This document shows, piece after piece, positions 1-64,000 of a DNA stretch of 64,000 bases. Positions within the stretch are counted from its first letter, which is position 1, and each line of letters starts with the position of its first letter. Source of the DNA: Candidatus Latescibacterota bacterium. GTDB taxonomy: Bacteria > Latescibacterota > UBA2968 > UBA8231. Position numbers and translations under genes: made by a program. The notes beneath the pieces were generated by a model. The model had not been told where the DNA came from, did no database searches, and saw only the letters and a list, made by a program, of their open reading frames with translations. The stretch covers positions 416,001-480,000 of the forward strand of contig OZ220089.1 of assembly GCA_964291625.2 (NCBI GenBank). Direction: 5' to 3'.

Positions 1-2
1 AG

Positions 3-806
3 GCGATCGTCAGCGCCCGCGTCTCCGCCCGGGGCCAGGACCGGGCCGGGATCGAGTCCCTCGTGCGGGTCTCCCGGCCGCGGTCGACCACGGTCGGCGC
101 GGGGGACGAACGGCAGACGGTCAGCGGCTTCGGCTTCATCCTGCCCGCCGCCTTCACCCTGCTCCTGTTCATGGGGGTCATGACCGGCGGCCAGACGCTG
201 CTGACCTCGATGGTGGAGGAGAAGTCGAGCCGCGTCGTGGAGGTGCTCCTGTCGGCGGTGTCGCCGATGGAGCTCATGGCCGGCAAGCTCATCGGGGGCG
301 TGGCGGTCAGCCTGGTCATGATGGGCGTCTACGTCCTGACGGGGCTGGCGATGCTGGCCTCCTTCTCCCTCTTCGGCCTCCTCGACCCCTGGCTGATCCT
401 CTACCTGCTGATCTTCTTCTTCATCGGCTTCTTCACCCTCGGGGCCCTGATGCTGGCCGTGGGAGCCGCCGTCAACGACATGAACGAGGCCGGGCCGCTC
501 CTGACGCCCCTCATGCTCGTCTCCATGGCCCCGTGGCTCCTCTGGCCGCTGGTCTCCACCAGCCCCGGCCACCCGGTCGCCGTCGCCGCGAGCTACCTGC
601 CGCCCGTCAACACCTACGGGATGCTCATGCGCATGGCCTCGACCCAGCCGCCCCCCTGGTGGGAGGTCTGGCTGTCGATCGCGGTCGGCGCCGCCGCGGT
701 GGTCGGAGCCGTGTGGCTGGCGGCCAAGGTCTTCCGGATCGGACTGCTGATGCAGGGCAAGCCGCCCGGCCTGAAGACGCTCCTCGCCTGGATCCGGGCC
801 GCCTGA
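3..806 (+). CDS. ABC-2 type transporter permease (NatB-like), 5'-truncated by window edge
   Basis: Frame open from position 3; motif EEKSSRVVEVLLSAVSPMELMAGK and multiple TM helices. Confidence 0.85.
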   Translation, partial: AIVSARVSARGQDRAGIESLVRVSRPRSTTVGAGDERQTVSGFGFILPAAFTLLLFMGVMTGGQTLLTSMVEEKSSRVVEVLLSAVSPMELMAGKLIGGVAVSLVMMGVYVLTGLAMLASFSLFGLLDPWLILYLLIFFFIGFFTLGALMLAVGAAVNDMNEAGPLLTPLMLVSMAPWLLWPLVSTSPGHPVAVAASYLPPVNTYGMLMRMASTQPPPWWEVWLSIAVGAAAVVGAVWLAAKVFRIGLLMQGKPPGLKTLLAWIRAA

Positions 807-812
807 GTCCCG

Positions 813-842
813 GGTTTCCGGCGCCACCGAGGGCCGGAAACC
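813..842 (+). terminator. Stem-loop after permease stop (possible terminator)
   Basis: Perfect 10-bp inverted repeat GGTTTCCGGC...GCCGGAAACC directly after the stop; no clear U-tract. Confidence 0.4.
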
Positions 843-1031
843 GCAGCCGACCGCTTCGCCGGAGGGGCCTGCCGCCGGCGGGCGGTCCGGGTCTGCGACG
901 CCGGCGGACGCCGGCGCAACGGGCTGGCGGCGCTCCCCATGGCTGCCGGATTCCCCGCCGCCGACGGCTGCCGGCCGGGTCTGTCGCGCTGGGCGGTGCC
1001 GGCGGCGGAGGCCGCGGCCCCAGAGAGTCGA

Positions 1032-1087
1032 TTGTCGAGTACCTGTAACGGTCGCGCCGCGCGATCGTCACTTCGGCGCCCTAGCTT
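1032..1087 (+). promoter_or_regulatory. Putative Pho-box-like promoter
   Basis: GTCGA/GTAAC/GTCAC at 1034, 1045 and 1067 (11-bp phasing); last unit ends 10 nt before a TAGCTT -10-like hexamer; upstream of a PiT-like gene. Confidence 0.3.
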
Positions 1088-1171
1088 GATGACTCTCCCC
1101 CGCCTCTTCACAGCTGCTCGTCACCCCGCTCTCCGCTCGCCAACGGCCACTCACGCGACAGGAGTTCCGCC

Positions 1172-2134
1172 ATGCCCCAGGAAACCCTGATGATCATCGG
1201 GTTTCTGCTCGGCGCCTACTCGATCGTCGGCAACGACGCGATCCAGACCCTGGGGACCTTCCTCAGCTCCAACACCCACCGCCCGTGGTGGGTGCTCTGG
1301 CTCTTCGGCGGCGGGGTCATCACCGTCGTCCTGGTCTACGGGTGGGTGGTCCATTCGGGGGACGTTTCCTACGGCCGGCTGCGGGCGATCCCGGTGCCGG
1401 AGCGGTTCGTCTGGATCTACTGCATCCCCCCCTTCGTCCTGCTCCTGCTGACGCGCGTCGGGGTCCCGGTGAGCACCACCTTCCTCACCCTGACGATCTT
1501 CGCCCCCAAGGCGCTGCCGGCGATGCTGGTCAAGTCGCTGCTGGGATATGCGACGGCCTTCGTCGCCGCCATCCTCGTCTACAAGCTGGTCACCCGCGCC
1601 CTCGAGCACCGCTTCAACCAGACCGAGGGCCCCACCGGCGGCTGGTGGGTCGTGGCCCAGTGGTGCTCCACCGGCTTCCTCTGGAGCCAGTGGCTGATCC
1701 AGGACCTGGCCAACATCTACGTCTTCCTGCCCCGGGACCCGGTGACCCGCACGCCGGACATCTCCGTGGGGTGGTTGGCGGCCAGCGTCGTCGTCATCGT
1801 GGCCCTGCTCGCCTACATCTTCTACACCCACGGCGGCGCCATCCAGAAGGTGGTGCTCACCAAGACGAACACCACCGACATCCGCTCGGCGACCTTCGTC
1901 GACCTCATCTACGGGATCGTACTGTTCCTGTTCAAGGAGGTCAGCAACCTGCCCATGAGCACGACCTGGGTCTTCGTGGGCCTGCTCGCCGGACGGGAGA
2001 TCGCCATCGCCTGGAACGAGAACCACCGCGGGCGCCCGGAGGTCACCCGCCTGGTCCTCACCGACCTGGCCAAGATCTTCTCCGGACTCGGGGTGAGCGT
2101 CGCCCTCGCCCTGCTGCTGCCCAGGCTGGTGTAG
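1172..2134 (+). CDS. PiT/PHO4-like membrane protein (putative phosphate transporter)
   Basis: GNDAIQTLGT and P(V/M)STT motifs in both halves; many TM helices; AGGAG RBS. Confidence 0.65.
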   Translation: MPQETLMIIGFLLGAYSIVGNDAIQTLGTFLSSNTHRPWWVLWLFGGGVITVVLVYGWVVHSGDVSYGRLRAIPVPERFVWIYCIPPFVLLLLTRVGVPVSTTFLTLTIFAPKALPAMLVKSLLGYATAFVAAILVYKLVTRALEHRFNQTEGPTGGWWVVAQWCSTGFLWSQWLIQDLANIYVFLPRDPVTRTPDISVGWLAASVVVIVALLAYIFYTHGGAIQKVVLTKTNTTDIRSATFVDLIYGIVLFLFKEVSNLPMSTTWVFVGLLAGREIAIAWNENHRGRPEVTRLVLTDLAKIFSGLGVSVALALLLPRLV

Positions 2135-3319
2135 CTACCACCCCTTCCAGCTGCCGTCCTCGTGGCGGTACTGGCGCCAGGGCAGCGGCTCGTACGGCAG
2201 CTTCTCGATCTCCCGGGCCTTCACGGTGACGCCGAGGCCCGGCGCATCGGAGAGGCTGATGTGGCCGCCGGCGATGGTCCAGTCGTGCTCGACGTACTCC
2301 CCGAAGCCGTCGAACCAGGAGCGGCTCATCTCCTGGATCAGGAAGTTGGGTGTCACGGCGTCGGCGGTCAGCGAAGCGGCCAGGGTCAGGGGGCCGCCGG
2401 CGTTGTGGGGCGCCATCAGCATCTGCTCCGCCCGCGCGGCGCGGCCGATCTCCACCAGGCCGGTGATGCCCGAGCAGTGGCAGACGTCGGGCTGCAGGTA
2501 GGCGCAGGCGCGGCGCCGGATCAGGGGCTGGAAGTCGGCGAGGGTGAAGAGCTTCTCCCCCGCGGCGACCGGCACCGGGCTCTTCCTCGACACCTCCAGC
2601 AGGGCCTCCACCGAGCCGGTCTTCACCGGCTCCTCCAGGAACAGCGGCCGGTACCGGGCGACCGCCTCGGCGAAGGCGAGGCTCAGCTCCGGCGTGGGGC
2701 TGCCGTGGGCGTCCAGCAGCAGGTCGAGGCCGTCGCCCACGGCTTCGCGCATCGCCTGCACGCAGGCCGCCGAGTGGTCGACGGCCCCGCGGTCCATGGG
2801 CCAGGTCCGCGTCTCCAGGGGATTGCCCTTGACGCCGGCGTACCCGGCCTCCAGGGCCTCCCGGGCGCCGGCGGCGGCCGCCTCCGGCGAGTCCAGGGAG
2901 GTCGAGGTGTAGACGCGGACCCGGTCCCTGCGCTTGCCGCCGAGGATGGTGTGGGCCGGCACCCCCCAGGCCTTCCCGGCGATGTCGTGGAGGGCCTGGT
3001 CCACCGCCGCCAGGGCGCTGCCGAAGACGGGTCCGCCCTTCCAGGGCATTCGGTCCTGCACATCCTCGCACAGGGCCTGCACCTGCAGCGGGTCGCGTCC
3101 GACGAGCAGCTCCTCCCAGGCGTGGAGGGCCGCCTCCACCGGCTCGACGAGCCACTCGCCGGTGCCCTCCCCCCAGCCGCTGATGCCGGCGTCGGTCCGC
3201 AGCTCCAGGAACAGCCACGGCTTGGAGGTGGAGCACAGCAGCTCGCCGGTGGCCGGGTCATGGATCCGCTGCCCGGTGGGGACGCTGAACTTGTAGGTGC
3301 GCAGAGAGCGGATCTTCAC
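2135..3319 (-). CDS. Mandelate racemase/muconate lactonizing enzyme family protein (galactonate dehydratase-like)
   Basis: GWGE, ALHDIAGKAWGVP, DAH, EEP, GE, QPD, PHN enolase-superfamily motifs; GTG start at 3319 with AGGGAGG RBS (ORF-track start is overextended). Confidence 0.85.
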   Translation of the reverse strand: MKIRSLRTYKFSVPTGQRIHDPATGELLCSTSKPWLFLELRTDAGISGWGEGTGEWLVEPVEAALHAWEELLVGRDPLQVQALCEDVQDRMPWKGGPVFGSALAAVDQALHDIAGKAWGVPAHTILGGKRRDRVRVYTSTSLDSPEAAAAGAREALEAGYAGVKGNPLETRTWPMDRGAVDHSAACVQAMREAVGDGLDLLLDAHGSPTPELSLAFAEAVARYRPLFLEEPVKTGSVEALLEVSRKSPVPVAAGEKLFTLADFQPLIRRRACAYLQPDVCHCSGITGLVEIGRAARAEQMLMAPHNAGGPLTLAASLTADAVTPNFLIQEMSRSWFDGFGEYVEHDWTIAGGHISLSDAPGLGVTVKAREIEKLPYEPLPWRQYRHEDGSWKGW

Positions 3320-3352
3320 GGGGTGACCTCCCTTGGCTGGCGGCGGCGGCGA

Positions 3353-3381
3353 TTGCACAAGTGGATAGTCGTCGCTATAGT
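3353..3381 (+). promoter_or_regulatory. Sigma70-type promoter of hicBA
   Basis: TTGCAC-17 nt-TATAGT upstream of ATG 3407. Confidence 0.6.
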
Positions 3382-3406
3382 CGAAGTCAATGAGGGAGAT
3401 CGTCTC

Positions 3407-3613
3407 ATGACCGAAGTCATCTTCGAGGTAACCGAAGCGGCCGAAGGCGGCTTCGACGCCAGGGCGCTCGGACACAGCATCTTCACCCGGGGAGAGGACT
3501 GGGACGACCTGAAGGTGATGGCCAGGGATGCGGTCCTCTGCCACTTCGAGGAAGAGGAGGCGCCGCGGGTGATCCGGCTGCATCTGGTGCGGGAGGAAGC
3601 CATCGCTGTATGA
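3407..3613 (+). CDS. hicB: Short HicB-like antitoxin
   Basis: MTEVIFEVTEAAEGGFDARALGHSIFTRGEDWDDLK..RDAV partial RNase-H-fold pattern; GAGGGAG RBS; ATGA overlap with hicA. Confidence 0.75.
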   Translation: MTEVIFEVTEAAEGGFDARALGHSIFTRGEDWDDLKVMARDAVLCHFEEEEAPRVIRLHLVREEAIAV

Positions 3614-3858
3614 AGCTTCCGCGTGACCTGTCCGGGGAGGAGGTCGCCGGGCTGCTCTCGCGCCACTACGGTTACCGGATCGCGCGTACGAGCGGAAGCC
3701 ACATGAGGATGACCTTGACGATCGGTGACAACCGACACAGTGCGACCGTACCCAGACATCGGGACCTGCGTGTCGGCACCCTCGACGGCATCATTGCCGA
3801 CGTGGCGGCGTTCCTCGGTCAGTCGAAGGAGCGAGTACGCCAGACGCTATTCGGGTGA
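3610..3858 (+). CDS. hicA: HicA family mRNA interferase toxin
   Basis: MKLPRDLSG..GSH..TVPRHRDLRVGTL HicA signature. Confidence 0.85.
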   Translation: MKLPRDLSGEEVAGLLSRHYGYRIARTSGSHMRMTLTIGDNRHSATVPRHRDLRVGTLDGIIADVAAFLGQSKERVRQTLFG

Positions 3859-3951
3859 TGGGGCGTTCCACCACCAGCCCTACTCCGGCGTAGCAGCAAC
3901 TCTTCGCCAAGTAAGGTAGGCTCCGCTCTCAGTAGGTCGCGCCAGTACCGC

Positions 3952-4947
3952 TCAGTCGAGCTGGAGGTGCTCGGGCACCAGTTCCTGGCGGAAGCGGAAG
4001 ACCTGCGGGTCGGCGGCGTCGACCCGCACCCGGACCCAGTGCAGGTGGGGCGAGCCGAAGACCTCGAGGCGCGTGAAGTTGTCGAGACGCCGGCGGCTGA
4101 CCGGCCCCAACAGCGGCTTGTCGATGCGGAAGTAGTGGGCGTCCCCGTGGACGAGGAGGACGGGCCGGGCGAAGGCGGAGGTCTCGGCGGCCAGGGCTTC
4201 GATGAACCCGGTGTAGGGCTCTGGCGGGTCCGCCCCCTGGTGGCGCTCGAAGCGCGGGTTCGCGTGGACGGCGATGATCACTCCGGCGGCGTCCGACTCC
4301 CCCGCCGCCTCGAAGGCCTGGCCCATCCAGGCGACGGCCGCCTCGTTGCGCCGGGTCACCTCGGCGTCGTCGGCCGGGGTCCGTGCCGGGAAGGGGGCCA
4401 GGGCGTTGCTGCTTCCCACGATGTGCAGGGTGGCGAAGACGACGCCGCCGCGGCTCCAGCGGACGTTCTCGGGGAACTCCTCCCAGGCCGGGTCCGCCGC
4501 CTGGGAGACCACCTGCAGCGAGTCCCCTCCCAGGACCCGCCCCGGGGGGGTGAAGAACAGGGCCCGCAGCTTCGCCAGCCGCTCCAGGGGCTCCCGGAAC
4601 CCCGGGCCCGGCCGGTGGCAGTCCGTCCAGTCGTTGTCCCCCGGCGTCAGCACGAAGGCATGGCGGAAGGTGGAGAACAGCTGGAGCCGCGACTCCAGGG
4701 CCTCGTCGGCGCAGGAAGTACTGCCGCCCTTGATGTCCCCCACGTGCAGCACGAAGGCGAGGTCCTCGGCGTTGATGAGATCCCGGAGCCGGAGGAAGCG
4801 CAGGCTGTCGGTCTCGCTGTAGGGCACGTCGCCGATGGCGGCGAACTCGAAGGCGTCGGCATGCGCAGTCGGCGCCTGCCACGGGAGATGGGCCGCGGCG
4901 CAGAGCAGGACGGCGCGGGCGGCTCCCTTCACGGCGTCAGGGAACAC
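3952..4947 (-). CDS. Secreted calcineurin-like metallophosphoesterase
   Basis: GDVPY, HVGD, PGDNDW, HGDAH motifs; signal-peptide-like N-terminus. Confidence 0.75.
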   Translation of the reverse strand: MFPDAVKGAARAVLLCAAAHLPWQAPTAHADAFEFAAIGDVPYSETDSLRFLRLRDLINAEDLAFVLHVGDIKGGSTSCADEALESRLQLFSTFRHAFVLTPGDNDWTDCHRPGPGFREPLERLAKLRALFFTPPGRVLGGDSLQVVSQAADPAWEEFPENVRWSRGGVVFATLHIVGSSNALAPFPARTPADDAEVTRRNEAAVAWMGQAFEAAGESDAAGVIIAVHANPRFERHQGADPPEPYTGFIEALAAETSAFARPVLLVHGDAHYFRIDKPLLGPVSRRRLDNFTRLEVFGSPHLHWVRVRVDAADPQVFRFRQELVPEHLQLD

Positions 4948-5266
4948 CGTCCCACTCCTCTCCGTAGTGGAAGGTGATCTCCTCGTCCTTGCGGATCACC
5001 CGCCGGGCGTAGAGCCGGTCGCCGTCGAACTCGGCGTTGGGCCTGCTGGAGTGATTGAGGAAGCGCAGGCCGCTGCGCCCCAGCCGGCCCACGGTCCGGC
5101 CTTCCCCCCACTCGACCCACAGGACGTAGGTGCTGTCGCGTCTGGTGGTGACCCCGGTGTACACGCCGATCATCTCCCCTCGAGGGATCCGGCGGGCGGC
5201 GAAGACGCCGGTGCCGTGGATCGGGCTGGGAGCGTTGTAGTAGTTGCGGTTCGGCACGGCGGCCAA
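4937..5266 (-). CDS. SET domain protein (lysine methyltransferase-like)
   Basis: SPIHGTGVFA, RFLNHSSRPN, EEITFHYG SET motifs; start uncertain. Confidence 0.85.
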   Translation of the reverse strand: MAAVPNRNYYNAPSPIHGTGVFAARRIPRGEMIGVYTGVTTRRDSTYVLWVEWGEGRTVGRLGRSGLRFLNHSSRPNAEFDGDRLYARRVIRKDEEITFHYGEEWDGVP

Positions 5267-5371
5267 CGGTAGGGATGGTTCGGGGGCTTCGGCAAGGAGG
5301 TCGACGACAGGCCCGGCGGGCGCCCCTGTTGCGTCGGCAGGGGCGCTGCCGGGCGGAAGATCAACCCCTTT

Positions 5372-5884
5372 CTAGCCTTCCTCGTCGTGGTCCTCCTCGT
5401 GGGAGTGCTCGGAGCCCGGGCCGTCTTCTTCGACGTGGATCTCGACCTCCTTCGAGACGAAGTCGGCGTGGTCGTTGTGGTTCAGCTTGATCACCAGGGT
5501 GGTCTGCCCTTCTTCCAGGCCTGCCACGTGGAAGGACCAGGGGCCGTCTTCCTCGTGGTGCTCGACCTCGGCGATGGTCTCGTCGCCGATCTCCCAGCCA
5601 AGGCCGTATCCGTCGTCCGCGTCCGGGACGAACCGGTCGCCGTCTTCGGCGAGGAAGCGCACCGTCAGCAGGGCTGTTTCCAGGCCGTGGCCGACCTCGA
5701 TTTCCCCCTCTACCTGGCCGTTTTCCTGGCGGACGAGTTCCTCGCCGCTGCCGAGGATGACCAGGCCGAAGGCCTCGGCGTGGTCATCCCACTCATGGGG
5801 GTCCACGGGATTGTCGTCGTCGCCGCAGCCGGCGAACAACAGCAATGCGAGAAGGGATGATGCGGTTGAGATGATCCTGAGCAT
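5372..5884 (-). CDS. His/acid-rich lipoprotein, putative metal-binding
   Basis: Lipobox FAGC; HEWDDHAE, HHEE, HNDHADF and C-terminal EHSHEEDHDEE; GGAGG RBS before ATG 5884. Confidence 0.7.
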   Translation of the reverse strand: MLRIISTASSLLALLLFAGCGDDDNPVDPHEWDDHAEAFGLVILGSGEELVRQENGQVEGEIEVGHGLETALLTVRFLAEDGDRFVPDADDGYGLGWEIGDETIAEVEHHEEDGPWSFHVAGLEEGQTTLVIKLNHNDHADFVSKEVEIHVEEDGPGSEHSHEEDHDEEG

Positions 5885-6103
5885 GGTACGGTCCTCCGGG
5901 TAGTGTCCCCGCGCCCGGATGGGCCCGGGGAACATGTGGTAGGTGTGAACCGGGCGGAGATGGCCGAGGGATTGAGCCCTCCAGCCTGGTCCGACCGGAG
6001 CCGGGAGAATCGCATCCGCACACACCGATCCGGTGGCCGCTGAAGGGACGAGCGGAATCCCCCGGGACGGTGGGAAGGGACTAGGGGAAGCGGGTGCGGA
6101 TGC

Positions 6104-6418
6104 TCAGGAGCGGGGTGGGGCGCGGTTCTCGAAGGAGTAGCCGCGGAAGAAGAGCGGCAGCGGGAGGGACCAGGGAGTACCCCTGCGGAGGCGGGTACCG
6201 GCGCTCCCGAAAAGGAGCGGAAGGATGACGACCACGAGCAGCACGAGGCCGCTCTCGATCATGCAGACCGGGCAGCTCTCCGGCCCGGCTTCCCCCTCGT
6301 GCTCGTGAAACAGCTCGTGACCGAAGGGAAGGGCCAGGAGGAGTCCGATCAGCAGGGCCCCGAGGCAGAGCGCTGCCAGATTCGCGGGCCCTCGGCGGTC
6401 CTTGCGGTCGTGCTTCAC
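6104..6418 (-). CDS. DUF2946/CruR-like small membrane protein with CxxC and C-terminal RAPP motif
   Basis: TM segment, HELFHEH, CPVC, second hydrophobic segment, C-terminal ENRAPPRS; GTG start overlaps the WD40 stop (GTGA). Confidence 0.65.
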   Translation of the reverse strand: MKHDRKDRRGPANLAALCLGALLIGLLLALPFGHELFHEHEGEAGPESCPVCMIESGLVLLVVVILPLLFGSAGTRLRRGTPWSLPLPLFFRGYSFENRAPPRS

Positions 6419-7461
6419 CCGTTGCTCACTCGCCAGACCGTGGCGCCACCCTGGGCGTCGAGGGCGGCCAGGGCGCGGCCATCGGGCCGCCAGTACAAGG
6501 CGCCGACAACATCCGCCACGGGCGCAGCTCCTATCGGATCGCCTTGTCCATCGCGCCTGAGCGACCACACGACGACGGCGCCATCCCGGGCTCCCGAGGC
6601 CAGGCGCATCCCGCGGCGAGCGAAGGCGAGGGCTGTAACCGTTCGAGCATGATGCTCCAGAACGCCGGGCCGCGTGCCTTCGGGACCACTCCCCCGAAAG
6701 CTCCAGACCGTCACCGCCTCGCCTCCGCCGGTGGCCAGCAGGGTGCCGGTGTCATCGAAGGCCAGGGCCGACGGCTTGGCCGGATATCCCGACATCATCG
6801 AGTCCTCCTCCGTGGAGCGGCGCCAGAAGTGAACCGAGTTGTCCTGGCTGCCGCAGGCCACGATATCCCCGTCCGGGCTCAGTACCAGCGACACCAGGGA
6901 GCCCTGCCACTCCAGCTTCTGGCGAAGCTCCCCGGTGGACGCGTCGAAGAACGCCACCCGGCCGTAACAGGCCGTCGCCAGCTCCTCGGCGCCGGACCAG
7001 GCGATGGCGCTGACGGTGCTGGGATGGTCGTCTGATCGCCAGACTTCTCCGCCGTTGGCAGCATACGCGCGAACCTGCCGGGAGCAGGAGGCTGCCAGCC
7101 ACTGGCCGTCGGGCGACCACGCCACGTTTTCCACCCAACCGCCGCCGACGTCGATAGCCTCGCTGACCTGACCGTCGGCGACGCGCCAGATGAGGACTCG
7201 TCCGTCCTGGCCGGCCGTAGCGAACGTGGTTCCACCAGGGTGGATCGCCATGGCGAGGACGCCGCCATCGTGAGCTCCCTGCCGCGCCCAGGCGCTTGCG
7301 CCGGACTTGCCGTCGAAGGCGTGGACGCCGCCCGCGGCGTCACCGACCACCAGCGCCTCGCCGCGGAGGGTCCAGCCCCCGGCGATGGCGTAGTCGCCGG
7401 CCTCCGCGGACCAGCCCCGGCGAAGAGCGCCCCTCGGGCCGCCGGCATTCAGATCAGACAT
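6415..7461 (-). CDS. WD40 repeat protein
   Basis: Repeated H..V..lAWSPDG..LA(T/S)G..D..V.lW units. Confidence 0.85.
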   Translation of the reverse strand: MSDLNAGGPRGALRRGWSAEAGDYAIAGGWTLRGEALVVGDAAGGVHAFDGKSGASAWARQGAHDGGVLAMAIHPGGTTFATAGQDGRVLIWRVADGQVSEAIDVGGGWVENVAWSPDGQWLAASCSRQVRAYAANGGEVWRSDDHPSTVSAIAWSGAEELATACYGRVAFFDASTGELRQKLEWQGSLVSLVLSPDGDIVACGSQDNSVHFWRRSTEEDSMMSGYPAKPSALAFDDTGTLLATGGGEAVTVWSFRGSGPEGTRPGVLEHHARTVTALAFARRGMRLASGARDGAVVVWSLRRDGQGDPIGAAPVADVVGALYWRPDGRALAALDAQGGATVWRVSNG

Positions 7462-8795
7462 GCCTCGAATCCCTGCCGCATGCTCTGCTCATCGAGGTTG
7501 CGGCCGATGAACACGAGCTGATTTCGGCGGGGCTCGTCGTCCCATGGACGATCCGGCTGTCCGTCGAAGAGCATGTGAACCCCCTGGAAGACAAAGCGGC
7601 GCGACTCCCCCGCGAGACTGATGAAGCCTTTCATCCGGAAGATGTCCACCCCGCGCTCGCGGAGCAGCTCGCCGAGCCAGTCGTTGAGCCTGTCGGGATC
7701 GACGTCGCCGTCCCTCTCGATGGCGATCGAGCCCACCGCGTCGTCGTGCTCGTGCTGTGCAACCCAGGTGCGTTCGACCTGCGGCCCGATCGCCGCTCCA
7801 TCCGCATCCGTCAGCCGGAGATCGAACTCTTCCGCGGTGTGCTGGGCGTAGAGGCCCACCCGCACCTGCTCGTCGACCTCGAGGAAGAACGACTTGGGCC
7901 CCGGGGAATCCAGCTGCAGGTTCACGTGCTTTCCGACCGGGATCGCTTCCCCCGGGCCAATGAGCTCCGCAGGTTCGGCGTACCGCCGCACACACCACTC
8001 CGCACTCTCCCGGAGGGCGGCGTCATCCGTGCCCTGGTCGGAGACGACGACGAGGGACATGGCCGGGTCGGGTCCCTCGGCCAGGCCGAGCTCGTATCGG
8101 CCGGTCTGGAGCGCATAGACTCCGGTCCACTCAAAGGGGTATTCCGGCTCGAGGAAATCGGGACGACGGTCGAGCACCTGGTCCAGGTCGAAGGCGCCGA
8201 GGTTGAGTACCGTGTCGACGGGTGCGTTCCCCCGTTCGCTGCGCACGACCCGCGCCATTCGGTTCATCTCTCGGAGCCGCGCCTCGAGCCTGTCGAGGGT
8301 CTCGCCGTTGACGAGGTCCGTCTTGTTGAGCACGAGGACGTCCGCGAATGCGACCTGCTCCGTGCTTTCGTCGCTGCGGCCGAGCTGCTGCTCGATGTGG
8401 GCTGCATCGACGAGCGTGACGATCCCGTCGAGGGAGAATTCCTCGCGAATCTCGTCGTCCATGAAGAAGGTCTGGGCGACCGGGCCGGGATCGGCGAGCC
8501 CCGTGGTCTCCACCAGCACATAGTCGAACTTGTCCCGGCGCTTCATGAGATTGCCGAGGACGCGAATCAGGTCTCCCCGCACCGTGCAGCAGATGCAGCC
8601 ATTCGACATCTCGAAGATCTCCTCGTCCGCGTCGATGACCAGGGCCTGATCGATACCGACCTCCCCGTACTCGTTCTCGATCACGGCGATGCGCTTGCCG
8701 TGCTCCTCACTCAGGACCCGGTTGAGCAGGGTCGTCTTTCCGGAGCCGAGGAAACCTGTGAGGATCGTTACGGGTACTCTTGGAGGCGTGTTCAT
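7449..8795 (-). CDS. CobW/COG0523 family metallochaperone GTPase
   Basis: GFLGSGKTT, GCICC, ETTG, NKTD, C-terminal CobW_C (RMKG..QGVH..LVFIG); ATG 8795 overlaps the upstream stop. Confidence 0.92.
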   Translation of the reverse strand: MNTPPRVPVTILTGFLGSGKTTLLNRVLSEEHGKRIAVIENEYGEVGIDQALVIDADEEIFEMSNGCICCTVRGDLIRVLGNLMKRRDKFDYVLVETTGLADPGPVAQTFFMDDEIREEFSLDGIVTLVDAAHIEQQLGRSDESTEQVAFADVLVLNKTDLVNGETLDRLEARLREMNRMARVVRSERGNAPVDTVLNLGAFDLDQVLDRRPDFLEPEYPFEWTGVYALQTGRYELGLAEGPDPAMSLVVVSDQGTDDAALRESAEWCVRRYAEPAELIGPGEAIPVGKHVNLQLDSPGPKSFFLEVDEQVRVGLYAQHTAEEFDLRLTDADGAAIGPQVERTWVAQHEHDDAVGSIAIERDGDVDPDRLNDWLGELLRERGVDIFRMKGFISLAGESRRFVFQGVHMLFDGQPDRPWDDEPRRNQLVFIGRNLDEQSMRQGFEACLI

Positions 8796-10165
8796 CTTGT
8801 TCTCCCGGGGAGCGTGGTGATGTGCCGATCGACATCCGCGAGGCCAGCGCGGATGAGCCACGGTCTCGACAGCCCTTCCGCCGCAGGCCCGTCGAAGAGC
8901 AGCCGCCGGTCTCGCAGCAGGACGACGCGCGCGGCCGGGGATGGCAGTGAGTGGAGGCAGTGAGTGGCCCAGACGCACGCGGCGCTCGTCCGGCGAACGG
9001 ACTCTTCCACGAGCGTGCGCAGCTCGTGGGCGGCGACGGGATCGAGCCCGGCCGTGGGCTCGTCGAGGAGCAGCAGCGCGGGCTCGAGGACCAGGAGACC
9101 GGCGAGCGCCACCCGGCGCTGCTCCCCGAAGCTGAGCTGATGGCACGGACGCTCCAGCAGATGGTCTATGCCCAGGGCCGTCGCCGCCTCCCGGGATCGA
9201 CGCCGCGCCTCGACGACTTCGACGCCACGGCGAAGCAGACCCCAGGCAATGTCCTCGGCCACGGTGCTGGCGATGAAGTGGTGTTCCGGGTTCTGGCCCA
9301 GAAGCGCCACGCGTCCGTCGAGCCGGGCGCCGAGCCTCCCACCGGGCGACACCTGCTTTCCGAGGCGAGCCATGGTCCCTTGCGCCGGTCCGTCGAGCCC
9401 CGCGAGCAGGCGCAGCAAGCTCGATTTCCCGGCTCCACTCGGCCCACACACGAGGAGCCACTCCGCTCTTGCCAGGCGAAGTTCGACCTGCTCGAGCACC
9501 CGCTGCCCACCGCGTTCGACGTCGATGGCATCGAGGTGAACGCCGTCCTGAGCCCGAAGGTCCTCGGACGGGGCGCTGCGGAGCAGCGCGTTCTCCTCGG
9601 CACGTTCGAGGCGCTCGAAGGCATGCAGGGCCCCTTCGCCGAGCAGCGGTCCCCAGGCGCCCAGGGGCAACCGCGGTGACCCCAGGCGGAGGCGGGCGGC
9701 GTCACGCCGCTGGACCCACTCACGCTGGGTGAGAACACCGTGCATGAGCGCGTGGTCGAGGCTGGCCACCACGCCCTCGGGAATCCGCAGCCGGAGCAGG
9801 AGTTGCCGCAGCGACGCCCAGTCGACCTGGGTGCCAAGCCAGAGGACCCAGATGACGCCACACAGGACCCGGACGCTCGTCCGGACGATGGCGTCCGCGT
9901 GGGAGTCCAGGGCCACCCCGCCAAGCAGCGCGAGGGCCACGAGGGCCAGGGTCCAGGCGAGGGCCGGCTCGATCCTTCGGCGTCCACGGGCCCGCGCCAA
10001 CAGCAGGAGCGCCGCGCCCATCCCCGAGCCGATCAGGGACAGGGTGGTACTGCGCGTGCCCGCGTTGACGATCAGTACGCCGCCGGTCAGGGCGATGGCC
10101 ATTGCCGCAACCCACAGCGGTTGGCGGCGCTCGAAGAACAGGGGGTGCTCAGCGTGGAGGTGCAT
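8792..10165 (-). CDS. Fused ECF T component + ATPase (CbiQ-CbiO-like)
   Basis: N-terminal TM region; C-terminal GPSGAGKS, QNPEH, LSFGEQRR, LLLDEPT. Confidence 0.8.
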   Translation of the reverse strand: MHLHAEHPLFFERRQPLWVAAMAIALTGGVLIVNAGTRSTTLSLIGSGMGAALLLLARARGRRRIEPALAWTLALVALALLGGVALDSHADAIVRTSVRVLCGVIWVLWLGTQVDWASLRQLLLRLRIPEGVVASLDHALMHGVLTQREWVQRRDAARLRLGSPRLPLGAWGPLLGEGALHAFERLERAEENALLRSAPSEDLRAQDGVHLDAIDVERGGQRVLEQVELRLARAEWLLVCGPSGAGKSSLLRLLAGLDGPAQGTMARLGKQVSPGGRLGARLDGRVALLGQNPEHHFIASTVAEDIAWGLLRRGVEVVEARRRSREAATALGIDHLLERPCHQLSFGEQRRVALAGLLVLEPALLLLDEPTAGLDPVAAHELRTLVEESVRRTSAACVWATHCLHSLPSPAARVVLLRDRRLLFDGPAAEGLSRPWLIRAGLADVDRHITTLPGRTR

Positions 10166-11072
10166 CGCGCCCTTCGCCGAGCACCCGCTCCCAACTGCGC
10201 CCCGCGACGAATCCCAGCCCGAAGAGTATGAGGATCGACATGGCGAGCCCGGTCTCCCCCTGGCTCAGGTCGACGATGCTCTCCGCGGGCGGTCGCCCCG
10301 CCCCCTCGGCGGCCGCACCGAATACGGTTCCGTCGATGCCCTCGTAACCGCATCCGGACAGGCCGATCACCAGCGACAGAAGCATGGCGGACGCAGCGGG
10401 CGCGGAGACGGTGCGAAGCGTCCTCAGCGAGCTCGGCAGGAGGCCCGGCCGGCGTGCGGCCAACAGCCGTACGATGCCGACGGAGGCGACGGCTTCAAGA
10501 GCTGCCAGGGGGGCCTGGACAGGGGCAAACCCGAGCAGCACGGCGCCGAAGGTCGTGGCAGGTGCGGTCACATCGGACAACGCCGCGGCGAGCACCGCGG
10601 CGTCGGCAACGTATACGCTCAGGCCGCCGACGCCGCATGCGAGAGCGACGCCGAGAGCCCCGTCCACACCGAGCCGCCGCAGCAGAGACCAGAGCCCGAC
10701 GGTCGTCAGAGGCCCCAGCAGTCCGAGTGTCAGGACGTTGATCCCCAGCGTCGTGAGGCCGCCGTGAGCGAAGAAGACCGCCTGCAGCAGGAGCACGAAG
10801 AACGTGGGCCACACGATGCGGCGGACGCCGACGATCAGGGCGAGGACCGGCGTAAGGCAGATGTGACTGGTTGCGCCCACGACGGGGACCGGCAGCGGCA
10901 GCAGAGTGCCGGCAAAGAGCAGGCTCGTGGCGCCGGCCATGGTGACCGAGGACGAAGGTGTGTCGCCTCGCTTACGCCGCTCGCCGCGAAGGCTCCAGGC
11001 GAGAGTGGGTGCAGCCAGGGCACTCCACCCCATGGCCTGGCTGAGCGGAAGCACACCTTCTGCCAGATGCAT
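10149..11072 (-). CDS. CbiM/NikM-family ECF S component with fused accessory TM segment
   Basis: N-terminal MHLAEG metal-binding start; ATSH, QAVFFAHGGLTTLGIN; C-terminal extension with two more TM helices. Confidence 0.85.
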   Translation of the reverse strand: MHLAEGVLPLSQAMGWSALAAPTLAWSLRGERRKRGDTPSSSVTMAGATSLLFAGTLLPLPVPVVGATSHICLTPVLALIVGVRRIVWPTFFVLLLQAVFFAHGGLTTLGINVLTLGLLGPLTTVGLWSLLRRLGVDGALGVALACGVGGLSVYVADAAVLAAALSDVTAPATTFGAVLLGFAPVQAPLAALEAVASVGIVRLLAARRPGLLPSSLRTLRTVSAPAASAMLLSLVIGLSGCGYEGIDGTVFGAAAEGAGRPPAESIVDLSQGETGLAMSILILFGLGFVAGRSWERVLGEGRDAPPR

Positions 11073-11158
11073 CAGCGCCCTCCCCGGCGGTCAGCCAGTG
11101 GACCGTGCTTGCAGCCGAGGCGAGGATGCCCATCGATCCCACCGCTCCTGGGCGACCG

Positions 11159-11527
11159 TCATGCCGCCTTGCCACAGGCATCACAGGTTCCGAACAACAC
11201 CACCTCATGTCGCGTCATCCGGAACCTGTCCGGAACCAGGAACTCGAGGCCCTCGACGCAACCGACGAGGTCGAAGGCGCGGTCGCAGCCCGAGCAGAGG
11301 AAGTGATGGTGATGCTCGCGGTCCTTGGGCTCGTAGCGAACGCCGCCCCCCAACCCCTCCACCGGTTCCAGCGTGCCTTCCTCGACGCCCCGTTGAAGAG
11401 CGCGGTATACCGTGGCGAGACCGATACCCGTTCCGCTCAGGCGGCTCCACAGTTCCCTGGCCGACAGGGGGCCGTCCGCCTCGGCAAGAGCTCGCAGGAC
11501 GGTCATCTGCTGTTTCGCTCTCTCCAT
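11159..11527 (-). CDS. Fur-family metalloregulator (Zur/Nur-like)
   Basis: GIGLATVYRAL, HHHHFLCSGC, C-terminal CDAC. Confidence 0.9.
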   Translation of the reverse strand: MERAKQQMTVLRALAEADGPLSARELWSRLSGTGIGLATVYRALQRGVEEGTLEPVEGLGGGVRYEPKDREHHHHFLCSGCDRAFDLVGCVEGLEFLVPDRFRMTRHEVVLFGTCDACGKAA

Positions 11528-11533
11528 GGAGAT

Positions 11534-11561
11534 ATGATAATCAATTTTCAGTTATCGTCAA
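11534..11561 (-). promoter_or_regulatory. Sigma70 promoter overlapped by a Fur/Zur-type operator; probably leaderless transcript
   Basis: Minus strand TTGACG-16 nt-TATCAT ending 6 nt before the ATG; AT-rich dyad TGATAAT-CA-ATTTTCA (11535-11550) and GATAA-N11-TTATC (11536-11556). Confidence 0.7.
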
Positions 11562-11771
11562 GGCTTGCCCCAGCACCCGGAGCCTCGTCCCATAGCGCGG
11601 GCCAGCGACGTCTACGTCTGTCGCCTGGTCACGCCCCGACGGCGCACCGGGGGGGCAGGTCCCGGCGTAGAGCAGCCGGGCCTCGAGGCCACCGGCCCAG
11701 GCGATGATCTCCCGCACTCAGGATCTGACGAAGGCGCCGTCGGGCGCCTCGGCAGCTCTCCAAGGCTCGGT

Positions 11772-13478
11772 TCACGCGAAATCCGATCTCCAGAGATGAA
11801 CCGCCCTTGCCGCAAGCTGGCGCTGCCGTTCGTCCACCAGTTCCGGCGTCCATTGCTCGGGCGCCAGTGCGGGAATCTTCCGGGTCAGGGCATAGGCGCT
11901 GTTCTCGTAGGCCGCGCGCTTTTCGCCATATGTCGCATTCCCGACCTCGCGATTGGCGGAGGCTTCGAGAAGGGTGAGATTGCCGAGGCGGTACGTCGAT
12001 GCCTCCCTCGCTCCGGGCGCGAAGGACTCGCTCCAGGCCTCGGCCGGGTTCTCCGGCAGGACATGCTCGATCGTGCCGGGGTCCGTGTCCGGATCGCAGG
12101 CGCGGTCGGCGGCATCCTCTTCGAGTCGCGCCAGGATGTACTTGGCCAGTTTCCTTCTGGAGCCGCGGGTGTTCACGGTGAGGAGGGCGAAATCCTGGCG
12201 CATCTTCTCGTCGTCCACGTAGATCGGCTTCAAGTATTCGAAGACCTCCGAGGGGCCGGCGGCGGCGCCGTCGAGCACCGCCCTGGCGGCGCCGTGGTAG
12301 ACGGGTTCGAGGGCATTCGTGTTGAGGCGGCTGATCACGGTGTAGCGGCAGGAAACCACGCTGACGAGCTTCAGGATGCGGGCGAAGTCCTCCCTCAGAG
12401 ATTCCCACGCGGCGAACAGCAGGGGCATCGCCTGGTGTACTCGAAAAAGGTTGAGCTCACGGATGTAGGGCCTCGCAGCCGGCCATTCCGTCCAGTAGCT
12501 GTGGTTCGGGTCCGAGACCGCGGCGAAGAGCTCTGCCCGCCCTTCGAGGTGGTCGAGGAGACTGAATACATCCTGCGTCGTCTTCGTCCGGTCCCGTACC
12601 AGCTTGAAGAGCCGTCCGCTCCGTACTTTCGGCAGCTCGCAGAGCATGTGATAGCGCAGGAACTCCGGAAACCGCTCCTGTTCCACGGTCGAGACGAGGA
12701 ATCGCCACCGGCGCTGGAGCGCTTCCAGGTCGGCGGCCACGCGCACTCGAGAGAACAGGTAGTTCTTGAGCAGATCCGTGGTCGTCAGTTCCAGGCCGCG
12801 CGCGTTGAGCGTCTCGAAGACGGTGTAGGCCTTCAGCTCGTCGTCTACCGTGATGAGGATGAACAGGAACTGGCGGGCCAGGGTCTCGGACAGGAGGCTC
12901 GCCATGCCTATCCCGTCGACCTCCAACCCGTCGGCCTCTGCAAGGCAATCCCTGAAGAAGAGAAAGCACTCCCGGAGCCGCCGGTTCGACTTCGGCAGCC
13001 CCCCGGGGTTGAGCGGCTCCCTGAGTTGAACGAGGTAGTCCTGGTAGAAAGGATTGTCCGTCTCGTTGAGGTACAGCCGCGTGGACTCGGTGAGGGATGC
13101 CGGATCCTTCTCTCCGATGAAGCGATTGCGAAGCTCCCGGCCGCGCTCCCGGTTGGCATCGACGTCGATCCCCTGGTCGGCCATCGTCTGCAGCCGGTCG
13201 ATCACGGCGAGGGCGAAGAGGCTCAGTGTGGCCAGGCGCTGCTGGCCGTCGATGATCTGGAACTCACGGTCGCTCTTCCCTTCGACGACCAGGGCGCCCA
13301 TGTAGTGGCGGTCTTCCGCGCGAGGCCTCAACTCGACGATGTCATTCCATAGATCCTCCCACTGCTCCTGCGACCAGGAGTAATCGCGCTGGTAGGGAGG
13401 CACGCGGTACAACTTGCCGTTGCCGATCAGTTCCATGTAGTTGATCGTGCGAGTGTTCAGGATGTTCGCTGTCGCCAT
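11772..13478 (-). CDS. GmrSD-like DUF262 + DUF1524 (HNH) protein, putative modification-dependent restriction nuclease
   Basis: VPPYQRDYSW, IDGQQRL, FETLNARG (DUF262); IEHVLPEN, LGNLTLL..N (DUF1524). Confidence 0.88.
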   Translation of the reverse strand: MATANILNTRTINYMELIGNGKLYRVPPYQRDYSWSQEQWEDLWNDIVELRPRAEDRHYMGALVVEGKSDREFQIIDGQQRLATLSLFALAVIDRLQTMADQGIDVDANRERGRELRNRFIGEKDPASLTESTRLYLNETDNPFYQDYLVQLREPLNPGGLPKSNRRLRECFLFFRDCLAEADGLEVDGIGMASLLSETLARQFLFILITVDDELKAYTVFETLNARGLELTTTDLLKNYLFSRVRVAADLEALQRRWRFLVSTVEQERFPEFLRYHMLCELPKVRSGRLFKLVRDRTKTTQDVFSLLDHLEGRAELFAAVSDPNHSYWTEWPAARPYIRELNLFRVHQAMPLLFAAWESLREDFARILKLVSVVSCRYTVISRLNTNALEPVYHGAARAVLDGAAAGPSEVFEYLKPIYVDDEKMRQDFALLTVNTRGSRRKLAKYILARLEEDAADRACDPDTDPGTIEHVLPENPAEAWSESFAPGAREASTYRLGNLTLLEASANREVGNATYGEKRAAYENSAYALTRKIPALAPEQWTPELVDERQRQLAARAVHLWRSDFA

Positions 13479-13608
13479 CAGTCCGCTCCGATCGATCGCC
13501 CAGCCAGCAGTTCCCGCCCGTCCCGCCGAAGTCCGGCTCCCGCTCCTGGGCCCCTCCTTCGATAAGATAGGACCCATGCTACCCGGGCACCCTTCAAGTC
13601 GGCCGGGC

Positions 13609-14583
13609 TCAGGCCAGTTGCTCGTAGGCGCGATGGACGATGTCGAGGTCGCGGCGGGCGCGCGCCAGGCCGGAGTACGGCGACGCCTCGCGGGAGGAGA
13701 GGCAGAGGAGGAAGTCGTCGGTCATGCGTCCGTACCCCATGAGGTCGGCGAAGCCGGGGAAGCTGAGGCCCTTGCGCCCGGGGCCGCGCACGTGGAGGTA
13801 GAGGCCGTTGCTCTCGAAGAGGATGCGGCCCTCGGCCCCGTCGACGCGGGAGTGCTGGAAGACCCCCTTGCCCAGGGTCGGCAGGTCCCAGGCGTAGAGC
13901 AGATGCGCCTCCAGTCCGCCGTCCCAGCTCAGGCTCAGGCGGCAGCGCCGCTCCGGGGAGCCCTTCCGGGAGGTCGGGAACTCGGCCGCCACCTGGAGGG
14001 GGGCGCTCACCGGGGCCGGCTCCTGGCGGCGCGCCAGGGCCGCGTCGGCGAGATCGGCGATGAGGGCCACGAAGTGGATGCCGCCCTCCAGCAGGGCGCC
14101 GTGCCCGGCCTTCCAGCCCTCGGACTCCTGCCCCGTGAGCTTCTTCACCCGCATCGACCGCACGGCGCCGACGCCGTCCCAGGCGACGATCTCCCGCATC
14201 AGGACCTGGGAGGGCTTGTAGTAGTAGTTCTCGGCGACCATGACGAAGGCGCCGCCGGGCGCTTCGGCAGCCGCCTCCTCGATTCGCAGCAGCTCCGCGG
14301 CATCGACACACAGCGGCTTCTCCACCAGCACCGGGGTCCCGCCGGCCAGGGCCTGCAGGGTCTGCTCCGCGTGCATCTCCGGAGGCGTGGCGACCACCAC
14401 GCCGTCACTGGACTCCACCAGCTCGCTGAAGCTGCCGCAGGCACGGCCTCCGAACTCGCGGGCGAAAGCCTCGGCCTTCTCGCGGGTGCGGTTGTGGAAG
14501 CGCAGCTCCACCCCGCGCTCCGCCAGGTTGCGGGCGTGCAGGCGGCCGATGCCGCCGCACCCGGACAGCCCGACCCGCTTCAT
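13609..14583 (-). CDS. Gfo/Idh/MocA family oxidoreductase
   Basis: GCGGIG, VATPPEMH, LVEKP, GGIH. Confidence 0.85.
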   Translation of the reverse strand: MKRVGLSGCGGIGRLHARNLAERGVELRFHNRTREKAEAFAREFGGRACGSFSELVESSDGVVVATPPEMHAEQTLQALAGGTPVLVEKPLCVDAAELLRIEEAAAEAPGGAFVMVAENYYYKPSQVLMREIVAWDGVGAVRSMRVKKLTGQESEGWKAGHGALLEGGIHFVALIADLADAALARRQEPAPVSAPLQVAAEFPTSRKGSPERRCRLSLSWDGGLEAHLLYAWDLPTLGKGVFQHSRVDGAEGRILFESNGLYLHVRGPGRKGLSFPGFADLMGYGRMTDDFLLCLSSREASPYSGLARARRDLDIVHRAYEQLA

Positions 14584-16079
14584 CCCCGCTCCCCCCCGGC
14601 GATGGCCGGCGCCACCCGCAGGGCGTTGGCGGCGATCGTCAGGCTGGGGTTGACGCCGCCGCTGGCGGGGAAGCAGGAGCCGTCCACGACCCACAGGTTG
14701 TCCACCCCCCACAGCCGGCACCCGGGGTCCAGGGCGCCGTCGTCGGGGGAGGCGGCCATGCCCACGGAGCCGACGCCGTGGGAGAAGGTGTCGATCTCGT
14801 AGACCCGGGTGGTCCAGGCCCCGGCCGTCCGGAGCAGCCGGCGGGCCCGGGCGACGAGGTGATCCCGGCGGCGCAGGTCGGCGGGGCCGTACTCGTGGTC
14901 GACCTGCGGCACCCGGACGCCGAAACGGTCCCTCTCGTCGGAGAGGGATACCCGGTTCTCCGGCCGGGGGTCGTCCTCGGCAACGCAGAGCAGGTTCTGC
15001 ATGTAGGCGGACATCCAGCCGGCGAGCCTCTTCAGGCCCGGGGGCGCGTGGTGGCGGATCACCGCCGCCGCGGGGGTGTAGATGTCCTGCACCGTGCCCG
15101 TGGCGGTGCCCAGCTCGGCCCGCAGGTCCTCGTAGAACTCGGTGAAGCAGAGCTGCTTGTGGAAGACCTGGCGCGGGTTGGTGGGGGCGCGGAAGAGGCC
15201 GGCCACCACGGCGTTGCAGTGCCGCATCAGCCGCCGCCCGATCCAGCGGCCGCCGGGGCTGTCCTCGCCGAGACCGGAACGCAGCAGCAGCGCCGGGGAG
15301 TGCAGGGCGCCGGCGGCGACGACGAACCTGTCCGCCTCGAACTCATGTCCTTCCCCGGTCTCGACGTCGACGCACTGGGCCGCCGCGGCCCTCCCCCCCT
15401 CCAGGCGCAGGCGCAGGGCCGCCGCGCCGGCGCGGATCTCCAGCCCCAGCTCCGCCGCCCGTCGCAGCACGGTCACCGCCAGGTCGTTCTTCGCCTCGAT
15501 CTTGCAGGGGAAGCCGTCGCAGGTGTTGCACAGGATGCACCGGGGGCGGGCGTCGTCGCTGAAGTTGAGGGCCAGGGGGATGGGAAAGGGCCGCCAGCCG
15601 AGGCGCCGGGCGGCGGCGCGCAGCCGCTGGGCGGGTTCGGTGAACGGGACCGGCGCCCGCGGATAGGCCGCCGACCTCGGGGGCTCGCAGGGGTCGGCGC
15701 CGGCCTCGCCGTGCACGTCGAGGAGCGCCTCGGCCCGGGTGTAGTGGGGCTCCAGCTCCCCGTAGGAGAGGGGCCAGCGGTCGAGGTCGGCCTCGCGCAG
15801 GCGCAGGGAGGCGCCGCCGTAGACCACGGAGTGGCCGCCCAGCATCTCCATCGGCCGCAGCGGCGCGTGGCGCCGGGCCCCGTACTGGCGCACCTGCACC
15901 GGCGACGCGCTGCGGTAGCGATCGCCGGTCACCACTTGGCGCGGGTCCCAGTCGCCGTCGTCGCGGCGCACCGGCCGGCCGCGCTCGAGGAGCAGCACCC
16001 GCAGCCCCGCCTCGGTCAGGGCCAGGGCGGTGAAAGCGCCGCCGAAACCGGAGCCGATGACGACGGCGTCGTACGCCAT
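14580..16079 (-). CDS. GMC family FAD oxidoreductase
   Basis: VIGSGFGG, CxxCxxCxxxxC cluster (CILCNTCDGFPC), LLRSG, H-G, VVDGSCFP..NPSLTIAANA. Confidence 0.88.
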   Translation of the reverse strand: MAYDAVVIGSGFGGAFTALALTEAGLRVLLLERGRPVRRDDGDWDPRQVVTGDRYRSASPVQVRQYGARRHAPLRPMEMLGGHSVVYGGASLRLREADLDRWPLSYGELEPHYTRAEALLDVHGEAGADPCEPPRSAAYPRAPVPFTEPAQRLRAAARRLGWRPFPIPLALNFSDDARPRCILCNTCDGFPCKIEAKNDLAVTVLRRAAELGLEIRAGAAALRLRLEGGRAAAAQCVDVETGEGHEFEADRFVVAAGALHSPALLLRSGLGEDSPGGRWIGRRLMRHCNAVVAGLFRAPTNPRQVFHKQLCFTEFYEDLRAELGTATGTVQDIYTPAAAVIRHHAPPGLKRLAGWMSAYMQNLLCVAEDDPRPENRVSLSDERDRFGVRVPQVDHEYGPADLRRRDHLVARARRLLRTAGAWTTRVYEIDTFSHGVGSVGMAASPDDGALDPGCRLWGVDNLWVVDGSCFPASGGVNPSLTIAANALRVAPAIAGGERG

Positions 16080-16891
16080 CACCCCCCCGCGCCGGGGAGG
16101 ACCGCCTCCACGATGTAGAGGGCCGCCAGGGCGGCGATGATGACCAGGGCCGCGTAGTGGAAGCGCTCCCGCATCCGCAGCTCGGGCTCGCGGCGCGGCA
16201 GGTCGGGCCGGAACTTCCCGGACATGTTGCGCTGCACGTAGGTCTTGTAGTACTCGACGGCGAAGCGCTCGAGGCCGCCGTTCATGTAGATCAGGAACCC
16301 CAGGCCCACCGCCGGCCCCCCGGGATCGGCGAACCAGAAGAGGGGGCTGAGCACGGCCAGCACGAGCCCCGAGCGCTGGAACTTCAGGGGCCGGAAGCCC
16401 TCGAAGGGGGCGTCCTTGTAGGCGCCGCCGAGGGAGACGAGCAGGCCGGTGCCGTAGGCGGTGACCACGAACATCCAGAACCGCTCCACCGGCAGGTCGA
16501 TCCAGAGGACGGCGAAGACGGCGGCGACGATCGCCGTGCCCGCGGCGTAACGCGTCAGGTCGCTGCCCACGTGACGGCCGAAGAAGGTGATGCGCGAGGG
16601 GACGAAGTACTTCTGCTGGTCCTCGGTGCGGAAGAAGCCCTTGTAGATCTCGGCCAGGAACCGCTCGAGCCCCATGACGAGGAAGAACAGCTGGAACAGG
16701 GTCAGGTCGGCAAGGCGGGCGCGCCACGGGGGCACCAGGCAGAGGAGGGCGAAGAGGGCGAGGTGGAACCAGATGCTGCGCGGGAAGGTCCGCGGCTTCC
16801 AGCCCTCGTAGGGGGAGTCCTTGAAGGCGCCCCACAGGCTGGTGTAGAGCCCGGAGACGACGGTCACGAGCAGCTGGAGGGCGACCGGCAT
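16079..16891 (-). CDS. Uncharacterised membrane protein with two-fold internal repeat
   Basis: Hydrophobic; duplicated GA(F/Y)KD(S/A)P(Y/F)EG and GLERFxxExYK; stop abuts the GMC start. Confidence 0.7.
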   Translation of the reverse strand: MPVALQLLVTVVSGLYTSLWGAFKDSPYEGWKPRTFPRSIWFHLALFALLCLVPPWRARLADLTLFQLFFLVMGLERFLAEIYKGFFRTEDQQKYFVPSRITFFGRHVGSDLTRYAAGTAIVAAVFAVLWIDLPVERFWMFVVTAYGTGLLVSLGGAYKDAPFEGFRPLKFQRSGLVLAVLSPLFWFADPGGPAVGLGFLIYMNGGLERFAVEYYKTYVQRNMSGKFRPDLPRREPELRMRERFHYAALVIIAALAALYIVEAVLPGAGG

Positions 16892-17014
16892 GGGCGGCAA
16901 AGATACCGGAGCCCCACCCGGGGCGCCAAGCTGGCGCTCCCTTTGGCCGCCGCCGGGACGGGTCTTAGAATTGCACCCTTCCCGCCCCCTTCCCGCGATC
17001 CCGGAGCCCTCGAC

Positions 17015-17878
17015 ATGCGACTCGGAGTGGTGGGTCTGCTGCCCGCCGATTTCCGCGACATCACGCCCGGACATCTCTCCGCCATCTCCGGCCTGGGACT
17101 GACCGGCGCCGGCAGCCACGCCAGCGGTGAGATCCTCGGCGAGGCCACGCCCGACCAGTGTGCCAGCGTGCGGGCGGTCTTCGAGGGAGCCGGCATGGAC
17201 CTGGTGCAGTTCGGCATCGGCTACTCCGGGTGCCTCTTCGATCCCGACCAGGCGGTGCGGGCGCGTCTCCTCGACACGATCGGCCGCGGCATCGAGGTCT
17301 CGGCCGCCCTCGGCGCCCACTTCTGCCTGATCCGCACGGGCAGCCTGAACCCGGCCGGCTCCTATGCCCCCGGCCCGGAGAACCACCAACCCGAGTGCCG
17401 CGACCGCCTGCTGGTGTCGCTGCGGCGGATCGCCGCCAGGGCCGAGGCCGAGGGCGTCACCATGGTCGTCGAGACCCACCTGCTGACGATCATGGACTCG
17501 CCCGAGACCAACGCCTCCCTCCTCGCCGAGGTCGGCTCCGAGCGCCTGCGCGTGGTCATGGACTGCGCCAACCACTTCCAGGCCGTGCACCAGGTCTACG
17601 ACTCTCGTCCCCGCATCGACCGCATCTTCGAGCACATGGGGCCCATCGCCGGCTGCGGCCACCTCAAGGACGCGGCCGTGCGCGGCGGCTTCGTCAGCCA
17701 CGTGGACGAGGAGGTCCCCGGCGAGGGCGACCTCGACCTCGGGTACCTGCTGCAGCGCTGGCAGGAGATCCGCCCCGAGGGCTACATGCTCCTGGAGCAC
17801 CTGCCGGACGAGAAGTACCCCCTCGCCGCGGCCAACGCCCACCGCATCGCGGCGCGGGCCGGCGTGGAGGTCCACTGA
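17015..17878 (+). CDS. Sugar phosphate isomerase/epimerase (xylose isomerase-like TIM barrel)
   Basis: VET, DCANH, HLKD, GEGDLD, LEH motifs. Confidence 0.8.
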   Translation: MRLGVVGLLPADFRDITPGHLSAISGLGLTGAGSHASGEILGEATPDQCASVRAVFEGAGMDLVQFGIGYSGCLFDPDQAVRARLLDTIGRGIEVSAALGAHFCLIRTGSLNPAGSYAPGPENHQPECRDRLLVSLRRIAARAEAEGVTMVVETHLLTIMDSPETNASLLAEVGSERLRVVMDCANHFQAVHQVYDSRPRIDRIFEHMGPIAGCGHLKDAAVRGGFVSHVDEEVPGEGDLDLGYLLQRWQEIRPEGYMLLEHLPDEKYPLAAANAHRIAARAGVEVH

Positions 17879-18639
17879 TGGCCCCTGCCTACGTGCCGGT
17901 GCGGCGGGCCACGGTGGAGGTGCTCTTCACGCTGGAGAAGGAGGCGGCCAAGCCCAACGGCCTGCAGTACGACGCCGCCACCGACCGGCTGCTGGCCGCC
18001 GACCAGCGCGACGGCGCCCTGATCACCGTGGAGGATCCGCGGGGCGAACGCAGCCAGAGCGAGTTCGCCGCCGGCTCCACCGGCCCCAGCGGCGTCACCG
18101 TCATGCCCTGGCAGGGCGAGGGCATCACCGTCATGTCGGGCACCCACGCCCCCGACCTGACCGTGATCGACTCCGGCGGCCAAGTCTACTCCGTCGACCA
18201 CCGGGGCGTGGGCACCGGCATCGTCGGCTTCTCCAAGGAGCCGGTCACCGGCCAGCACACCGGCTTCCACGGCCTCGAGTGGGACGGCAGCCACCTGTGG
18301 GCGGCCTCGCCCCCGGCCCGGAAGATCTTCCGCCTCGACCTGCGGCCCGACGCCGACGGCCGGCCGTCGGTCGCCGGCTGCTCGTGGTTCCCCCTGGTCT
18401 TCGGCAACCGGCCCCACGGCCTGGCCTGGGCCGATCCCGCCCGCCGCACGGTGTGGTGCAACGACACCACCCTCAACTGCGTGTACCGCTACGACACGGT
18501 TACGGGGGAATGCGTGGAGATCCTGGTGCTGCCCGCCGACGCGCCCGTGAGCCACGGCATGACGATCGTCGACGGCGACCTGTGGTACTGCGAGGACAAC
18601 ACGGCCCGCATCTGCCGGGTCGTCAGGGAATCCGGCTGA
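17878..18639 (+). CDS. Beta-propeller protein (Vgb/SMP-30-like)
   Basis: Repeated PNGL/HGLEWDG/PHGLAW/SHGMT blade motifs; TGATG coupling. Confidence 0.55.
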   Translation: MAPAYVPVRRATVEVLFTLEKEAAKPNGLQYDAATDRLLAADQRDGALITVEDPRGERSQSEFAAGSTGPSGVTVMPWQGEGITVMSGTHAPDLTVIDSGGQVYSVDHRGVGTGIVGFSKEPVTGQHTGFHGLEWDGSHLWAASPPARKIFRLDLRPDADGRPSVAGCSWFPLVFGNRPHGLAWADPARRTVWCNDTTLNCVYRYDTVTGECVEILVLPADAPVSHGMTIVDGDLWYCEDNTARICRVVRESG

Positions 18640-18645
18640 TCCGCC

Positions 18646-19656
18646 TCAGCCCGGCATGCGCACGGCCGCATCGCGGCGCTCGCGCATCCCCGACTGCATC
18701 GACTCCGGGTAGCGGTGGGGCAGCCGCGACACCTCGTCCAGCCGGGCCCGGGCCTCGTCGGGCAGGCGCCAGCCGGCGGTGGCGAGGGTGTCTCCCAGTT
18801 GCGCGGGGCTGCGGGCGCCGCAGATCGCCGAGGTGATCGCCGGCTGCTCCAGCACCCAGCGCACGGCCACTTCCACCGGCGTGCGCTCCAGCTCCGCGGC
18901 CACGGCCAGCAGCGTCTCCAGGGTACGGTCGGCGCTGGCGGCGAAGTAGCTCGCCGGATAGGCCCACCCCTCCTCCGACCGGGTGCCCGCGGAGACGCGC
19001 TCGCCGGGGCGGTACTTGCCGGTGAGGAAGCCGCCCCCGAGGGGCGACCACACGACGACGCCGAGCCCCTTGTGCAGGCACAGGGGGATCAGCTCCTGCT
19101 CGATGTCGCGGACCACCAGGCTGTACTGGGGCTGGTAGCACTCGAAGCGGGACCAGCGGTTGTGGTCGCTGATCCACAGGCATTCCATGAGCCGCCAGGC
19201 CGGGTAGTTGCTGCACGCCGTGTAGCGCACCTTGCCCTGGCGCACGAGGTCGTCCTGGGCCCGCAGCATCTCCTCCATCGGCGTCTGCACGTCCACGTGG
19301 TGGATGTAGTAGAGGTCGACGTAGTCGGTGCGCAGGCGCCGGAGGCTGTCCTCCAGGGCGTTCATGACGTGCACCCGGGACATGCCCGAGTCGTTGGGGC
19401 CCGGCCCCATGGGGTTGAAGAACTTGGTGGCGATCACGTGGTCCCGGCGGCGGCCCTCCAGGGCGCGGCCGAGGTACTGCTCCGAGAGGCTCCCGGCGTA
19501 GGTGTTGGCCGTGTCGAAGAAGTTCACGCCCCGGTCGATGGCCAGGTCGACGATGCGGCGCGACTCCTCCTCGTCGGCGCCGTGGCCGAAGGTCATGGTG
19601 CCCAGGCAGATCTCGGAGACCTTGAGGCCGGAACGGCCCATGCGTCGGTATTCCAT
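18646..19656 (-). CDS. Aldo/keto reductase
   Basis: GLKVSEICLGTMTFG, DTANTY, ATK, YVDLYYIH, WSPLGGG. Confidence 0.92.
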   Translation of the reverse strand: MEYRRMGRSGLKVSEICLGTMTFGHGADEEESRRIVDLAIDRGVNFFDTANTYAGSLSEQYLGRALEGRRRDHVIATKFFNPMGPGPNDSGMSRVHVMNALEDSLRRLRTDYVDLYYIHHVDVQTPMEEMLRAQDDLVRQGKVRYTACSNYPAWRLMECLWISDHNRWSRFECYQPQYSLVVRDIEQELIPLCLHKGLGVVVWSPLGGGFLTGKYRPGERVSAGTRSEEGWAYPASYFAASADRTLETLLAVAAELERTPVEVAVRWVLEQPAITSAICGARSPAQLGDTLATAGWRLPDEARARLDEVSRLPHRYPESMQSGMRERRDAAVRMPG

Positions 19657-19732
19657 GGGCCCTGAAGGTATCCCTTCCTACCCCGGGGCTCCAGCGCTGA
19701 CCCGGCCGGAGCGGCGGCCTATCTTCCCGAAC

Positions 19733-21088
19733 ATGCCCGACCCCCTGGCCCCCCTCAAGCGCTGCGAGCTGCACGTCCACGCCGGCGGGTGCCTCTCGAT
19801 GGAGGACCTGATCGAGATGGCCGACGGCCGCGCCGGCGACATCGACTGGAGCTCCTTCGTGGAGGCCTTCGAGGCTGCCTACGGCCGGCGCCCCGACCCG
19901 AAGGCGATGTTCCGCCGGGCCGCCGGAGGCGACGCCGCCGCTTTGGAGGAGCTGCGCCGGCACTACGTCTTCACCGAGGAGGACGGCCCCGACTTCGCCC
20001 GGTTCTCGGCCAAGTTCAGCCTGCTGATCTGCATCGGCCGCCACTACATGAGGCACGTGCCCCGCGGCGGCCGGGAGGTCATGGGCCGCGCCCTCGACCA
20101 CCACCGCCGCCGCGGCGTGCGCTACGTGGAGATGCGGGCCCACTACGGCCGCACCGGCGACCTGCCGGGCTTCGTCGAGTTCCACCGGACCAACGCCGAG
20201 GTCCTCCTCCAGACGCGGGGCGGCGGCTTCGAGCCCCGCTACGTGCCCTCCCTGCCGCGCTCCTCGCCGCTGCCGGCGTACGACCTGCTGCGACGCCTGA
20301 TGGCCGACCGGCCGGAGCTGGCCGAGGTCGTGGCCGGCGTCGACTTCTGCAACGTCGAGGAGGGCTTCCCCCCCAAGGGGGTGCGCGGCTTCTTCCGGCG
20401 GCTCCGGGCGGACAACGACGCCGAACCGCAGGCCGCCCTCGGGGTCCTCTACCACGTGGGCGAGATCTACTTCGACAAGTCCCTGGAGAGCGCCGTGCGC
20501 TGGTGCCACGAGGCCGCCGAACTCGGGTCGCGGCGGCTGGGCCACTGCATCGCCCTCGGCCTGGACCCGGAGGTGTCGGTGCAGCGGCGCGGCGGCTCCC
20601 ACCTGCGGGAGCCGGTGGCCGAGCGGCTCGACCAGATCGCCTGGGACCTGCGCCACCGACGGGGCCTGGAGGATGCCGGCGTGGAGGTCTCTCCCGCCGC
20701 CCTGGAGGCGGAGCGCGAGAGCCTCCGGGGGCGGGACCGCACGGCCCTCTGCCGCCGGCCCTACGACGACCGCCGCCTGGAGCAGGTGCGCCGGCGCCAG
20801 GAGTTCGTCCTCGGCGAGCTGTCCCGCCTGGGCGTGGTCGTCGAGTCGTGCCCCAGCTCCAACCTGCGCCTCGGCAGCATCCCCCGGCCGGAGCTGCACC
20901 CCGTGCACCGCTTCCTCGACTCCGGCGTGGACCTCGTCATCGGCGCCGACGACCCCGGCATCTTCGAGTCTCCCCTGGCCGCCGAGGTCGACTGGGTCGC
21001 CCGGACCACCCGCCTGTCGGACGAGGCCCTCGCCGCGCGCCTCGGCGACCCCCTGAAGCACCGCCTTCGCAAAGGAGACCTCCCGTGA
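19733..21088 (+). CDS. Adenosine/AMP deaminase-like metallohydrolase
   Basis: ELHVH, HVGE, RLGH, CPSSN, GADDP motifs. Confidence 0.75.
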   Translation: MPDPLAPLKRCELHVHAGGCLSMEDLIEMADGRAGDIDWSSFVEAFEAAYGRRPDPKAMFRRAAGGDAAALEELRRHYVFTEEDGPDFARFSAKFSLLICIGRHYMRHVPRGGREVMGRALDHHRRRGVRYVEMRAHYGRTGDLPGFVEFHRTNAEVLLQTRGGGFEPRYVPSLPRSSPLPAYDLLRRLMADRPELAEVVAGVDFCNVEEGFPPKGVRGFFRRLRADNDAEPQAALGVLYHVGEIYFDKSLESAVRWCHEAAELGSRRLGHCIALGLDPEVSVQRRGGSHLREPVAERLDQIAWDLRHRRGLEDAGVEVSPAALEAERESLRGRDRTALCRRPYDDRRLEQVRRRQEFVLGELSRLGVVVESCPSSNLRLGSIPRPELHPVHRFLDSGVDLVIGADDPGIFESPLAAEVDWVARTTRLSDEALAARLGDPLKHRLRKGDLP

Positions 21089-21882
21089 GCGACCACCCCC
21101 GAATCGGCCTCGTCGGCTTCGGCTACATCGGATCCTACGTGTACGAGCAGATCACCACGCGCCCGGAGCTGGGCCTCGACATCGCCTTCGTCCACAACCG
21201 CAGCCCCGGACGCGTCGCCGGGCTGCCAGCAGAGCACGTCCTCGAGGACCTGGGAGCCTTCGCGGGTCACGGCGCCGACCTTGTCGTCGAGGTCGCCCAC
21301 CCCGACATCACCCGCGGCCACGGCCGCGCCTTCCTCGAGGCCGCCGACTACATGCCCCTCTCCCTGACCGCCTTCGCCGACGCCGAGCTCGAAGCCGCAC
21401 TCCTCGACACGGCCCGCTCCGCCGGCACCCGCCTCTTCGTCCCCCACGGCGCCGTGGTCGGACTCGACGCCCTCGAAGAGGGCCGCGAGACCTGGAACGA
21501 GGTGGGCATGGTCATGAAGAAGCCGGTGCGCAGCCTCGACTTCTCCAGCGCCCCCGGCATCGATCCGGAGGCGATCACCAGGGAGACCACCCTCTTCGAC
21601 GGCACCGCCCGGGAGATCTGCCCCCTCTACCCCCGCAACGTCAACTCCCACGCCGCCGTGGCCCTGGCCGGCATCGGCTTCGACCGCACCCGCTCGGTGC
21701 TGATCGCCGACCCGGCCCTGGAGGCCTCCATCATCGAGGTGGAGGCCCGGGGCGGCGGCGTGCAGATCTCGATCCGCCGAGAGAACCCGATGAAGGGCGT
21801 CAGCGGCGTGATGACGTTGATGTCGACGCTGGCCAGCATCGGGCGTGCGAAGGGGGATGCGCCGGGGCTGCGGGTTTGTTGA
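21085..21882 (+). CDS. L-aspartate dehydrogenase-like protein (NadX/DUF108)
   Basis: GFGYIG, VVEVAH, PHGAVVGLD, KKP, YPRNVNSHAA; GTGA overlap and AAGGAG RBS. Confidence 0.78.
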   Translation: MSDHPRIGLVGFGYIGSYVYEQITTRPELGLDIAFVHNRSPGRVAGLPAEHVLEDLGAFAGHGADLVVEVAHPDITRGHGRAFLEAADYMPLSLTAFADAELEAALLDTARSAGTRLFVPHGAVVGLDALEEGRETWNEVGMVMKKPVRSLDFSSAPGIDPEAITRETTLFDGTAREICPLYPRNVNSHAAVALAGIGFDRTRSVLIADPALEASIIEVEARGGGVQISIRRENPMKGVSGVMTLMSTLASIGRAKGDAPGLRVC

Positions 21883-22003
21883 ATCCATTCTGCCGGACAG
21901 TTCCCTTTTCCCCATGTCGCACCACCCTCTGGTTTGGTTTCATTCGGTTCATGCGGTCTCCTCAGGGCCCCGCGCTGGAAGAGTTATCAACAAGGAGTCT
22001 CTG

Positions 22004-23473
22004 ATGCCAAGGCGCCCTCGGCAGCATCAGCTAGAGACAGAGTCCCAGGCCGCCATTCGAACTGCCGTTCCTTCCAAATGGGTCTACCGCGACCTAAAGG
22101 ATGACTATGGAGTCGACTCTGAGGTGGAAATCTTCGATGATGAAGGTCGGGGAACGGGCGAGAAGTTCCTGGTGCAGTTGAAGGCAACGGACGAGCGAGA
22201 TCTCGGGAAGGCGCTCAGAGTGTGGCTTCCCCGAGCGAAGCTGAGATACTTCGCGTCTCTTGAACAGCCCGTGCTTCTTGTGCGATTCCACGCGCCCACC
22301 CAAACGCTGTACGCTCGGTGGTTTCACTCTTGGGACCCCTACTATGAACCGATGCGGAGAGCCGGCGCATCTCTACTCTTTCGCGAAGAGGATCTCTGGA
22401 ATGAGGCGACATCGACGTCAATTGAACGCGATGTCAGAGCTTTTCGGGACGTTCGATCTCCAAGGATACCGGGGCCGATCTCCTTTTCTCTTCAGTGCGA
22501 TGGTGACTTCCATGGGACGCCTTCATTCGAGGTCAAGCTTAGGCTCAAGGAGTCCTGTCATGACCTGAGGCATATCATCAATTTTGATGGCGACTCCACC
22601 TCACCGTATCGAATCCACCTCTCAGATGAACTGATCGAGGTGAGGATTGCAGGATCTCACGGGTGCAGCCTGCACTCCAAGGGGCAACCTGATGCTGAAT
22701 CTAGTCCCCCGACCCACCATGACATCATTATGGCCATCGCTCTGGCAGTGGACCAGACGGGACACGCAGTAGAGGCCGCCCAGATCATGGAGCCCTTCCT
22801 TCCTCAGTCGCGGTTGGTTGCTCAACCCGAGGTGGCACTGATGGCTGCGCTGTGTCTCGCAAAGGCAAATCAGATGCACCTAGCACTTGAGGTAGCAGCT
22901 CTACTGTTCGAGGATGACACATCGGCCTATTCTGCACGGGTTTTTCTCCTGCCTCTCCTGGCACGGCACTCTCAGATGCCCGCCACAGCGCAAGACCTGT
23001 GTGTAAGGGTCCTTAGAAAGGGCTCTGAGCAGTTAGAGTCGAGGTCAGACAAGTCAGGGGCCGCATCCTTGGAGTACACCTGTGGAAACTATCTTCGAAG
23101 TTTGGGACGATTGAGGGAGGCCCTGAGTACCTATCGCAGGGCCGCGCAACTCGACCCCGAGTACGAGAAGCGGGAATACTACTGGCGGGAGTTGGGAGGC
23201 ATTCTCTTCATGGGTCAGAGATATCGGGCTGCAGTCACGGTTTACGCCCGAGCCCTTACAATCAAGGACCAAAGGTTCACGAAGCTGTTGCACGCCGACG
23301 CTTTGATGTTTGCAGGGGAGTACAAGAGAGCTGAGGAGGAATTTGCCCAGCTTCTCGAGACACCGATTGATACTGAGGACTTCGAGTGGGCACTGAAGAG
23401 GCTGGCACTCTCTCTGGATTCGCCAACAGGTGGGTATAGACGCTCAGAACCGAGGGAGGGCGAGGTACCCTGA
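22004..23473 (+). CDS. DUF4365 (PD-(D/E)xK-like nuclease) + TPR protein, 5' part of a frameshifted gene
   Basis: DYGVDSEVEIFD...VQLKAT; TPR helices (LGRLREALSTYRRAAQLDP); AAGGAG RBS; visibly lower GC. Confidence 0.75.
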   Translation: MPRRPRQHQLETESQAAIRTAVPSKWVYRDLKDDYGVDSEVEIFDDEGRGTGEKFLVQLKATDERDLGKALRVWLPRAKLRYFASLEQPVLLVRFHAPTQTLYARWFHSWDPYYEPMRRAGASLLFREEDLWNEATSTSIERDVRAFRDVRSPRIPGPISFSLQCDGDFHGTPSFEVKLRLKESCHDLRHIINFDGDSTSPYRIHLSDELIEVRIAGSHGCSLHSKGQPDAESSPPTHHDIIMAIALAVDQTGHAVEAAQIMEPFLPQSRLVAQPEVALMAALCLAKANQMHLALEVAALLFEDDTSAYSARVFLLPLLARHSQMPATAQDLCVRVLRKGSEQLESRSDKSGAASLEYTCGNYLRSLGRLREALSTYRRAAQLDPEYEKREYYWRELGGILFMGQRYRAAVTVYARALTIKDQRFTKLLHADALMFAGEYKRAEEEFAQLLETPIDTEDFEWALKRLALSLDSPTGGYRRSEPREGEVP

Positions 23474-23924
23474 CGAATTTCCCAATGGATTCCAAGCCTC
23501 AGAGATCGTGGAGTCTTGTAGAGCAGCCTTGCAGATAGATGCCCTAGATGGCCTCGCATGGTTCAACCTTGGTGCATCCTTTCAGCAGAGCGGCAAACAG
23601 GATGAGGCAGCCAAGTCGTTTCTAACTGCGGCGCTTGTTCGCCCGGGAGATCTTGAGGCATGGGGAAATGTCGTCGCATATGGGATGAACGAGAACCACC
23701 TCGTTCTAGTCAGCCTTGCGGCTTGCACAGCCTACAGGCTTAATGGTGAAGAGTTCCTTCGAGAGCTGGCAAAGCGCATCCCCGGCCCCGACAAGCAGGA
23801 TCAATTCGTGAATCTGATGGGCGAATTCCTCGCGCAGGTGCAGAGAACGGAGGACTCAATGACCTTGAGAGCACACGACGACTCAGGTGGGTGGAAGGAA
23901 TTCAGAATTCCTACTGCAGGATAA
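23415..23924 (+). pseudogene. C-terminal TPR fragment of the DUF4365-TPR gene (out of frame)
   Basis: ALQIDALDGLAWFNLGASF TPR continues in another frame from the (CT)4 tract at 23408-23415; no evident RBS of its own. Confidence 0.65.
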
Positions 23925-24058
23925 GGGGAGCAAAGGGCTTCATTGTCCAACCTTACTTCCTCTTGGCGAAGGGCAATGTCGCCTGTGTTTTCAGGGCCCT
24001 GGACAGTACCTTCTTGGCTCAAGCAAATAACCGGATAGGAAGAGATTGGGCCTGAAGA

Positions 24059-24916
24059 ATGCAGAGAGTTCTTTCAGAATCCGACCGCCGCTTCTGGGAC
24101 GAGAACGGCTACGTCGTCGTGCCCGACGCCGTCCCCCGGGAGAACCTGGACCGCCTGGTGGAGGCCATCTGGGAGTTCCTCGAGATCGACCCGGACGACC
24201 CCGAGGACTGGTACCGCCACGACCCGTACACCCGCGAGCGCCGGACCTCGCCGATCAGCAGCGGCGGCATGGTGGAGATCTACCAGCACCAGGCGATCTG
24301 GGACAACCGGCAGTACCCGAGGGTGCACCAGGCCTTCGCCGAGATCTGGGGCGACGAGAAGCTGTGGGTCTCCCTCGACCGGGCCAACATGAAGCCGCCG
24401 GCGCGGGAGGACAGGCCGGAGTGGAACAACAAGGGGATGATCCACTGGGACCTGGACACCTCCAAGCAACCGATCCGCTTCGGCGTGCAGGGGGTCCTCT
24501 ACCTCACGGACACCGCCGAGGACCAGGGCGGCTTCCAGTGCGTGCCCGGCTTCCACCGCATGTTCGATGAGTGGGTGAAGACGCAGCCGGAGGACCGCAA
24601 CCCCTCGCGGCCGGACCTGGAGGGCCTGACGGTGAAGGCGATCCCCGGCAAGGCGGGGGACCTGCTGATCTGGCACCGGCTGCTGGCCCACGGCAACGGG
24701 CACAACCGCTCCGACCGCCCGCGCCTGGCCCAGTACATCACCATGTCCCCGGCCGGCAATCCCGAGGCGGCGGGGCCCCGGATCCAGGCCTGGCGGGAGC
24801 GCCGCCCGACGCCGGGATGGCCGGGGGACCCGCGCGACCGGGAGCACCGGCTCCAGGAGCCGGCCCGGCTCACGCCTCTGGGCCGCAGGCTCCTCGGCCT
24901 CGATCCCTGGGAGTAG
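24059..24916 (+). CDS. Phytanoyl-CoA dioxygenase (PhyH) family protein
   Basis: FWDENGYVVV, HWD, GDLLIWHRLLAHG, R. Confidence 0.88.
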   Translation: MQRVLSESDRRFWDENGYVVVPDAVPRENLDRLVEAIWEFLEIDPDDPEDWYRHDPYTRERRTSPISSGGMVEIYQHQAIWDNRQYPRVHQAFAEIWGDEKLWVSLDRANMKPPAREDRPEWNNKGMIHWDLDTSKQPIRFGVQGVLYLTDTAEDQGGFQCVPGFHRMFDEWVKTQPEDRNPSRPDLEGLTVKAIPGKAGDLLIWHRLLAHGNGHNRSDRPRLAQYITMSPAGNPEAAGPRIQAWRERRPTPGWPGDPRDREHRLQEPARLTPLGRRLLGLDPWE

Positions 24917-24936
24917 AGCCAAGGAGACAGACCCTC

Positions 24937-25761
24937 GTGAGAAGAGCAGATCTGCACGTCCATACTCATGCGTCGTCCGACGCATCGTTCGATCCGGAGG
25001 AGGTCTTCAGCGTGGCCAAGGCGCGGGGACTGACGGCCTTGACCTTCTCCGACCACGACTGCATCGACAGCATTGCGGAAGGCCAACGGCTCTCGACCGT
25101 GTACGGCCTGACCTTCCTGCCCGGCATCGAGATCACCAGTTCGTGGCGCGGGGAACCGGCCCACATCCTGGGCTTTTTCCCCGATGGCCCGCTCCCATCC
25201 CTGGAGGTGTTCCTGGCCGAGAGATTCCGGGGGGAGAGAAGACGCCGCAATCTCGCCATCGTGGAGTACATGCAGGGGCAGGGCGCGGCGGTGACCACCG
25301 CCGAGTACGACGCCGAGGTCGAGGATCCGGAGCACGAGTCGAGGGCAATGTATGAGTTGCTGGTGAAGAAGGGCGTTGTGTCGAACTGGGAAGAGTTCGG
25401 GGCCATACAGGAGGCTGCCGGCGTCCAGCTTCTCCGCCCGCTGGTTCCGGAGGCCATCCGGGCCTGTCACGAGGCCGGCGGCATTGCCGTGGTGGCTCAT
25501 CCCGGCCACGACACCGGCGTCGTATTCACCTTCGACGAGGAGAGCATCGCCGCCCTGGCGGCCGAAGGTCTCGACGGTGTCGAGGTGTGGCATCCCGCGC
25601 ACACCGAGGCCCAGGAGGAGGAGTATGCACGGGTTGCAGACCGCCTCGGACTGGTCAAGACCGGTGGTTCGGACATGCACATACCCCGCCCGGAGCCCCA
25701 GAAGATGGTCGGCGGCACGTACTGTGATTGGGACGAGGTGCTCCGCTACCTGGAACGGTAG
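24937..25761 (+). CDS. PHP domain phosphoesterase
   Basis: DLHVHTHASSD, SDHD, GIEIT, AHP, GGSDMH; AAGGAG RBS. Confidence 0.88.
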   Translation: MRRADLHVHTHASSDASFDPEEVFSVAKARGLTALTFSDHDCIDSIAEGQRLSTVYGLTFLPGIEITSSWRGEPAHILGFFPDGPLPSLEVFLAERFRGERRRRNLAIVEYMQGQGAAVTTAEYDAEVEDPEHESRAMYELLVKKGVVSNWEEFGAIQEAAGVQLLRPLVPEAIRACHEAGGIAVVAHPGHDTGVVFTFDEESIAALAAEGLDGVEVWHPAHTEAQEEEYARVADRLGLVKTGGSDMHIPRPEPQKMVGGTYCDWDEVLRYLER

Positions 25762-25956
25762 CGGCCTGCTGGACTCACCCTCCCGCGGGGTTGGGAGAGC
25801 CGGCGCCTCGGGCAGCCCGAGGCGGGGTCCGGATCCTGGCGGCCGGCGCCGGGCTGGCCGGCATCCGCGCGACCCGGACCACCGGCGGCCGGCGCCGCCC
25901 CGGCTCACGCCGCCGGGGCGCAGGGGCTGGTGCTACATCCCTGCGGCTGAAGCCGC

Positions 25957-26577
25957 TCAGCCCGCGTAACGGTCGAGGTCGATCTGCCCCGAGGCGATCC
26001 GCCGCAGGGTCTCCGGGTAGAGGCGGTGCTCCACCTCCAACACACGCGCGGCCAGCGTCTGGGGGGTGTCGCCGGGCTCGACCGGCACCTCTTCCTGGGC
26101 CAGGACCGGTCCGTGGTCGTAGATCTCGTCGACGACGTGGACGGTGGCGCCGCTGGTTCCCTCGCCGGCGGCCAGGACCGCCTCGTGCACATGCAGGCCG
26201 TAGAACCCCCGGCCGCCGTGCCGCGGCAGCAGGCCGGGGTGGATGTTGAGGATGCGGCCGTCGAAGGCGGTCAGGGTCCGCGGCCCGATGCGCTTCATGT
26301 ACCCCGCCAGGCAGACCACCTCCGCTCCTGCCTCGCGCAGGGCGTCGCGGATCGCCGTGTCGAGGGCGGCCGGGTCCGGGTGGGTTCGTCCGCTCAGGTG
26401 GCGGGCAGGGATCCCCTGGGCGCGAGCCCGGGCCAGGGCTCCCGACCGGGAGTTGTTGCCGATGACGACGCGGGGCTCGGCGTGGAGGCGGCCCTCGCGG
26501 CAGGCGTCGAGGATGGCCTGCATGTTGGTGCCGCCTCCCGAGGCCAGGAACCCGAGGCGCAGGGGCGGCCGGCTCAC
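25957..26577 (-). CDS. purN: Phosphoribosylglycinamide formyltransferase
   Basis: ASGGGTNMQAI, LAGYM, LNIHPGLLP, GATVHVV..YDHGP, EHRLYP. Confidence 0.9.
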   Translation of the reverse strand: MSRPPLRLGFLASGGGTNMQAILDACREGRLHAEPRVVIGNNSRSGALARARAQGIPARHLSGRTHPDPAALDTAIRDALREAGAEVVCLAGYMKRIGPRTLTAFDGRILNIHPGLLPRHGGRGFYGLHVHEAVLAAGEGTSGATVHVVDEIYDHGPVLAQEEVPVEPGDTPQTLAARVLEVEHRLYPETLRRIASGQIDLDRYAG

Positions 26578-26582
26578 GGCGG

Positions 26583-27551
26583 TCAGTCTCCGGCCGGCCC
26601 CCGAGAGGCGAGGGGCGTCCAGCCGCGGCCGGGCATGTGGGCGCGGGTCTCGAAGAACTTCTCGCGGATGGCGCAGAACTCCTCGGCCGTGCGGCACTCG
26701 CTCTCCGGCGCCCGGGGGTCGCGGATGACGAAGTCGGCCTCGGGAGGATAGCAGGCCATGGTCACGGGGTCCCTCTCGGGCGTGCAGGCGGCGGGCTCTT
26801 CCCCCACGTTGTTCGGCGCCTCGGCGCTCTGGTAGCGCAGGTCGAGGCTCCAGCGCACCCGGTCGCTGTGGTTCTCGAAGGAGGCATGGGGGGTGAGGTT
26901 GGTGAGGAAGAGGACGTCGCCGCGCTCCATCGGCACGGGGATCGGCTCGGCGCCGGGCACCCGGCCGGGGATCTCGAGATAGCCGCCGTGACCGCCCGTG
27001 TAGTGGCGGTGGACGCCGTTGCGGTGGCCGTGGGGCACCACCCACAGACAGCCGTTCTCCACGTCGACGTCGATCAGGGGGATCCAGCAGGTGAGGACCA
27101 GCAGGTCGTCGCAGTGGGGCAGGAAGTAGCCGGAGTCCTGGTGCCAGGGGACCTCGCCGCGCTCCCAGCGGGGCAGCTTCGGCCGCACGCGGTAGACGGA
27201 GGAGCCGATGATCCGCTCGCCGACGAAGCTCTCGACGACGGCGAGCAGCCTGGGGTGGGTGATGGTGTGGAACAGCTCCGGGCCGGCGAACCGGCCGCTG
27301 GTGACGGGCGCCATGATCCGCCCCAGGTGATCCGGCCAGCGCTCCGCCAGCAGGGCCAGTCGCCGGTCGAAGGGCGCGTCGGGAAAGGTCTCGTCCACCA
27401 GGCCTTCCTGCCGGGCGCGCTCGGCCTCGCGGTCGACGGCGGCGTGGAGCCCGCGGCGGACCGGCTCCAGGTCGGCGTCGTCGAGGACGCCCGGCTTCAT
27501 GACCCAGCCCTCTTCCTGGAACTGCCGTCGTTCGGCGGCGGTGAGACTCAT
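26583..27551 (-). CDS. Phytanoyl-CoA dioxygenase (PhyH) family protein
   Basis: WHQD, ENGCL, GDVLFL..TPHAS..N, RWSLDLRY; AGGAGG RBS. Confidence 0.88.
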   Translation of the reverse strand: MSLTAAERRQFQEEGWVMKPGVLDDADLEPVRRGLHAAVDREAERARQEGLVDETFPDAPFDRRLALLAERWPDHLGRIMAPVTSGRFAGPELFHTITHPRLLAVVESFVGERIIGSSVYRVRPKLPRWERGEVPWHQDSGYFLPHCDDLLVLTCWIPLIDVDVENGCLWVVPHGHRNGVHRHYTGGHGGYLEIPGRVPGAEPIPVPMERGDVLFLTNLTPHASFENHSDRVRWSLDLRYQSAEAPNNVGEEPAACTPERDPVTMACYPPEADFVIRDPRAPESECRTAEEFCAIREKFFETRAHMPGRGWTPLASRGPAGD

Positions 27552-27561
27552 GCTTCCTCCT

Positions 27562-28746
27562 TCAGTGGTGGAAGAGGCGGACGCCGGAGAACACCATGGT
27601 CATGCCGTAGCCGTCGGCGGCGGCGATCACCTCGTCGTCCTTCACGGAGCCGCCCGGCTGGACCACGTGCTCCACGCCGGAGCGGCTGGCGCGGTCGATG
27701 TTGTCCCGGAAGGGGAAGAAGGCGTCGGAGCTGAGGGCCACCCCGCGCACGTTGTCGAGCCACGCCCGCCGGTCCCGCGCCGACAGGCGTTCGGGCACCA
27801 CGCGGAAGCACTCGCGCCAGGCCGCCTCCTCCGGGCCGGAGAGCTCGTCCTCGAAGAACAGATCGATGGCGTTGTCCTTGTCGGCGCGCCGCAGCCCCCC
27901 GCGGAACTTCAGACCCCGCACCGCCGGGTGCTGGCGCAGGTGCCAGCGGTCGGCCTTGCCGCAGGCGAGGCGCACGCAGTGGATGCGCGACTGCTGGCCG
28001 GCGCCGGCGCCGGCGACCTGGCCGTCGACGGCGCAGACCACCGAGTTCGACTGGGTGTACTTGACGGCGATGGTGGCCACCGTGAGGTCGCGCCGGGCCT
28101 CGTCGGACAACTGCTTGCGGGCCGTCACCACGTTGGCGAACAGCACCGCGTCGGGCACGAAGTCGTTGCGCGGCTGCTGAAGGGTGACGCCGAAGACCTG
28201 GCGCGACTCCAGGGCCCGCGGCTCGTACCCGGCGTCGACCTCCAGGAGCTTGTAGTCGCCGCCCTTCTTCCCCTTCAGCAGCTCCACCGCGCCCGCCTCG
28301 AAGCCGGGGGCGACGAGGCCGTCGGACATCTCGCGACGGATCACCTCCGCCGTGGACAGGTCGAGGGGATCACTGACGGCGATCCAGTCGCCGAAGGAGG
28401 CGAGGCGGTCGGCGCCGCGGGCTCGGGCGTAGGCGCAGGCCAGGGGGCTCAGCTCCGCCTCCTCCGGGACGAACAGCGCCTGCCGCAGTCCGGCGGACAG
28501 GGGCAGGCCCACGGCGGCGCCGGCGGGGCTCAGGTGCTTGAAGGAGGCCGCCGCGGGCAAGCCGGTAGCCGCCTTCAGCTCGCGCACCAGCTGCCAGGCG
28601 TTTAGGGCGTCGAGGAGATTGATGTAGCTCGGCGCGTTGTGGACCACCCGCAGTGGCAGGTCCCCGCCTTCGAGGAAGCAGCGGGCTCCCGTCTGGTGCG
28701 GGTTGCAGCCATAGCGCATCCCGAGTTCGCCGGTCATCTCCGCCAC
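27562..28746 (-). CDS. purH: AICAR transformylase (short PurH lacking the N-terminal IMP cyclohydrolase domain)
   Basis: RYGCNPHQ, SYINLLD, SFKHLSP, KYTQSNS, SDAFFPFRD, QPGGS, RLFHH. Confidence 0.88.
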   Translation of the reverse strand: MAEMTGELGMRYGCNPHQTGARCFLEGGDLPLRVVHNAPSYINLLDALNAWQLVRELKAATGLPAAASFKHLSPAGAAVGLPLSAGLRQALFVPEEAELSPLACAYARARGADRLASFGDWIAVSDPLDLSTAEVIRREMSDGLVAPGFEAGAVELLKGKKGGDYKLLEVDAGYEPRALESRQVFGVTLQQPRNDFVPDAVLFANVVTARKQLSDEARRDLTVATIAVKYTQSNSVVCAVDGQVAGAGAGQQSRIHCVRLACGKADRWHLRQHPAVRGLKFRGGLRRADKDNAIDLFFEDELSGPEEAAWRECFRVVPERLSARDRRAWLDNVRGVALSSDAFFPFRDNIDRASRSGVEHVVQPGGSVKDDEVIAAADGYGMTMVFSGVRLFHH

Positions 28747-28758
28747 CCGCGCTCTTCA

Positions 28759-28787
28759 TTGACACTGTATGGAGCGGCTTCTATCAT
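28759..28787 (+). promoter_or_regulatory. Sigma70 promoter of dapAB
   Basis: TTGACA-17 nt-TATCAT. Confidence 0.7.
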
Positions 28788-28842
28788 GCCGCTACACACT
28801 CGCCACAATCCCTCCTCCCCGCAAGACAGGCTCGCCCCACTG

Positions 28843-29880
28843 ATGATCAAAGGTTGCTACACCGCCATCGTCACGCCGATGCGCGAAGACGGGAGCGTCG
28901 ACTACGAGGGACTCGAGCGGCTCCTCGAGTTCCAGATCGCCAACGGCATCGACGGCATCGTCGCCGTGGGCACCACGGGTGAGAGCCCGACCCTGTTGTG
29001 GGAGGAGCACAACGAGGTCATCGAGCGCACCTGCCGGACGACGAAGGGCCGCTGCAAGTCGATGGCGGGCACCGGCAGCAACTCCACGCGGGAGACCCTG
29101 GCCGGCACCGCCCATGCGGCTCACGCCGGCGCCGACAGCGTGCTCCTCGTCGACCCCTACTACAACGGCCCCAGCTCGGTGGAGATCCGCCGCGAGTACG
29201 TGGCCCCGGTGGCGGCCGAGTTCCCCGAGTTGCCCATGGTCCCCTACATCATCCCCGGGCGGACGGGCACGATGATGCACCCCGAGGACCTGGCCATCCT
29301 CTACGAGGAGCATCCCAACGTCTCGGCGGTGAAGGAGGCCACCGCCGACTACGAGAACATGGCGAAGACGCGGCGCCTCTGCGGCCCCGGCTTCAGCATC
29401 ATGTCCGGCGACGACGACCGCACCGTGGAGATGATGAAGCGCCAGGAGATCGCCGCCGCCGGGGTGATCTCGGTCATGGCCAACGTCGTTCCGGGCCCGA
29501 TCACCCGCATGACCCGCGCCCTCGCCGCGGGCGAGACGGAGCTGGCCGACAAGCTGGCCGGGGACCTGCAGCCGATCTTCGGCATCGTCGGCGTCGCCAC
29601 CACCGAGCAGAGCTCCCGGGGCCCTGTGGAGTGCAAGGCCCGCAACCCGGTGCCCATCAAGACGCTGATGAACCTCCTCGGCATGCCCTCCGGCCCGTGC
29701 CGCCAGCCCCTGGGCCGCCTCACCCCCGGGGGGGCGGAGGTGGTCGTCGGCGCCGCCCTGCGGGTTTGGCGCAACGACCCGTCCCTGCTGGCGCCGGTGG
29801 GAGAGGCCTTCGGCGTCGACGTCGAGGCCCGGCTCCACGACGCGGCGGCGGTGGCAGCCCTCGTCTACGGCGAGTACTGA
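28843..29880 (+). CDS. dapA: 4-hydroxy-tetrahydrodipicolinate synthase
   Basis: GTTGES, PYYN, YxIPGRT, KEA, SGDD, NPVPIK. Confidence 0.92.
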   Translation: MIKGCYTAIVTPMREDGSVDYEGLERLLEFQIANGIDGIVAVGTTGESPTLLWEEHNEVIERTCRTTKGRCKSMAGTGSNSTRETLAGTAHAAHAGADSVLLVDPYYNGPSSVEIRREYVAPVAAEFPELPMVPYIIPGRTGTMMHPEDLAILYEEHPNVSAVKEATADYENMAKTRRLCGPGFSIMSGDDDRTVEMMKRQEIAAAGVISVMANVVPGPITRMTRALAAGETELADKLAGDLQPIFGIVGVATTEQSSRGPVECKARNPVPIKTLMNLLGMPSGPCRQPLGRLTPGGAEVVVGAALRVWRNDPSLLAPVGEAFGVDVEARLHDAAAVAALVYGEY

Positions 29881-30677
29881 TGGCGACCCGCATCGCCGTC
29901 TGCGGTCTCGCCGGCCGCATGGGCCAGCGCCTGGGTCACCTCGTCCTCGACGCCGGCGACCTGGAGCTGGCCGCCGCCAGCGAGCGGCCGGGCCACGAGT
30001 GGCTGGGGCGCGACGCCGGCGAGGTCCTCGGCCGCGGGTCTCTCGGCGTGAGCCTTCAGCCGGCCATCGCCGCGGCCGAGGCCGACGTGGTCGTCGCCTT
30101 CACCACCCCCGAGGCCACCCTCGCCGACGCCGCGGCCAGCGCCGCCGCCGGCACCGCCATGGTGGTGGGCACCACCGGCATGTCGGGGGACCAGCTGGAC
30201 GAGTTCCGCTCCGCCGTGGCCCCCGTCGCCTGCGTCTTCGCCCCCAACTTCTCCACCGCCATGAACCTCCTCTTCAAGCTCGTGGAGGAGGCGGCCCTCG
30301 TCCTGGGAGACGACTACGACATCGAGGTCGTGGAGGCCCATCACCGGCACAAGGTCGACGCCCCGAGCGGCTCGGCCCTGCGCCTGGCCGAACGGGCCGC
30401 GGCCGGCGTCGGGCGCAACCTCGAGGAGGTCGCCGTCCATGGCCGCGAAGGGGTGACCGGCGAGCGCACGCGCAAGGAGATCGGCATGCACGCCCTGAGG
30501 CTGGGCGACCTCGCCGGCGATCACTCCGTGTTCTACGGCGCCGCGGGGGAGTACCTGGAGTTGCGCCATCACGCCACCAGCCGCGACGCCTTCGCCCTCG
30601 GGGCCCTGCGGGCGGCGCGCTTCGCCGCCGCCGCCGAGCCGGGGCTCTACGACATGGGGGACGTGCTGGGGTTGTAG
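29880..30677 (+). CDS. dapB: 4-hydroxy-tetrahydrodipicolinate reductase
   Basis: GRMG, VGTTG, APNFS, EAHHRHKVDAPSGSA. Confidence 0.95.
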   Translation: MATRIAVCGLAGRMGQRLGHLVLDAGDLELAAASERPGHEWLGRDAGEVLGRGSLGVSLQPAIAAAEADVVVAFTTPEATLADAAASAAAGTAMVVGTTGMSGDQLDEFRSAVAPVACVFAPNFSTAMNLLFKLVEEAALVLGDDYDIEVVEAHHRHKVDAPSGSALRLAERAAAGVGRNLEEVAVHGREGVTGERTRKEIGMHALRLGDLAGDHSVFYGAAGEYLELRHHATSRDAFALGALRAARFAAAAEPGLYDMGDVLGL

Positions 30678-30708
30678 GGTCCGGCGCCGTAGCCGCGCCG
30701 CCGGACCT

Positions 30709-31506
30709 TCAGGAGGTGGAGGGGCTGCGCTCGGGGGTGGGGTTGAGGAAGGCGGGCCTCAGGGTGCGCAGCTTGTCGCGCAGGCGTGCCGCCTCCTCGA
30801 AGTTCTCGGCTTCCACGGCCACGTGGAGGTCGCGCTCCAGCTGCTCCTTCTGCGACAGGGGGCGCTCCTTCTCCAGCTCCTCGTACCAGTCGGACAGGAA
30901 GGTCAGCTCGGGGCAGTCCTCGTCCATCACGTCCTCCTCCCCCTCCCACTCGCCGAGGAACTGCTCGATGCGGTCGATGCCGCGCTGCACGTGGCGCAGG
31001 GCGGCGTCGTAGTCCTTGGCCTCGAGGGCGGCCATGGCCCGGGCCCGGGCCTGCATCATCACCGCGTGGGGCAGGTACTGCTCGAAGTACCACTTGACCT
31101 CGTCGCTGTCGGCGTGCTCGTGGACGAGATCGAAGATGGCCAGGTTGTGACCGGTGTCGCGCTCCACGCCTTCGAAGTCCTCCAGGTAGAACAGGGCGAG
31201 ATAGCGCTGGTAGTACTGCCAGGCTTCCTGGAAGAGGTCCTCGCAGCTCTGCTCGTCGAGCTCGGGACCGCTCCTGGGCAGGGAGCCGGGGCGGCTCCTC
31301 AGGGACTGGCGGAAGTGATGGAGGAAGGACTCGGCGCCGTGGGGCCGGTGTCCGTCGGGGCGGCCGGAGACGTCGAGCTGGAGGACCCCCATGTCGATGC
31401 GGATCTGGATCTTCTCCGTGCCGTCCCGGGCGGTGATCCGGCGGGCGATGAACTCGTCCGGGTCGAAGGGCCACGAATTGAGCAGGTCACCGATGTCGTA
31501 TTTCAT
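30709..31506 (-). CDS. UVR (UvrB/UvrC motif) domain protein
   Basis: C-terminal LHVAVEAENFEEAARLRD; conserved-looking N-terminal KIQIRIDMGVLQL..GRPDG; AAGGGGG RBS. Confidence 0.75.
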   Translation of the reverse strand: MKYDIGDLLNSWPFDPDEFIARRITARDGTEKIQIRIDMGVLQLDVSGRPDGHRPHGAESFLHHFRQSLRSRPGSLPRSGPELDEQSCEDLFQEAWQYYQRYLALFYLEDFEGVERDTGHNLAIFDLVHEHADSDEVKWYFEQYLPHAVMMQARARAMAALEAKDYDAALRHVQRGIDRIEQFLGEWEGEEDVMDEDCPELTFLSDWYEELEKERPLSQKEQLERDLHVAVEAENFEEAARLRDKLRTLRPAFLNPTPERSPSTS

Positions 31507-31583
31507 GGCCCCCCTTCGGCTCGGGTCCGCCAGAATATAACCTCGGGTCCAGCCCTTCGCTACATGGGGGAGGGGCTTTCCCG

Positions 31584-33116
31584 CTACCGCCGGGAGACCT
31601 TGATGCTGCCTACGGCGACGCCGATGACGAGGGCGATGACGGCGGCGATGATCAGGGCGTTGCGGACCACCCGGGCCCGCTCCTCCACGCGGATGGTGAT
31701 GTCCTTCTCCTGGGCCTCGATGCGCTCCGGGCCCTCGTACCCGGCGGCCTCGACGCGCACGTCGTACTCGCTGACGCCGATGCCGGCGGGCTGCACGAGG
31801 GTGATGTTCACCGGCTCCTTCTCCCCCGGCAGGATGCGGTCGATCGTGTCGGGCTCGGAGGACCAGGTCCAGTCGAGGGGCGGGGTCAGCACCAGGTGCA
31901 CCCTCTCCACCTCCAGGGTCCCCGTGTTGAGCAGGTCGACGCGCACCTTCACCTCCTCGCCCGTGCGCACCTCCTGGTAGCGGTTGGCGATGAGGGTTTC
32001 GAGGGCGCCCCGGCCCCGGGGGATGAGCTCGAAGCGCTCCTTGTTCCCGGGGATCGTGTTGATCTCCTCCAGGGGAATGGGGCCGCGGTGCTTGCGGTTC
32101 AGCTCTCCGATGCGCTCGAAGCCGGCGGCCTCGGTGACGAAGACGTAGAACTCGATCGTCTGGTCGACGTAACCGCGGCTGAGCTTCTCGGGGATCTGCA
32201 GCTCCAGCTCCAGCTGCTGGCGCGTGACCTCCTCGCTGAACTTCACCTGCGTCAGGTTGGCGTTGGTCCCCGGGTCGACGAAGGCGGGGGTGATCTCCCG
32301 CGGCAGGTTGACCAGGGCCAGGCGGAAGGTCTTCTCGTCCTCGGCGAGACGCTCGAGGATGAGGTCGAAGTTGACCCGCGTGTTGAGGTCGCCCTCCTGG
32401 GAGAACTGGACCGAGTTGATCGTCGGCAGGTCCTGGCTCGACTCCCGGCGCATGACGATGTGCAGGAGCTCCTTGCTGCCGTCGAGGTAGGTGAGGTCGA
32501 CGACCACGTCCTCGTAGTCTTGGAGCAGCCGGAAGGTGAGCCGCGTGCCCTCGCCCAGGGGCAGGGAGGGCACGAGGATCTCGTAGGGCTCGGCGACGAT
32601 CGTTCCCAGGCGCTCGGTGAGGGAGACCTTGAGGTTCTGGATCTCCAGCAGGGGCCGGATCTCGCTCTCCTCGCGGTCGGGGTTGAGCGACAGGGCCTGG
32701 TCGAGCTGGGAGGCGTTCTCGAGGACGATGTCGACCTGGCGGCGGCCGTCGAGGGTGCGGTACTTGCGGGCCTCGCGGATGGTGACGCGGGTGGCGTCCT
32801 TGAGGAACTCGAGGCGCGTGCGGTCGAGCTGGAAGACCGCCTCGCTGTACTTCAGCTCCGAGTGCAGGAAGGCGCGCCGGGCTTTGTTCAGGCTCTCGAG
32901 GGTCTCGATCTTCTCGTCGTAGAGCTCCTGGATGATGTCGTACTCGCTCTTGTTGTTGTCCATCTCCAGCTTGCGGCTCTCCACCTCCCACTGCGCCTTG
33001 CGCAGCTTGATGTCGTAGAGGCGCTGCTCCTTGGTGCGCAGGTCCTTGGTCGCCGCCAGGGGCGAGGCCAGGAGGCCGAGGAGGAAGGCGCCCAGACAGG
33101 CGCGGGCGGCGGTCAT
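31584..33116 (-). CDS. Exported coiled-coil + NEW3/Ig-like protein with C-terminal TM anchor (paralog B)
   Basis: Signal peptide, N-terminal heptads, LNTGT..PPLDW..I..GE NEW3-like pattern, terminal TM + SRR. Confidence 0.75.
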   Translation of the reverse strand: MTAARACLGAFLLGLLASPLAATKDLRTKEQRLYDIKLRKAQWEVESRKLEMDNNKSEYDIIQELYDEKIETLESLNKARRAFLHSELKYSEAVFQLDRTRLEFLKDATRVTIREARKYRTLDGRRQVDIVLENASQLDQALSLNPDREESEIRPLLEIQNLKVSLTERLGTIVAEPYEILVPSLPLGEGTRLTFRLLQDYEDVVVDLTYLDGSKELLHIVMRRESSQDLPTINSVQFSQEGDLNTRVNFDLILERLAEDEKTFRLALVNLPREITPAFVDPGTNANLTQVKFSEEVTRQQLELELQIPEKLSRGYVDQTIEFYVFVTEAAGFERIGELNRKHRGPIPLEEINTIPGNKERFELIPRGRGALETLIANRYQEVRTGEEVKVRVDLLNTGTLEVERVHLVLTPPLDWTWSSEPDTIDRILPGEKEPVNITLVQPAGIGVSEYDVRVEAAGYEGPERIEAQEKDITIRVEERARVVRNALIIAAVIALVIGVAVGSIKVSRR

Positions 33117-34633
33117 CGGCGGCTGATCCGGACGCTGGCCACGCCGATGCCGACGACGAGGAGCACGAGGATGCCGATGAGGATGACGTTTCCGGCGATG
33201 TTCGATCGCGCCCCCACGTGGATGGTCAGGTTCTTCTCCAGGGACTCCACGTTCTCGTTGCCCACCTGGCCCTGGGCCTCGACGCCGAGCTCGTAGTTGC
33301 CCACGGCGATGTCGGGGGGCGGCCGGGCGACGATGTCGAGGGGCGCGCGCTCTTCGGGCTCCAGGCGCTTGATGAGGGTGGGCGTCACCTCCTCCTGCCA
33401 CTGGTAGGGCAGGTCGAGGGCGGCCTTGATGTTCTGCACCGCCACGCTGCCGCGGTTGAGGAACTCGACGCGGATGTTCAGCTCGTCGCCGGTCTGGATC
33501 TCCCGGTAGGTGTTGGAGACGAGGACCTCGAGCTTGCCGATGCCCTTGGGGATGAGCTCGAGCTCGACGTAGTTGGCCCGCAGGGCGCTCACCTCCTCCT
33601 CCGGCACCGGGTCGTCGCCGTAGCGCGCCCGGATGGCGTTGATGCGGGCGTACTCGCGCGGCTCGGTGACCAGGGCGAAGAAGGGGCGCGCCAGGCCCAC
33701 CAGGTCGCGGTCGAGCTTCTCGGGGATCTCGAGGACGAGGCCGAGGGTGTCCTTGGACTTGGTCTCGTCGAACTTCACCTGGTTGACCTTGGCGCCGGCG
33801 TTGCGGAAGGAGTGGTCGATCTTGCGCGGCAGGCCGAGGACGGCGAGGGCGAAGCTGCGCTCCTCGTCGGAGAGGCGCTCGAGGATGAGGTCGAAGCGCA
33901 CGTCCTGCTGCAGCTCGCCCGACTGCGAGAACTGGGCGGAGTTGATGCTCGGCAGATTCTCGCGCCCGCCCTTGCGCAGGGTGACGGGGATGCTCTCCAG
34001 GGCGTCAAGGTAGCCGAGGACCACGGCCACCGCCTCCTCGTCGCGCAGGAGGCGGAAGGTCAGGGTGCGCCGCTCGCCCACGTCGAGGGCGGGGACGCGG
34101 GTCTCGTAGGGCTCGCCCACGAGGGGCCCGTTCTCCAGGGAGACGAAGATGTTCTCCACGCGCAGCAGGATGCGCAGATCCTCCTCGGTGAGGGAGGGAT
34201 CGACGACGAGGGCGTCGCCCGTGTCGGAGGCGTTCTCGACGACGATGTCGACCATGCTCTTGCCGTCGGGGCTCTTGTACTTGCGGGCGTCGCGCACGAC
34301 GATATGGGTGGCGTTGCGCAGCAGGTCGAGCTTGGTCTCCTCCAGCAGGATCTCGGCCTCCTCCTTCTGCAGCCGCGCCTCGGCGTAGCTGTTCTGCGCC
34401 TGCTTGTAGGTGAGGAGGGGCACGAAGCCCGAGTCGTGGAGGGCCCGCGTGAGCCGCAGTTCCTCCAGGGCCTGCTCGAGGCTGGTGCGGCGCTGGTCCA
34501 GCTGCAGCTGGCGCTCGTCGAGCTGCAGCTTGTCGAGCTGCTGCTGGCGCGTGAGGCCGGCGCCCCCGGGAGCCGCGGCGGCCTGCGCGGCGAGGAGCAG
34601 GAACCCGGCCAGCAGCGGGAACTTCGCCCTCAT
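33113..34633 (-). CDS. Exported coiled-coil + NEW3/Ig-like protein with C-terminal TM anchor (paralog A)
   Basis: Same architecture; clear paralogy to 31584-33116; ATGA overlaps with both neighbours. Confidence 0.75.
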   Translation of the reverse strand: MRAKFPLLAGFLLLAAQAAAAPGGAGLTRQQQLDKLQLDERQLQLDQRRTSLEQALEELRLTRALHDSGFVPLLTYKQAQNSYAEARLQKEEAEILLEETKLDLLRNATHIVVRDARKYKSPDGKSMVDIVVENASDTGDALVVDPSLTEEDLRILLRVENIFVSLENGPLVGEPYETRVPALDVGERRTLTFRLLRDEEAVAVVLGYLDALESIPVTLRKGGRENLPSINSAQFSQSGELQQDVRFDLILERLSDEERSFALAVLGLPRKIDHSFRNAGAKVNQVKFDETKSKDTLGLVLEIPEKLDRDLVGLARPFFALVTEPREYARINAIRARYGDDPVPEEEVSALRANYVELELIPKGIGKLEVLVSNTYREIQTGDELNIRVEFLNRGSVAVQNIKAALDLPYQWQEEVTPTLIKRLEPEERAPLDIVARPPPDIAVGNYELGVEAQGQVGNENVESLEKNLTIHVGARSNIAGNVILIGILVLLVVGIGVASVRISRR

Positions 34634-36027
34634 TCGACGTACCCCATCAGCCGCCGCAACGCGGCCTGGCGCGAGATGTAGGTCTCCTGGTTCCGGAACA
34701 GCTCTTCCTGGGCGGAGAAGAACTGCTGCCGGAAGTTCTCCAGCACCGCCTCGTCCACCTGCCCTCCCTTCTCCTGGACCTGCTGCTTGATCTCCAGCCG
34801 CCGGCGGGCGATGACCACGCTCTTCTCCTGCAGCCGCTGGGTCTCCTCGGCCTCGAGCATCGACTGGTAGGCCTGGCGCACGCCCAGCTCCACCGAGGCC
34901 CTGAGGTCGCGCAGCTGCACCTGCAGGCCCTGCAGCCGGGCGCGCTCGAGGCCCTCGCGGCCCAGGCGGGCGCCGCCCTCGAAGATGGGGATGCGCGCCT
35001 GCACGCGGGCCGACCAGGCCGCTTCGCCCGCGTCCTCGGGCGTGTCCGCCTCGTCGAGGGTGAGGCCGGTCTCCACACCGACGCCCCAGGTGCCGCCCTC
35101 GCGGCCGACGGTGAGGCCCGCCCGGCGGCGGCCGTCGCCGACGCCGGCGTCGGCGCTCAGGTCGGGGGCGTACTCCCAGCCGATCTCGCGCAGGACCCGC
35201 CGCTGCTCGTCGAGGAGCTGCTCGGTGACGCCGATCTCCACGTCGTGAACGAGGGCCCGGCCCACGGCCTCGTCCTGGTCGACGGCGAAGGGCTCCAGCT
35301 CGCCGCCGAGCCGCAGGTCGAGGCCGATGGGGCGGCCGATGAGGCGCAGGAGCTCCATCTTGTCGCGCAGCTGCTCGCGCCGGATGCGGTTGATGCTGAG
35401 CTCCTCCTCCAGGACGTTGAGCTCGGCCTGGAGCTTCTGCTCCTCGGAGGCGAGGCGCTTCTCGAAGCGGGCCTGCTGACGCGCGAAGGTGGCCTCGAAG
35501 TTCTGCCGCGAGGCGACGCGCAGGGCGATCTGCTGGTCCTTGAGCAGAATCAGGTGATAGAGCTCCCAGACGCGGGCGCTGACCTCGTAGACCTTGTCCT
35601 GGTAGTCGAAGACGGCCTTGCGCAGATCGGCGCGCAGCTGGATCTCGGAAGCGGCGTCGGGGCCGAACTCGAAGAGGCGCTGCTCGAGCAGCAGCTCGCT
35701 GGCCAGCTGGTCGCGGGTGGTGGCGTCGCCCTCGGCGCGCAGGGCGTCGTACCCGGCGGTGAGGCTCACCCGCGGCATCAGGCGGGAGCGGACGACGACG
35801 GCGTCGCTCTCGACCTCCTCGACGCGCTTGCGCGCGCGGATCAGCTCGCGGTTGTGGGAGAAGGCCGCCGCGAGGCAGTCGGCCAGGCCGAGGGGCGCCG
35901 CCCCGGCGGTGGAGTCGGGCCGCGCCGGAGGCCCCTCGGCGACGGCGGGACCGAGGGCCGCGGCCACTCCCGCGATGAGAACCGCCGTCCGCAGGTGGAG
36001 GGCCCGGAACGGCGAAAAGGTCAGCAA
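34630..36027 (-). CDS. TolC family outer membrane factor (start uncertain; TTG 36027 or 36033)
   Basis: LADCLAAAFSHN, two repeats of beta-hairpin plus coiled-coil (P..SL, IPIFEGG, VRQAY); the promoter at 36065-36093 argues against the 36216 start. Confidence 0.8.
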   Translation of the reverse strand: MLTFSPFRALHLRTAVLIAGVAAALGPAVAEGPPARPDSTAGAAPLGLADCLAAAFSHNRELIRARKRVEEVESDAVVVRSRLMPRVSLTAGYDALRAEGDATTRDQLASELLLEQRLFEFGPDAASEIQLRADLRKAVFDYQDKVYEVSARVWELYHLILLKDQQIALRVASRQNFEATFARQQARFEKRLASEEQKLQAELNVLEEELSINRIRREQLRDKMELLRLIGRPIGLDLRLGGELEPFAVDQDEAVGRALVHDVEIGVTEQLLDEQRRVLREIGWEYAPDLSADAGVGDGRRRAGLTVGREGGTWGVGVETGLTLDEADTPEDAGEAAWSARVQARIPIFEGGARLGREGLERARLQGLQVQLRDLRASVELGVRQAYQSMLEAEETQRLQEKSVVIARRRLEIKQQVQEKGGQVDEAVLENFRQQFFSAQEELFRNQETYISRQAALRRLMGYVE

Positions 36028-36064
36028 AATCAATAGGTTCCGTAGGGTCTGGCAGATCGCGCTA

Positions 36065-36127
36065 ATCCTACTCGTGAAGGTGGACCATGTCAAGATGGGG
36101 TTGCGTGCAAGCCATTGCTTGACATGG
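36065..36127. promoter_or_regulatory. Divergent promoter region with long inverted repeat
   Basis: CCATGTCAAG (36085-36094) / CTTGACATGG (36118-36127) give back-to-back TTGACA boxes; minus strand TTGACA-17-TAGGAT. Confidence 0.6.
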
Positions 36128-36190
36128 GTCACGTACCCCCCGCACGTTACCCCTGCGAATCGCGGGCCGACTTTTCCCGGAGAGAGGCGA

Positions 36191-36913
36191 ATGCTCGAGA
36201 TCATCGGGATGACCAAGCACTACGGCGACGTCCACGCCGTGAACGACCTCACCCTGACCATCGAGCCGGGCGAGATCTTCACCATGCTCGGAGCCAACGG
36301 CGCCGGCAAGACGACCACCCTCATGGTGGCCCTCGGGTTCACCGAGCCGACGGACGGGACGGTGAAGATCTGCGGCGTCGACGTCACGCGCGACCCGCTC
36401 GAGGCCAAGCGCCACGTGGCCTACGTGTCGGAGAACGTCATGCTCTACGGCAACTTCACGGCCCGCCAGAACCTCGAGTTCTTCACCAAGCTCGGCGGCC
36501 GCAAGGAGGTGGAGGCCTCGGAGTACGACCAGGTCATGGACCGCGTCGGCCTGCAGCGCGACGCCTTCGACCGGCGCGTCAAGGGGTTCTCCAAGGGCAT
36601 GCGCCAGAAGCTCGGCATCGCCATCGCCATCATGAAGAACGCCGAGGTGATCCTCCTCGACGAGCCGACCTCGGGACTGGACCCCAAATCGGGCGCCGAG
36701 TTCCTGCAGCTGCTGGCCGAGCTGCGCGAGGAGAACAAGGCGATCTGGATGACGACCCACGACATCTTCCGGGCCAAGCAGATCGCCGACCGCGTGGGCA
36801 TCATGGTCGAGGGCAACCTGGTGAAGATCTTCACCCGCGACGAGCTCGGGCAGGAGGACCTGGAATCGATCTACGTGGAGTTCGTGAGCCAGCCCGCAGA
36901 GCAGGCGGCCTGA
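36191..36913 (+). CDS. ABC transporter ATP-binding protein
   Basis: GANGAGKTT, FSKGM, ILLDEPTSGLD, TTH; GGAGAGAGG RBS. Confidence 0.92.
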   Translation: MLEIIGMTKHYGDVHAVNDLTLTIEPGEIFTMLGANGAGKTTTLMVALGFTEPTDGTVKICGVDVTRDPLEAKRHVAYVSENVMLYGNFTARQNLEFFTKLGGRKEVEASEYDQVMDRVGLQRDAFDRRVKGFSKGMRQKLGIAIAIMKNAEVILLDEPTSGLDPKSGAEFLQLLAELREENKAIWMTTHDIFRAKQIADRVGIMVEGNLVKIFTRDELGQEDLESIYVEFVSQPAEQAA

Positions 36914-37019
36914 CGGCCGTCGACGCCGCCGGCCGCCGGCCCCGACCCGCCTTGCGCCCCCGTTCCCGCATGTCCCCGGTCAGCGGCGCCCCCGGCGCCG
37001 CGATTCCATCGAGGCTTCC

Positions 37020-38405
37020 ATGCTCCTGCGACTGATCCGCAAGGAAGTCCTGCACAACATCCTGAGCTTCCGCTTCGCCGTCACCTACGGCCTGCTCTTC
37101 GTCCTCGTCCTGCTCGCCGTCTTCCTCATGGGCAACGAGCACCGGCAGCGCATGGAGACCTATACCCGGCAGGAGGCCCAGGCCCGGGACCGCCTGGAGG
37201 AGCTGGCCGGGGTGCAGGACGCCACCGAGCAGTTCCGGCAGATCCAGCGCGAGGACTTCGCGGGGGTTCGCCAGCCGGGGGCGCTGGCCGTCCTCGCCCG
37301 CGGTCTCGAGGGCAGCCTGCCGGCGCAGATCTCCTCCGGCGGGTGGTTCACCACGCACAGCTCCGAGGACCGCCTGGGGCGCAACATCCTCCTCGAGATC
37401 TTCCAGGCCCCCGACTTCGCCTACGTGGTCAACATGGTCCTGAGCCTGCTGGCCCTGCTCTTCGTCTTCGACTCCGTCTGCGGCGAGAAGGAGCGGGGCA
37501 CCCTCAAGCTCCTGCTGTCGGGCTCGGTCCCCCGCGACTCGGTGCTGCTGGGCAAGTGGGTGGGCGGCTACCTCTCCATCGCCGGGCCCTTCGCCGCCGC
37601 CGCCGCCGCCGGCTTCCTCTACCTCTCCCTCTCCGGCTCCCTGCCGCTCGAGGCGGAGGTCGTCTCCCGCTTCGCCGCGATCCTCGCCGTCTCCTTCCTC
37701 TATATCTCCGCCTGCTTCAGTCTCGGTCTGCTGATCTCCACCCTCGCCCACCGCGGCGCCACGGCCCTGCTCATGGCGCTGCTGGTGTGGATCGGCTGGA
37801 TCCTGGTGGTGCCCAACGTGGCGCCTGTCGTGGCCCGCCTGGCGGCGCCGGTGCCGTCGCGCCAGGTGATCGACGCCGAACAGCAGGCCATCGACCGCGA
37901 GGCGGAGCTGCTGATGGGGGCCATCCGCAAGAGCAAGGTCTACGGCGACCAGCAGCAGATGGAGCGCATCCGGGAGGAGACCGAGCAGCGCAAGCGCAAG
38001 CTGGACGGATTCTACAAGGACCGCATGTCGCGCCAGACGTCCCTGAGCCAGAACCTGGCGCGCCTGTCGCCGTCGGCCAGCTATCTCCTCGCCGCCACCC
38101 GTCTCGCCGGCACCGGCCCCGACCTCTTCGCCCACTTCTCCGACGCCGTCGAGCGCTTCCACGGCGCCCACGAAGACTTCCGCCGCCAGATGTACGGCAA
38201 CGTCTCCTGGACCGGAGGACCCGATCCGGACATCCAGGACGAGGGCTGGTTCGACCCCGGCGAGGTGCCCCGGCTGTCCATGTTCTCCGAGAGCCTCTCC
38301 GAAGCCTTCGACGGGGCCCTCTTCGACATCCTGCTGCTGTGCGTGTTCAACGTGCTGTTCTTCCTGCTGTCGTACGTCTTCTTCCTCCGATACGACGTCA
38401 CCTGA
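37020..38405 (+). CDS. ABC-2 type permease with large extracytoplasmic domains
   Basis: GEKERGTLKLLLS..R..VLLGK; about 6 TM helices; C-terminal FLRYDV. Confidence 0.85.
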   Translation: MLLRLIRKEVLHNILSFRFAVTYGLLFVLVLLAVFLMGNEHRQRMETYTRQEAQARDRLEELAGVQDATEQFRQIQREDFAGVRQPGALAVLARGLEGSLPAQISSGGWFTTHSSEDRLGRNILLEIFQAPDFAYVVNMVLSLLALLFVFDSVCGEKERGTLKLLLSGSVPRDSVLLGKWVGGYLSIAGPFAAAAAAGFLYLSLSGSLPLEAEVVSRFAAILAVSFLYISACFSLGLLISTLAHRGATALLMALLVWIGWILVVPNVAPVVARLAAPVPSRQVIDAEQQAIDREAELLMGAIRKSKVYGDQQQMERIREETEQRKRKLDGFYKDRMSRQTSLSQNLARLSPSASYLLAATRLAGTGPDLFAHFSDAVERFHGAHEDFRRQMYGNVSWTGGPDPDIQDEGWFDPGEVPRLSMFSESLSEAFDGALFDILLLCVFNVLFFLLSYVFFLRYDVT

Positions 38406-38426
38406 GCCGCCCCCGGGAGAACGCCC

Positions 38427-39860
38427 GTGCTGCTGCACATCGTCCGCAAGGAGCTCCTCGACCAGCTGCTGTCCCTGCGCTTCGCCATCGCCTGCGGCAT
38501 CTGCCTCATCGTCTTCCTGCTCAGCGCCGTGGTCCTGACGCGGGATTACCGCGAGGGCCTGTCCACGTACAACATGAACCGGGTCATGCACCGCAACGAG
38601 CTGCAGCAGCGCAGCGAGATCTGGAGCCTGAACGAGGGGGTCACCGTCGACCGGCCCCTGAACCTCATGAACACGCTGGTGCGCGGCCTGTCGAAGGAGC
38701 TGACCGAGAGCGTCCAGGTGCAGCCCGGGAACCGCCTCGACTTCCCCGAGGGCTGGGAGCAGAACCCGGTGCTGCCCCTCTTCCCGCCGGTGGACTTCGT
38801 CTTCATCGTCGGCATCATACTGAGCCTGCTGGCCCTGGCCTTCGCCTACGACGGGGTCTCGGGCGAGGCCGAGACCGGCGTCCTCAAGCTGCTCATGTCG
38901 TACAGCGCTCCTCGCGACCTGGTGCTCCTCGGCAAGTGGCTCGGCGGCTACCTGGCCCTCGTCGCGCCCTTCACCGTCTCCTTCGTACTCGCCCTCCTCG
39001 TGGTGCTGCTGTTCCCCGACGTGCAGCCCGACGCCGAGAGCTCGCTGGCCCTGCTCGCCCTCTACGGCCTCGCCCTGCTCTACCTCGGCGCCGTGTACAG
39101 CCTGGGCCTCTTCGTCTCCTGCCGCACCAGGCTGGCCTCGACCTCGATCACCGTCCTCCTGCTGCTGTGGGTGTCCCTGATCCTGGCGGTGCCGAACATG
39201 GCGCCGTACGTGGTCAGCCAGGTGGTGCCGATCCCCTCCGCCGAGGAGGTGGACCGCGAGAAGCAGGCCCTGCAGATGGAGCAGCAGCGGCGCTTCCAGG
39301 AGATCATCGCGGAGGAGCAGGAGCGGCTTGGCCGCGACAACGTGTGGGGCGACGAGTCGGTGCAGGAGCGGTTCCGGGTGGCGGCGGAGGAGTCCCAGGC
39401 GGAGATACAGAAGATCGAGGACAGTTTCCGCACCCAGGTGGCGGGGCAGACGCGGCTCTCCGGCATTCTCGCACGCATGTCTCCCCTGACCTCCTTCAAC
39501 CTCGCCGCCTTCGACCTGGCCGCCGCCGGCATCGCCCAGGAGGAGGAGTGGGTGGCGAGCCTGGAGGCCTTCGGCGACACCTGGTCGGCGTACTCGGAGG
39601 AGAAGCAGCGCGCCTACAGGGAGTGGATCCAGGAGCAGATGGCCGCTTCCCCCAGCGGCGGCGTGACCATCACGCCGCAGGACATGGAGCGGTTCAACCA
39701 GGACCTGGACCTGTCCGACGCTCCGCGGTTCGACTTTACCCACATGGGCGTTTCCGACCGCCTCGCCGCGGTCTACGTCGATCTGGCCTTGCTGGCCCTT
39801 TGGAACGTCGCCTTCTTCATGCTCGCCTACCTTTCCTTCCTGCGGTACGACATCAACTGA
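38427..39860 (+). CDS. ABC-2 type permease (paralog)
   Basis: GEAETGVLKLLMS..R..LLGK; C-terminal FLRYDI. Confidence 0.85.
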   Translation: MLLHIVRKELLDQLLSLRFAIACGICLIVFLLSAVVLTRDYREGLSTYNMNRVMHRNELQQRSEIWSLNEGVTVDRPLNLMNTLVRGLSKELTESVQVQPGNRLDFPEGWEQNPVLPLFPPVDFVFIVGIILSLLALAFAYDGVSGEAETGVLKLLMSYSAPRDLVLLGKWLGGYLALVAPFTVSFVLALLVVLLFPDVQPDAESSLALLALYGLALLYLGAVYSLGLFVSCRTRLASTSITVLLLLWVSLILAVPNMAPYVVSQVVPIPSAEEVDREKQALQMEQQRRFQEIIAEEQERLGRDNVWGDESVQERFRVAAEESQAEIQKIEDSFRTQVAGQTRLSGILARMSPLTSFNLAAFDLAAAGIAQEEEWVASLEAFGDTWSAYSEEKQRAYREWIQEQMAASPSGGVTITPQDMERFNQDLDLSDAPRFDFTHMGVSDRLAAVYVDLALLALWNVAFFMLAYLSFLRYDIN

Positions 39861-39909
39861 CCCAGGCCCGCCCCGGGCGATCCAGACCGATCGGGCCACA
39901 GGAGACTCC

Positions 39910-40839
39910 ATGGCCCATCACGAGTTCGTCCCCGACCACTACCACAACACCCTCGGCTGGCACGAGCCGGTCCTCGAGGTCGCCCCGGGGGACTCGGTCT
40001 CGACGACCACCGTCGACGCCCGCGGCCGGGACCGCCACGGCCAGCAGGTGGCGGTCCGGGGCAACCCCCAGACCGGCCCCTTCCACGTCACCGGCGCCGA
40101 GCCCGGGGACGCGCTGGCGGTCACCCTCGACCTGGTGAGGCCCAACCGGCCCTGGGGCTTCACCGCCACCGCCGTGGCCCCCAACGTGCTCGACCCCGGC
40201 TTCCGGCCGCGCTTCGACGACGATCTCGAGGTCACCCGCTGGGAGGTCGACGTGGAGGCCGGCAGCGTGCGCCTCAGCGAGCCCGAGGGCCCCCTGTCGC
40301 GGCTCTCCCTGCCCCTGGACCCGATGGTCGGCTGCTTCGGCGTGGCCCCCGAGAGAGGGCAGGCGATCTCCACGGCCACCTCCCACCGCCACGGCGGCAA
40401 CATGGACTACCGGGGCTTCCGCCAGGGGGTGACCGTCTGGTTCCCCGTCTTCGCGCCGGGGGCCCTGTTCCACATCGGCGACGGCCACGCCGTGCAGGGC
40501 GACGGCGAGATCGTCGGCACGGGGGTGGAGATCTCCTTCGACGTGCGCTTCACCCTCGACCTGGTGAAGGGCTCGTCCATCGGCTGGCCGCGGGCCGAGG
40601 ACGACACCTGGCTGATGACGGCGGGCAACGCCCGGCCCCTGGACCAGTGCGTGCAGCACGCCACCACCGAGATGCTGCGCTGGCTGGAGACCGACCACGG
40701 CCTCGACGCCCGCACCGCCCACCTGCTCCTGGGGCAGGCGGTGGCCTACGACCTGGGGAACATCTACGACCCCGCGTACACCATGATCTGCAAGGTGAGG
40801 AAGAGCCACGTGGAGGCGATCCGGGGACAGGCCCCATGA
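39910..40839 (+). CDS. Acetamidase/formamidase family protein
   Basis: TGPFHVTGAEPGD, HGGNMD, GDGHAVQGDGE. Confidence 0.9.
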   Translation: MAHHEFVPDHYHNTLGWHEPVLEVAPGDSVSTTTVDARGRDRHGQQVAVRGNPQTGPFHVTGAEPGDALAVTLDLVRPNRPWGFTATAVAPNVLDPGFRPRFDDDLEVTRWEVDVEAGSVRLSEPEGPLSRLSLPLDPMVGCFGVAPERGQAISTATSHRHGGNMDYRGFRQGVTVWFPVFAPGALFHIGDGHAVQGDGEIVGTGVEISFDVRFTLDLVKGSSIGWPRAEDDTWLMTAGNARPLDQCVQHATTEMLRWLETDHGLDARTAHLLLGQAVAYDLGNIYDPAYTMICKVRKSHVEAIRGQAP

Positions 40840-41750
40840 GCAACCACGTCGTCGTGACCTGCGTCTCCTACGCCCCCATCAGCGGCTCCGACGAGGAGGT
40901 CGTGGAGCGCACCCACGAGGACCTGAAGGGGCTCGTGGGGCGCGCCGCCCGGGCCACGCGGCCGGACCTCGTGGTCCTGCCCGAGACGATCTGCCGCACC
41001 TTCGACGAGGAGGTCCCCGAGGGCCCCACGTCTCAACTGCTGGCCGGCCTGGCGCGGGAGCACGGCTGCTACGTCACCGTGCCCGTGCACCAGAAGGAGC
41101 CCGCCACCGGCGCCGTGTACAACGTCCTCGGCCTTCTCGACCGCCAGGGGGAGCTGGCCGGCGTCTACCGCAAGTACATCCCCGTGTACCCCGAGTTCGA
41201 CCACGGCACCCGCCCGGGCCCGGGGGCGCACCTGATCGAGACCGACTTCGGCCCCGTGGGCGGGGTCATCTGCTTCGACCTGAACTTCGGCGAGCTGCGG
41301 GCCGAGTACAAGAAGCTCAAGCCGCGGCTGCTGCTCTTCAGCTCCATGTACCACGGCGGCCTGGTGCAGCACTTCTGGGCCCTCGACGTGCAGGCGTTCT
41401 TCGCCGGCTCCGTGTACCGGGGCACGCCCTGCTCCATCATCGATCCCCAGGGCACCACCCTGGCCGAGAGCAACAACTACCTGCCCTGGGCCTCGGCCCG
41501 CGTCAACCTGGACTACGAGATCGTGCACCTCGACCGCAACCAGGGCCGGTACGACGAGATCCACGGGAAGTACGGCGACGCCGTGCGCATCGTCACCACC
41601 GGGCAGGTGGGCACCTCCGTCCTCTACAGCGAGGCGGAGGAGCGCACCGCCGCCGACATCGTCGAGGAGTTCGAGCTGATCCGGCTGGACGACTACTTCG
41701 ACTGGTCGCGCAAACTGCGCGCGGAGCAGCTGGAGAAGGCCCCGGCCTGA
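40836..41750 (+). CDS. Carbon-nitrogen hydrolase (nitrilase family)
   Basis: LPE, YRK, ICFD catalytic triad motifs. Confidence 0.85.
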   Translation: MSNHVVVTCVSYAPISGSDEEVVERTHEDLKGLVGRAARATRPDLVVLPETICRTFDEEVPEGPTSQLLAGLAREHGCYVTVPVHQKEPATGAVYNVLGLLDRQGELAGVYRKYIPVYPEFDHGTRPGPGAHLIETDFGPVGGVICFDLNFGELRAEYKKLKPRLLLFSSMYHGGLVQHFWALDVQAFFAGSVYRGTPCSIIDPQGTTLAESNNYLPWASARVNLDYEIVHLDRNQGRYDEIHGKYGDAVRIVTTGQVGTSVLYSEAEERTAADIVEEFELIRLDDYFDWSRKLRAEQLEKAPA

Positions 41751-41842
41751 GCCGCTGGACGGACCCCGGTCCGGGCGGGTTATTCTACTTCAATACAACG
41801 CCACATCGTCTCACACCGTCCCACCCCGCCGAGGGAGCCCGG

Positions 41843-42853
41843 ATGTCCCCTGCCCTTCTTCTTCTCCTGATCCTGCTGCCCGGCGCGCTCACCGGCCAGG
41901 AGCGCCCGCCGACACCGGTCATCGTCGCCGAGGTCCTCGAGCAGCCGCTGGTCGAGGACCTCTCCTTCGTCGGGCGCATCCTGCCGGTGCGCTCCAGCCG
42001 CGTCGCCGCCGAGACCGAAGGCAAGGTGGTGCAGCGGTTCAGGGACGCCGGTCAGACCGTGCGCGCCGGCGACCCCCTCTTCGCGCTGGCCAACGATCCG
42101 CTCCAGGCCGCCCTGGACGAGGCCGAGGCCGATCTGGCCCTGCGCCGGTTCATCCACGACGGCAGCCGCCGCCTGCGAGCCACCGAAGCGGTCTCCGAGC
42201 AGGACCTGCGCATCGAGGCCTTCGAGCTGGCCCGGGCCGAAGCCCGCCTGAGCGGCCTGAAGGCCCAGGTGGAAGACCTCCTCGTCCGCGCCCCCTTTTC
42301 CGGGCACATCGTCCGCACCGCCACCGAGGTCGGCGAGTGGGTCGGCCGCGGCGGCGAGATCGCCCAGGTGATCTCCATCGACACGGTGCGCGCCATCGTC
42401 GAGGTGCCCGAGCACCACGTGCCGCAGCTGGCCCTGGGGGACAGCGGCGCCATCTTCGTCGATGCCCTCGGCGGCGATCCCGTCCACGGCCTCGTGACCG
42501 CCATCTCCGCCGAGGGCTACCCCTCCTCCCGCACCTTCCCGGTCGTCGTCGAGGCCGCCAATCCGGAAGGCCGGATGCGCAGCAACATGTCGGCCCGGGT
42601 GCGCTTCCGGATCGCCCAGACGAGGCCGTCGCTCCTGGTGCACAAGGACGCCCTGGTCTCCGGTCCTCGGGGACAGGTGGTCTACCTCGCCCGCGACGGG
42701 ATGGCCCACGGCCGCCCCGTCGAAGCCGGGCTGGCGCACCAGGGCTACGTGGCCGTCACGGGCGAGCTGGCACCCGGCGATCTGGCCGTGGTGCGCGGCA
42801 ACGAGCGGCTGCGCGACGGCCAGGCCGTGCGCATCATCCGCAGGCAGCCGTAG
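41843..42853 (+). CDS. RND efflux periplasmic adaptor (MFP)
   Basis: Lipoyl-like halves (G.V....G..V..GD.L; RAPFSG), hairpin, SRTF, VVRGNERLRDG. Confidence 0.9.
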   Translation: MSPALLLLLILLPGALTGQERPPTPVIVAEVLEQPLVEDLSFVGRILPVRSSRVAAETEGKVVQRFRDAGQTVRAGDPLFALANDPLQAALDEAEADLALRRFIHDGSRRLRATEAVSEQDLRIEAFELARAEARLSGLKAQVEDLLVRAPFSGHIVRTATEVGEWVGRGGEIAQVISIDTVRAIVEVPEHHVPQLALGDSGAIFVDALGGDPVHGLVTAISAEGYPSSRTFPVVVEAANPEGRMRSNMSARVRFRIAQTRPSLLVHKDALVSGPRGQVVYLARDGMAHGRPVEAGLAHQGYVAVTGELAPGDLAVVRGNERLRDGQAVRIIRRQP

Positions 42854-42859
42854 ACCGTC

Positions 42860-45800
42860 ATGCGCCTGATCGCCACAGCCATCCAGCGGCCCGTCAGCGT
42901 GACCGTCGGCGTGCTCCTGGTGGCGCTCTTCGGCCTGATCTCCCTCTTCCGGATCCCCGTTCAGCTCACGCCGGACATCGACCGGCCGATCATCACGGTC
43001 TCCACCGTGTGGCCGGGGGCCAGCCCGGAAGAGGTCGAGCAGGAGATCGTCCAGCGCCAGGAGGAACAGCTGAGGAGCGTCGAGGGACTGGTGCTGATGA
43101 CCAGCGAGAGCAACGACAGCCGCGGGGTCGTCTCCCTCGAGTTCAGCGTCGGCGTCGATCCCGACGCGGTGATGCTGCTGGTCTCCAACAAGCTCGACCA
43201 GGTCTTCGGCTATCCCCTCGACGCCGAGCGGCCGGTGATCTCGGCCGGCGGCAGCGGGCCGAGCGGGGCGATCACCTGGATCATGCTCCAACCCCTTCCG
43301 GACCGCGGCGACCTGGACATCGAACGCTACCGCGACTACGCCGAGGAAGTCGTCAAGACCGCCCTCGAGCGCGTGCCCGGCGTCTCCCGGAGCAACATCT
43401 ACGGCGGCTACGAACGGCAGCTCCAGGTCATCGTCGATCCCCGGGCCATGGCCGCCCGCCAGATCACCGTCCAGGACCTGGCCCAGGCCCTCACCCGCGA
43501 GAACGCCAATACCAGCGCCGGGACCTTCGACGAGGGCAAGCGCCGCTACATCGTGCGCACCGTCGGCCAGTACCAGCAGCCCGCGGACATCGAGAAGGTC
43601 GTCGTCCGCTCGGCCGACGGCACCCGGGTCACCGTCGGCGAGATCGCCCGCACCCGCCTCGGCTACGTCCGCACCGTGGCCTCCGTGCGGCAGAAGGGCA
43701 CCCCGGCGATCGCCATCAACGCCCAGCGCGAGACCGGGGCCAACGTCCTCGAGGTCATGGACGGCATCCGCCTCACCCTCCGCGAGCTCAACGAGGGGCC
43801 GCTGGCCCGCGAGGGCCTCTACCTGAAGCAGGTCTACGACGAGACCGACTACATCGACAGCGCCATCGGCCTGGTGCGCTCCAACATCGTCATCGGCGGC
43901 GCCCTGGCGGTGACGGTGCTCTTCATCTTCCTGCGCAGCGTCAGCTCGGTGGCGATCATCGCCACGGCGATCCCGATCTCGATCGTCGGCACCTTCCTGG
44001 CCATGGGGCTCCTGGGCCGCAACATCAACGTCATCAGCCTGGCGGGGATGAGCTTTGCCGTGGGCATGGTCATCGACAACGCCATCGTCGCCCTCGAGAA
44101 CATCTTCCGCCACCAGCAGATGGGGAAGACCCGCGTGCGCGCGGCCCTCGACGGGGCCTCGGAGGTCTGGGGGGCGCTCCTGGCCAGCACCCTGACCACG
44201 GTGGCCATCTTCCTGCCCATCGTCTTCGTCGAGGACGAGGCCGGTCAGCTCTTCCGCGACATCGCCATCGCCGTCTCCTGCTCGGTCGTGCTCAGCCTGA
44301 TCGTGGCCATCTCCGTCATCCCCAGCCTGGCCAACAAGATCCTCGGCGGCGGCGAGCGGCGCCGGAGCCGACTGGTCGCCTGGGGCGAAGGGGTGCGGAC
44401 CTTCATCGCCCGGAGCGTCTTCCGCATCAGCGGCAGCACGGTGCTGCGCATGGGGGTCATCGCCGGGCTGATCGGCCTGTCGCTGGGCATCGCAATCACC
44501 CTGCTGCCCAAGTCGGAATACCTGCCCACGGGCAACCGCAACCTGATCTTCGGCATCGTCCTGCCGCCCCCCGGCTACAACCTCGACGAGCTGATCCAGG
44601 TGGGCCAGACGATCGAGGACGTCCTGCGGCCCCACTGGGAGGCGGCCTCCGACCCCGACGGCCCCCAGGCCCAGGCGCTGTCGGGACCGCCGATCGCCAA
44701 CATGTTCTTCGTCGCCTTCGGCCGCTCGGCCTTCATGGGCGCGCGCTCGACCGACCCGGCGCGCGTGCGCGAGCTGATCCCGATCATCCAGGGGCCGGTC
44801 CTGGGCGGGGTGCCGGGGACGTTCGCCGTGGTGCAGCAGTCGAGCCTCTTCCAGCGCGCCACCGGCAGCGGGCGCTCCATCGACATCGACATCACCGGGC
44901 CCGACCTGGACCACCTCGTCGGGCTGGGGGGGCGGATCTTCGGCCAAGTCCGGCAGGTCGTGCCCGGGTCCCAGGCCCGCCCCATTCCCAGCCTCGACCT
45001 GGGCAATCCGGAAGTCCGCATCCTCCCCGACCGCGTGCGCGCCGCCGACCTGGGGCTCTCGGCGCGGGAGATCGGCTCGGCGGTCAACGCCTTGATGGAC
45101 GGGGCCCTCGTCGACGGCTACCAGTTCCAGGGGGAGGAGATCGACCTGGTGCTCCGGGGCGAGGAGGACTGGTTCCGCACCCAGGACATCGCCAACCTGC
45201 CGATCTACACCCCCCGCGGCCAGCTGGTGCCGCTCAGCGCCGTGGCGCGAGTCGAGGTGACCACCGGCCCCGAGCAGATCAACCACATCGAGCGGGACCG
45301 GGCGATCACCGTCCGGGTCATCCCGCCGGAGACGGTTCCCCTGGAGACCGCCCTCGACGCGCTCCAGACCAAGATCGTCCAGCCCCTCGTCGATTCCGGC
45401 GACCTGGTCCCGCCCTACCAGATCCGACTGTCCGGCTCGGCCGACGACCTGCGGCGCACCCGCCAGGCCCTGCAGTGGAACTTCCTCCTGGCCCTGCTCA
45501 TCACCTACCTGCTGATGGCGGCGCTCTTCGAGAGCTTCCTCTACCCCTTCGTCATCATGCTCAGCGTGCCGCCGGCCCTGGCGGGCGGCATCCTCGGGCT
45601 GGAGGTCGTCAACCGCACCCTGACCTACCAACCCCTCGACATCCTCACCATGCTCGGCTTCGTCATCCTCATCGGGGTGGTGGTCAACAACGCCATCCTC
45701 ATCGTCCACCAGACGCTGAACATCCTGCGGGAGGCGCCCGAGACCCCGCTCAGAGAGGCGATCCACGACGCCGTCTACAGCCGCGTGCGGCCGATCTTCA

Positions 45801-46000
45801 TGTCGACCATCACCAGCGCCCTGGGCATGCTGCCGCTGGTCATCTTCCCCGGCGCCGGGTCCGAGCTCTACCGGGGTCTGGGCAGCGTCGTGATCGGGGG
45901 GCTGCTGCTGTCGACGCTGTTCACCCTCTTTCTGGTGCCTACCTTCCTCAGCCTGGCGATGGACCTGAGGGCCTGGATCGGCCGGGGCGGGAGGGTGTAG
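42860..46000 (+). CDS. RND efflux permease (AcrB/AcrD/AcrF family)
   Basis: GMVIDNAIVALENI, VVNNAIL, RVRPIFMST; two large periplasmic loops. Confidence 0.95.
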   Translation: MRLIATAIQRPVSVTVGVLLVALFGLISLFRIPVQLTPDIDRPIITVSTVWPGASPEEVEQEIVQRQEEQLRSVEGLVLMTSESNDSRGVVSLEFSVGVDPDAVMLLVSNKLDQVFGYPLDAERPVISAGGSGPSGAITWIMLQPLPDRGDLDIERYRDYAEEVVKTALERVPGVSRSNIYGGYERQLQVIVDPRAMAARQITVQDLAQALTRENANTSAGTFDEGKRRYIVRTVGQYQQPADIEKVVVRSADGTRVTVGEIARTRLGYVRTVASVRQKGTPAIAINAQRETGANVLEVMDGIRLTLRELNEGPLAREGLYLKQVYDETDYIDSAIGLVRSNIVIGGALAVTVLFIFLRSVSSVAIIATAIPISIVGTFLAMGLLGRNINVISLAGMSFAVGMVIDNAIVALENIFRHQQMGKTRVRAALDGASEVWGALLASTLTTVAIFLPIVFVEDEAGQLFRDIAIAVSCSVVLSLIVAISVIPSLANKILGGGERRRSRLVAWGEGVRTFIARSVFRISGSTVLRMGVIAGLIGLSLGIAITLLPKSEYLPTGNRNLIFGIVLPPPGYNLDELIQVGQTIEDVLRPHWEAASDPDGPQAQALSGPPIANMFFVAFGRSAFMGARSTDPARVRELIPIIQGPVLGGVPGTFAVVQQSSLFQRATGSGRSIDIDITGPDLDHLVGLGGRIFGQVRQVVPGSQARPIPSLDLGNPEVRILPDRVRAADLGLSAREIGSAVNALMDGALVDGYQFQGEEIDLVLRGEEDWFRTQDIANLPIYTPRGQLVPLSAVARVEVTTGPEQINHIERDRAITVRVIPPETVPLETALDALQTKIVQPLVDSGDLVPPYQIRLSGSADDLRRTRQALQWNFLLALLITYLLMAALFESFLYPFVIMLSVPPALAGGILGLEVVNRTLTYQPLDILTMLGFVILIGVVVNNAILIVHQTLNILREAPETPLREAIHDAVYSRVRPIFMSTITSALGMLPLVIFPGAGSELYRGLGSVVIGGLLLSTLFTLFLVPTFLSLAMDLRAWIGRGGRV

Positions 46001-46178
46001 AGGGCGGACCTCCCATGTCACCGAGCAAGCTGTTGCGCCAAGCCCTGAACCCATGGCCGGAAGAAGAGCGGCAGATCGCAAGAGGAAGTCGCCGATCTTC
46101 TCGGCAACCAGGCAGACACAGTCAAGAGACCATCTGCGCACCTCGCGCGGCCACCTCGGAAGAAAGGTTGTTTGCTTT

Positions 46179-47420
46179 ATGGTAGAGGACAATCTGCAGA
46201 AAGACCGTCCTTCGGGAGAGGAAGGTCCTGTCCATCAGGTCCTCCGTCTGATCGCACCGCAAGAAACCAAACACAGCGAGGACATCTACTCGCTCTTCGA
46301 CGCACTGGGCCGACCGGATCTGCGGGAGATGGGCCGGGCCGGACGGATCGCCGACAGCAAGCACGACTGGAAAACCTCCCGCGTCGGCTTTGTCGGTGAC
46401 CAGATCGCCACATACTATGGCGTATACGACCTCACCGTGCGGGTCGGGACCGCCCGTGTGAAGGCCGCTGGCGAGAATCTCTGCTATACTCACCCCGCCT
46501 ACGGGGAACGCTTCGGTGAGTTGATGGACCAAACGGTGGCGGAGGCGCTCGAAGCTATGCGCGACCAAGGCTACGACCTCGTCATCAACCTGGCCGGGCG
46601 AGAGTATGCTCGCTATGGCTATGTGCCGGTTTGGCGCTGCGAAGAGTGGAGAGTGGAGACAGCGGAGCTGCCACGCGAAGCGCCGGACTTTGAGTTGCAG
46701 CCCTTCGCGCCGACGCACCGCGAGGATCTGGCGGCGGTGTACAACAACACCAACGAGACGCTGACCGGTACTACCGTACGGCCGACCTATTTCCAGAACA
46801 AGGAGCCCGGCGGTTTCCAGGGCTGGCTGTGGACCGACGATAAGGATCGGCCTAGAGGCTATGTCACAGGCGGAGATGGGGGGAAGGATGTCTACGTCGA
46901 CGAACACGCGGGTCCAGCCGATGAGGTCCTCCAGGCCCTGGCGCTGATCGCGCGCCGTGGGGCCCATGATACGGTCCGCTTCCGGGGGTTGCCCTACAAC
47001 AGCCCCGTGGGCCAGAAGCTGAGGCAACTCCCCTCGTGCTCGATCGAATGGGTGGGTCCGCCCCGGGTTTATTTCGCCCGCATCGTCAACCTGCAATCCT
47101 TGTTCGAAAATCTGGTGCCCGAGCTGTCACGGCGCCTGGGAGCCTTCCCATTGGTGCAATGGGAAGGGGATCTGCTGATTTCAACGGGGGAGGAAGAGGT
47201 CGCCCTGCGCATCAAAGGGGCGGACGTAAGCGTCGTAACCACGGGAGAGATGACGCACGCGATTCGCGGCGGGCAGGATATCGTGCAGTTGGCGTTGGGG
47301 ACGGATACGCCGGAGGATGTGGTGGAACGCAATGGCATACGGCTCAGCGGTGATGCCGAGCAACTGGCAAAGATACTCTTTCCCGCGCAATACCCGATGT
47401 TCGGGAATCAGGACCTGTAA
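46179..47420 (+). CDS. Eis-like GNAT acetyltransferase with SCP2-like C-terminus
   Basis: THPAY..G.LM, YARYGY, ARIVNL..L; AGAAAGG RBS. Confidence 0.65.
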   Translation: MVEDNLQKDRPSGEEGPVHQVLRLIAPQETKHSEDIYSLFDALGRPDLREMGRAGRIADSKHDWKTSRVGFVGDQIATYYGVYDLTVRVGTARVKAAGENLCYTHPAYGERFGELMDQTVAEALEAMRDQGYDLVINLAGREYARYGYVPVWRCEEWRVETAELPREAPDFELQPFAPTHREDLAAVYNNTNETLTGTTVRPTYFQNKEPGGFQGWLWTDDKDRPRGYVTGGDGGKDVYVDEHAGPADEVLQALALIARRGAHDTVRFRGLPYNSPVGQKLRQLPSCSIEWVGPPRVYFARIVNLQSLFENLVPELSRRLGAFPLVQWEGDLLISTGEEEVALRIKGADVSVVTTGEMTHAIRGGQDIVQLALGTDTPEDVVERNGIRLSGDAEQLAKILFPAQYPMFGNQDL

Positions 47421-47497
47421 TCGGGCGGTCGTGTTGCAGCTCGTATCGGTGACTTGCTCTGCCTGACTCATTGGTCACGAAGCCACAGGAGATCCCC

Positions 47498-48565
47498 ATG
47501 CAATTCGGCCAGTTCTATCTGCTGGAAACCCCGCCCGGCAAGGACCACGCCCAGGTCTACCACGAGGCGTTCGAACAGTTCAAACTCATGGACGAGACGG
47601 GCTGGGACGCCATCTGGCTGGCGGAACACCACTTCGACCACAAGGCGCCGGGGGCCAACTACTACTCGGTCACCTCGTCCATCCATACCATGGCCGCGTA
47701 CGCCTCGGCCATCACCGAACGCATCAAGATCGGCACCGCGGTGGTCGTGCTGCCCTTCCACAATCCCGTCATCGTCGCGGAAGACTTCGCAACCGTCGAT
47801 ATCATGTCGAAGGGGCGGCTCCTCTTCGGCGTGGGGCGCGGCTACCAGGCCGAGGAGTTCTACAACTGGGGAATCGACCTGGAGGAGAGCCGCGACCGGT
47901 TCCAGGAAGAGCTGGACATCATCCTGAAAGCCTGGACGGGCCCCGTCGAATACGACGGCAGGTTCCACAAGGTCAGGAAGGTCAACGTCATCCCGAAGCC
48001 CGTACAACAGCCCCACCCGCCGGTCTACGTCGCGGCGGTGAGTCCCTCCACCTACGAGTGGGTCATCAAGAACGGCTACAACGTCCTGACCTCGTTCCTG
48101 CACCCCTACGACGAGGTCTTCCAGCTCTACGAGTCGTACCACAAGACCGCGGAGGCCTGCGGAATGTCGGGCCAACTGGACTTCCCCCTGGCGAGGTTCC
48201 TCTACGTGGCCGAGTCCACTCAGAAAGCCCGGGAGGAATGCCACGACCAGCTCATGTGGTACTTCCGCACCCTCCTGGCCGAGGTGATCGCGCCGCCGCC
48301 GGAGATGGCGCCTCCCGGCCAGATGGAGTTCTACCAGGGACTGAAACAGAAGTTCTCAGAGATTACCTTCGACGAGATCCTCGCCGATCACGCCATCGTG
48401 GGCGATCCGGACTTCGTCGCCGACAAGATCGGCTGGATCCAGAAGCACACGGGACTGCAGAACTTCATGGGGTGGACCCGCATCGGAGACCTGAGCCCCG
48501 ACCTGGTCTGCAAGTCCCTTCGGATGTTCTCCGAGCACGTAGCGCCCGCCTTCAAGGAGGCTTGA
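47498..48565 (+). CDS. Luciferase-like (LLM) flavin-dependent monooxygenase
   Basis: WLAEHHF, AEDFATVDIMSKGRL, GRGY, PKPVQQPHPP. Confidence 0.9.
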   Translation: MQFGQFYLLETPPGKDHAQVYHEAFEQFKLMDETGWDAIWLAEHHFDHKAPGANYYSVTSSIHTMAAYASAITERIKIGTAVVVLPFHNPVIVAEDFATVDIMSKGRLLFGVGRGYQAEEFYNWGIDLEESRDRFQEELDIILKAWTGPVEYDGRFHKVRKVNVIPKPVQQPHPPVYVAAVSPSTYEWVIKNGYNVLTSFLHPYDEVFQLYESYHKTAEACGMSGQLDFPLARFLYVAESTQKAREECHDQLMWYFRTLLAEVIAPPPEMAPPGQMEFYQGLKQKFSEITFDEILADHAIVGDPDFVADKIGWIQKHTGLQNFMGWTRIGDLSPDLVCKSLRMFSEHVAPAFKEA

Positions 48566-48568
48566 CCA

Positions 48569-48994
48569 ATGTCATCCAGTGCAAACGCGCGTATCGCCCG
48601 CGAATCCCTCGAAGCCGCCTTCGCCTGCGACTGGAAGCGCCTCCGCGAAACCTACGCCGACGACGCAACCATGGTCGGCGGCGGACTCGACCTCCGCGGC
48701 GCCGATGACATGGTGGCGCTCTGGCGGGGCTGCCACGAGGAAGAGCGGGGCCTGCGGCTCGAGATTCTCAACCTCGTCGCCGACGATGAGATGGCCGTCG
48801 TGGAGTTCCGCCACAAGGGCGTCGTGAACCAGCCTCTCCCCGGACTGCCCGAAGCGTTGTATGGCAGACGCCTGGAGGCGACCGAGGTGCACCTGTTCCG
48901 GATTCAGGACGGAAAGATCACCGCCATCACCATCTATGGCGGTGTGCTTGAGTCTCCCGACGTTCCGCTCAGGCGGGTCTGGGTGACCGAGTAG
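48569..48994 (+). CDS. SnoaL/NTF2-like protein
   Basis: YADDA, VVEFRHKG, FRIQDGKI. Confidence 0.7.
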   Translation: MSSSANARIARESLEAAFACDWKRLRETYADDATMVGGGLDLRGADDMVALWRGCHEEERGLRLEILNLVADDEMAVVEFRHKGVVNQPLPGLPEALYGRRLEATEVHLFRIQDGKITAITIYGGVLESPDVPLRRVWVTE

Positions 48995-49057
48995 GGAAGT
49001 CGGCCTGCCGCAGTGTGAGCACCACGGATACACTCCAGGCCACCAATAGGGGAAACC

Positions 49058-49879
49058 ATGAGCGACCATATTGCCGCGCCCGTGCCCATGACGGAAGAGC
49101 AGAAGTTCTTCTACGACCTCCAGGGTTGGATCCTGTTGCCTTCCGTCCTGTCCGAAGCGGAAGTCGAAGTGATGAAGGCCGAGGTCTACGACGGCGCCAG
49201 GCAGAGCTACCAGGGTGCCCTGCAGGAGCTCCTGGACCATCCTGCGGTGACCGGCATCCTCACCGAAATCCTTGCCGAAGAGCCGTTCCTCGGAGACGAC
49301 TATCACAGCTTCCGCTGCGAGGGCTCCTTCGTCACCGTGCGGCACGCCGGCTGGAAGAGCGACGGGGAGGGCACCGGCCTGCCGCACGTGGTGCGGCCGC
49401 CGCAACAGGCCAATGCCATGCGCTACCAGGTCGCGGGCAAGAAGATCTTCTCCGGGCTCACCCGGGTCGTGTGGGAGCTCGAAGAGGTGAAAGCCGGTCA
49501 AGGGGGCACCACGTTTCTCTCCGGCTCCCACAAGGCCCACTTCAACTACGGCGGCCCCGACCCCAACCAGCCCAATATCCGCGAGTCTCCCTGGGAGGAA
49601 GGCATGCGCGCGGCCATGGCTCAATACAGCTGCCCGCCCGGCTCGGCCATCATCTTCACCGAAAGCCTGCTGCACGCGGCCAACGACTGGCGCAACACGG
49701 ACAATCCGCGCTGCGCCGTGTTCAACTGCTACAATTCCCTGTGGGCTCAATGGCACCGACTCAACCTCGGCCACGAGATCATCGAGGCCATGCCGCCCAG
49801 GCGCCGCTCCTTGTTCCGCGGCACGTGGCAGCTGGGCGGCGAGAATCACGCCTACTCGCTGGACAATCGTTCGATCTGA
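49058..49879 (+). CDS. Phytanoyl-CoA dioxygenase (PhyH) family protein
   Basis: FYDLQGWILL, GSHK, GSAIIFTESLLH, R. Confidence 0.8.
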   Translation: MSDHIAAPVPMTEEQKFFYDLQGWILLPSVLSEAEVEVMKAEVYDGARQSYQGALQELLDHPAVTGILTEILAEEPFLGDDYHSFRCEGSFVTVRHAGWKSDGEGTGLPHVVRPPQQANAMRYQVAGKKIFSGLTRVVWELEEVKAGQGGTTFLSGSHKAHFNYGGPDPNQPNIRESPWEEGMRAAMAQYSCPPGSAIIFTESLLHAANDWRNTDNPRCAVFNCYNSLWAQWHRLNLGHEIIEAMPPRRRSLFRGTWQLGGENHAYSLDNRSI

Positions 49880-49906
49880 CGTGCGTCGTCTCTCAGGAGG
49901 TCCAGG

Positions 49907-50371
49907 ATGGACCGGTACCGGCTCTCCCCCTTCGTCGAAACACCGCTCCGGGCGAGCCTGGCGATCCTGGCCGTCAACGCGGCCGTGATCCTGGCCTCCG
50001 GGATCATCTTCGGGGTTCTCGGAGTCGTCTCGAACCGGTGGGAGGCCGCCCCGCTCCTCGCCTTGCCGCTCTTCCTGCTCTTCGTCGTCGGCTCGTTCGG
50101 CGCGTGGTATCTCTTCGGGCGCCTGCTCCGGGGACGGTTCACGGTCCCGCAGCGTCTGACGGCCGCCGCCGTGGGAGTCCTTCCCATCGCAGCCGCCGCC
50201 TGGCTGATCGAGGCTCGCGCCGAAGGGGCCATGTGCGGAATCCTGGGCGCCTATGTGACGGGTGTGGGCGCCGGCGTGACGGCCTTTCTCACGGTCATGA
50301 TCGCCAGCGGCATCGACCCCCGCTTCGACCTGGACTCCGGCGGCCGACGGTCGCCCACGCCCTCCGCCTGA
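49907..50371 (+). CDS. Hypothetical membrane protein
   Basis: Four hydrophobic helices; AGGAG RBS. Confidence 0.55.
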   Translation: MDRYRLSPFVETPLRASLAILAVNAAVILASGIIFGVLGVVSNRWEAAPLLALPLFLLFVVGSFGAWYLFGRLLRGRFTVPQRLTAAAVGVLPIAAAAWLIEARAEGAMCGILGAYVTGVGAGVTAFLTVMIASGIDPRFDLDSGGRRSPTPSA

Positions 50372-50432
50372 TCCACCCCGCCGCGCCGGGTATCCGGGCC
50401 TCCTGGCGCCCGACCCCAATGGCACTGACCGG

Positions 50433-51347
50433 ATGAGAACCCTCCTCATCCCCATCGCCGCTGCCATGGCCCTGTCGAGCCTCTTCTCCTGCTCGGGGAA
50501 TGATGACAGGCAGCTCAACGAACCCGGCACGGACGCAACCGGCCTGTCGACGCGATCCCTACTGCATGACGGCGTGGCCAAGGAGTACATCCTGTATGTG
50601 CCGGATTCCTACGATGGCACTTCGGACGTTCCGCTGATGCTCAACTTCCACGGCTTCGGGGGGACGGCGGAGGAATACCTGAACTACGCGGACATGCGGT
50701 CCCTGGCCGAGATGGACACCTTCCTCCTCGTCTATCCTCAAGGCACCTTGCTGGATGGTGATCCGCACTGGAATGCCGGTCTGGAATCGGAGGAGAACAA
50801 GAGCGACGCCGATGACTTCGGCTTCGTGGAAGCCTTGATCGACGAACTCTCCTCCGCGTACAGCATCGATGAAACGAGAGTATATGCCTGCGGCTACTCG
50901 AACGGCGCCTTCTTCGCCTATGCCCTTGCCTGCTATCACGGCGACAGGATAGCGGCCATCGGCTCCGTTGCCGGCACCATGATGGAGGAGACATACGCCA
51001 ACTGCGGCCCGTCCCACCCGACGGCCGTGGTGAGCATCCACGGCACATCCGACAAGGTTGTCCCCTATGACGGGGGTGAGGGGCTGGTCTCGGTTGACGA
51101 GGTGCTCGCCTACTGGACGGGTTTCAACAAGACGAGCACCGCCCCGGCGAAAGACAGCAGGAACGACCGGGGAACGACGATACAGCACTACTCATATGCG
51201 GACGGAGACAGCGGTATTTCCGTGGAGCACTACAAGGTGGTCGGCGGAGATCACGTCTGGTTCGAAATCCGCTACGACGGCTCAGATACGAGTGGTCTGA
51301 TCTGGGACTTCGTGTCGAGGTATTCCATCGACGGACTGAGACGGTAG
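50433..51347 (+). CDS. PHB depolymerase/LpqC-type esterase lipoprotein
   Basis: Lipobox-like FSCS, NFHG, GYSNG nucleophile elbow, HGTSD, GDHVW. Confidence 0.8.
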   Translation: MRTLLIPIAAAMALSSLFSCSGNDDRQLNEPGTDATGLSTRSLLHDGVAKEYILYVPDSYDGTSDVPLMLNFHGFGGTAEEYLNYADMRSLAEMDTFLLVYPQGTLLDGDPHWNAGLESEENKSDADDFGFVEALIDELSSAYSIDETRVYACGYSNGAFFAYALACYHGDRIAAIGSVAGTMMEETYANCGPSHPTAVVSIHGTSDKVVPYDGGEGLVSVDEVLAYWTGFNKTSTAPAKDSRNDRGTTIQHYSYADGDSGISVEHYKVVGGDHVWFEIRYDGSDTSGLIWDFVSRYSIDGLRR

Positions 51348-51420
51348 AGCCGGGGCTTGCCCTCTACCCTGGCATTCCAGACGTTACCCCGAGAGACAAC
51401 AACAGAAAGGGAGAACACCC

Positions 51421-52158
51421 ATGTCAGGAATCGAACCCGCATCCCGATTGACCCGCCTGGACGGTGCCAGGATCGGACTTCTGGACCCGGGAAAGCGTAC
51501 TACAGGAGCCATTCTCGAGGCGGTCGGGGAGCGGCTCGCAGCAGAGCACGACGCGCACCCGGTCGGGCCCTGGAGAAAGTCATCCCCCTACCGCGTCTGC
51601 ACGAAGAAACTGCTGGAGGAAGTGGTTCCCCGGTGCGACGCGCTCGTCATGGGGGTCGTGGACTGATGCGGCGCAAGCTCGTGCAGTTTGCACGACATGC
51701 TGGAGTTCGAGCTGAGAGGCATTCCGACCGCCTACATCACGGCCGCGGGAAGGGTTCCACGGATCGAGCGTGATGGCGACGGGTTCAGCCTGTCCCACGC
51801 GACAGGGAGCTACCTGGTCGAGGGATGGGAGGACCCCGGTCCGCAGTCGGACAAGGTGCATCGGAGGCTGATGCACTTCGGAGTACACCGCAGGATGAGG
51901 ATGTGCGGTGTGGAGGAGGGGGACCGGGTCCGCTACGGCGGCAGGGACCTGCGATGGGAGTATCCTCGAGAGGAACAGGAAGCCCGGTTCAGGCCTCCCG
52001 GAGCCGGCGCCTGGTCGAGCCCCCTTGACGGCGTCGCAGGCTACAGGTGGATCGAGCTGCGCGCCTTTTCCCTGCCCGTGGAAGGCGATGAGTTCGAGGA
52101 AAGCGTGGAGGAGGCCGTCCCCCAGGTGGTGTCGATTCTGACAGGTGGAGGGACGTGA
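51421..52158 (+). CDS. UGSC-like thioredoxin-fold selenoprotein (Sec at codon 82) with inserted Obg-CTD-like segment
   Basis: ORFs 51421-51666 and 51688-52158 are in frame across a single TGA; read-through gives GVVD-U-CGASSCSLHD..E.RGIPT; SECIS-like hairpin follows. Confidence 0.8.
51667..51701 (+). promoter_or_regulatory. Putative bacterial SECIS element
   Basis: Perfect stem TCGTGCA-GTT-TGCACGA (51679-51695) beginning 12 nt after the UGA, G-first apical loop, extendable by AGC/GCT. Confidence 0.7.
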
Positions 52159-52205
52159 GTTCGCGATCCGCCGGCCGATCGCCTCGGGGCCGTCGCCAAT
52201 CCTGG

Positions 52206-55408
<3,203 letters not shown>

Positions 55409-55422
55409 CAGGGGCGAGTCTT

Positions 55423-55464
55423 CGGGGTGGGGCCCTCGGTGGGGCTCCGCCCCGTTGCTTTGTT
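55423..55464 (+). terminator. Intrinsic terminator after katG
   Basis: GC-rich stem CGGGGTGGGGCCC...GGGCTCCGCCCCG followed by TTGCTTTGTT. Confidence 0.55.
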
Positions 55465-55473
55465 GCCGACCCG

Positions 55474-55896
55474 ATGATGCCCACTGCCCGTGAAACGGTG
55501 CAGGCATACTTCGACTCCCTCGTCATGGGAGATGCGGAAGCCCTCACGGCCTTGATGCTCCCTGCCTCCCACTTCGTCAAGATCGGCACCGATGCCGGCG
55601 AGGTTGTCGAGGGAAGCGCCGGGATCGCGGCGTACTACCGGGACCACGCGGCGAGCACGGAGGACTTCCGCATCGAGTTCATCACTCTCGACGTGCAGGA
55701 ACGGGATGGCGTCGCGTGGTTCTGCACGCGTCAGGTCTGGCGGCTCAAGTGGCAAGGCGCGAAGGAGGAGTTCGTGATGCGAATGACGGGCGTCCTCGAG
55801 AGAGCCGGCGAGTCCTGGATGTTTGCCCAGATACACGCCTCGATCGGTGTTCCCGGGTCGGCATGGGTCGAGACCGCAGCACGAGAGCCCGGCTGA
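55474..55896 (+). CDS. SnoaL/NTF2-like protein
   Basis: GVAW, RMTGVLER..W...H.S pattern. Confidence 0.75.
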   Translation: MMPTARETVQAYFDSLVMGDAEALTALMLPASHFVKIGTDAGEVVEGSAGIAAYYRDHAASTEDFRIEFITLDVQERDGVAWFCTRQVWRLKWQGAKEEFVMRMTGVLERAGESWMFAQIHASIGVPGSAWVETAAREPG

Positions 55897-55906
55897 GAGG
55901 GACTCC

Positions 55907-58258
55907 ATGGAACTGATCGAGAACGACTACTGGTGGAAGAGCCTGATCCTCGACTGCCCCGAGGACGCGGGGGACCTGACGGCGCGGGTCCAGGTGCGCC
56001 AGCCCCAGGGATACGCGCAGGAGCTGACGGTGGACGAGGTCGAGGTGGGCGGCGGCAAGGCCCGCGTCCCCATCCTCTATCCGCTCGTGGACGACGGGCG
56101 CTACGACCCCAAGCCCGACTTCTGGCAGGAAGGCTGGCTCATGGGGGAGTACCGCTTCGACGTGCAGCTCATGGCCGGGGACCGCATGGTCGCCGCCGAG
56201 TCCATGGCCCTCGACCCCAGGGGCTTCTTCCCCTCCGACCGCTGGCTCATCGCCGTCGACGCCCGGCCGCAGATCATCGAGTGCGCGCCCCGGCAGGCCC
56301 TGTTCGTCGACGAGGACGAGGCCCGCTTCCTCTACCGCATCCGCCGTCACCGGGTCAGCCGCTGCGAGGTGGAGGTGGACGTCACCACCCGCGAAGGCAC
56401 CGTCCCCCTGGCCGGCCCCTGGCGCCTGGACCTGACCCACGAGCTGCAGGAGCACTCCTTCTCCATCGCCGGGTGGGGCACCGGCGAGTACTGGATCCGC
56501 CTGCGGCCGCTGGTGGAGGGCGAGCCCGTGGGCCCCTGGTGCGTGCGCAAGCTCTGGAGGCAGGTCGACGCCGGGCCGGCGCCGCCGGAGGTGCTGGAGC
56601 TGGCCGGCTATCCCGAGGTGCTGGTCGACGACTACAGCTTCGACGAGGTCGAGGGGGTGCAGTTCGTCCCCGACACCCTGGACAAGAGCCCCGGGCCCCT
56701 GGCGGCCACCACCGAGCCCCACGACGAGGAGATGCTGCGCATCGAGTCCATCGCCTGGAAGGAGGAGGCCGGGCGCTACGAGGTGGTCTACGCAAACAGC
56801 GGCGGGCGGGTCGAGCGCAAGGAGAGGCGCGAGGAGCTCGGCCGCCTGCGCATGCTGCAGGTCAGCGAGGACGGCGAGAGCTGGGAGAAGCCGGCCCTCG
56901 GCCTCGTGGAGTACGACGGCTCGACAGCGAACAACATCCTGAGCGACGAGCGCGAACCCACCCCGGCCGAAGAGGAGGCCGCCCACGCCCTGGAGCACGC
57001 CGAGTTCCGCTTCTACGACGCCGAGAGGGACGGCCCCGTGGACCTGGACCGCGTTTTCATCGCCTCGGCCAAGGAGGACTTCCCCTTCGACTGCAGGAGC
57101 CTGCAGGACCAGGACGCCGACGAGGAGAGCGAGGTCTTCCGCCCCACCAGGGGGGAGTTCTGGTCCCTCGAGCAGCGCGGCGACCTCTACCTCGTGCTCA
57201 CGCGGGAGCCGGTCCTCTATCTCGGCGTCGGCATGGACCTGATGCACACGAGCGAGACGATCCGCTGCCACGTGGAGGAGTCGGACGGCGGGCGCCTGCA
57301 CTTCTACTTCCGCCCCGCCTCGCCCGCCTACCTGCCCCACGGCGTCACCTACGACAACATGCACCTGGCCCTGCGCTGCCTGGCCGTCATGTCCACCGCC
57401 GACGGCATCACCTGGGAGCGCCGCTTCGTCCTGGGGCCCGACGGCCACGACCGCCTGGGCTCCCAGTTCTACGCCATGGGGCTCCTGCAGCGCTTCGGCA
57501 CCACGGGCGACGCCCCGGGCCGGAGCGTGCTGGGCAGGGGGAAGCACAAGATCAACCAGGCCTTCCCGCGGCGGAACCTCTACCTCGGCTCGGTGCTGCT
57601 CCACTGGGGGATCGAGCAGACCCAGGAGCCGGAGCTGATCTGGACCCGCGACCTGCTGCACTTCAAGCGCTTCACCCGCCAACGGCGCAGCCTCATCGAG
57701 TCCAACGGCCCGGGCACCTACGACTTCGGCATGATCCGCGACCACTACAAGTACAGCGAGTTCGGCGGCCAGTGGTGGTACTACTACACGGCGATCAACA
57801 CGCGCCACAACGGCTACGGGATCATGGCGCGGGAGACGGACCTGGACGACCTCCGCCGCAGGCGCCCCAACCACGCCGAGGCCCCCTACTTCACCACCTG
57901 GGAGGGCTACTGGGCCGACGGCAAGCAGACGAAGTACCAGCCGGCCTGCGCCCGCTGCCGGCCCTTCCGCCTGGCCCACGCCGAGCCCGTCGACGGGAGG
58001 GGCCGCCTCGTCACCCGCCCCATCCGCGTGGACGGCGACGAGCTGCGCCTGAACGCGGCCACCGGGGGCGGCTCCATCCAGGTGGAGGTGACCGACGAGG
58101 CGGGCGAGCCCCTGGGGCCGGAGCCGGCGGTCTTCCGCGGCGACGAGGTGGACGCCGTGGTCGCCGACCTGGGCCCCTGGCGCGGACGGGCCGTGCGCCT
58201 GCGGTTCACCCTCGACCGGGCCCGCCTCTACGCCTTCCGGATCGCCTCGCGGGAGTGA
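55907..58258 (+). CDS. Large hypothetical protein, probable beta-propeller glycoside hydrolase
   Basis: Asp-box-like SEDGESW, TADGITW and TRDLLHF; C-terminal LVTRP..LRLN..LRF.L....LYAF sandwich. Confidence 0.55.
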   Translation: MELIENDYWWKSLILDCPEDAGDLTARVQVRQPQGYAQELTVDEVEVGGGKARVPILYPLVDDGRYDPKPDFWQEGWLMGEYRFDVQLMAGDRMVAAESMALDPRGFFPSDRWLIAVDARPQIIECAPRQALFVDEDEARFLYRIRRHRVSRCEVEVDVTTREGTVPLAGPWRLDLTHELQEHSFSIAGWGTGEYWIRLRPLVEGEPVGPWCVRKLWRQVDAGPAPPEVLELAGYPEVLVDDYSFDEVEGVQFVPDTLDKSPGPLAATTEPHDEEMLRIESIAWKEEAGRYEVVYANSGGRVERKERREELGRLRMLQVSEDGESWEKPALGLVEYDGSTANNILSDEREPTPAEEEAAHALEHAEFRFYDAERDGPVDLDRVFIASAKEDFPFDCRSLQDQDADEESEVFRPTRGEFWSLEQRGDLYLVLTREPVLYLGVGMDLMHTSETIRCHVEESDGGRLHFYFRPASPAYLPHGVTYDNMHLALRCLAVMSTADGITWERRFVLGPDGHDRLGSQFYAMGLLQRFGTTGDAPGRSVLGRGKHKINQAFPRRNLYLGSVLLHWGIEQTQEPELIWTRDLLHFKRFTRQRRSLIESNGPGTYDFGMIRDHYKYSEFGGQWWYYYTAINTRHNGYGIMARETDLDDLRRRRPNHAEAPYFTTWEGYWADGKQTKYQPACARCRPFRLAHAEPVDGRGRLVTRPIRVDGDELRLNAATGGGSIQVEVTDEAGEPLGPEPAVFRGDEVDAVVADLGPWRGRAVRLRFTLDRARLYAFRIASRE

Positions 58259-59466
58259 CGACGGTGGCGTCAGCCGACGGGGCGCCGGACCGGGATGTGG
58301 TCCTCACCCTGGACCACGGCGTGCTCCTCATGCACGACCCCCGGGCCGCGGAGGCCGCCTTCATCGACGAGATCTTCGAGAAGGCCCGCCGCCGCGGCAT
58401 CGGGACGATCCTCTGGCGGACCCTGGCCGGAGCTCGTGGACCCTACCGCAGCCGCTCGGTCCCGACCATGGCCGACCAGTCCGCGTCCTGGGAGCAACTG
58501 CTGGGGGGCATGGACCCCCTCCAGGCCGCCGTCGACAGCGCCCGGCGCCACAGTCTCCGCCTCTTCGCCTGGGCGACCCTGCAGGACTTCCACATCGTCC
58601 GCGACTGGGGCGTGCGCAACACCTCCCCCTTCTTCGACGAGCGCCCCCACCTCTACTGGTCCGGCGTCGACGGCACGAGCCGCCACCCCGGCATCCCCTG
58701 CTACGCCTACGAGGAGGCCCGGCGCTACTACCTGGACCACCTCGAGGAGGTGCGGGAGTACGGCGTGGACGGCCTCTTCGTCTGCTTCCGCAGCCACGCC
58801 GGCGAGCCGGCCGAGGACGACGCCTTCGGGTACAACCCGCCCTGGCTCGAACAGCTGCGCCGGGAGACCGGGGTCGACGCCCCGCCCGGGCGCATCCGCG
58901 AGCTGCCCTGGCTGGCCTGGCGCCTGCAGAAGATCCGCGGCGACTCGTACACGCTGCTGTTGCGGGAGATCCGCGAGGCGGCCGGGTCCCTGCCCGTATG
59001 GGTGAGCACCTCGGAGGAGCCGGACATCCTCATCGCCGGCCACTCGGAGAAGGAGAACCCCGGCCGCGCCCTGCACAGGGCCCGCCTCGACCTAGGCCGC
59101 TGGTGCCGGGAGGACCTGGTGGACGCGGTGGTGGTCGTCACCAGCCGCCTCAACCCGTGCGACCCGTCTGTGGCCGAGGTCTGGCGCGACACGACGGCGC
59201 GCTCCGGCAAGAAGCTCTACACCTGGCTGAACATGATCTGCCACTTCCACGACGGGGAGGGCCGGCTCGCCAAGCGGACCCCGACGCCGGCGGAGCTGCG
59301 CGGCATCGTCCGGAGTGCGGGGGACTGCCGCATCGACGGGCTGGTGCTGCACGAGACGGCGGACCTGGAGACCTCCTACCGGAGGGTGGTCGTCGACGGC
59401 GAGAGACAGGTGGTCAACGAACCCCATGCGGACCCCGAGGCCCAGTGGGACGCCCTCGCACCTTGA
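58255..59466 (+). CDS. GHL10-like (glycosyl hydrolase-like TIM barrel) protein
   Basis: DPLQAAVDSARRHSLRLFAW, YGVDGLF, FGYN; GTGA overlap. Confidence 0.6.
   Translation: MTTVASADGAPDRDVVLTLDHGVLLMHDPRAAEAAFIDEIFEKARRRGIGTILWRTLAGARGPYRSRSVPTMADQSASWEQLLGGMDPLQAAVDSARRHSLRLFAWATLQDFHIVRDWGVRNTSPFFDERPHLYWSGVDGTSRHPGIPCYAYEEARRYYLDHLEEVREYGVDGLFVCFRSHAGEPAEDDAFGYNPPWLEQLRRETGVDAPPGRIRELPWLAWRLQKIRGDSYTLLLREIREAAGSLPVWVSTSEEPDILIAGHSEKENPGRALHRARLDLGRWCREDLVDAVVVVTSRLNPCDPSVAEVWRDTTARSGKKLYTWLNMICHFHDGEGRLAKRTPTPAELRGIVRSAGDCRIDGLVLHETADLETSYRRVVVDGERQVVNEPHADPEAQWDALAP

Positions 59467-64000: not shown

Follow-up and report, generated by a model that had tools for sequence, protein, structure and literature searches.

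Which machine is built when the gene of a TolC-family outer-membrane channel is coupled to genes for two paralogous, C-terminally anchored proteins and stands back to back with the genes of an ABC transporter? We addressed this question for a cluster of six genes in a 64,000-nucleotide stretch of a Candidatus Latescibacterota genome (hereafter the window), for which a preliminary description had proposed a new class of periplasmic adaptor. We consider it probable, at roughly 60%, that this cluster codes for an ABC exporter that spans the envelope as a tripartite pump and is of a new build.

Layout of the cluster and its transporter genes

On the minus strand, ORF calls and Pfam place the genes of a TolC-family outer-membrane factor (OMF; about 34630-36033, start uncertain), of protein A, which directly follows tolC (506 aa, 33113-34633, also modelled with AlphaFold2), and of its paralog B, an adaptor-like protein (510 aa, 31584-33116). 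From these diverge, on the plus strand, the genes of an ABC ATPase (240 aa, 36191-36913) and two ABC-2 permeases (permease 1, 461 aa, 37020-38405; permease 2, 477 aa, 38427-39860). ATGA stop/start overlaps were found both between tolC and A (34630-34633) and between A and B (33113-33116), bearing out the translational coupling and the divergent arrangement first reported for this locus. The divergent intergenic region (36034-36190) contains a sigma-70-like site on the minus strand (TTGACA-17-TAGGAT, 36093-36065); the tolC reading frame is open up to 36216, and a TTG at 36033 or 36027, just downstream of this site, is the likelier start. An Rfam scan over 30000-42000 (E<=1) yielded no riboswitch that might hint at the cargo, and a sub-threshold CRISPR-DR20 match in the same scan (E 0.45) was taken as chance. 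RNA-library contigs (X2, X17-X19) matched parts of all six genes, with 29 of 30 bins covered in library X2 by pieces with 0-7 differences; they give at most a weak hint of expression, since DNA carry-over is possible and neither strand nor transcript is visible in contigs.

The TolC-family protein matched the Pfam family OEP twice (1.3e-31), and the genome holds 10 OMF genes in all. The ATPase matched ABC_tran; its closest NCBIfam model was the DrrA subfamily, under that model's cut-off, and its score against the GldA equivalog TIGR03522 (156 bits, cut-off 402.6) indicates that it is not GldA. The two permeases are 31% identical paralogs, both matching ABC2_membrane_2 and DUF3526 in Pfam (114.8 and 88.4 bits against PF12679, cut-off 27.2), and neither matched FtsX or MacB_PCD. 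In the AlphaFold2 model (pLDDT 85.8, pTM 0.83), permease 1 is predicted to combine a NosY-like core of six transmembrane (TM) helices with a periplasmic helical bundle of about 190 aa, which corresponds to DUF3526, and the best Foldseek match was NosY (E 1e-4, TM 0.77-0.83 over NosY). By sequence and model, the permeases are of the ABC-2 type (type V, NosY-like).

Proteins A and B and their hairpin

A and B share 39% identity (E 5.6e-106), and the genome holds no further copy; their paralogy had been proposed from short peptides, all of which are present in the translations. AlphaFold2 and Pfam also upheld the architecture originally suggested for both, which is now refined to a signal peptide, an 80-residue alpha-hairpin at the N-terminal end, three Ig-like beta-sandwiches, of which NEW3 is the last, and a C-terminal TM helix ending in SRR. 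In A, all on the minus strand, the hairpin identified by AlphaFold2 and the profile search spans aa 29-108 (34310-34549), the membrane-proximal NEW3/NPCBM_assoc domain identified by Pfam and AlphaFold2 aa 380-454 (33272-33496), and the TM helix with its SRR tail, seen in the sequence and the model, aa 479-505 (33119-33199); in B, the hairpin lies at about aa 26-108 and NEW3 at aa 384-458. The A model (pLDDT 84.5) folds helices 29-67 and 73-108 into the hairpin, which starts at the mature N-terminus and leads straight into the first of three sandwiches (111-218, 229-323 and 353-474) that resemble Ig-like/NEW3 folds, while the inter-domain arrangement is uncertain (pTM 0.47). NPCBM_assoc/NEW3 (about aa 380-458) was the only Pfam match in either protein, NCBIfam holds no family model for them, and Foldseek with the whole A model returned generic Ig arrays only (integrin legs, ciliary proteins; TM 0.2-0.3).

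Throughout the family the signal peptides are short and of the AXA type, with cleavage predicted by eye, the C-terminal SRR is nearly invariant and the basic C-terminal tail is invariant. With a Sec signal that is predicted to be cleavable and an anchor at the C-terminus, A and B would have an inverted topology, and the signal peptide together with a TM helix followed by a basic tail suggests that both should stay in the inner membrane. Neither A and B nor 18 of their relatives matched Biotin_lipoyl, HlyD_3 or HlyD_D23 (E<=0.1), although HlyD_3 and HlyD_D23 of the same library recognised a canonical adaptor in the flank of the cluster, and the Pfam and NCBIfam adaptor models at the same threshold gave a single sub-threshold HlyD match (E 0.08). 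Of the features that mark the MFP/HlyD family, A and B share the alpha-hairpin but lack the lipoyl domain, the beta-barrel and membrane-proximal domains (by the A model and Pfam) and the N-terminal anchor, in whose place they carry the single C-terminal TM helix. They are therefore not members of this family, and had rightly been set apart from lipoyl-type adaptors, but are probably functional analogues of the MFP/HlyD adaptors.

The likeness to efflux systems resides in the hairpin. Searched against the PDB, a profile of the whole family aligned in register with MexJ (3.1e-5), MexA (2.4e-3; query 26-99 onto MexA 63-136) and a MacA chimera (3.1e-3). A profile of the hairpin only, built from 23 sequences, matched MexJ (1.4e-5), a MacA/MexA chimera (4.2e-5), MexA (6.3e-5), ZneB (1.3e-3), 4l8j (5e-3), MacA (6e-3) and the OMF CmeC (7.6e-3), with weaker matches to TriAB, AcrA and EmrA; the best 11 of 23 matches were all adaptors or an OMF. 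In Pfam, 14 of the 23 hairpins matched the helical hairpin part of OEP, below cut-off. As an internal control we used the helical part of permease 1 (DUF3526), which matched only designed proteins and myosin and no adaptors. The modelled A hairpin superposed on AcrA 96-175 (80 residues, 1.9 A, Z 10.8) as well as on HlyD, EmrA and MacA, being equal in length to the hairpin of the latter (84 residues superposed, Z 10.1), though such a structural match is weak on its own because helical hairpins are a common fold. By its sequence profile, the A/B hairpin is of the efflux-adaptor/OMF type, and we infer its docking.

The RLS tip motif, a feature of canonical adaptors, was dropped as a conserved element of the A/B family: inspected by eye, Leu and often a Ser/Thr seven residues on are kept, and Arg is not. 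A complex prediction for A 26-222, B 24-226 and TolC 35-456 scored 0.01 and 0.00 in a run that had no controls and in which one protomer poorly mimics the trimer; these scores speak neither for nor against binding.

Conserved linkage and competing explanations

The A/B family comprises 241 clusters at 50% identity (E<=1e-30), with 628 family clusters at E<=1e-10, and is present in 79 of 168 genomes of the phylum; a search for relatives with the family alignment retrieved A-type proteins only, from MAGs labelled Latescibacterota, Gemmatimonadetes, Planctomycetota or 'bacterium'. Gene linkage was surveyed in 61 loci, consisting of the window and 60 loci picked for long contigs and phylum-wide spread. 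In 48 of them, a TolC-family gene directly adjoins the A/B homolog and shares its strand (tblastn detected 46, at gaps of -9 to 231 bp, and a Pfam HMM the other 2); an ATPase at least 50% identical to the cluster's own is present in 55 and at least one DUF3526-type permease in 51, so that the linkage of tolC and ABC-2 genes, which the preliminary description had named as a check, was indeed found. The gene set of a tripartite system (OEP twice, ABC_tran and ABC2_membrane_2) is encoded together, in four or more arrangements (T-A-B, N-T-ATPase, T-N-ATPase and T-N-permeases), and the succession TolC, A-type, B-type is preserved in each of the 21 tandem loci that include TolC. In the fusion proteins P0273 (924 aa) and P0257, a full ABC-2 permease is joined to an A-like protein (permease part aa 1-438, which is 27% identical to permease 2 at E 5e-29; A-like part aa 500-923, E 4e-31). 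Some family members, such as P0116 and P0119, carry two or three additional copies of the first Ig-like domain, by which a rigid bridge would grow by several nm, a point against the adaptor reading.

Nine of the 61 loci contain no TolC-family gene within the 20-kb locus despite an A-like gene, an ATPase and permeases, and a genome-wide HMM search of six of their genomes likewise placed none within 20 kb. These nine constitute a sub-family of single-copy homologs, whose hairpin is shorter by about 14 residues; a short hairpin was ruled out as the mark of TolC-less systems by two short-hairpin loci with an adjacent OMF (L038 and L042). The proposal that A and B represent a new adaptor class is accordingly favoured by the hairpin profile, the linkage, the fusions and the topology, and is weakened by this sub-family.

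The alternative that survives best, although we regard it as unlikely, sees A and B as auxiliary subunits, comparable to NosD or GldG, that serve a NosFY-like ABC-2 mechanotransducer from the periplasmic side. Their site of action would be the periplasm or the inner membrane, where they might, for instance, handle a lipoprotein or glycan; TolC would be co-regulated but not docked by A/B, and the hairpin would serve oligomerisation or pack against the helical bundle of the permeases. The nine TolC-less loci are consistent with this reading, whereas the translational coupling of tolC to A and the same-strand adjacency kept through several rearrangements argue against it. Among solved structures, the nearest relative of the permeases is NosY, and related loci repeatedly contain genes for NosD-like beta-helix proteins and HEAT/CBM9-like lipoproteins, recalling NosDFYL, a periplasmic machine without an outer-membrane channel; yet neither the cluster nor the scanned genes on its flanks include NosD, NosL or NosZ, NosD-like genes being confined to some related loci, and A and B matched no auxiliary-component family, such as that of GldAFG, in Pfam or NCBIfam. 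The structure search also found NEW3-type domains in glycosidases, and stalk length differs among family members, but the hairpin profile specifically selects the hairpins of adaptors and OMFs.

A second alternative concerns the flank of the cluster. The statement that no HlyD/MFP adaptor is encoded here is valid inside 31584-39860 but overlooked a canonical pair 2 kb downstream, consisting of an HlyD-type adaptor (41843-42853; HlyD_D23 and HlyD_3 in Pfam) and an AcrB-type RND pump (42860-46000, from a Pfam scan of the flanks). This pair lies 6 kb from tolC, the window contains no OMF gene belonging to it, and the pair also adjoins the cluster in three other loci of the same genus (L054, L055 and L071), so the TolC gene might serve the RND pump and lie beside A and B incidentally. 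We hold this to be very improbable, as the pair occurs in only 4 of the 61 loci, all of one genus, against 48 with TolC-A/B adjacency, tolC and A overlap by ATGA, and the other OMF genes of this genome are at hand; TolC may, however, be shared between the cluster and the pump. Finally, A and B might themselves be what the ABC/TolC system exports, either as cargo or as cell-surface proteins resembling adhesins or S-layer proteins, but this has hardly any likelihood. Tandem Ig-like domains do typify surface proteins, and generic Ig arrays were all that Foldseek found for the whole model; however, inner-membrane retention is expected, one copy per system is conserved and an A-like protein occurs fused to a permease.

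The proposed exporter and its relation to known systems

We favour the exporter because of the hairpin's profile likeness, the conserved TolC/ABC-2 linkage, the permease-A-like fusions, the topology and the precedent of TriA/TriB; from these we infer the contacts with TolC and permeases, the ring, its A3B3 stoichiometry and the direction of transport. The engine would consist of an ATPase dimer and a heterodimer of the two NosY-like ABC-2 permeases, each with a periplasmic helical bundle. A and B would be type I inner-membrane proteins that, once the Sec signal is cleaved, are anchored by the C-terminal helix and rise from the membrane on three Ig-like domains, with the hairpin at the N-terminal end, which is free. 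On the model of MacA and AcrA, a ring of alternating A and B, probably A3B3, would encircle the periplasmic domains of the permeases, and the six hairpins would meet the TolC trimer tip-to-tip, such that ATP-driven movements of the permeases could drive cargo through the A/B ring and out via TolC.

Tentatively, and with more doubt than conviction, we also envisage an independently assembled trans-envelope machine, in which C-terminally anchored Ig-domain proteins captured the hairpin from an OMF or adaptor gene. The Ig domains would form the wall of the conduit, Ig repeats would tune the stalk, and the helical bundle of the NosFY-like engine would expel periplasmic or outer-leaflet cargo, not cytoplasmic drugs; conceivable cargo of this kind are the lipoproteins or glycans whose genes neighbour related clusters.

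If the exporter reading is true, it represents a new way to build envelope-spanning TolC pumps, with a type of connector that we did not find described in the literature. A second scaffold that retains only the hairpin would make the hairpin a portable TolC-docking module, the rest of the adaptor being replaceable, and would offer a natural experiment on the assembly and gating of tripartite pumps. It would also tie export across the outer membrane to the NosY-like ABC-2 transporters, a group that is large and for the most part uncharacterised.

In agreement with the initial view that the cluster resembles no characterised system, literature searches confined to main texts found neither a system of this kind nor a description of A/B-type adaptors. 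The passages covered of a 2026 review of periplasmic adaptors (PMC13328181) and of a 2021 Chem Rev review contain no 'Ig-like' and no C-terminal-TM adaptor. According to PMC13328181, TolC-coupled RND, ABC and MFS pumps use adaptors of one family, built of lipoyl, beta-barrel and hairpin domains, mostly also with a membrane-proximal domain, and an N-terminal anchor that is a lipid, an uncleaved signal or a TM helix.

Several known systems share single traits with the cluster. COG1470/NEW3 membrane proteins likewise carry NEW3, an Ig-like domain, ahead of a C-terminal TM helix, and one distant family member is named 'COG1470 family protein' at NCBI; no function of COG1470 was found in the literature. 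NosDFY(L), an ABC-2 mechanotransducer for N2O-reductase maturation, similarly pairs an ABC-2 engine with periplasmic partners, whereas here the permeases carry the extra periplasmic helical bundle and are accompanied by a TolC gene and hairpin proteins. MacAB-TolC resembles the proposed exporter in its ABC transporter with a sizeable periplasmic domain, its inner-membrane-anchored hairpin adaptor and its TolC-family channel, but its permease is MacB/FtsX and not NosY-like ABC-2, and A and B differ in their three Ig-like domains, C-terminal anchor and occurrence as two paralogs.

A further relative is YbhGFSR of E. coli, whose YbhS and YbhR we take to be of the ABC-2 family. As in our cluster, a single ATPase is co-encoded with two paralogous six-TM permeases and an adaptor, and TolC is the proposed exit according to PMC7190983. 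YbhG, unlike A and B, is a canonical MFP-family adaptor, and tolC is unlinked. The precedent for a paralogous adaptor pair is TriABC-OpmH of Pseudomonas aeruginosa, in which, as given in PMC13328181, TriA and TriB are 36% identical (A and B 39%) and are both needed in one pump with a 3:(3+3):3 assembly; the fused TriA-TriB chain 6vej was a weak match of our family and hairpin profiles. TriABC-OpmH differs from the exporter proposed here in that its transporter is of the RND type and its adaptors are canonical four-domain proteins anchored N-terminally.

Organization of the cluster and architecture of A and B

Six genes lie between positions 31584 and 39860 of the window, whose G+C content is ~70% and whose source, judged by protein names, belongs to the Latescibacterota. 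The minus strand carries a TolC-family outer-membrane factor (OMF) gene (34630 to about 36033; two OEP domains in Pfam, 1.3e-31), followed by A (33113-34633, 506 aa) and B (31584-33116, 510 aa), and the plus strand an ABC ATPase (36191-36913; ABC_tran in Pfam), permease 1 (37020-38405) and permease 2 (38427-39860), the two permeases sharing 31% identity and the Pfam domains ABC2_membrane_2 and DUF3526. ATGA overlaps join the TolC gene to A and A to B, which, together with the strands, agrees with the preliminary description of a translationally coupled tolC-A-B unit diverging from the ATPase and permease genes; its view of A and B as paralogs likewise held, the two being 39% identical (E 5.6e-106). 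No third copy was found in the genome, and no NCBIfam family was found for A or B. The TolC reading frame is open as far as 36216; a start at 36000 was ruled out, as the codon there is CTC, and a plausible signal peptide would follow either of two TTG codons, at 36033 and 36027. Given a TTG start, a divergent control region of ~157 bp between the TolC gene and the ATPase is plausible, and a sigma-70-like site (TTGACA-17-TAGGAT) occurs at 36093-36065.

The genes flanking the cluster within the window encode unrelated metabolic enzymes, and no cargo clue from a riboswitch or regulator was found around it. A small protein directly downstream of B (30709-31500, minus strand) has a UvrB/UvrC C-terminal motif, and a stretch of 25 kb contains three genes of the PhyH family (phytanoyl-CoA dioxygenase-like; 24059-24916, 26583-27551 and 49058-49879), along with others for a luciferase-like monooxygenase and a SnoaL-like protein, none of them evidently connected with the cluster. 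At 41843-46000 (plus strand) come genes for an adaptor of the canonical HlyD type (HlyD_D23, HlyD_3) and for an RND pump of the AcrB family, so that the earlier statement that no HlyD-type adaptor is encoded in the cluster stands for the six genes themselves but not for the DNA 2 kb downstream of permease 2. This adaptor-RND pair, with no OMF gene of its own in the window, adjoins the cluster in 4 of 61 loci (the window and three loci, all of the same genus), and is therefore a neighbour and not part of the cluster, whose TolC it might share. That TolC scores lowest of the genome's 10 OMF genes (summed score, Pfam model).

RNA-library contigs near-identical to the window include segments of each of the six genes in a run labelled sponge metagenome and, in three further runs, segments of most of them, at most a weak hint of cluster expression. 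Near-identical DNA is present in runs X2-X16, which come from 14 studies; sponge or marine metagenome is a frequent label among them, and the lineage therefore seems sponge- or marine-associated.

In an AlphaFold2 model of A, built on an alignment of 18 relatives (mean pLDDT 84.5, pTM 0.47), a signal peptide is followed by a helical hairpin (helices 29-67 and 73-108), three beta-sandwich domains (111-218, 229-323 and 353-474) and a TM helix (479-505). NEW3/NPCBM_assoc, near the C-terminus, is the only Pfam match of either A or B. Across the family, signal peptides are short with AXA-like ends, and a basic SRR is conserved at the C-terminal end. Model, family tails and Pfam match together bear out for A the previously described order of signal peptide, N-terminal hairpin, Ig-like/NEW3 domains, C-terminal TM helix and SRR. 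From the AXA-like signals and the C-terminal TM helix with its SRR, A and B are predicted to be type I inner-membrane proteins; their free N-terminus should start a few residues ahead of the hairpin, the reverse of the orientation of classical adaptors.

An efflux-type hairpin

The whole A model retrieved generic Ig arrays only in Foldseek. A wide structural search matched domain 3 to glycosidase Ig-like domains (Z 11.6) and superposed the hairpin on AcrA over 80 residues (1.9 A, Z 10.8), with further matches to HlyD, EmrA, MacA and MexA; because unrelated helical hairpins match at similar Z, structure alone does not discriminate it. When all PDB sequences were searched, a whole-family profile matched adaptor hairpins in register (MexJ 3.1e-5, MexA 2.4e-3, a MacA chimera 3.1e-3), query residues 26-99 aligning to MexA 63-136. 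A hairpin-only profile of 23 diverse sequences matched MexJ (1.4e-5), a MacA/MexA chimera (4.2e-5), MexA (6.3e-5), ZneB (1.3e-3), a Bacteroides efflux adaptor (5e-3) and MacA (6e-3) in the PDB, reached the OMF CmeC at 7.6e-3, and matched TriA-TriB, a MexC-like protein, AcrA and EmrA more weakly; the best 11 of the 23 listed matches consist of adaptors and an OMF. Fourteen of the 23 hairpins matched the helical-hairpin region of the Pfam OEP model, below its cut-off, and in an internal control the equally helical DUF3526 part of permease 1 matched only designed proteins and myosin in the PDB. Judged by sequence, which says more than structure here, the A/B hairpin is of efflux type. At E<=0.1 Pfam gave no lipoyl, beta-barrel or HlyD-type domain for A, B or any of 18 relatives, and the same library readily recognised the canonical adaptor at 41843-42853. 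From this we infer that A and B combine the adaptors' predicted OMF-docking module with an unrelated scaffold.

Linkage to TolC and ABC genes

Among 50%-identity representatives, the number of proteins matching the family profile was 1,560 at E<=1e-3, falling to 628 at 1e-10 and to 241 at 1e-30; matches occur in 79 of the phylum's 168 genomes and in 19 of the 52 high-quality ones. From ~130 places listed we took 60 regions, none longer than 20 kb, picked for long contigs and family spread and hence neither random nor independent, and scored these and the window (61 loci) by tblastn, rechecking ten genomes with Pfam HMMs. With both methods combined, an OMF adjoins an A/B homolog in 48/61 loci; the cluster's ATPase has a counterpart of at least 50% identity in 55/61, and at least one permease is present in 51/61 (at least two in 45/61, with a maximum of six in one locus), in line with the anticipated linkage of A/B homologs to tolC and ABC genes.

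True tandem A/B pairs account for 24 of the 61 loci and single copies for 37 (L060 being frameshifted), with TolC directly adjacent by tblastn in 21 and 25, respectively. All 46 of these TolC genes lie on the strand of the A/B homolog, at gaps of -9 to 231 bp, and the HMMs found adjacent OMFs that tblastn had missed in L038 and L042. The order TolC, A-type, B-type holds in all 21 tandem loci with TolC; overall, gene order varies by lineage (T-A-B, N-T-ATPase, T-N-ATPase and T-N-permeases, T being the TolC-family gene and N an A/B homolog). Two tandem loci (L064, L069) are cut off by a contig edge where TolC is expected. The remaining pair (L049 8315-11199, genome G106) is without TolC, ATPase or permease for ~8 kb to each side, and its first, A-type copy is without the N-terminal part, matching only from residue 79 downstream of a garbled frame; this locus may be decaying. 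Nine single-copy loci of one sub-family (L037, L039-L041, L048, L060, L089-L091) have no OMF within the locus; in six of their genomes the HMMs found none within 20 kb, and the other three were covered by tblastn; all nine have the ATPase, all except L040 have permeases, and the hairpin is present, ~14 residues shorter.

In P0257 (892 aa) and P0273 (924 aa), two family members drawn from different sources, an entire ABC-2 permease is continued by an A-like protein. Residues 1-438 resemble permease 2 (27% identity, E 5e-29) and residues 500-923 resemble A (E 4e-31); the TM segment linking these parts is the former signal peptide of the A-like protein. Such natural fusions are sequence-level evidence that the two partners work together.

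Several related loci differ in content. L038, L042 and L044 each have six DUF3526-type permease genes, one ATPase and one A-like gene, which suggests interchangeable permease pairs. In L065, from one genome, an 813-aa MacB-type permease (MacB_PCD + FtsX; 11735-14176, plus strand) replaces the ABC-2 genes after TolC-A-B, a hint that transporters of more than one type might use A/B-type adaptors. Eight loci encode NosD-like right-handed beta-helix proteins (PF05048, PF13229) no more than a few kb from A/B homologs (L040, 11965-13335; L050, L051, L052, L053, L056, L069 and L070), the gene in L040, where no permease gene was found, directly following the ATPase. Related clusters also contain one to seven paralogous genes, interleaved with permease genes, for lipoproteins of ~460-480 aa with a lipobox (LLGAC or WLAAC), HEAT repeats and a CBM9-like C-terminal part (L057 11600-19986; L058 4-7975 and 13733-15127; L061 15648-16988; L032 3630-4991 and 7990-9315; L070 14205-15644). 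None was found in the part of the window searched, 22001-50000; these lipoproteins could be cargo or NosL-like partners.

A putative pump and its relation to known systems

The model of permease 1 (27-row alignment, pLDDT 85.8, pTM 0.83) has six TM helices and a periplasmic helical bundle made of a TM1 extension and helices 281-304, 310-347 and 367-393, the last three between TM5 and TM6. NosY of NosDFY is its best solved match (Foldseek E 1e-4, TM 0.77-0.83 over NosY; phmmer E 0.0037), marking permease 1 as a predicted NosY-like ABC-2 permease with ~190 extra periplasmic residues.

Our overall model, drawn by analogy with MacAB-TolC and TriABC-OpmH and given a probability of roughly 0.6, is ABC-2-driven export through a hexameric A/B ring docking TolC. 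A and B would alternate in the ring, their C-terminal helices anchored beside the permease heterodimer, their Ig-like domains surrounding the permeases' helical bundles and their six hairpins contacting the six helix-turn-helix tips of the TolC trimer, while the bundle, driven by ATP hydrolysis, would push cargo outward. With two helices of 36-39 residues estimated at ~55 A and three Ig-like domains at ~35-40 A each, A/B plus the TolC periplasmic barrel would span a distance of the same order as known pumps.

The preliminary description's reading of A and B as bridging adaptors is favoured by the efflux-type hairpin, the TolC/ABC linkage and the permease fusions, while the OMF-less sub-family speaks against it. 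P0116 (718 aa) and P0119 (797 aa), which keep the N-terminal hairpin and contain the first Ig-like domain in two or three additional copies, are not easily reconciled with a bridge of fixed length. Under the main rival, which we consider rather unlikely, A and B would belong to a NosFY-like periplasmic machine as auxiliary subunits and would not touch TolC.

Among known pumps, TriABC-OpmH has two paralogous adaptors, 36% identical, in a 3+3 ring, according to a 2026 review (PMC13328181), in which adaptors are defined by N-terminal anchoring and by four domains, membrane-proximal, beta-barrel, lipoyl and hairpin. The hairpin is the only one of these features found in A and B, which are therefore not members of the canonical adaptor family, though they probably work like it. 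In E. coli, YbhGFSR (PMC7190983) combines an ABC exporter that has two six-TM permeases with an adaptor and probably TolC; that adaptor is canonical, unlike A and B. In the literature searched we found no paper dealing with DUF3526, with NEW3 proteins alongside ABC-2 transporters, or with adaptors that are Ig-like or anchored at the C-terminus, and we regard A and B as a predicted new class of adaptor in a known kind of pump.

Follow-up and report, generated by a model that had tools for sequence, protein, structure and literature searches.

Proteins of the UGSC family were named "UGSC-containing protein" in the ocean-metagenome selenoproteome literature, and the family is known for its selenoproteins (PMC2398784). 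It ranks among the most abundant selenoprotein families of aquatic environments (PMC2398784; PMC13188914, section 7), and according to section 7 of the latter review no UGSC protein has a known biochemical function. For the bacterial SECIS (bSECIS) element, the model in the Fig. 2 legend of PMC13188914 gives a stem of 4–16 bp, a loop of 3–9 nt with a G among its first two nucleotides, a UGA-to-loop distance of 16–37 nt, and a minimum free energy (MFE) of at most −7.5 kcal/mol. Regarding active-site motifs, GrdB and PrdB are described with UxxC, the former also with UxxCxxC (PMC13188914). Also vicinal motifs are on record: (2Fe-2S)-binding CopZ-type proteins have GxUC and CU, and HgcA, MerB-like SaoL, and MbdU have CU (PMC13188914, Table 1).

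In this study, we analyzed one locus of a 64-kb stretch of DNA from a Candidatus Latescibacterota bacterium (the window) together with 22 related genomic loci showing 64–89% protein identity. Taken as a whole, the locus is in all likelihood a single gene on the plus strand encoding a 245-residue selenoprotein of a long branch of the UGSC superfamily (Table 1). In the list of open reading frames it appears as two ORFs in one frame, 51421–51666 (81 aa) and 51688–52158 (156 aa), bridged by the TGA at 51664–51666; taking this TGA as a residue yields a single protein of 245 residues. An earlier note on this DNA had pointed out the joining TGA, which is seen in the sequence, and had regarded the gene as split by gene callers. 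This view is borne out by the close database relatives, all of which are fragments: 31 of 31 are C-terminal pieces covering at most 63% of the query, and alignment of 14 of them showed that none begins before residue 90. The 81-aa N-terminal piece of the window is itself a separate database entry (P0034). Almost all N-terminal database pieces (22 of 23) terminate just before the Sec/Cys column, and C-terminal pieces from more distant clades start right after it. The genomes concerned, labelled as Latescibacterota or Gemmatimonadota, carry as many as three copies of the gene.

Table 1. Features of the putative long-branch UGSC selenoprotein gene (positions refer to the window).
Feature	Position	Strand	Remarks
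Shine-Dalgarno-like sequence AAAGGGAG	51406..51413	+	7 nt before ATG
Whole putative selenoprotein gene	51421..52158	+	245 codons plus terminal TGA; in-frame tblastn matches in the loci
N-terminal UGSC core, residues 5–108, beta-alpha-beta-alpha-beta-alpha-beta	51433..51744	+	PF24696, AlphaFold model
Active-site motif D81-U82-C83-G84-A85-S86-S87-C88	51661..51684	+	Identical in 23/23 sequences
In-frame TGA, probably read as selenocysteine (U82)	51664..51666	+	Conserved TGA; Cys in homologues
Candidate bacterial SECIS	51667..51704	+	Predicted lower helix 51669–51673/51698–51702 plus apical hairpin
Apical hairpin of the candidate SECIS	51679..51695	+	7 bp, loop GUU, −8.2 kcal/mol
Nested Obg-C-terminal-like (DUF1967) domain, approx. 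residues 110–205	51748..52035	+	Profile matches, fold match
C-terminal UGSC core, approx. residues 206–245, strand plus long helix	52036..52155	+	Alignment with canonical C-terminus
Terminal TGA, stop	52156..52158	+	Protein end coincides with homologue end

Models and profile searches place the protein in the UGSC superfamily (PF24696), within an unnamed "long" branch with a nested DUF1967-like domain. With PF24696 it scored 85.2 bits, above the gathering cut-off of 25, aligning profile positions 16–119 of 172, and U82 falls into the U/C column of the family; this confirms the UGSC relationship that had been proposed. With the equivalog model NF041046 it reached 61.3 bits and thereby remained below the cut-off of 125, in the range of its long-form relatives (38–78 bits), while canonical members scored 136–139 bits. 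Its position below this equivalog cut-off and the nested Obg-C-terminal-like domain had been overlooked in the earlier note. The protein shares with the UGSC family (PF24696; NF041046) a homologous alpha/beta core and a Sec or Cys residue in the same column after a conserved G-x-G-D, and both Sec and Cys forms exist in the family as well as in the branch of the query.

The query differs from canonical UGSC proteins also in its active-site motif and in having about 95 additional residues that form a domain nested in the core. Instead of the U/C-G-S-C motif with Cys at +3, the query has U-C-G-A-S-S-C, i.e., the Cys at +3 is missing and a Cys at +1 is new. The +3 position is occupied by Cys in 75 of 94 canonical members and by Ala in the query, whereas a Cys at +1 was found in none of the 94. 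The atypical motif with vicinal Sec-Cys described before thus stands, and it may imply a different redox chemistry. Within the long branch, only one of ten sequences including the query, P0033, has kept the Cys at +3, and Cys is frequent at +6. The vicinal Cys is specific to the clade of the query and one Cys-form relative. The family does not require an internal resolving Cys, since a second Cys close to the active site is lacking in four of the nine Cys homologues of the long form.

A "UGSC/Unknown_1" fusion depicted in Fig. S1A of PMC2398784 was considered as a possible counterpart and ruled out, as Unknown_1 follows the core and matches the tails of P0100 and P0142. In the literature searched, with most subscription journals outside its scope, neither a U-C motif nor an Obg-like insert was described for any branch of the UGSC family, and no report on DUF1967 together with selenocysteine was found; literature on selenocysteine in Latescibacterota or Gemmatimonadota yielded nothing about a long-branch UGSC protein.

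The AlphaFold model of the whole protein (pLDDT 91.8, pTM 0.89) is compact, with the C-terminal helix of the core encoded by the second ORF. Sec82 is located between strand 74–80 and helix 83–98 of the alpha/beta core, and the insert of about 95 residues follows the fourth core strand and precedes the C-terminal strand plus helix. In alignments, the insert is absent from canonical UGSC proteins, and the C-terminal pieces of the relatives match PF24696 at profile positions of about 129–171. Profile scores for the insert of the query were below the cut-offs, with 14.7 bits (E 0.033; cut-off 27) for PF09269 and 13.5 bits (cut-off 37.65) for TIGR03595. DUF1967 matches at E ≤ 0.1 were obtained for all 21 long-form sequences (query and 20 others), two of which exceed the Pfam cut-off, and TIGR03595 matches for seven of eight. 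P0046 passes the cut-offs of both PF09269 (46.4 bits) and TIGR03595 (44.3 bits), and P0060 passes that of PF09269 (29.2 bits vs 27). In a search of the insert model against the PDB, the top match was 1udx (E 8.8e-3, TMq 0.53, 84 columns), which we take to be an Obg protein matched in its C-terminal domain; the next match had an E-value of 0.93. The insert and the Obg/CgtA C-terminal domain have a common motif around G-x-H-R-A-L-R-x-A-G-x-x-x-G-D-x-V, but in the query the domain is nested within another domain and no GTPase domain is attached. For the whole model, Foldseek gave only generic alpha/beta matches in the PDB (TMq ≤ 0.33), and the best match of an alignment profile to PDB sequences had an E-value of 0.48. 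A search of the ESM Atlas with the natural Cys homologue P0033 returned solely a UGSC cluster (TM 0.48).

As to the mechanism, Sec82 would act as a nucleophilic redox centre reacting with the substrate. A neighboring Cys, either the clade-specific vicinal C83 or C88, would resolve the adduct to form a selenenylsulfide, which could then be reduced by a cellular thiol system, and the Obg-like insert would presumably bind a partner or the substrate. C88 at +6 corresponds to the third position of U-x-x-C-x-x-C, the pattern of canonical UGSC proteins. Selenoprotein B of glycine/sarcosine/betaine reductase (GrdB, GrdF, GrdH) and PrdB of D-proline reductase (PF07355) share with the UGSC family a Sec-bearing U-x-x-C(-x-x-C) site, and of the GrdB pattern U-x-x-C-x-x-C the query retains positions 0 and +6. 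Among 67 UGSC-family sequences, weak matches far below the cut-offs were found to the GrdB model TIGR01917 (16 sequences, best E 6.4e-5), to TIGR01918 (10), and to the PrdB model TIGR04483 (9). In P0066, the GrdB-matched stretch (residues 78–148) includes the Cys of the U column, residue 92. The query itself had no match to these three models at E ≤ 0.1 and is about half the size of the selenoprotein B reductases, and neither the window proteins nor the 22 loci showed a grd or prd gene next to it. Judged from these profile matches, the relationship between the long UGSC branch and the selenoprotein B reductases would be remote at best, and membership is not claimed.

Vicinal Cys and Sec are textbook knowledge from the redox centre Gly-Cys-Sec-Gly of thioredoxin reductase, which is located on a flexible C-terminal tail; no other case of redox chemistry between vicinal Sec and Cys is, to our knowledge, well studied. 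In the query as in the mammalian enzyme, the adjacent residues could close an eight-membered selenenylsulfide ring. The comparison serves as an analogy only. In the query, Sec comes before Cys instead of after it, the site is an internal one where a helix begins, and the fold is unrelated. More speculatively, the long branch could be a distinct, hitherto undescribed selenoprotein family in which a strained eight-membered selenenylsulfide of the vicinal Sec-Cys pair at the helix start serves as a redox switch and the Obg-like domain couples it to a macromolecular partner, the protein being a sensor or regulator and not a metabolic oxidoreductase; we regard this as a rather improbable extension.

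Alternatively, U82, C83, and C88, together with other residues or a second subunit, might be ligands of a metal ion or an Fe-S cluster, which would make the protein a carrier, scaffold, or sensor. Such a site would be compatible with the Cys-rich stretch C-C-A-C-S-A-C-C of the closest Cys form P0033, with the C-x-x-C-x-x-[WC] pattern of canonical members, and with the NifU-like domain fused to some canonical UGSC proteins (P0081, 32.4 bits; P0134, weaker); furthermore, vicinal Sec/Cys motifs are listed mainly for metal-related families (PMC13188914, Table 1). However, those four of nine long-form homologues that keep only the Cys of the U column would provide too few ligands. Also, the weak similarity to selenoprotein B reductases is recurrent, and in the model Sec82 is placed at a strand-to-helix junction, the usual setting of nucleophilic redox residues. 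We consider metal binding unlikely for these reasons and prefer the reading of Sec82 as a redox centre.

Regarding the codon itself, position 82 is TGA in all 23 sequences (window and 22 loci) and never TAA or TAG. At the U82 column, Cys is present in all nine of the more distant, full-length long-form homologues and in 87 of 94 canonical homologues. Two features by which selenoprotein genes are recognized were found, namely a conserved in-frame TGA with coding-type evolution on both sides and homologues aligning a Cys to this TGA. Judged from these sequence comparisons, the internal TGA very probably encodes selenocysteine. A variant genetic code in which TGA stands for an amino acid was ruled out, since TGA ends 20 of the 28 Pfam-supported genes of the window; it also serves as the ordinary stop codon of the selenoprotein gene itself (52156).

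Downstream of the TGA, a perfect hairpin with the arms TCGTGCA (51679–51685) and TGCACGA (51689–51695) separated by GTT begins after 12 nt, with 19 nt between TGA and loop. The SECIS-like geometry with a G-first loop that had been proposed was corroborated, as the hairpin falls within all four published constraints (loop of 3 nt opening with G and U, stem of 7 bp, 19 nt, and −8.2 kcal/mol). As far as the aligned sequences tell, the UGA occupies the Sec/Cys column of the family and is followed by a conserved stem-loop fitting the bacterial SECIS model. The stem is identical in 23 of 23 sequences, and only L021 deviates in the loop (GUC). Codons 87–91, which comprise most of the hairpin, show no third-position change in the 23 sequences, whereas synonymous variation is present in the flanking codons 83–86 and 92–97. 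The RNAalifold consensus of 20 sequences gave the candidate SECIS, and both helices are part of the MFE structure (−14.1 kcal/mol); as compensatory changes are absent, the lower helix is no more than a prediction. A long alternative helix between codons preceding the TGA and the 3′ arm of the hairpin, obtained as single-sequence MFE structure, was rejected because it is absent from the alignment consensus.

Taken alone, the hairpin is about a 1-in-100 coincidence: on the plus strand of the window, perfect stems of 7 bp or more closed by loops of 3–8 nt occur 73 times, and 4 of its 647 TGA triplets have such a hairpin starting 8–20 nt downstream. Its stability is unexceptional for this G+C-rich DNA: the 76-nt fold had a z-score of −0.38, and when the 44 nt following the TGA were shuffled 500 times, 18% of the shuffled sequences folded equally well. 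Compensatory changes were found at none of the 18 base pairs in the alignment consensus, so the RNA structure rests on conservation and not on covariation. An Rfam scan of 51300–52300 (E ≤ 10) gave five chance-level matches, none of them at the hairpin. It is the conservation of TGA, motif, and hairpin that lifts the arrangement above chance. In translation, SelB carrying Sec-tRNA(Sec) would bind the stem-loop and selenocysteine would be inserted at residue 82, while translation would end at the second UGA (52156), which lacks such a hairpin.

Genes for selenocysteine synthesis and insertion were searched for in the window and in the 22 loci of 9–21 kb, which stem from genomes of 5–7 Mb. No selA, selB, or selD was found among the 40 window proteins using Pfam or among 102 representatives of the 191 ORFs of at least 250 aa in the 22 loci using NCBIfam, and tRNA scans of the window and the loci detected no tRNA of any kind and hence no selC (tRNA-Sec). 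Among 43 same-frame ORF pairs joined by TGA, 12 of which were translated, no other convincing in-frame-TGA gene was present: of the translated pairs, a recurring candidate of 48 + 38 codons and the others look like antisense or low-complexity artefacts, and the remaining pairs were the selenoprotein gene itself or neighboring genes sharing a frame. These regions thus provide no independent support for the use of selenocysteine by the organism, but since they cover only a small part of the genomes, the absence of sel genes there says little. For the latter reason, this absence lends little weight to a read-through of the UGA without any Sec machinery, by a near-cognate or suppressor tRNA for Trp, Cys, or Arg with the hairpin as stimulator, and as the codon sits exactly at the Sec/Cys column of a known selenoprotein family (PMC2398784) and the hairpin with its loop opening G-U fits the SelB-type model, we judge this explanation very improbable compared to selenocysteine insertion.

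Further evidence concerns the continuity of the gene across the TGA. Both halves are in one frame with the TGA alone between them in all 22 loci. With tblastn, one in-frame match across residues 1–243/246 was obtained in 21 loci, and in L022, which ends at a contig edge, residues 1–122 were matched. Of the 22 complete sequences, 21 have 163 codons 3′ of the Sec codon and L021 has 162, and the terminal stop in the 23 sequences is TGA (21) or TAA (1), one sequence reaching the contig end. In the window and the 22 loci, variation is mostly at third positions on either side of the TGA, with 27/19/68 variable sites per codon position among 79 codons upstream and 10/7/32 among 40 codons downstream. 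Codons 83–86, located ahead of any possible restart codon, show synonymous changes only. All but one of the 23 orthologous sequences have an AAAGGAG-like sequence at equal distance 5′ of the start, and the downstream ORF has no Shine-Dalgarno sequence ahead of its start. Scans of 51000–52500 for promoters and terminators gave no hits. That the TGA is a true stop separating two small genes or marking a decaying pseudogene, with a coincidental or regulatory hairpin, would agree with the separate listing of the pieces by gene callers in public databases and with a hairpin stability not above chance, but is hardly credible given that all 23 sequences, with identities as low as 64%, share the frame and the single TGA, and given the coding-type evolution of the codons from the TGA to the next start codon, the second ORF lacking a Shine-Dalgarno sequence, the existence of full-length Cys homologues, and the single compact model of the joined protein with a core helix from the second ORF.

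The locus is very probably a real selenoprotein gene, and what is new is a UGSC branch with an altered motif and an extra domain. It involves no new principle, as Sec/Cys families, gene calls split at Sec-UGA codons, and vicinal Sec/Cys motifs are already known. The gene is mis-annotated among all relatives examined: the close ones are present as fragments and the Cys forms are annotated as "hypothetical protein" or "Obg family GTPase CgtA-like protein". NF041046 is the model listed for the UGSC family in a 2026 review (PMC13188914). Because its cut-off is not reached and the genes are fragmented, selenocysteine use is under-counted in this lineage, and a dedicated model of the long branch would recover the family. 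The displaced second Cys, the nested Obg-tail-like domain, and the weak but recurrent similarity to selenoprotein B reductases provide handles on the function of the UGSC family, in particular on the Cys that would resolve the selenium adduct and on the binding partner of the insert.

Read through a single in-frame TGA, the gene at the centre of this analysis encodes a protein of 245 residues with the motif D81-U82-C83-G84-A85-S86-S87-C88, and it is real and almost certainly Sec-decoding. That one TGA joins two ORFs in this way had been proposed in an earlier note on this DNA, and the positions and the common frame of both ORFs (see table) bear this out. A Shine-Dalgarno-like sequence precedes the ATG of the upstream ORF, and none was seen before the start of the second ORF. 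In the window, which has a G+C content of 68.6%, TGA is the normal stop codon, since 20 of the 28 Pfam-supported genes end with it. A site scan around the gene detected no promoter-like or terminator-like site.

Features of the selenoprotein gene and of other genes; coordinates refer to the window unless a related locus (L003, L017) is named
Feature	Coordinates	Strand	Remark
Shine-Dalgarno-like sequence AAAGGGAG	7 nt 5′ of ATG 51421	+	from the sequence
Upstream ORF, 81 aa	51421–51666	+	from ORF listing
In-frame TGA	51664–51666	+	read as U82
Perfect 7-bp hairpin, loop GTT	TCGTGCA 51679–51685 / TGCACGA 51689–51695	+	begins 12 nt after TGA
Downstream ORF, 156 aa	51688–52158	+	same frame as upstream ORF
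Terminal stop TGA	52156–52158	+	end of selenoprotein gene
Glyoxalase-fold protein	52206–53249	−	convergent with selenoprotein gene 3′ end; 47 nt between stops
Catalase-peroxidase KatG	53282–55408	+	about 1.1 kb downstream of selenoprotein gene
Eukaryote-like repeat protein	6415–7461	−	
Eukaryote-like repeat protein	21845–23473	+	
Eukaryote-like repeat protein	58998–62486	+	
CobW/HypB/UreG-family ORF, 670 aa as called	7449–9461	−	GTPase domain begins only at residue 230
GmrSD restriction endonuclease	11772–13577	−	defence-type gene
DISARM DrmD-like helicase	L003:15317–18970		defence-type gene
TrlF-family ATPase	L017:14854–17538		defence-type gene

Scanning genomes at one per species yielded 22 related loci with 64–89% identity, titled mostly Candidatus Latescibacterota and in some cases Gemmatimonadota or Gemmatimonadaceae. 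Three of them (L002, L004, and L021) are contigs of one assembly, which carries the gene in three copies, two with 85–86% and one with 64% identity to the window gene. The match passed through the stop in a single frame in 22/22 loci (in L022 it ended at residue 122, at the contig end). The window and the 22 loci all have TGA as this codon, and the motif VVD-U-CGASSCSLHD and the hairpin stem are identical throughout, with a loop GTC in L021. Variable sites by codon position were 27/19/68 among 79 codons upstream and 10/7/32 among 40 codons downstream of the TGA, and codons 83–86, located 5′ of any possible restart codon, had synonymous changes only. The substitution pattern indicates a single reading frame evolving as coding sequence across the TGA. 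That at least 20 assemblies retain the in-frame TGA at the Sec/Cys column under purifying selection is the strongest indirect argument for Sec.

Codons 87–91, which make up most of the hairpin, had no third-position changes, while flanking codons do have them. Such a hairpin 8–20 nt downstream was found for 4 of the 647 TGA triplets on the window + strand and, taken alone, is only moderately unusual; also, the folding energy is ordinary for the composition (z = −0.38 over 76 nt), and when the 44 nt following the TGA were shuffled 500 times, 18% of the shuffled sequences were equally stable. As judged from the sequences, it is conservation, not the hairpin alone, that decides whether the arrangement exceeds chance. 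The bacterial SECIS model in PMC13188914 has a loop of 3–9 nt and an upper stem of 4–16 bp (Fig. 2 legend), G within the first two positions of the loop, after which G or U is usual, a UGA-to-loop distance of 16–37 nt, and an MFE ≤ −7.5 kcal/mol. With a loop of 3 nt (GUU), a stem of 7 bp, a spacing of 19 nt, and −8.2 kcal/mol, the hairpin agrees with all four published constraints, and the earlier claim of SECIS geometry with a G-first loop thus holds. Rfam gave no match at the hairpin site. RNAalifold retained the apical helix in 20/20 sequences and added a lower helix (51669–51673 with 51698–51702); compensatory changes occurred in 0 of 18 pairs, so that there is no covariation evidence for the hairpin. 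In a single-sequence fold of 51655–51696 (+), pairing is possible between the two codons (GTCGTG) just 5′ of the TGA and the hairpin 3′ arm (CACGAC), resulting in an alternative long helix enclosing the UGA, which was discarded as it is absent from the alignment consensus.

All 31 close relatives in a collection of 5.8 billion proteins are pieces of 138–196 aa with at most 63% query coverage, and 14 of them aligned starting at or after residue 90. Searched exhaustively, the cluster representatives yielded 162 matches at E ≤ 0.001, including full-length relatives of 212–254 aa (e.g. P0033, 45% identity), canonical UGSC proteins of ~180 aa, and many pieces. In an alignment of 148 listed matches and the query, the U column is Cys in 9/9 long-form homologues, which carry an insert in the UGSC core, and in 87/94 canonical sequences, and 22 of 23 N-terminal pieces stop exactly before this column, all counted among the matches listed. 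C-terminal pieces of more distant clades (28–38% identity) begin at [M/L]-[H/R]-D just past the motif; together with the truncated N-terminal pieces, this shows that the Sec form is widespread in the long branch. In every case examined, the Sec form of this branch is split by gene callers, as had been supposed for the window gene, and the homologues place Cys at the Sec position. In databases, the Cys forms go under the names 'hypothetical protein' or 'Obg family GTPase CgtA-like protein'.

The suggested UGSC relationship was confirmed by Pfam PF24696 (85.2 bits, cut-off 25, residues 5–108). With the NCBI equivalog model NF041046 the query scored 61.3 bits (cut-off 125), long-form relatives 38–78 bits, and canonical members 136–139 bits; the score stays below the cut-off because, compared with canonical proteins, roughly 85–95 extra residues (about 110–205) are inserted in the query and its full-length relatives (alignment A2 of the database relatives), after which the last ~40 residues of the query realign with the canonical C-terminus. 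The inserted segment looks like the Obg C-terminal domain, so that an Obg-tail-like domain is nested in the UGSC core. Pfam DUF1967 matched it with E 0.033 in the query and with E ≤ 0.1 in 20/20 other long-form sequences, the cut-off of 27 bits being exceeded by P0046 (46.4 bits) and P0060 (29.2 bits), and was found in 0/7 canonical or otherwise fused UGSC members. TIGR03595 (Obg CgtA extension) matched 7/8 long forms and 20/67 members of alignment A3. Modelled alone (pLDDT 79.9), the insert had one clear PDB neighbour, the Obg protein 1udx (TMq 0.53, E 8.8e-3, probability 1.00; next E 0.93). AlphaFold with a 67-row alignment gave a confident model of the whole protein (pLDDT 91.8, pTM 0.89) without a good PDB neighbour (TMq ≤ 0.33); its predicted core is beta-alpha-beta-alpha-beta-alpha-beta, with U82 between strand 74–80 and helix 83–98. 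In the papers examined on UGSC selenoproteins we found no description of a branch with a U-C motif or an Obg-like insert; identity with the GOS 'UGSC/Unknown_1' fusion was rejected, Unknown_1 being a different domain.

The U-C instead of a U-x-x-C motif had been noticed correctly. Counted from the U column, position +1 is Gly in 83/94 and Cys in 0/94 canonical sequences, and Cys in 2 of 10 long forms including the query (query clade and P0033); position +3 is Cys in 75/94 canonical sequences and 1/10 long forms (P0033); position +6 is Cys in 25/94 and Trp in 32/94 canonical sequences, and Cys in 6/10 long forms. A second Cys nearby is lacking in four long-form homologues. Loss of the +3 Cys and the frequent +6 Cys are features of the long branch, and the vicinal Cys is specific to the query clade and its nearest Cys-form relative, P0033. 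Vicinal Sec/Cys motifs have precedents: Table 1 of PMC13188914 contains GxUC and several CU motifs, mostly of metal-related proteins, and has a single entry for the UGSC family, whose motif is given as UGSC.

The window shares synteny with L001 (seven neighbouring proteins, 87–95% identical), the convergent glyoxalase-fold gene lies just downstream in 11/22 loci, an esterase within 10 kb in 12/22, and katG within 10 kb in 6/22 (L001, L002, L004, L009, L018, L020); no conserved operon partner was seen among the window and the 22 loci. The proximity of katG may hint at an oxidative-stress neighbourhood, the linkage being loose. The L001 glyoxalase-fold orthologue weakly resembles AfsK-binding protein KbpA (118 bits, cut-off 250). 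Transposases were found at L002:13566–14930 (IS1380 family) and in L009 (IS630 and IS5). The eukaryote-like repeat proteins of the window comprise WD40, TPR with DUF4365, and a 1162-aa leucine-rich-repeat protein, and L005 encodes an internalin-like LRR protein. Third-position G+C is 0.58–0.62 in the DUF4365/TPR gene and its neighbour (21845–23924 +), 0.73–0.79 in the selenoprotein gene, and 0.9–0.99 in many other window genes, which suggests that genes differ in origin or expression level. The long N-terminal extension of the CobW/HypB/UreG-family ORF may be an over-called start; a CobW-related selenoprotein family appears in a 2026 review (PMC13188914).

Given the Sec/Cys column, the conserved SECIS-compatible hairpin, and the homology to the UGSC core, Sec would be inserted at residue 82 in a SelB-dependent manner and Sec82 would act as nucleophile; C83 or C88 would resolve it to a selenenylsulfide, which a thiol system would re-reduce, and the insert would bind a partner or substrate. 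selA, selB, selD, any tRNA, and a second selenoprotein gene were not found in the window or the 22 loci, which are small parts of ~5–7 Mb genomes. As to function, the chief alternative is a metal or Fe-S site, to which the Cys-rich stretch of P0033, NifU fusions of canonical UGSC members, and the use of vicinal Sec/Cys by metal-related families in PMC13188914 point; homologues that retain just one Cys weaken this alternative. For the redox reading, a remote likeness offers a lead: of the 67 UGSC-family sequences, 16 have weak matches to the glycine reductase selenoprotein B model TIGR01917 (best E 6.4e-5), and TIGR01918, PrdB, GrdF, and GrdH have 10, 9, 8, and 6 weak matches, respectively; in P0066, the matched stretch 78–148 includes the U-column Cys, residue 92. 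GrdB carries a UxxCxxC motif (PMC13188914), whose spacing fits the canonical C/U-x-x-C-x-x-[C/W] and the U...C(+6) of the query. As the query itself had no match to the selenoprotein B reductase models, this is a lead on mechanism, not membership.

Canonical UGSC domains are also fused to a NifU-like domain (P0081, 32.4 bits; P0134) or, in P0100 and P0142, to a ~380-aa C-terminal domain matching 'Unknown_1' of PMC2398784 Fig. S1A; both fusions are possible clues to family function. The window gene is a variant of an already known kind of selenoprotein and not a new principle; it is useful for annotation and as an entry point to an abundant, functionally uncharacterized family.
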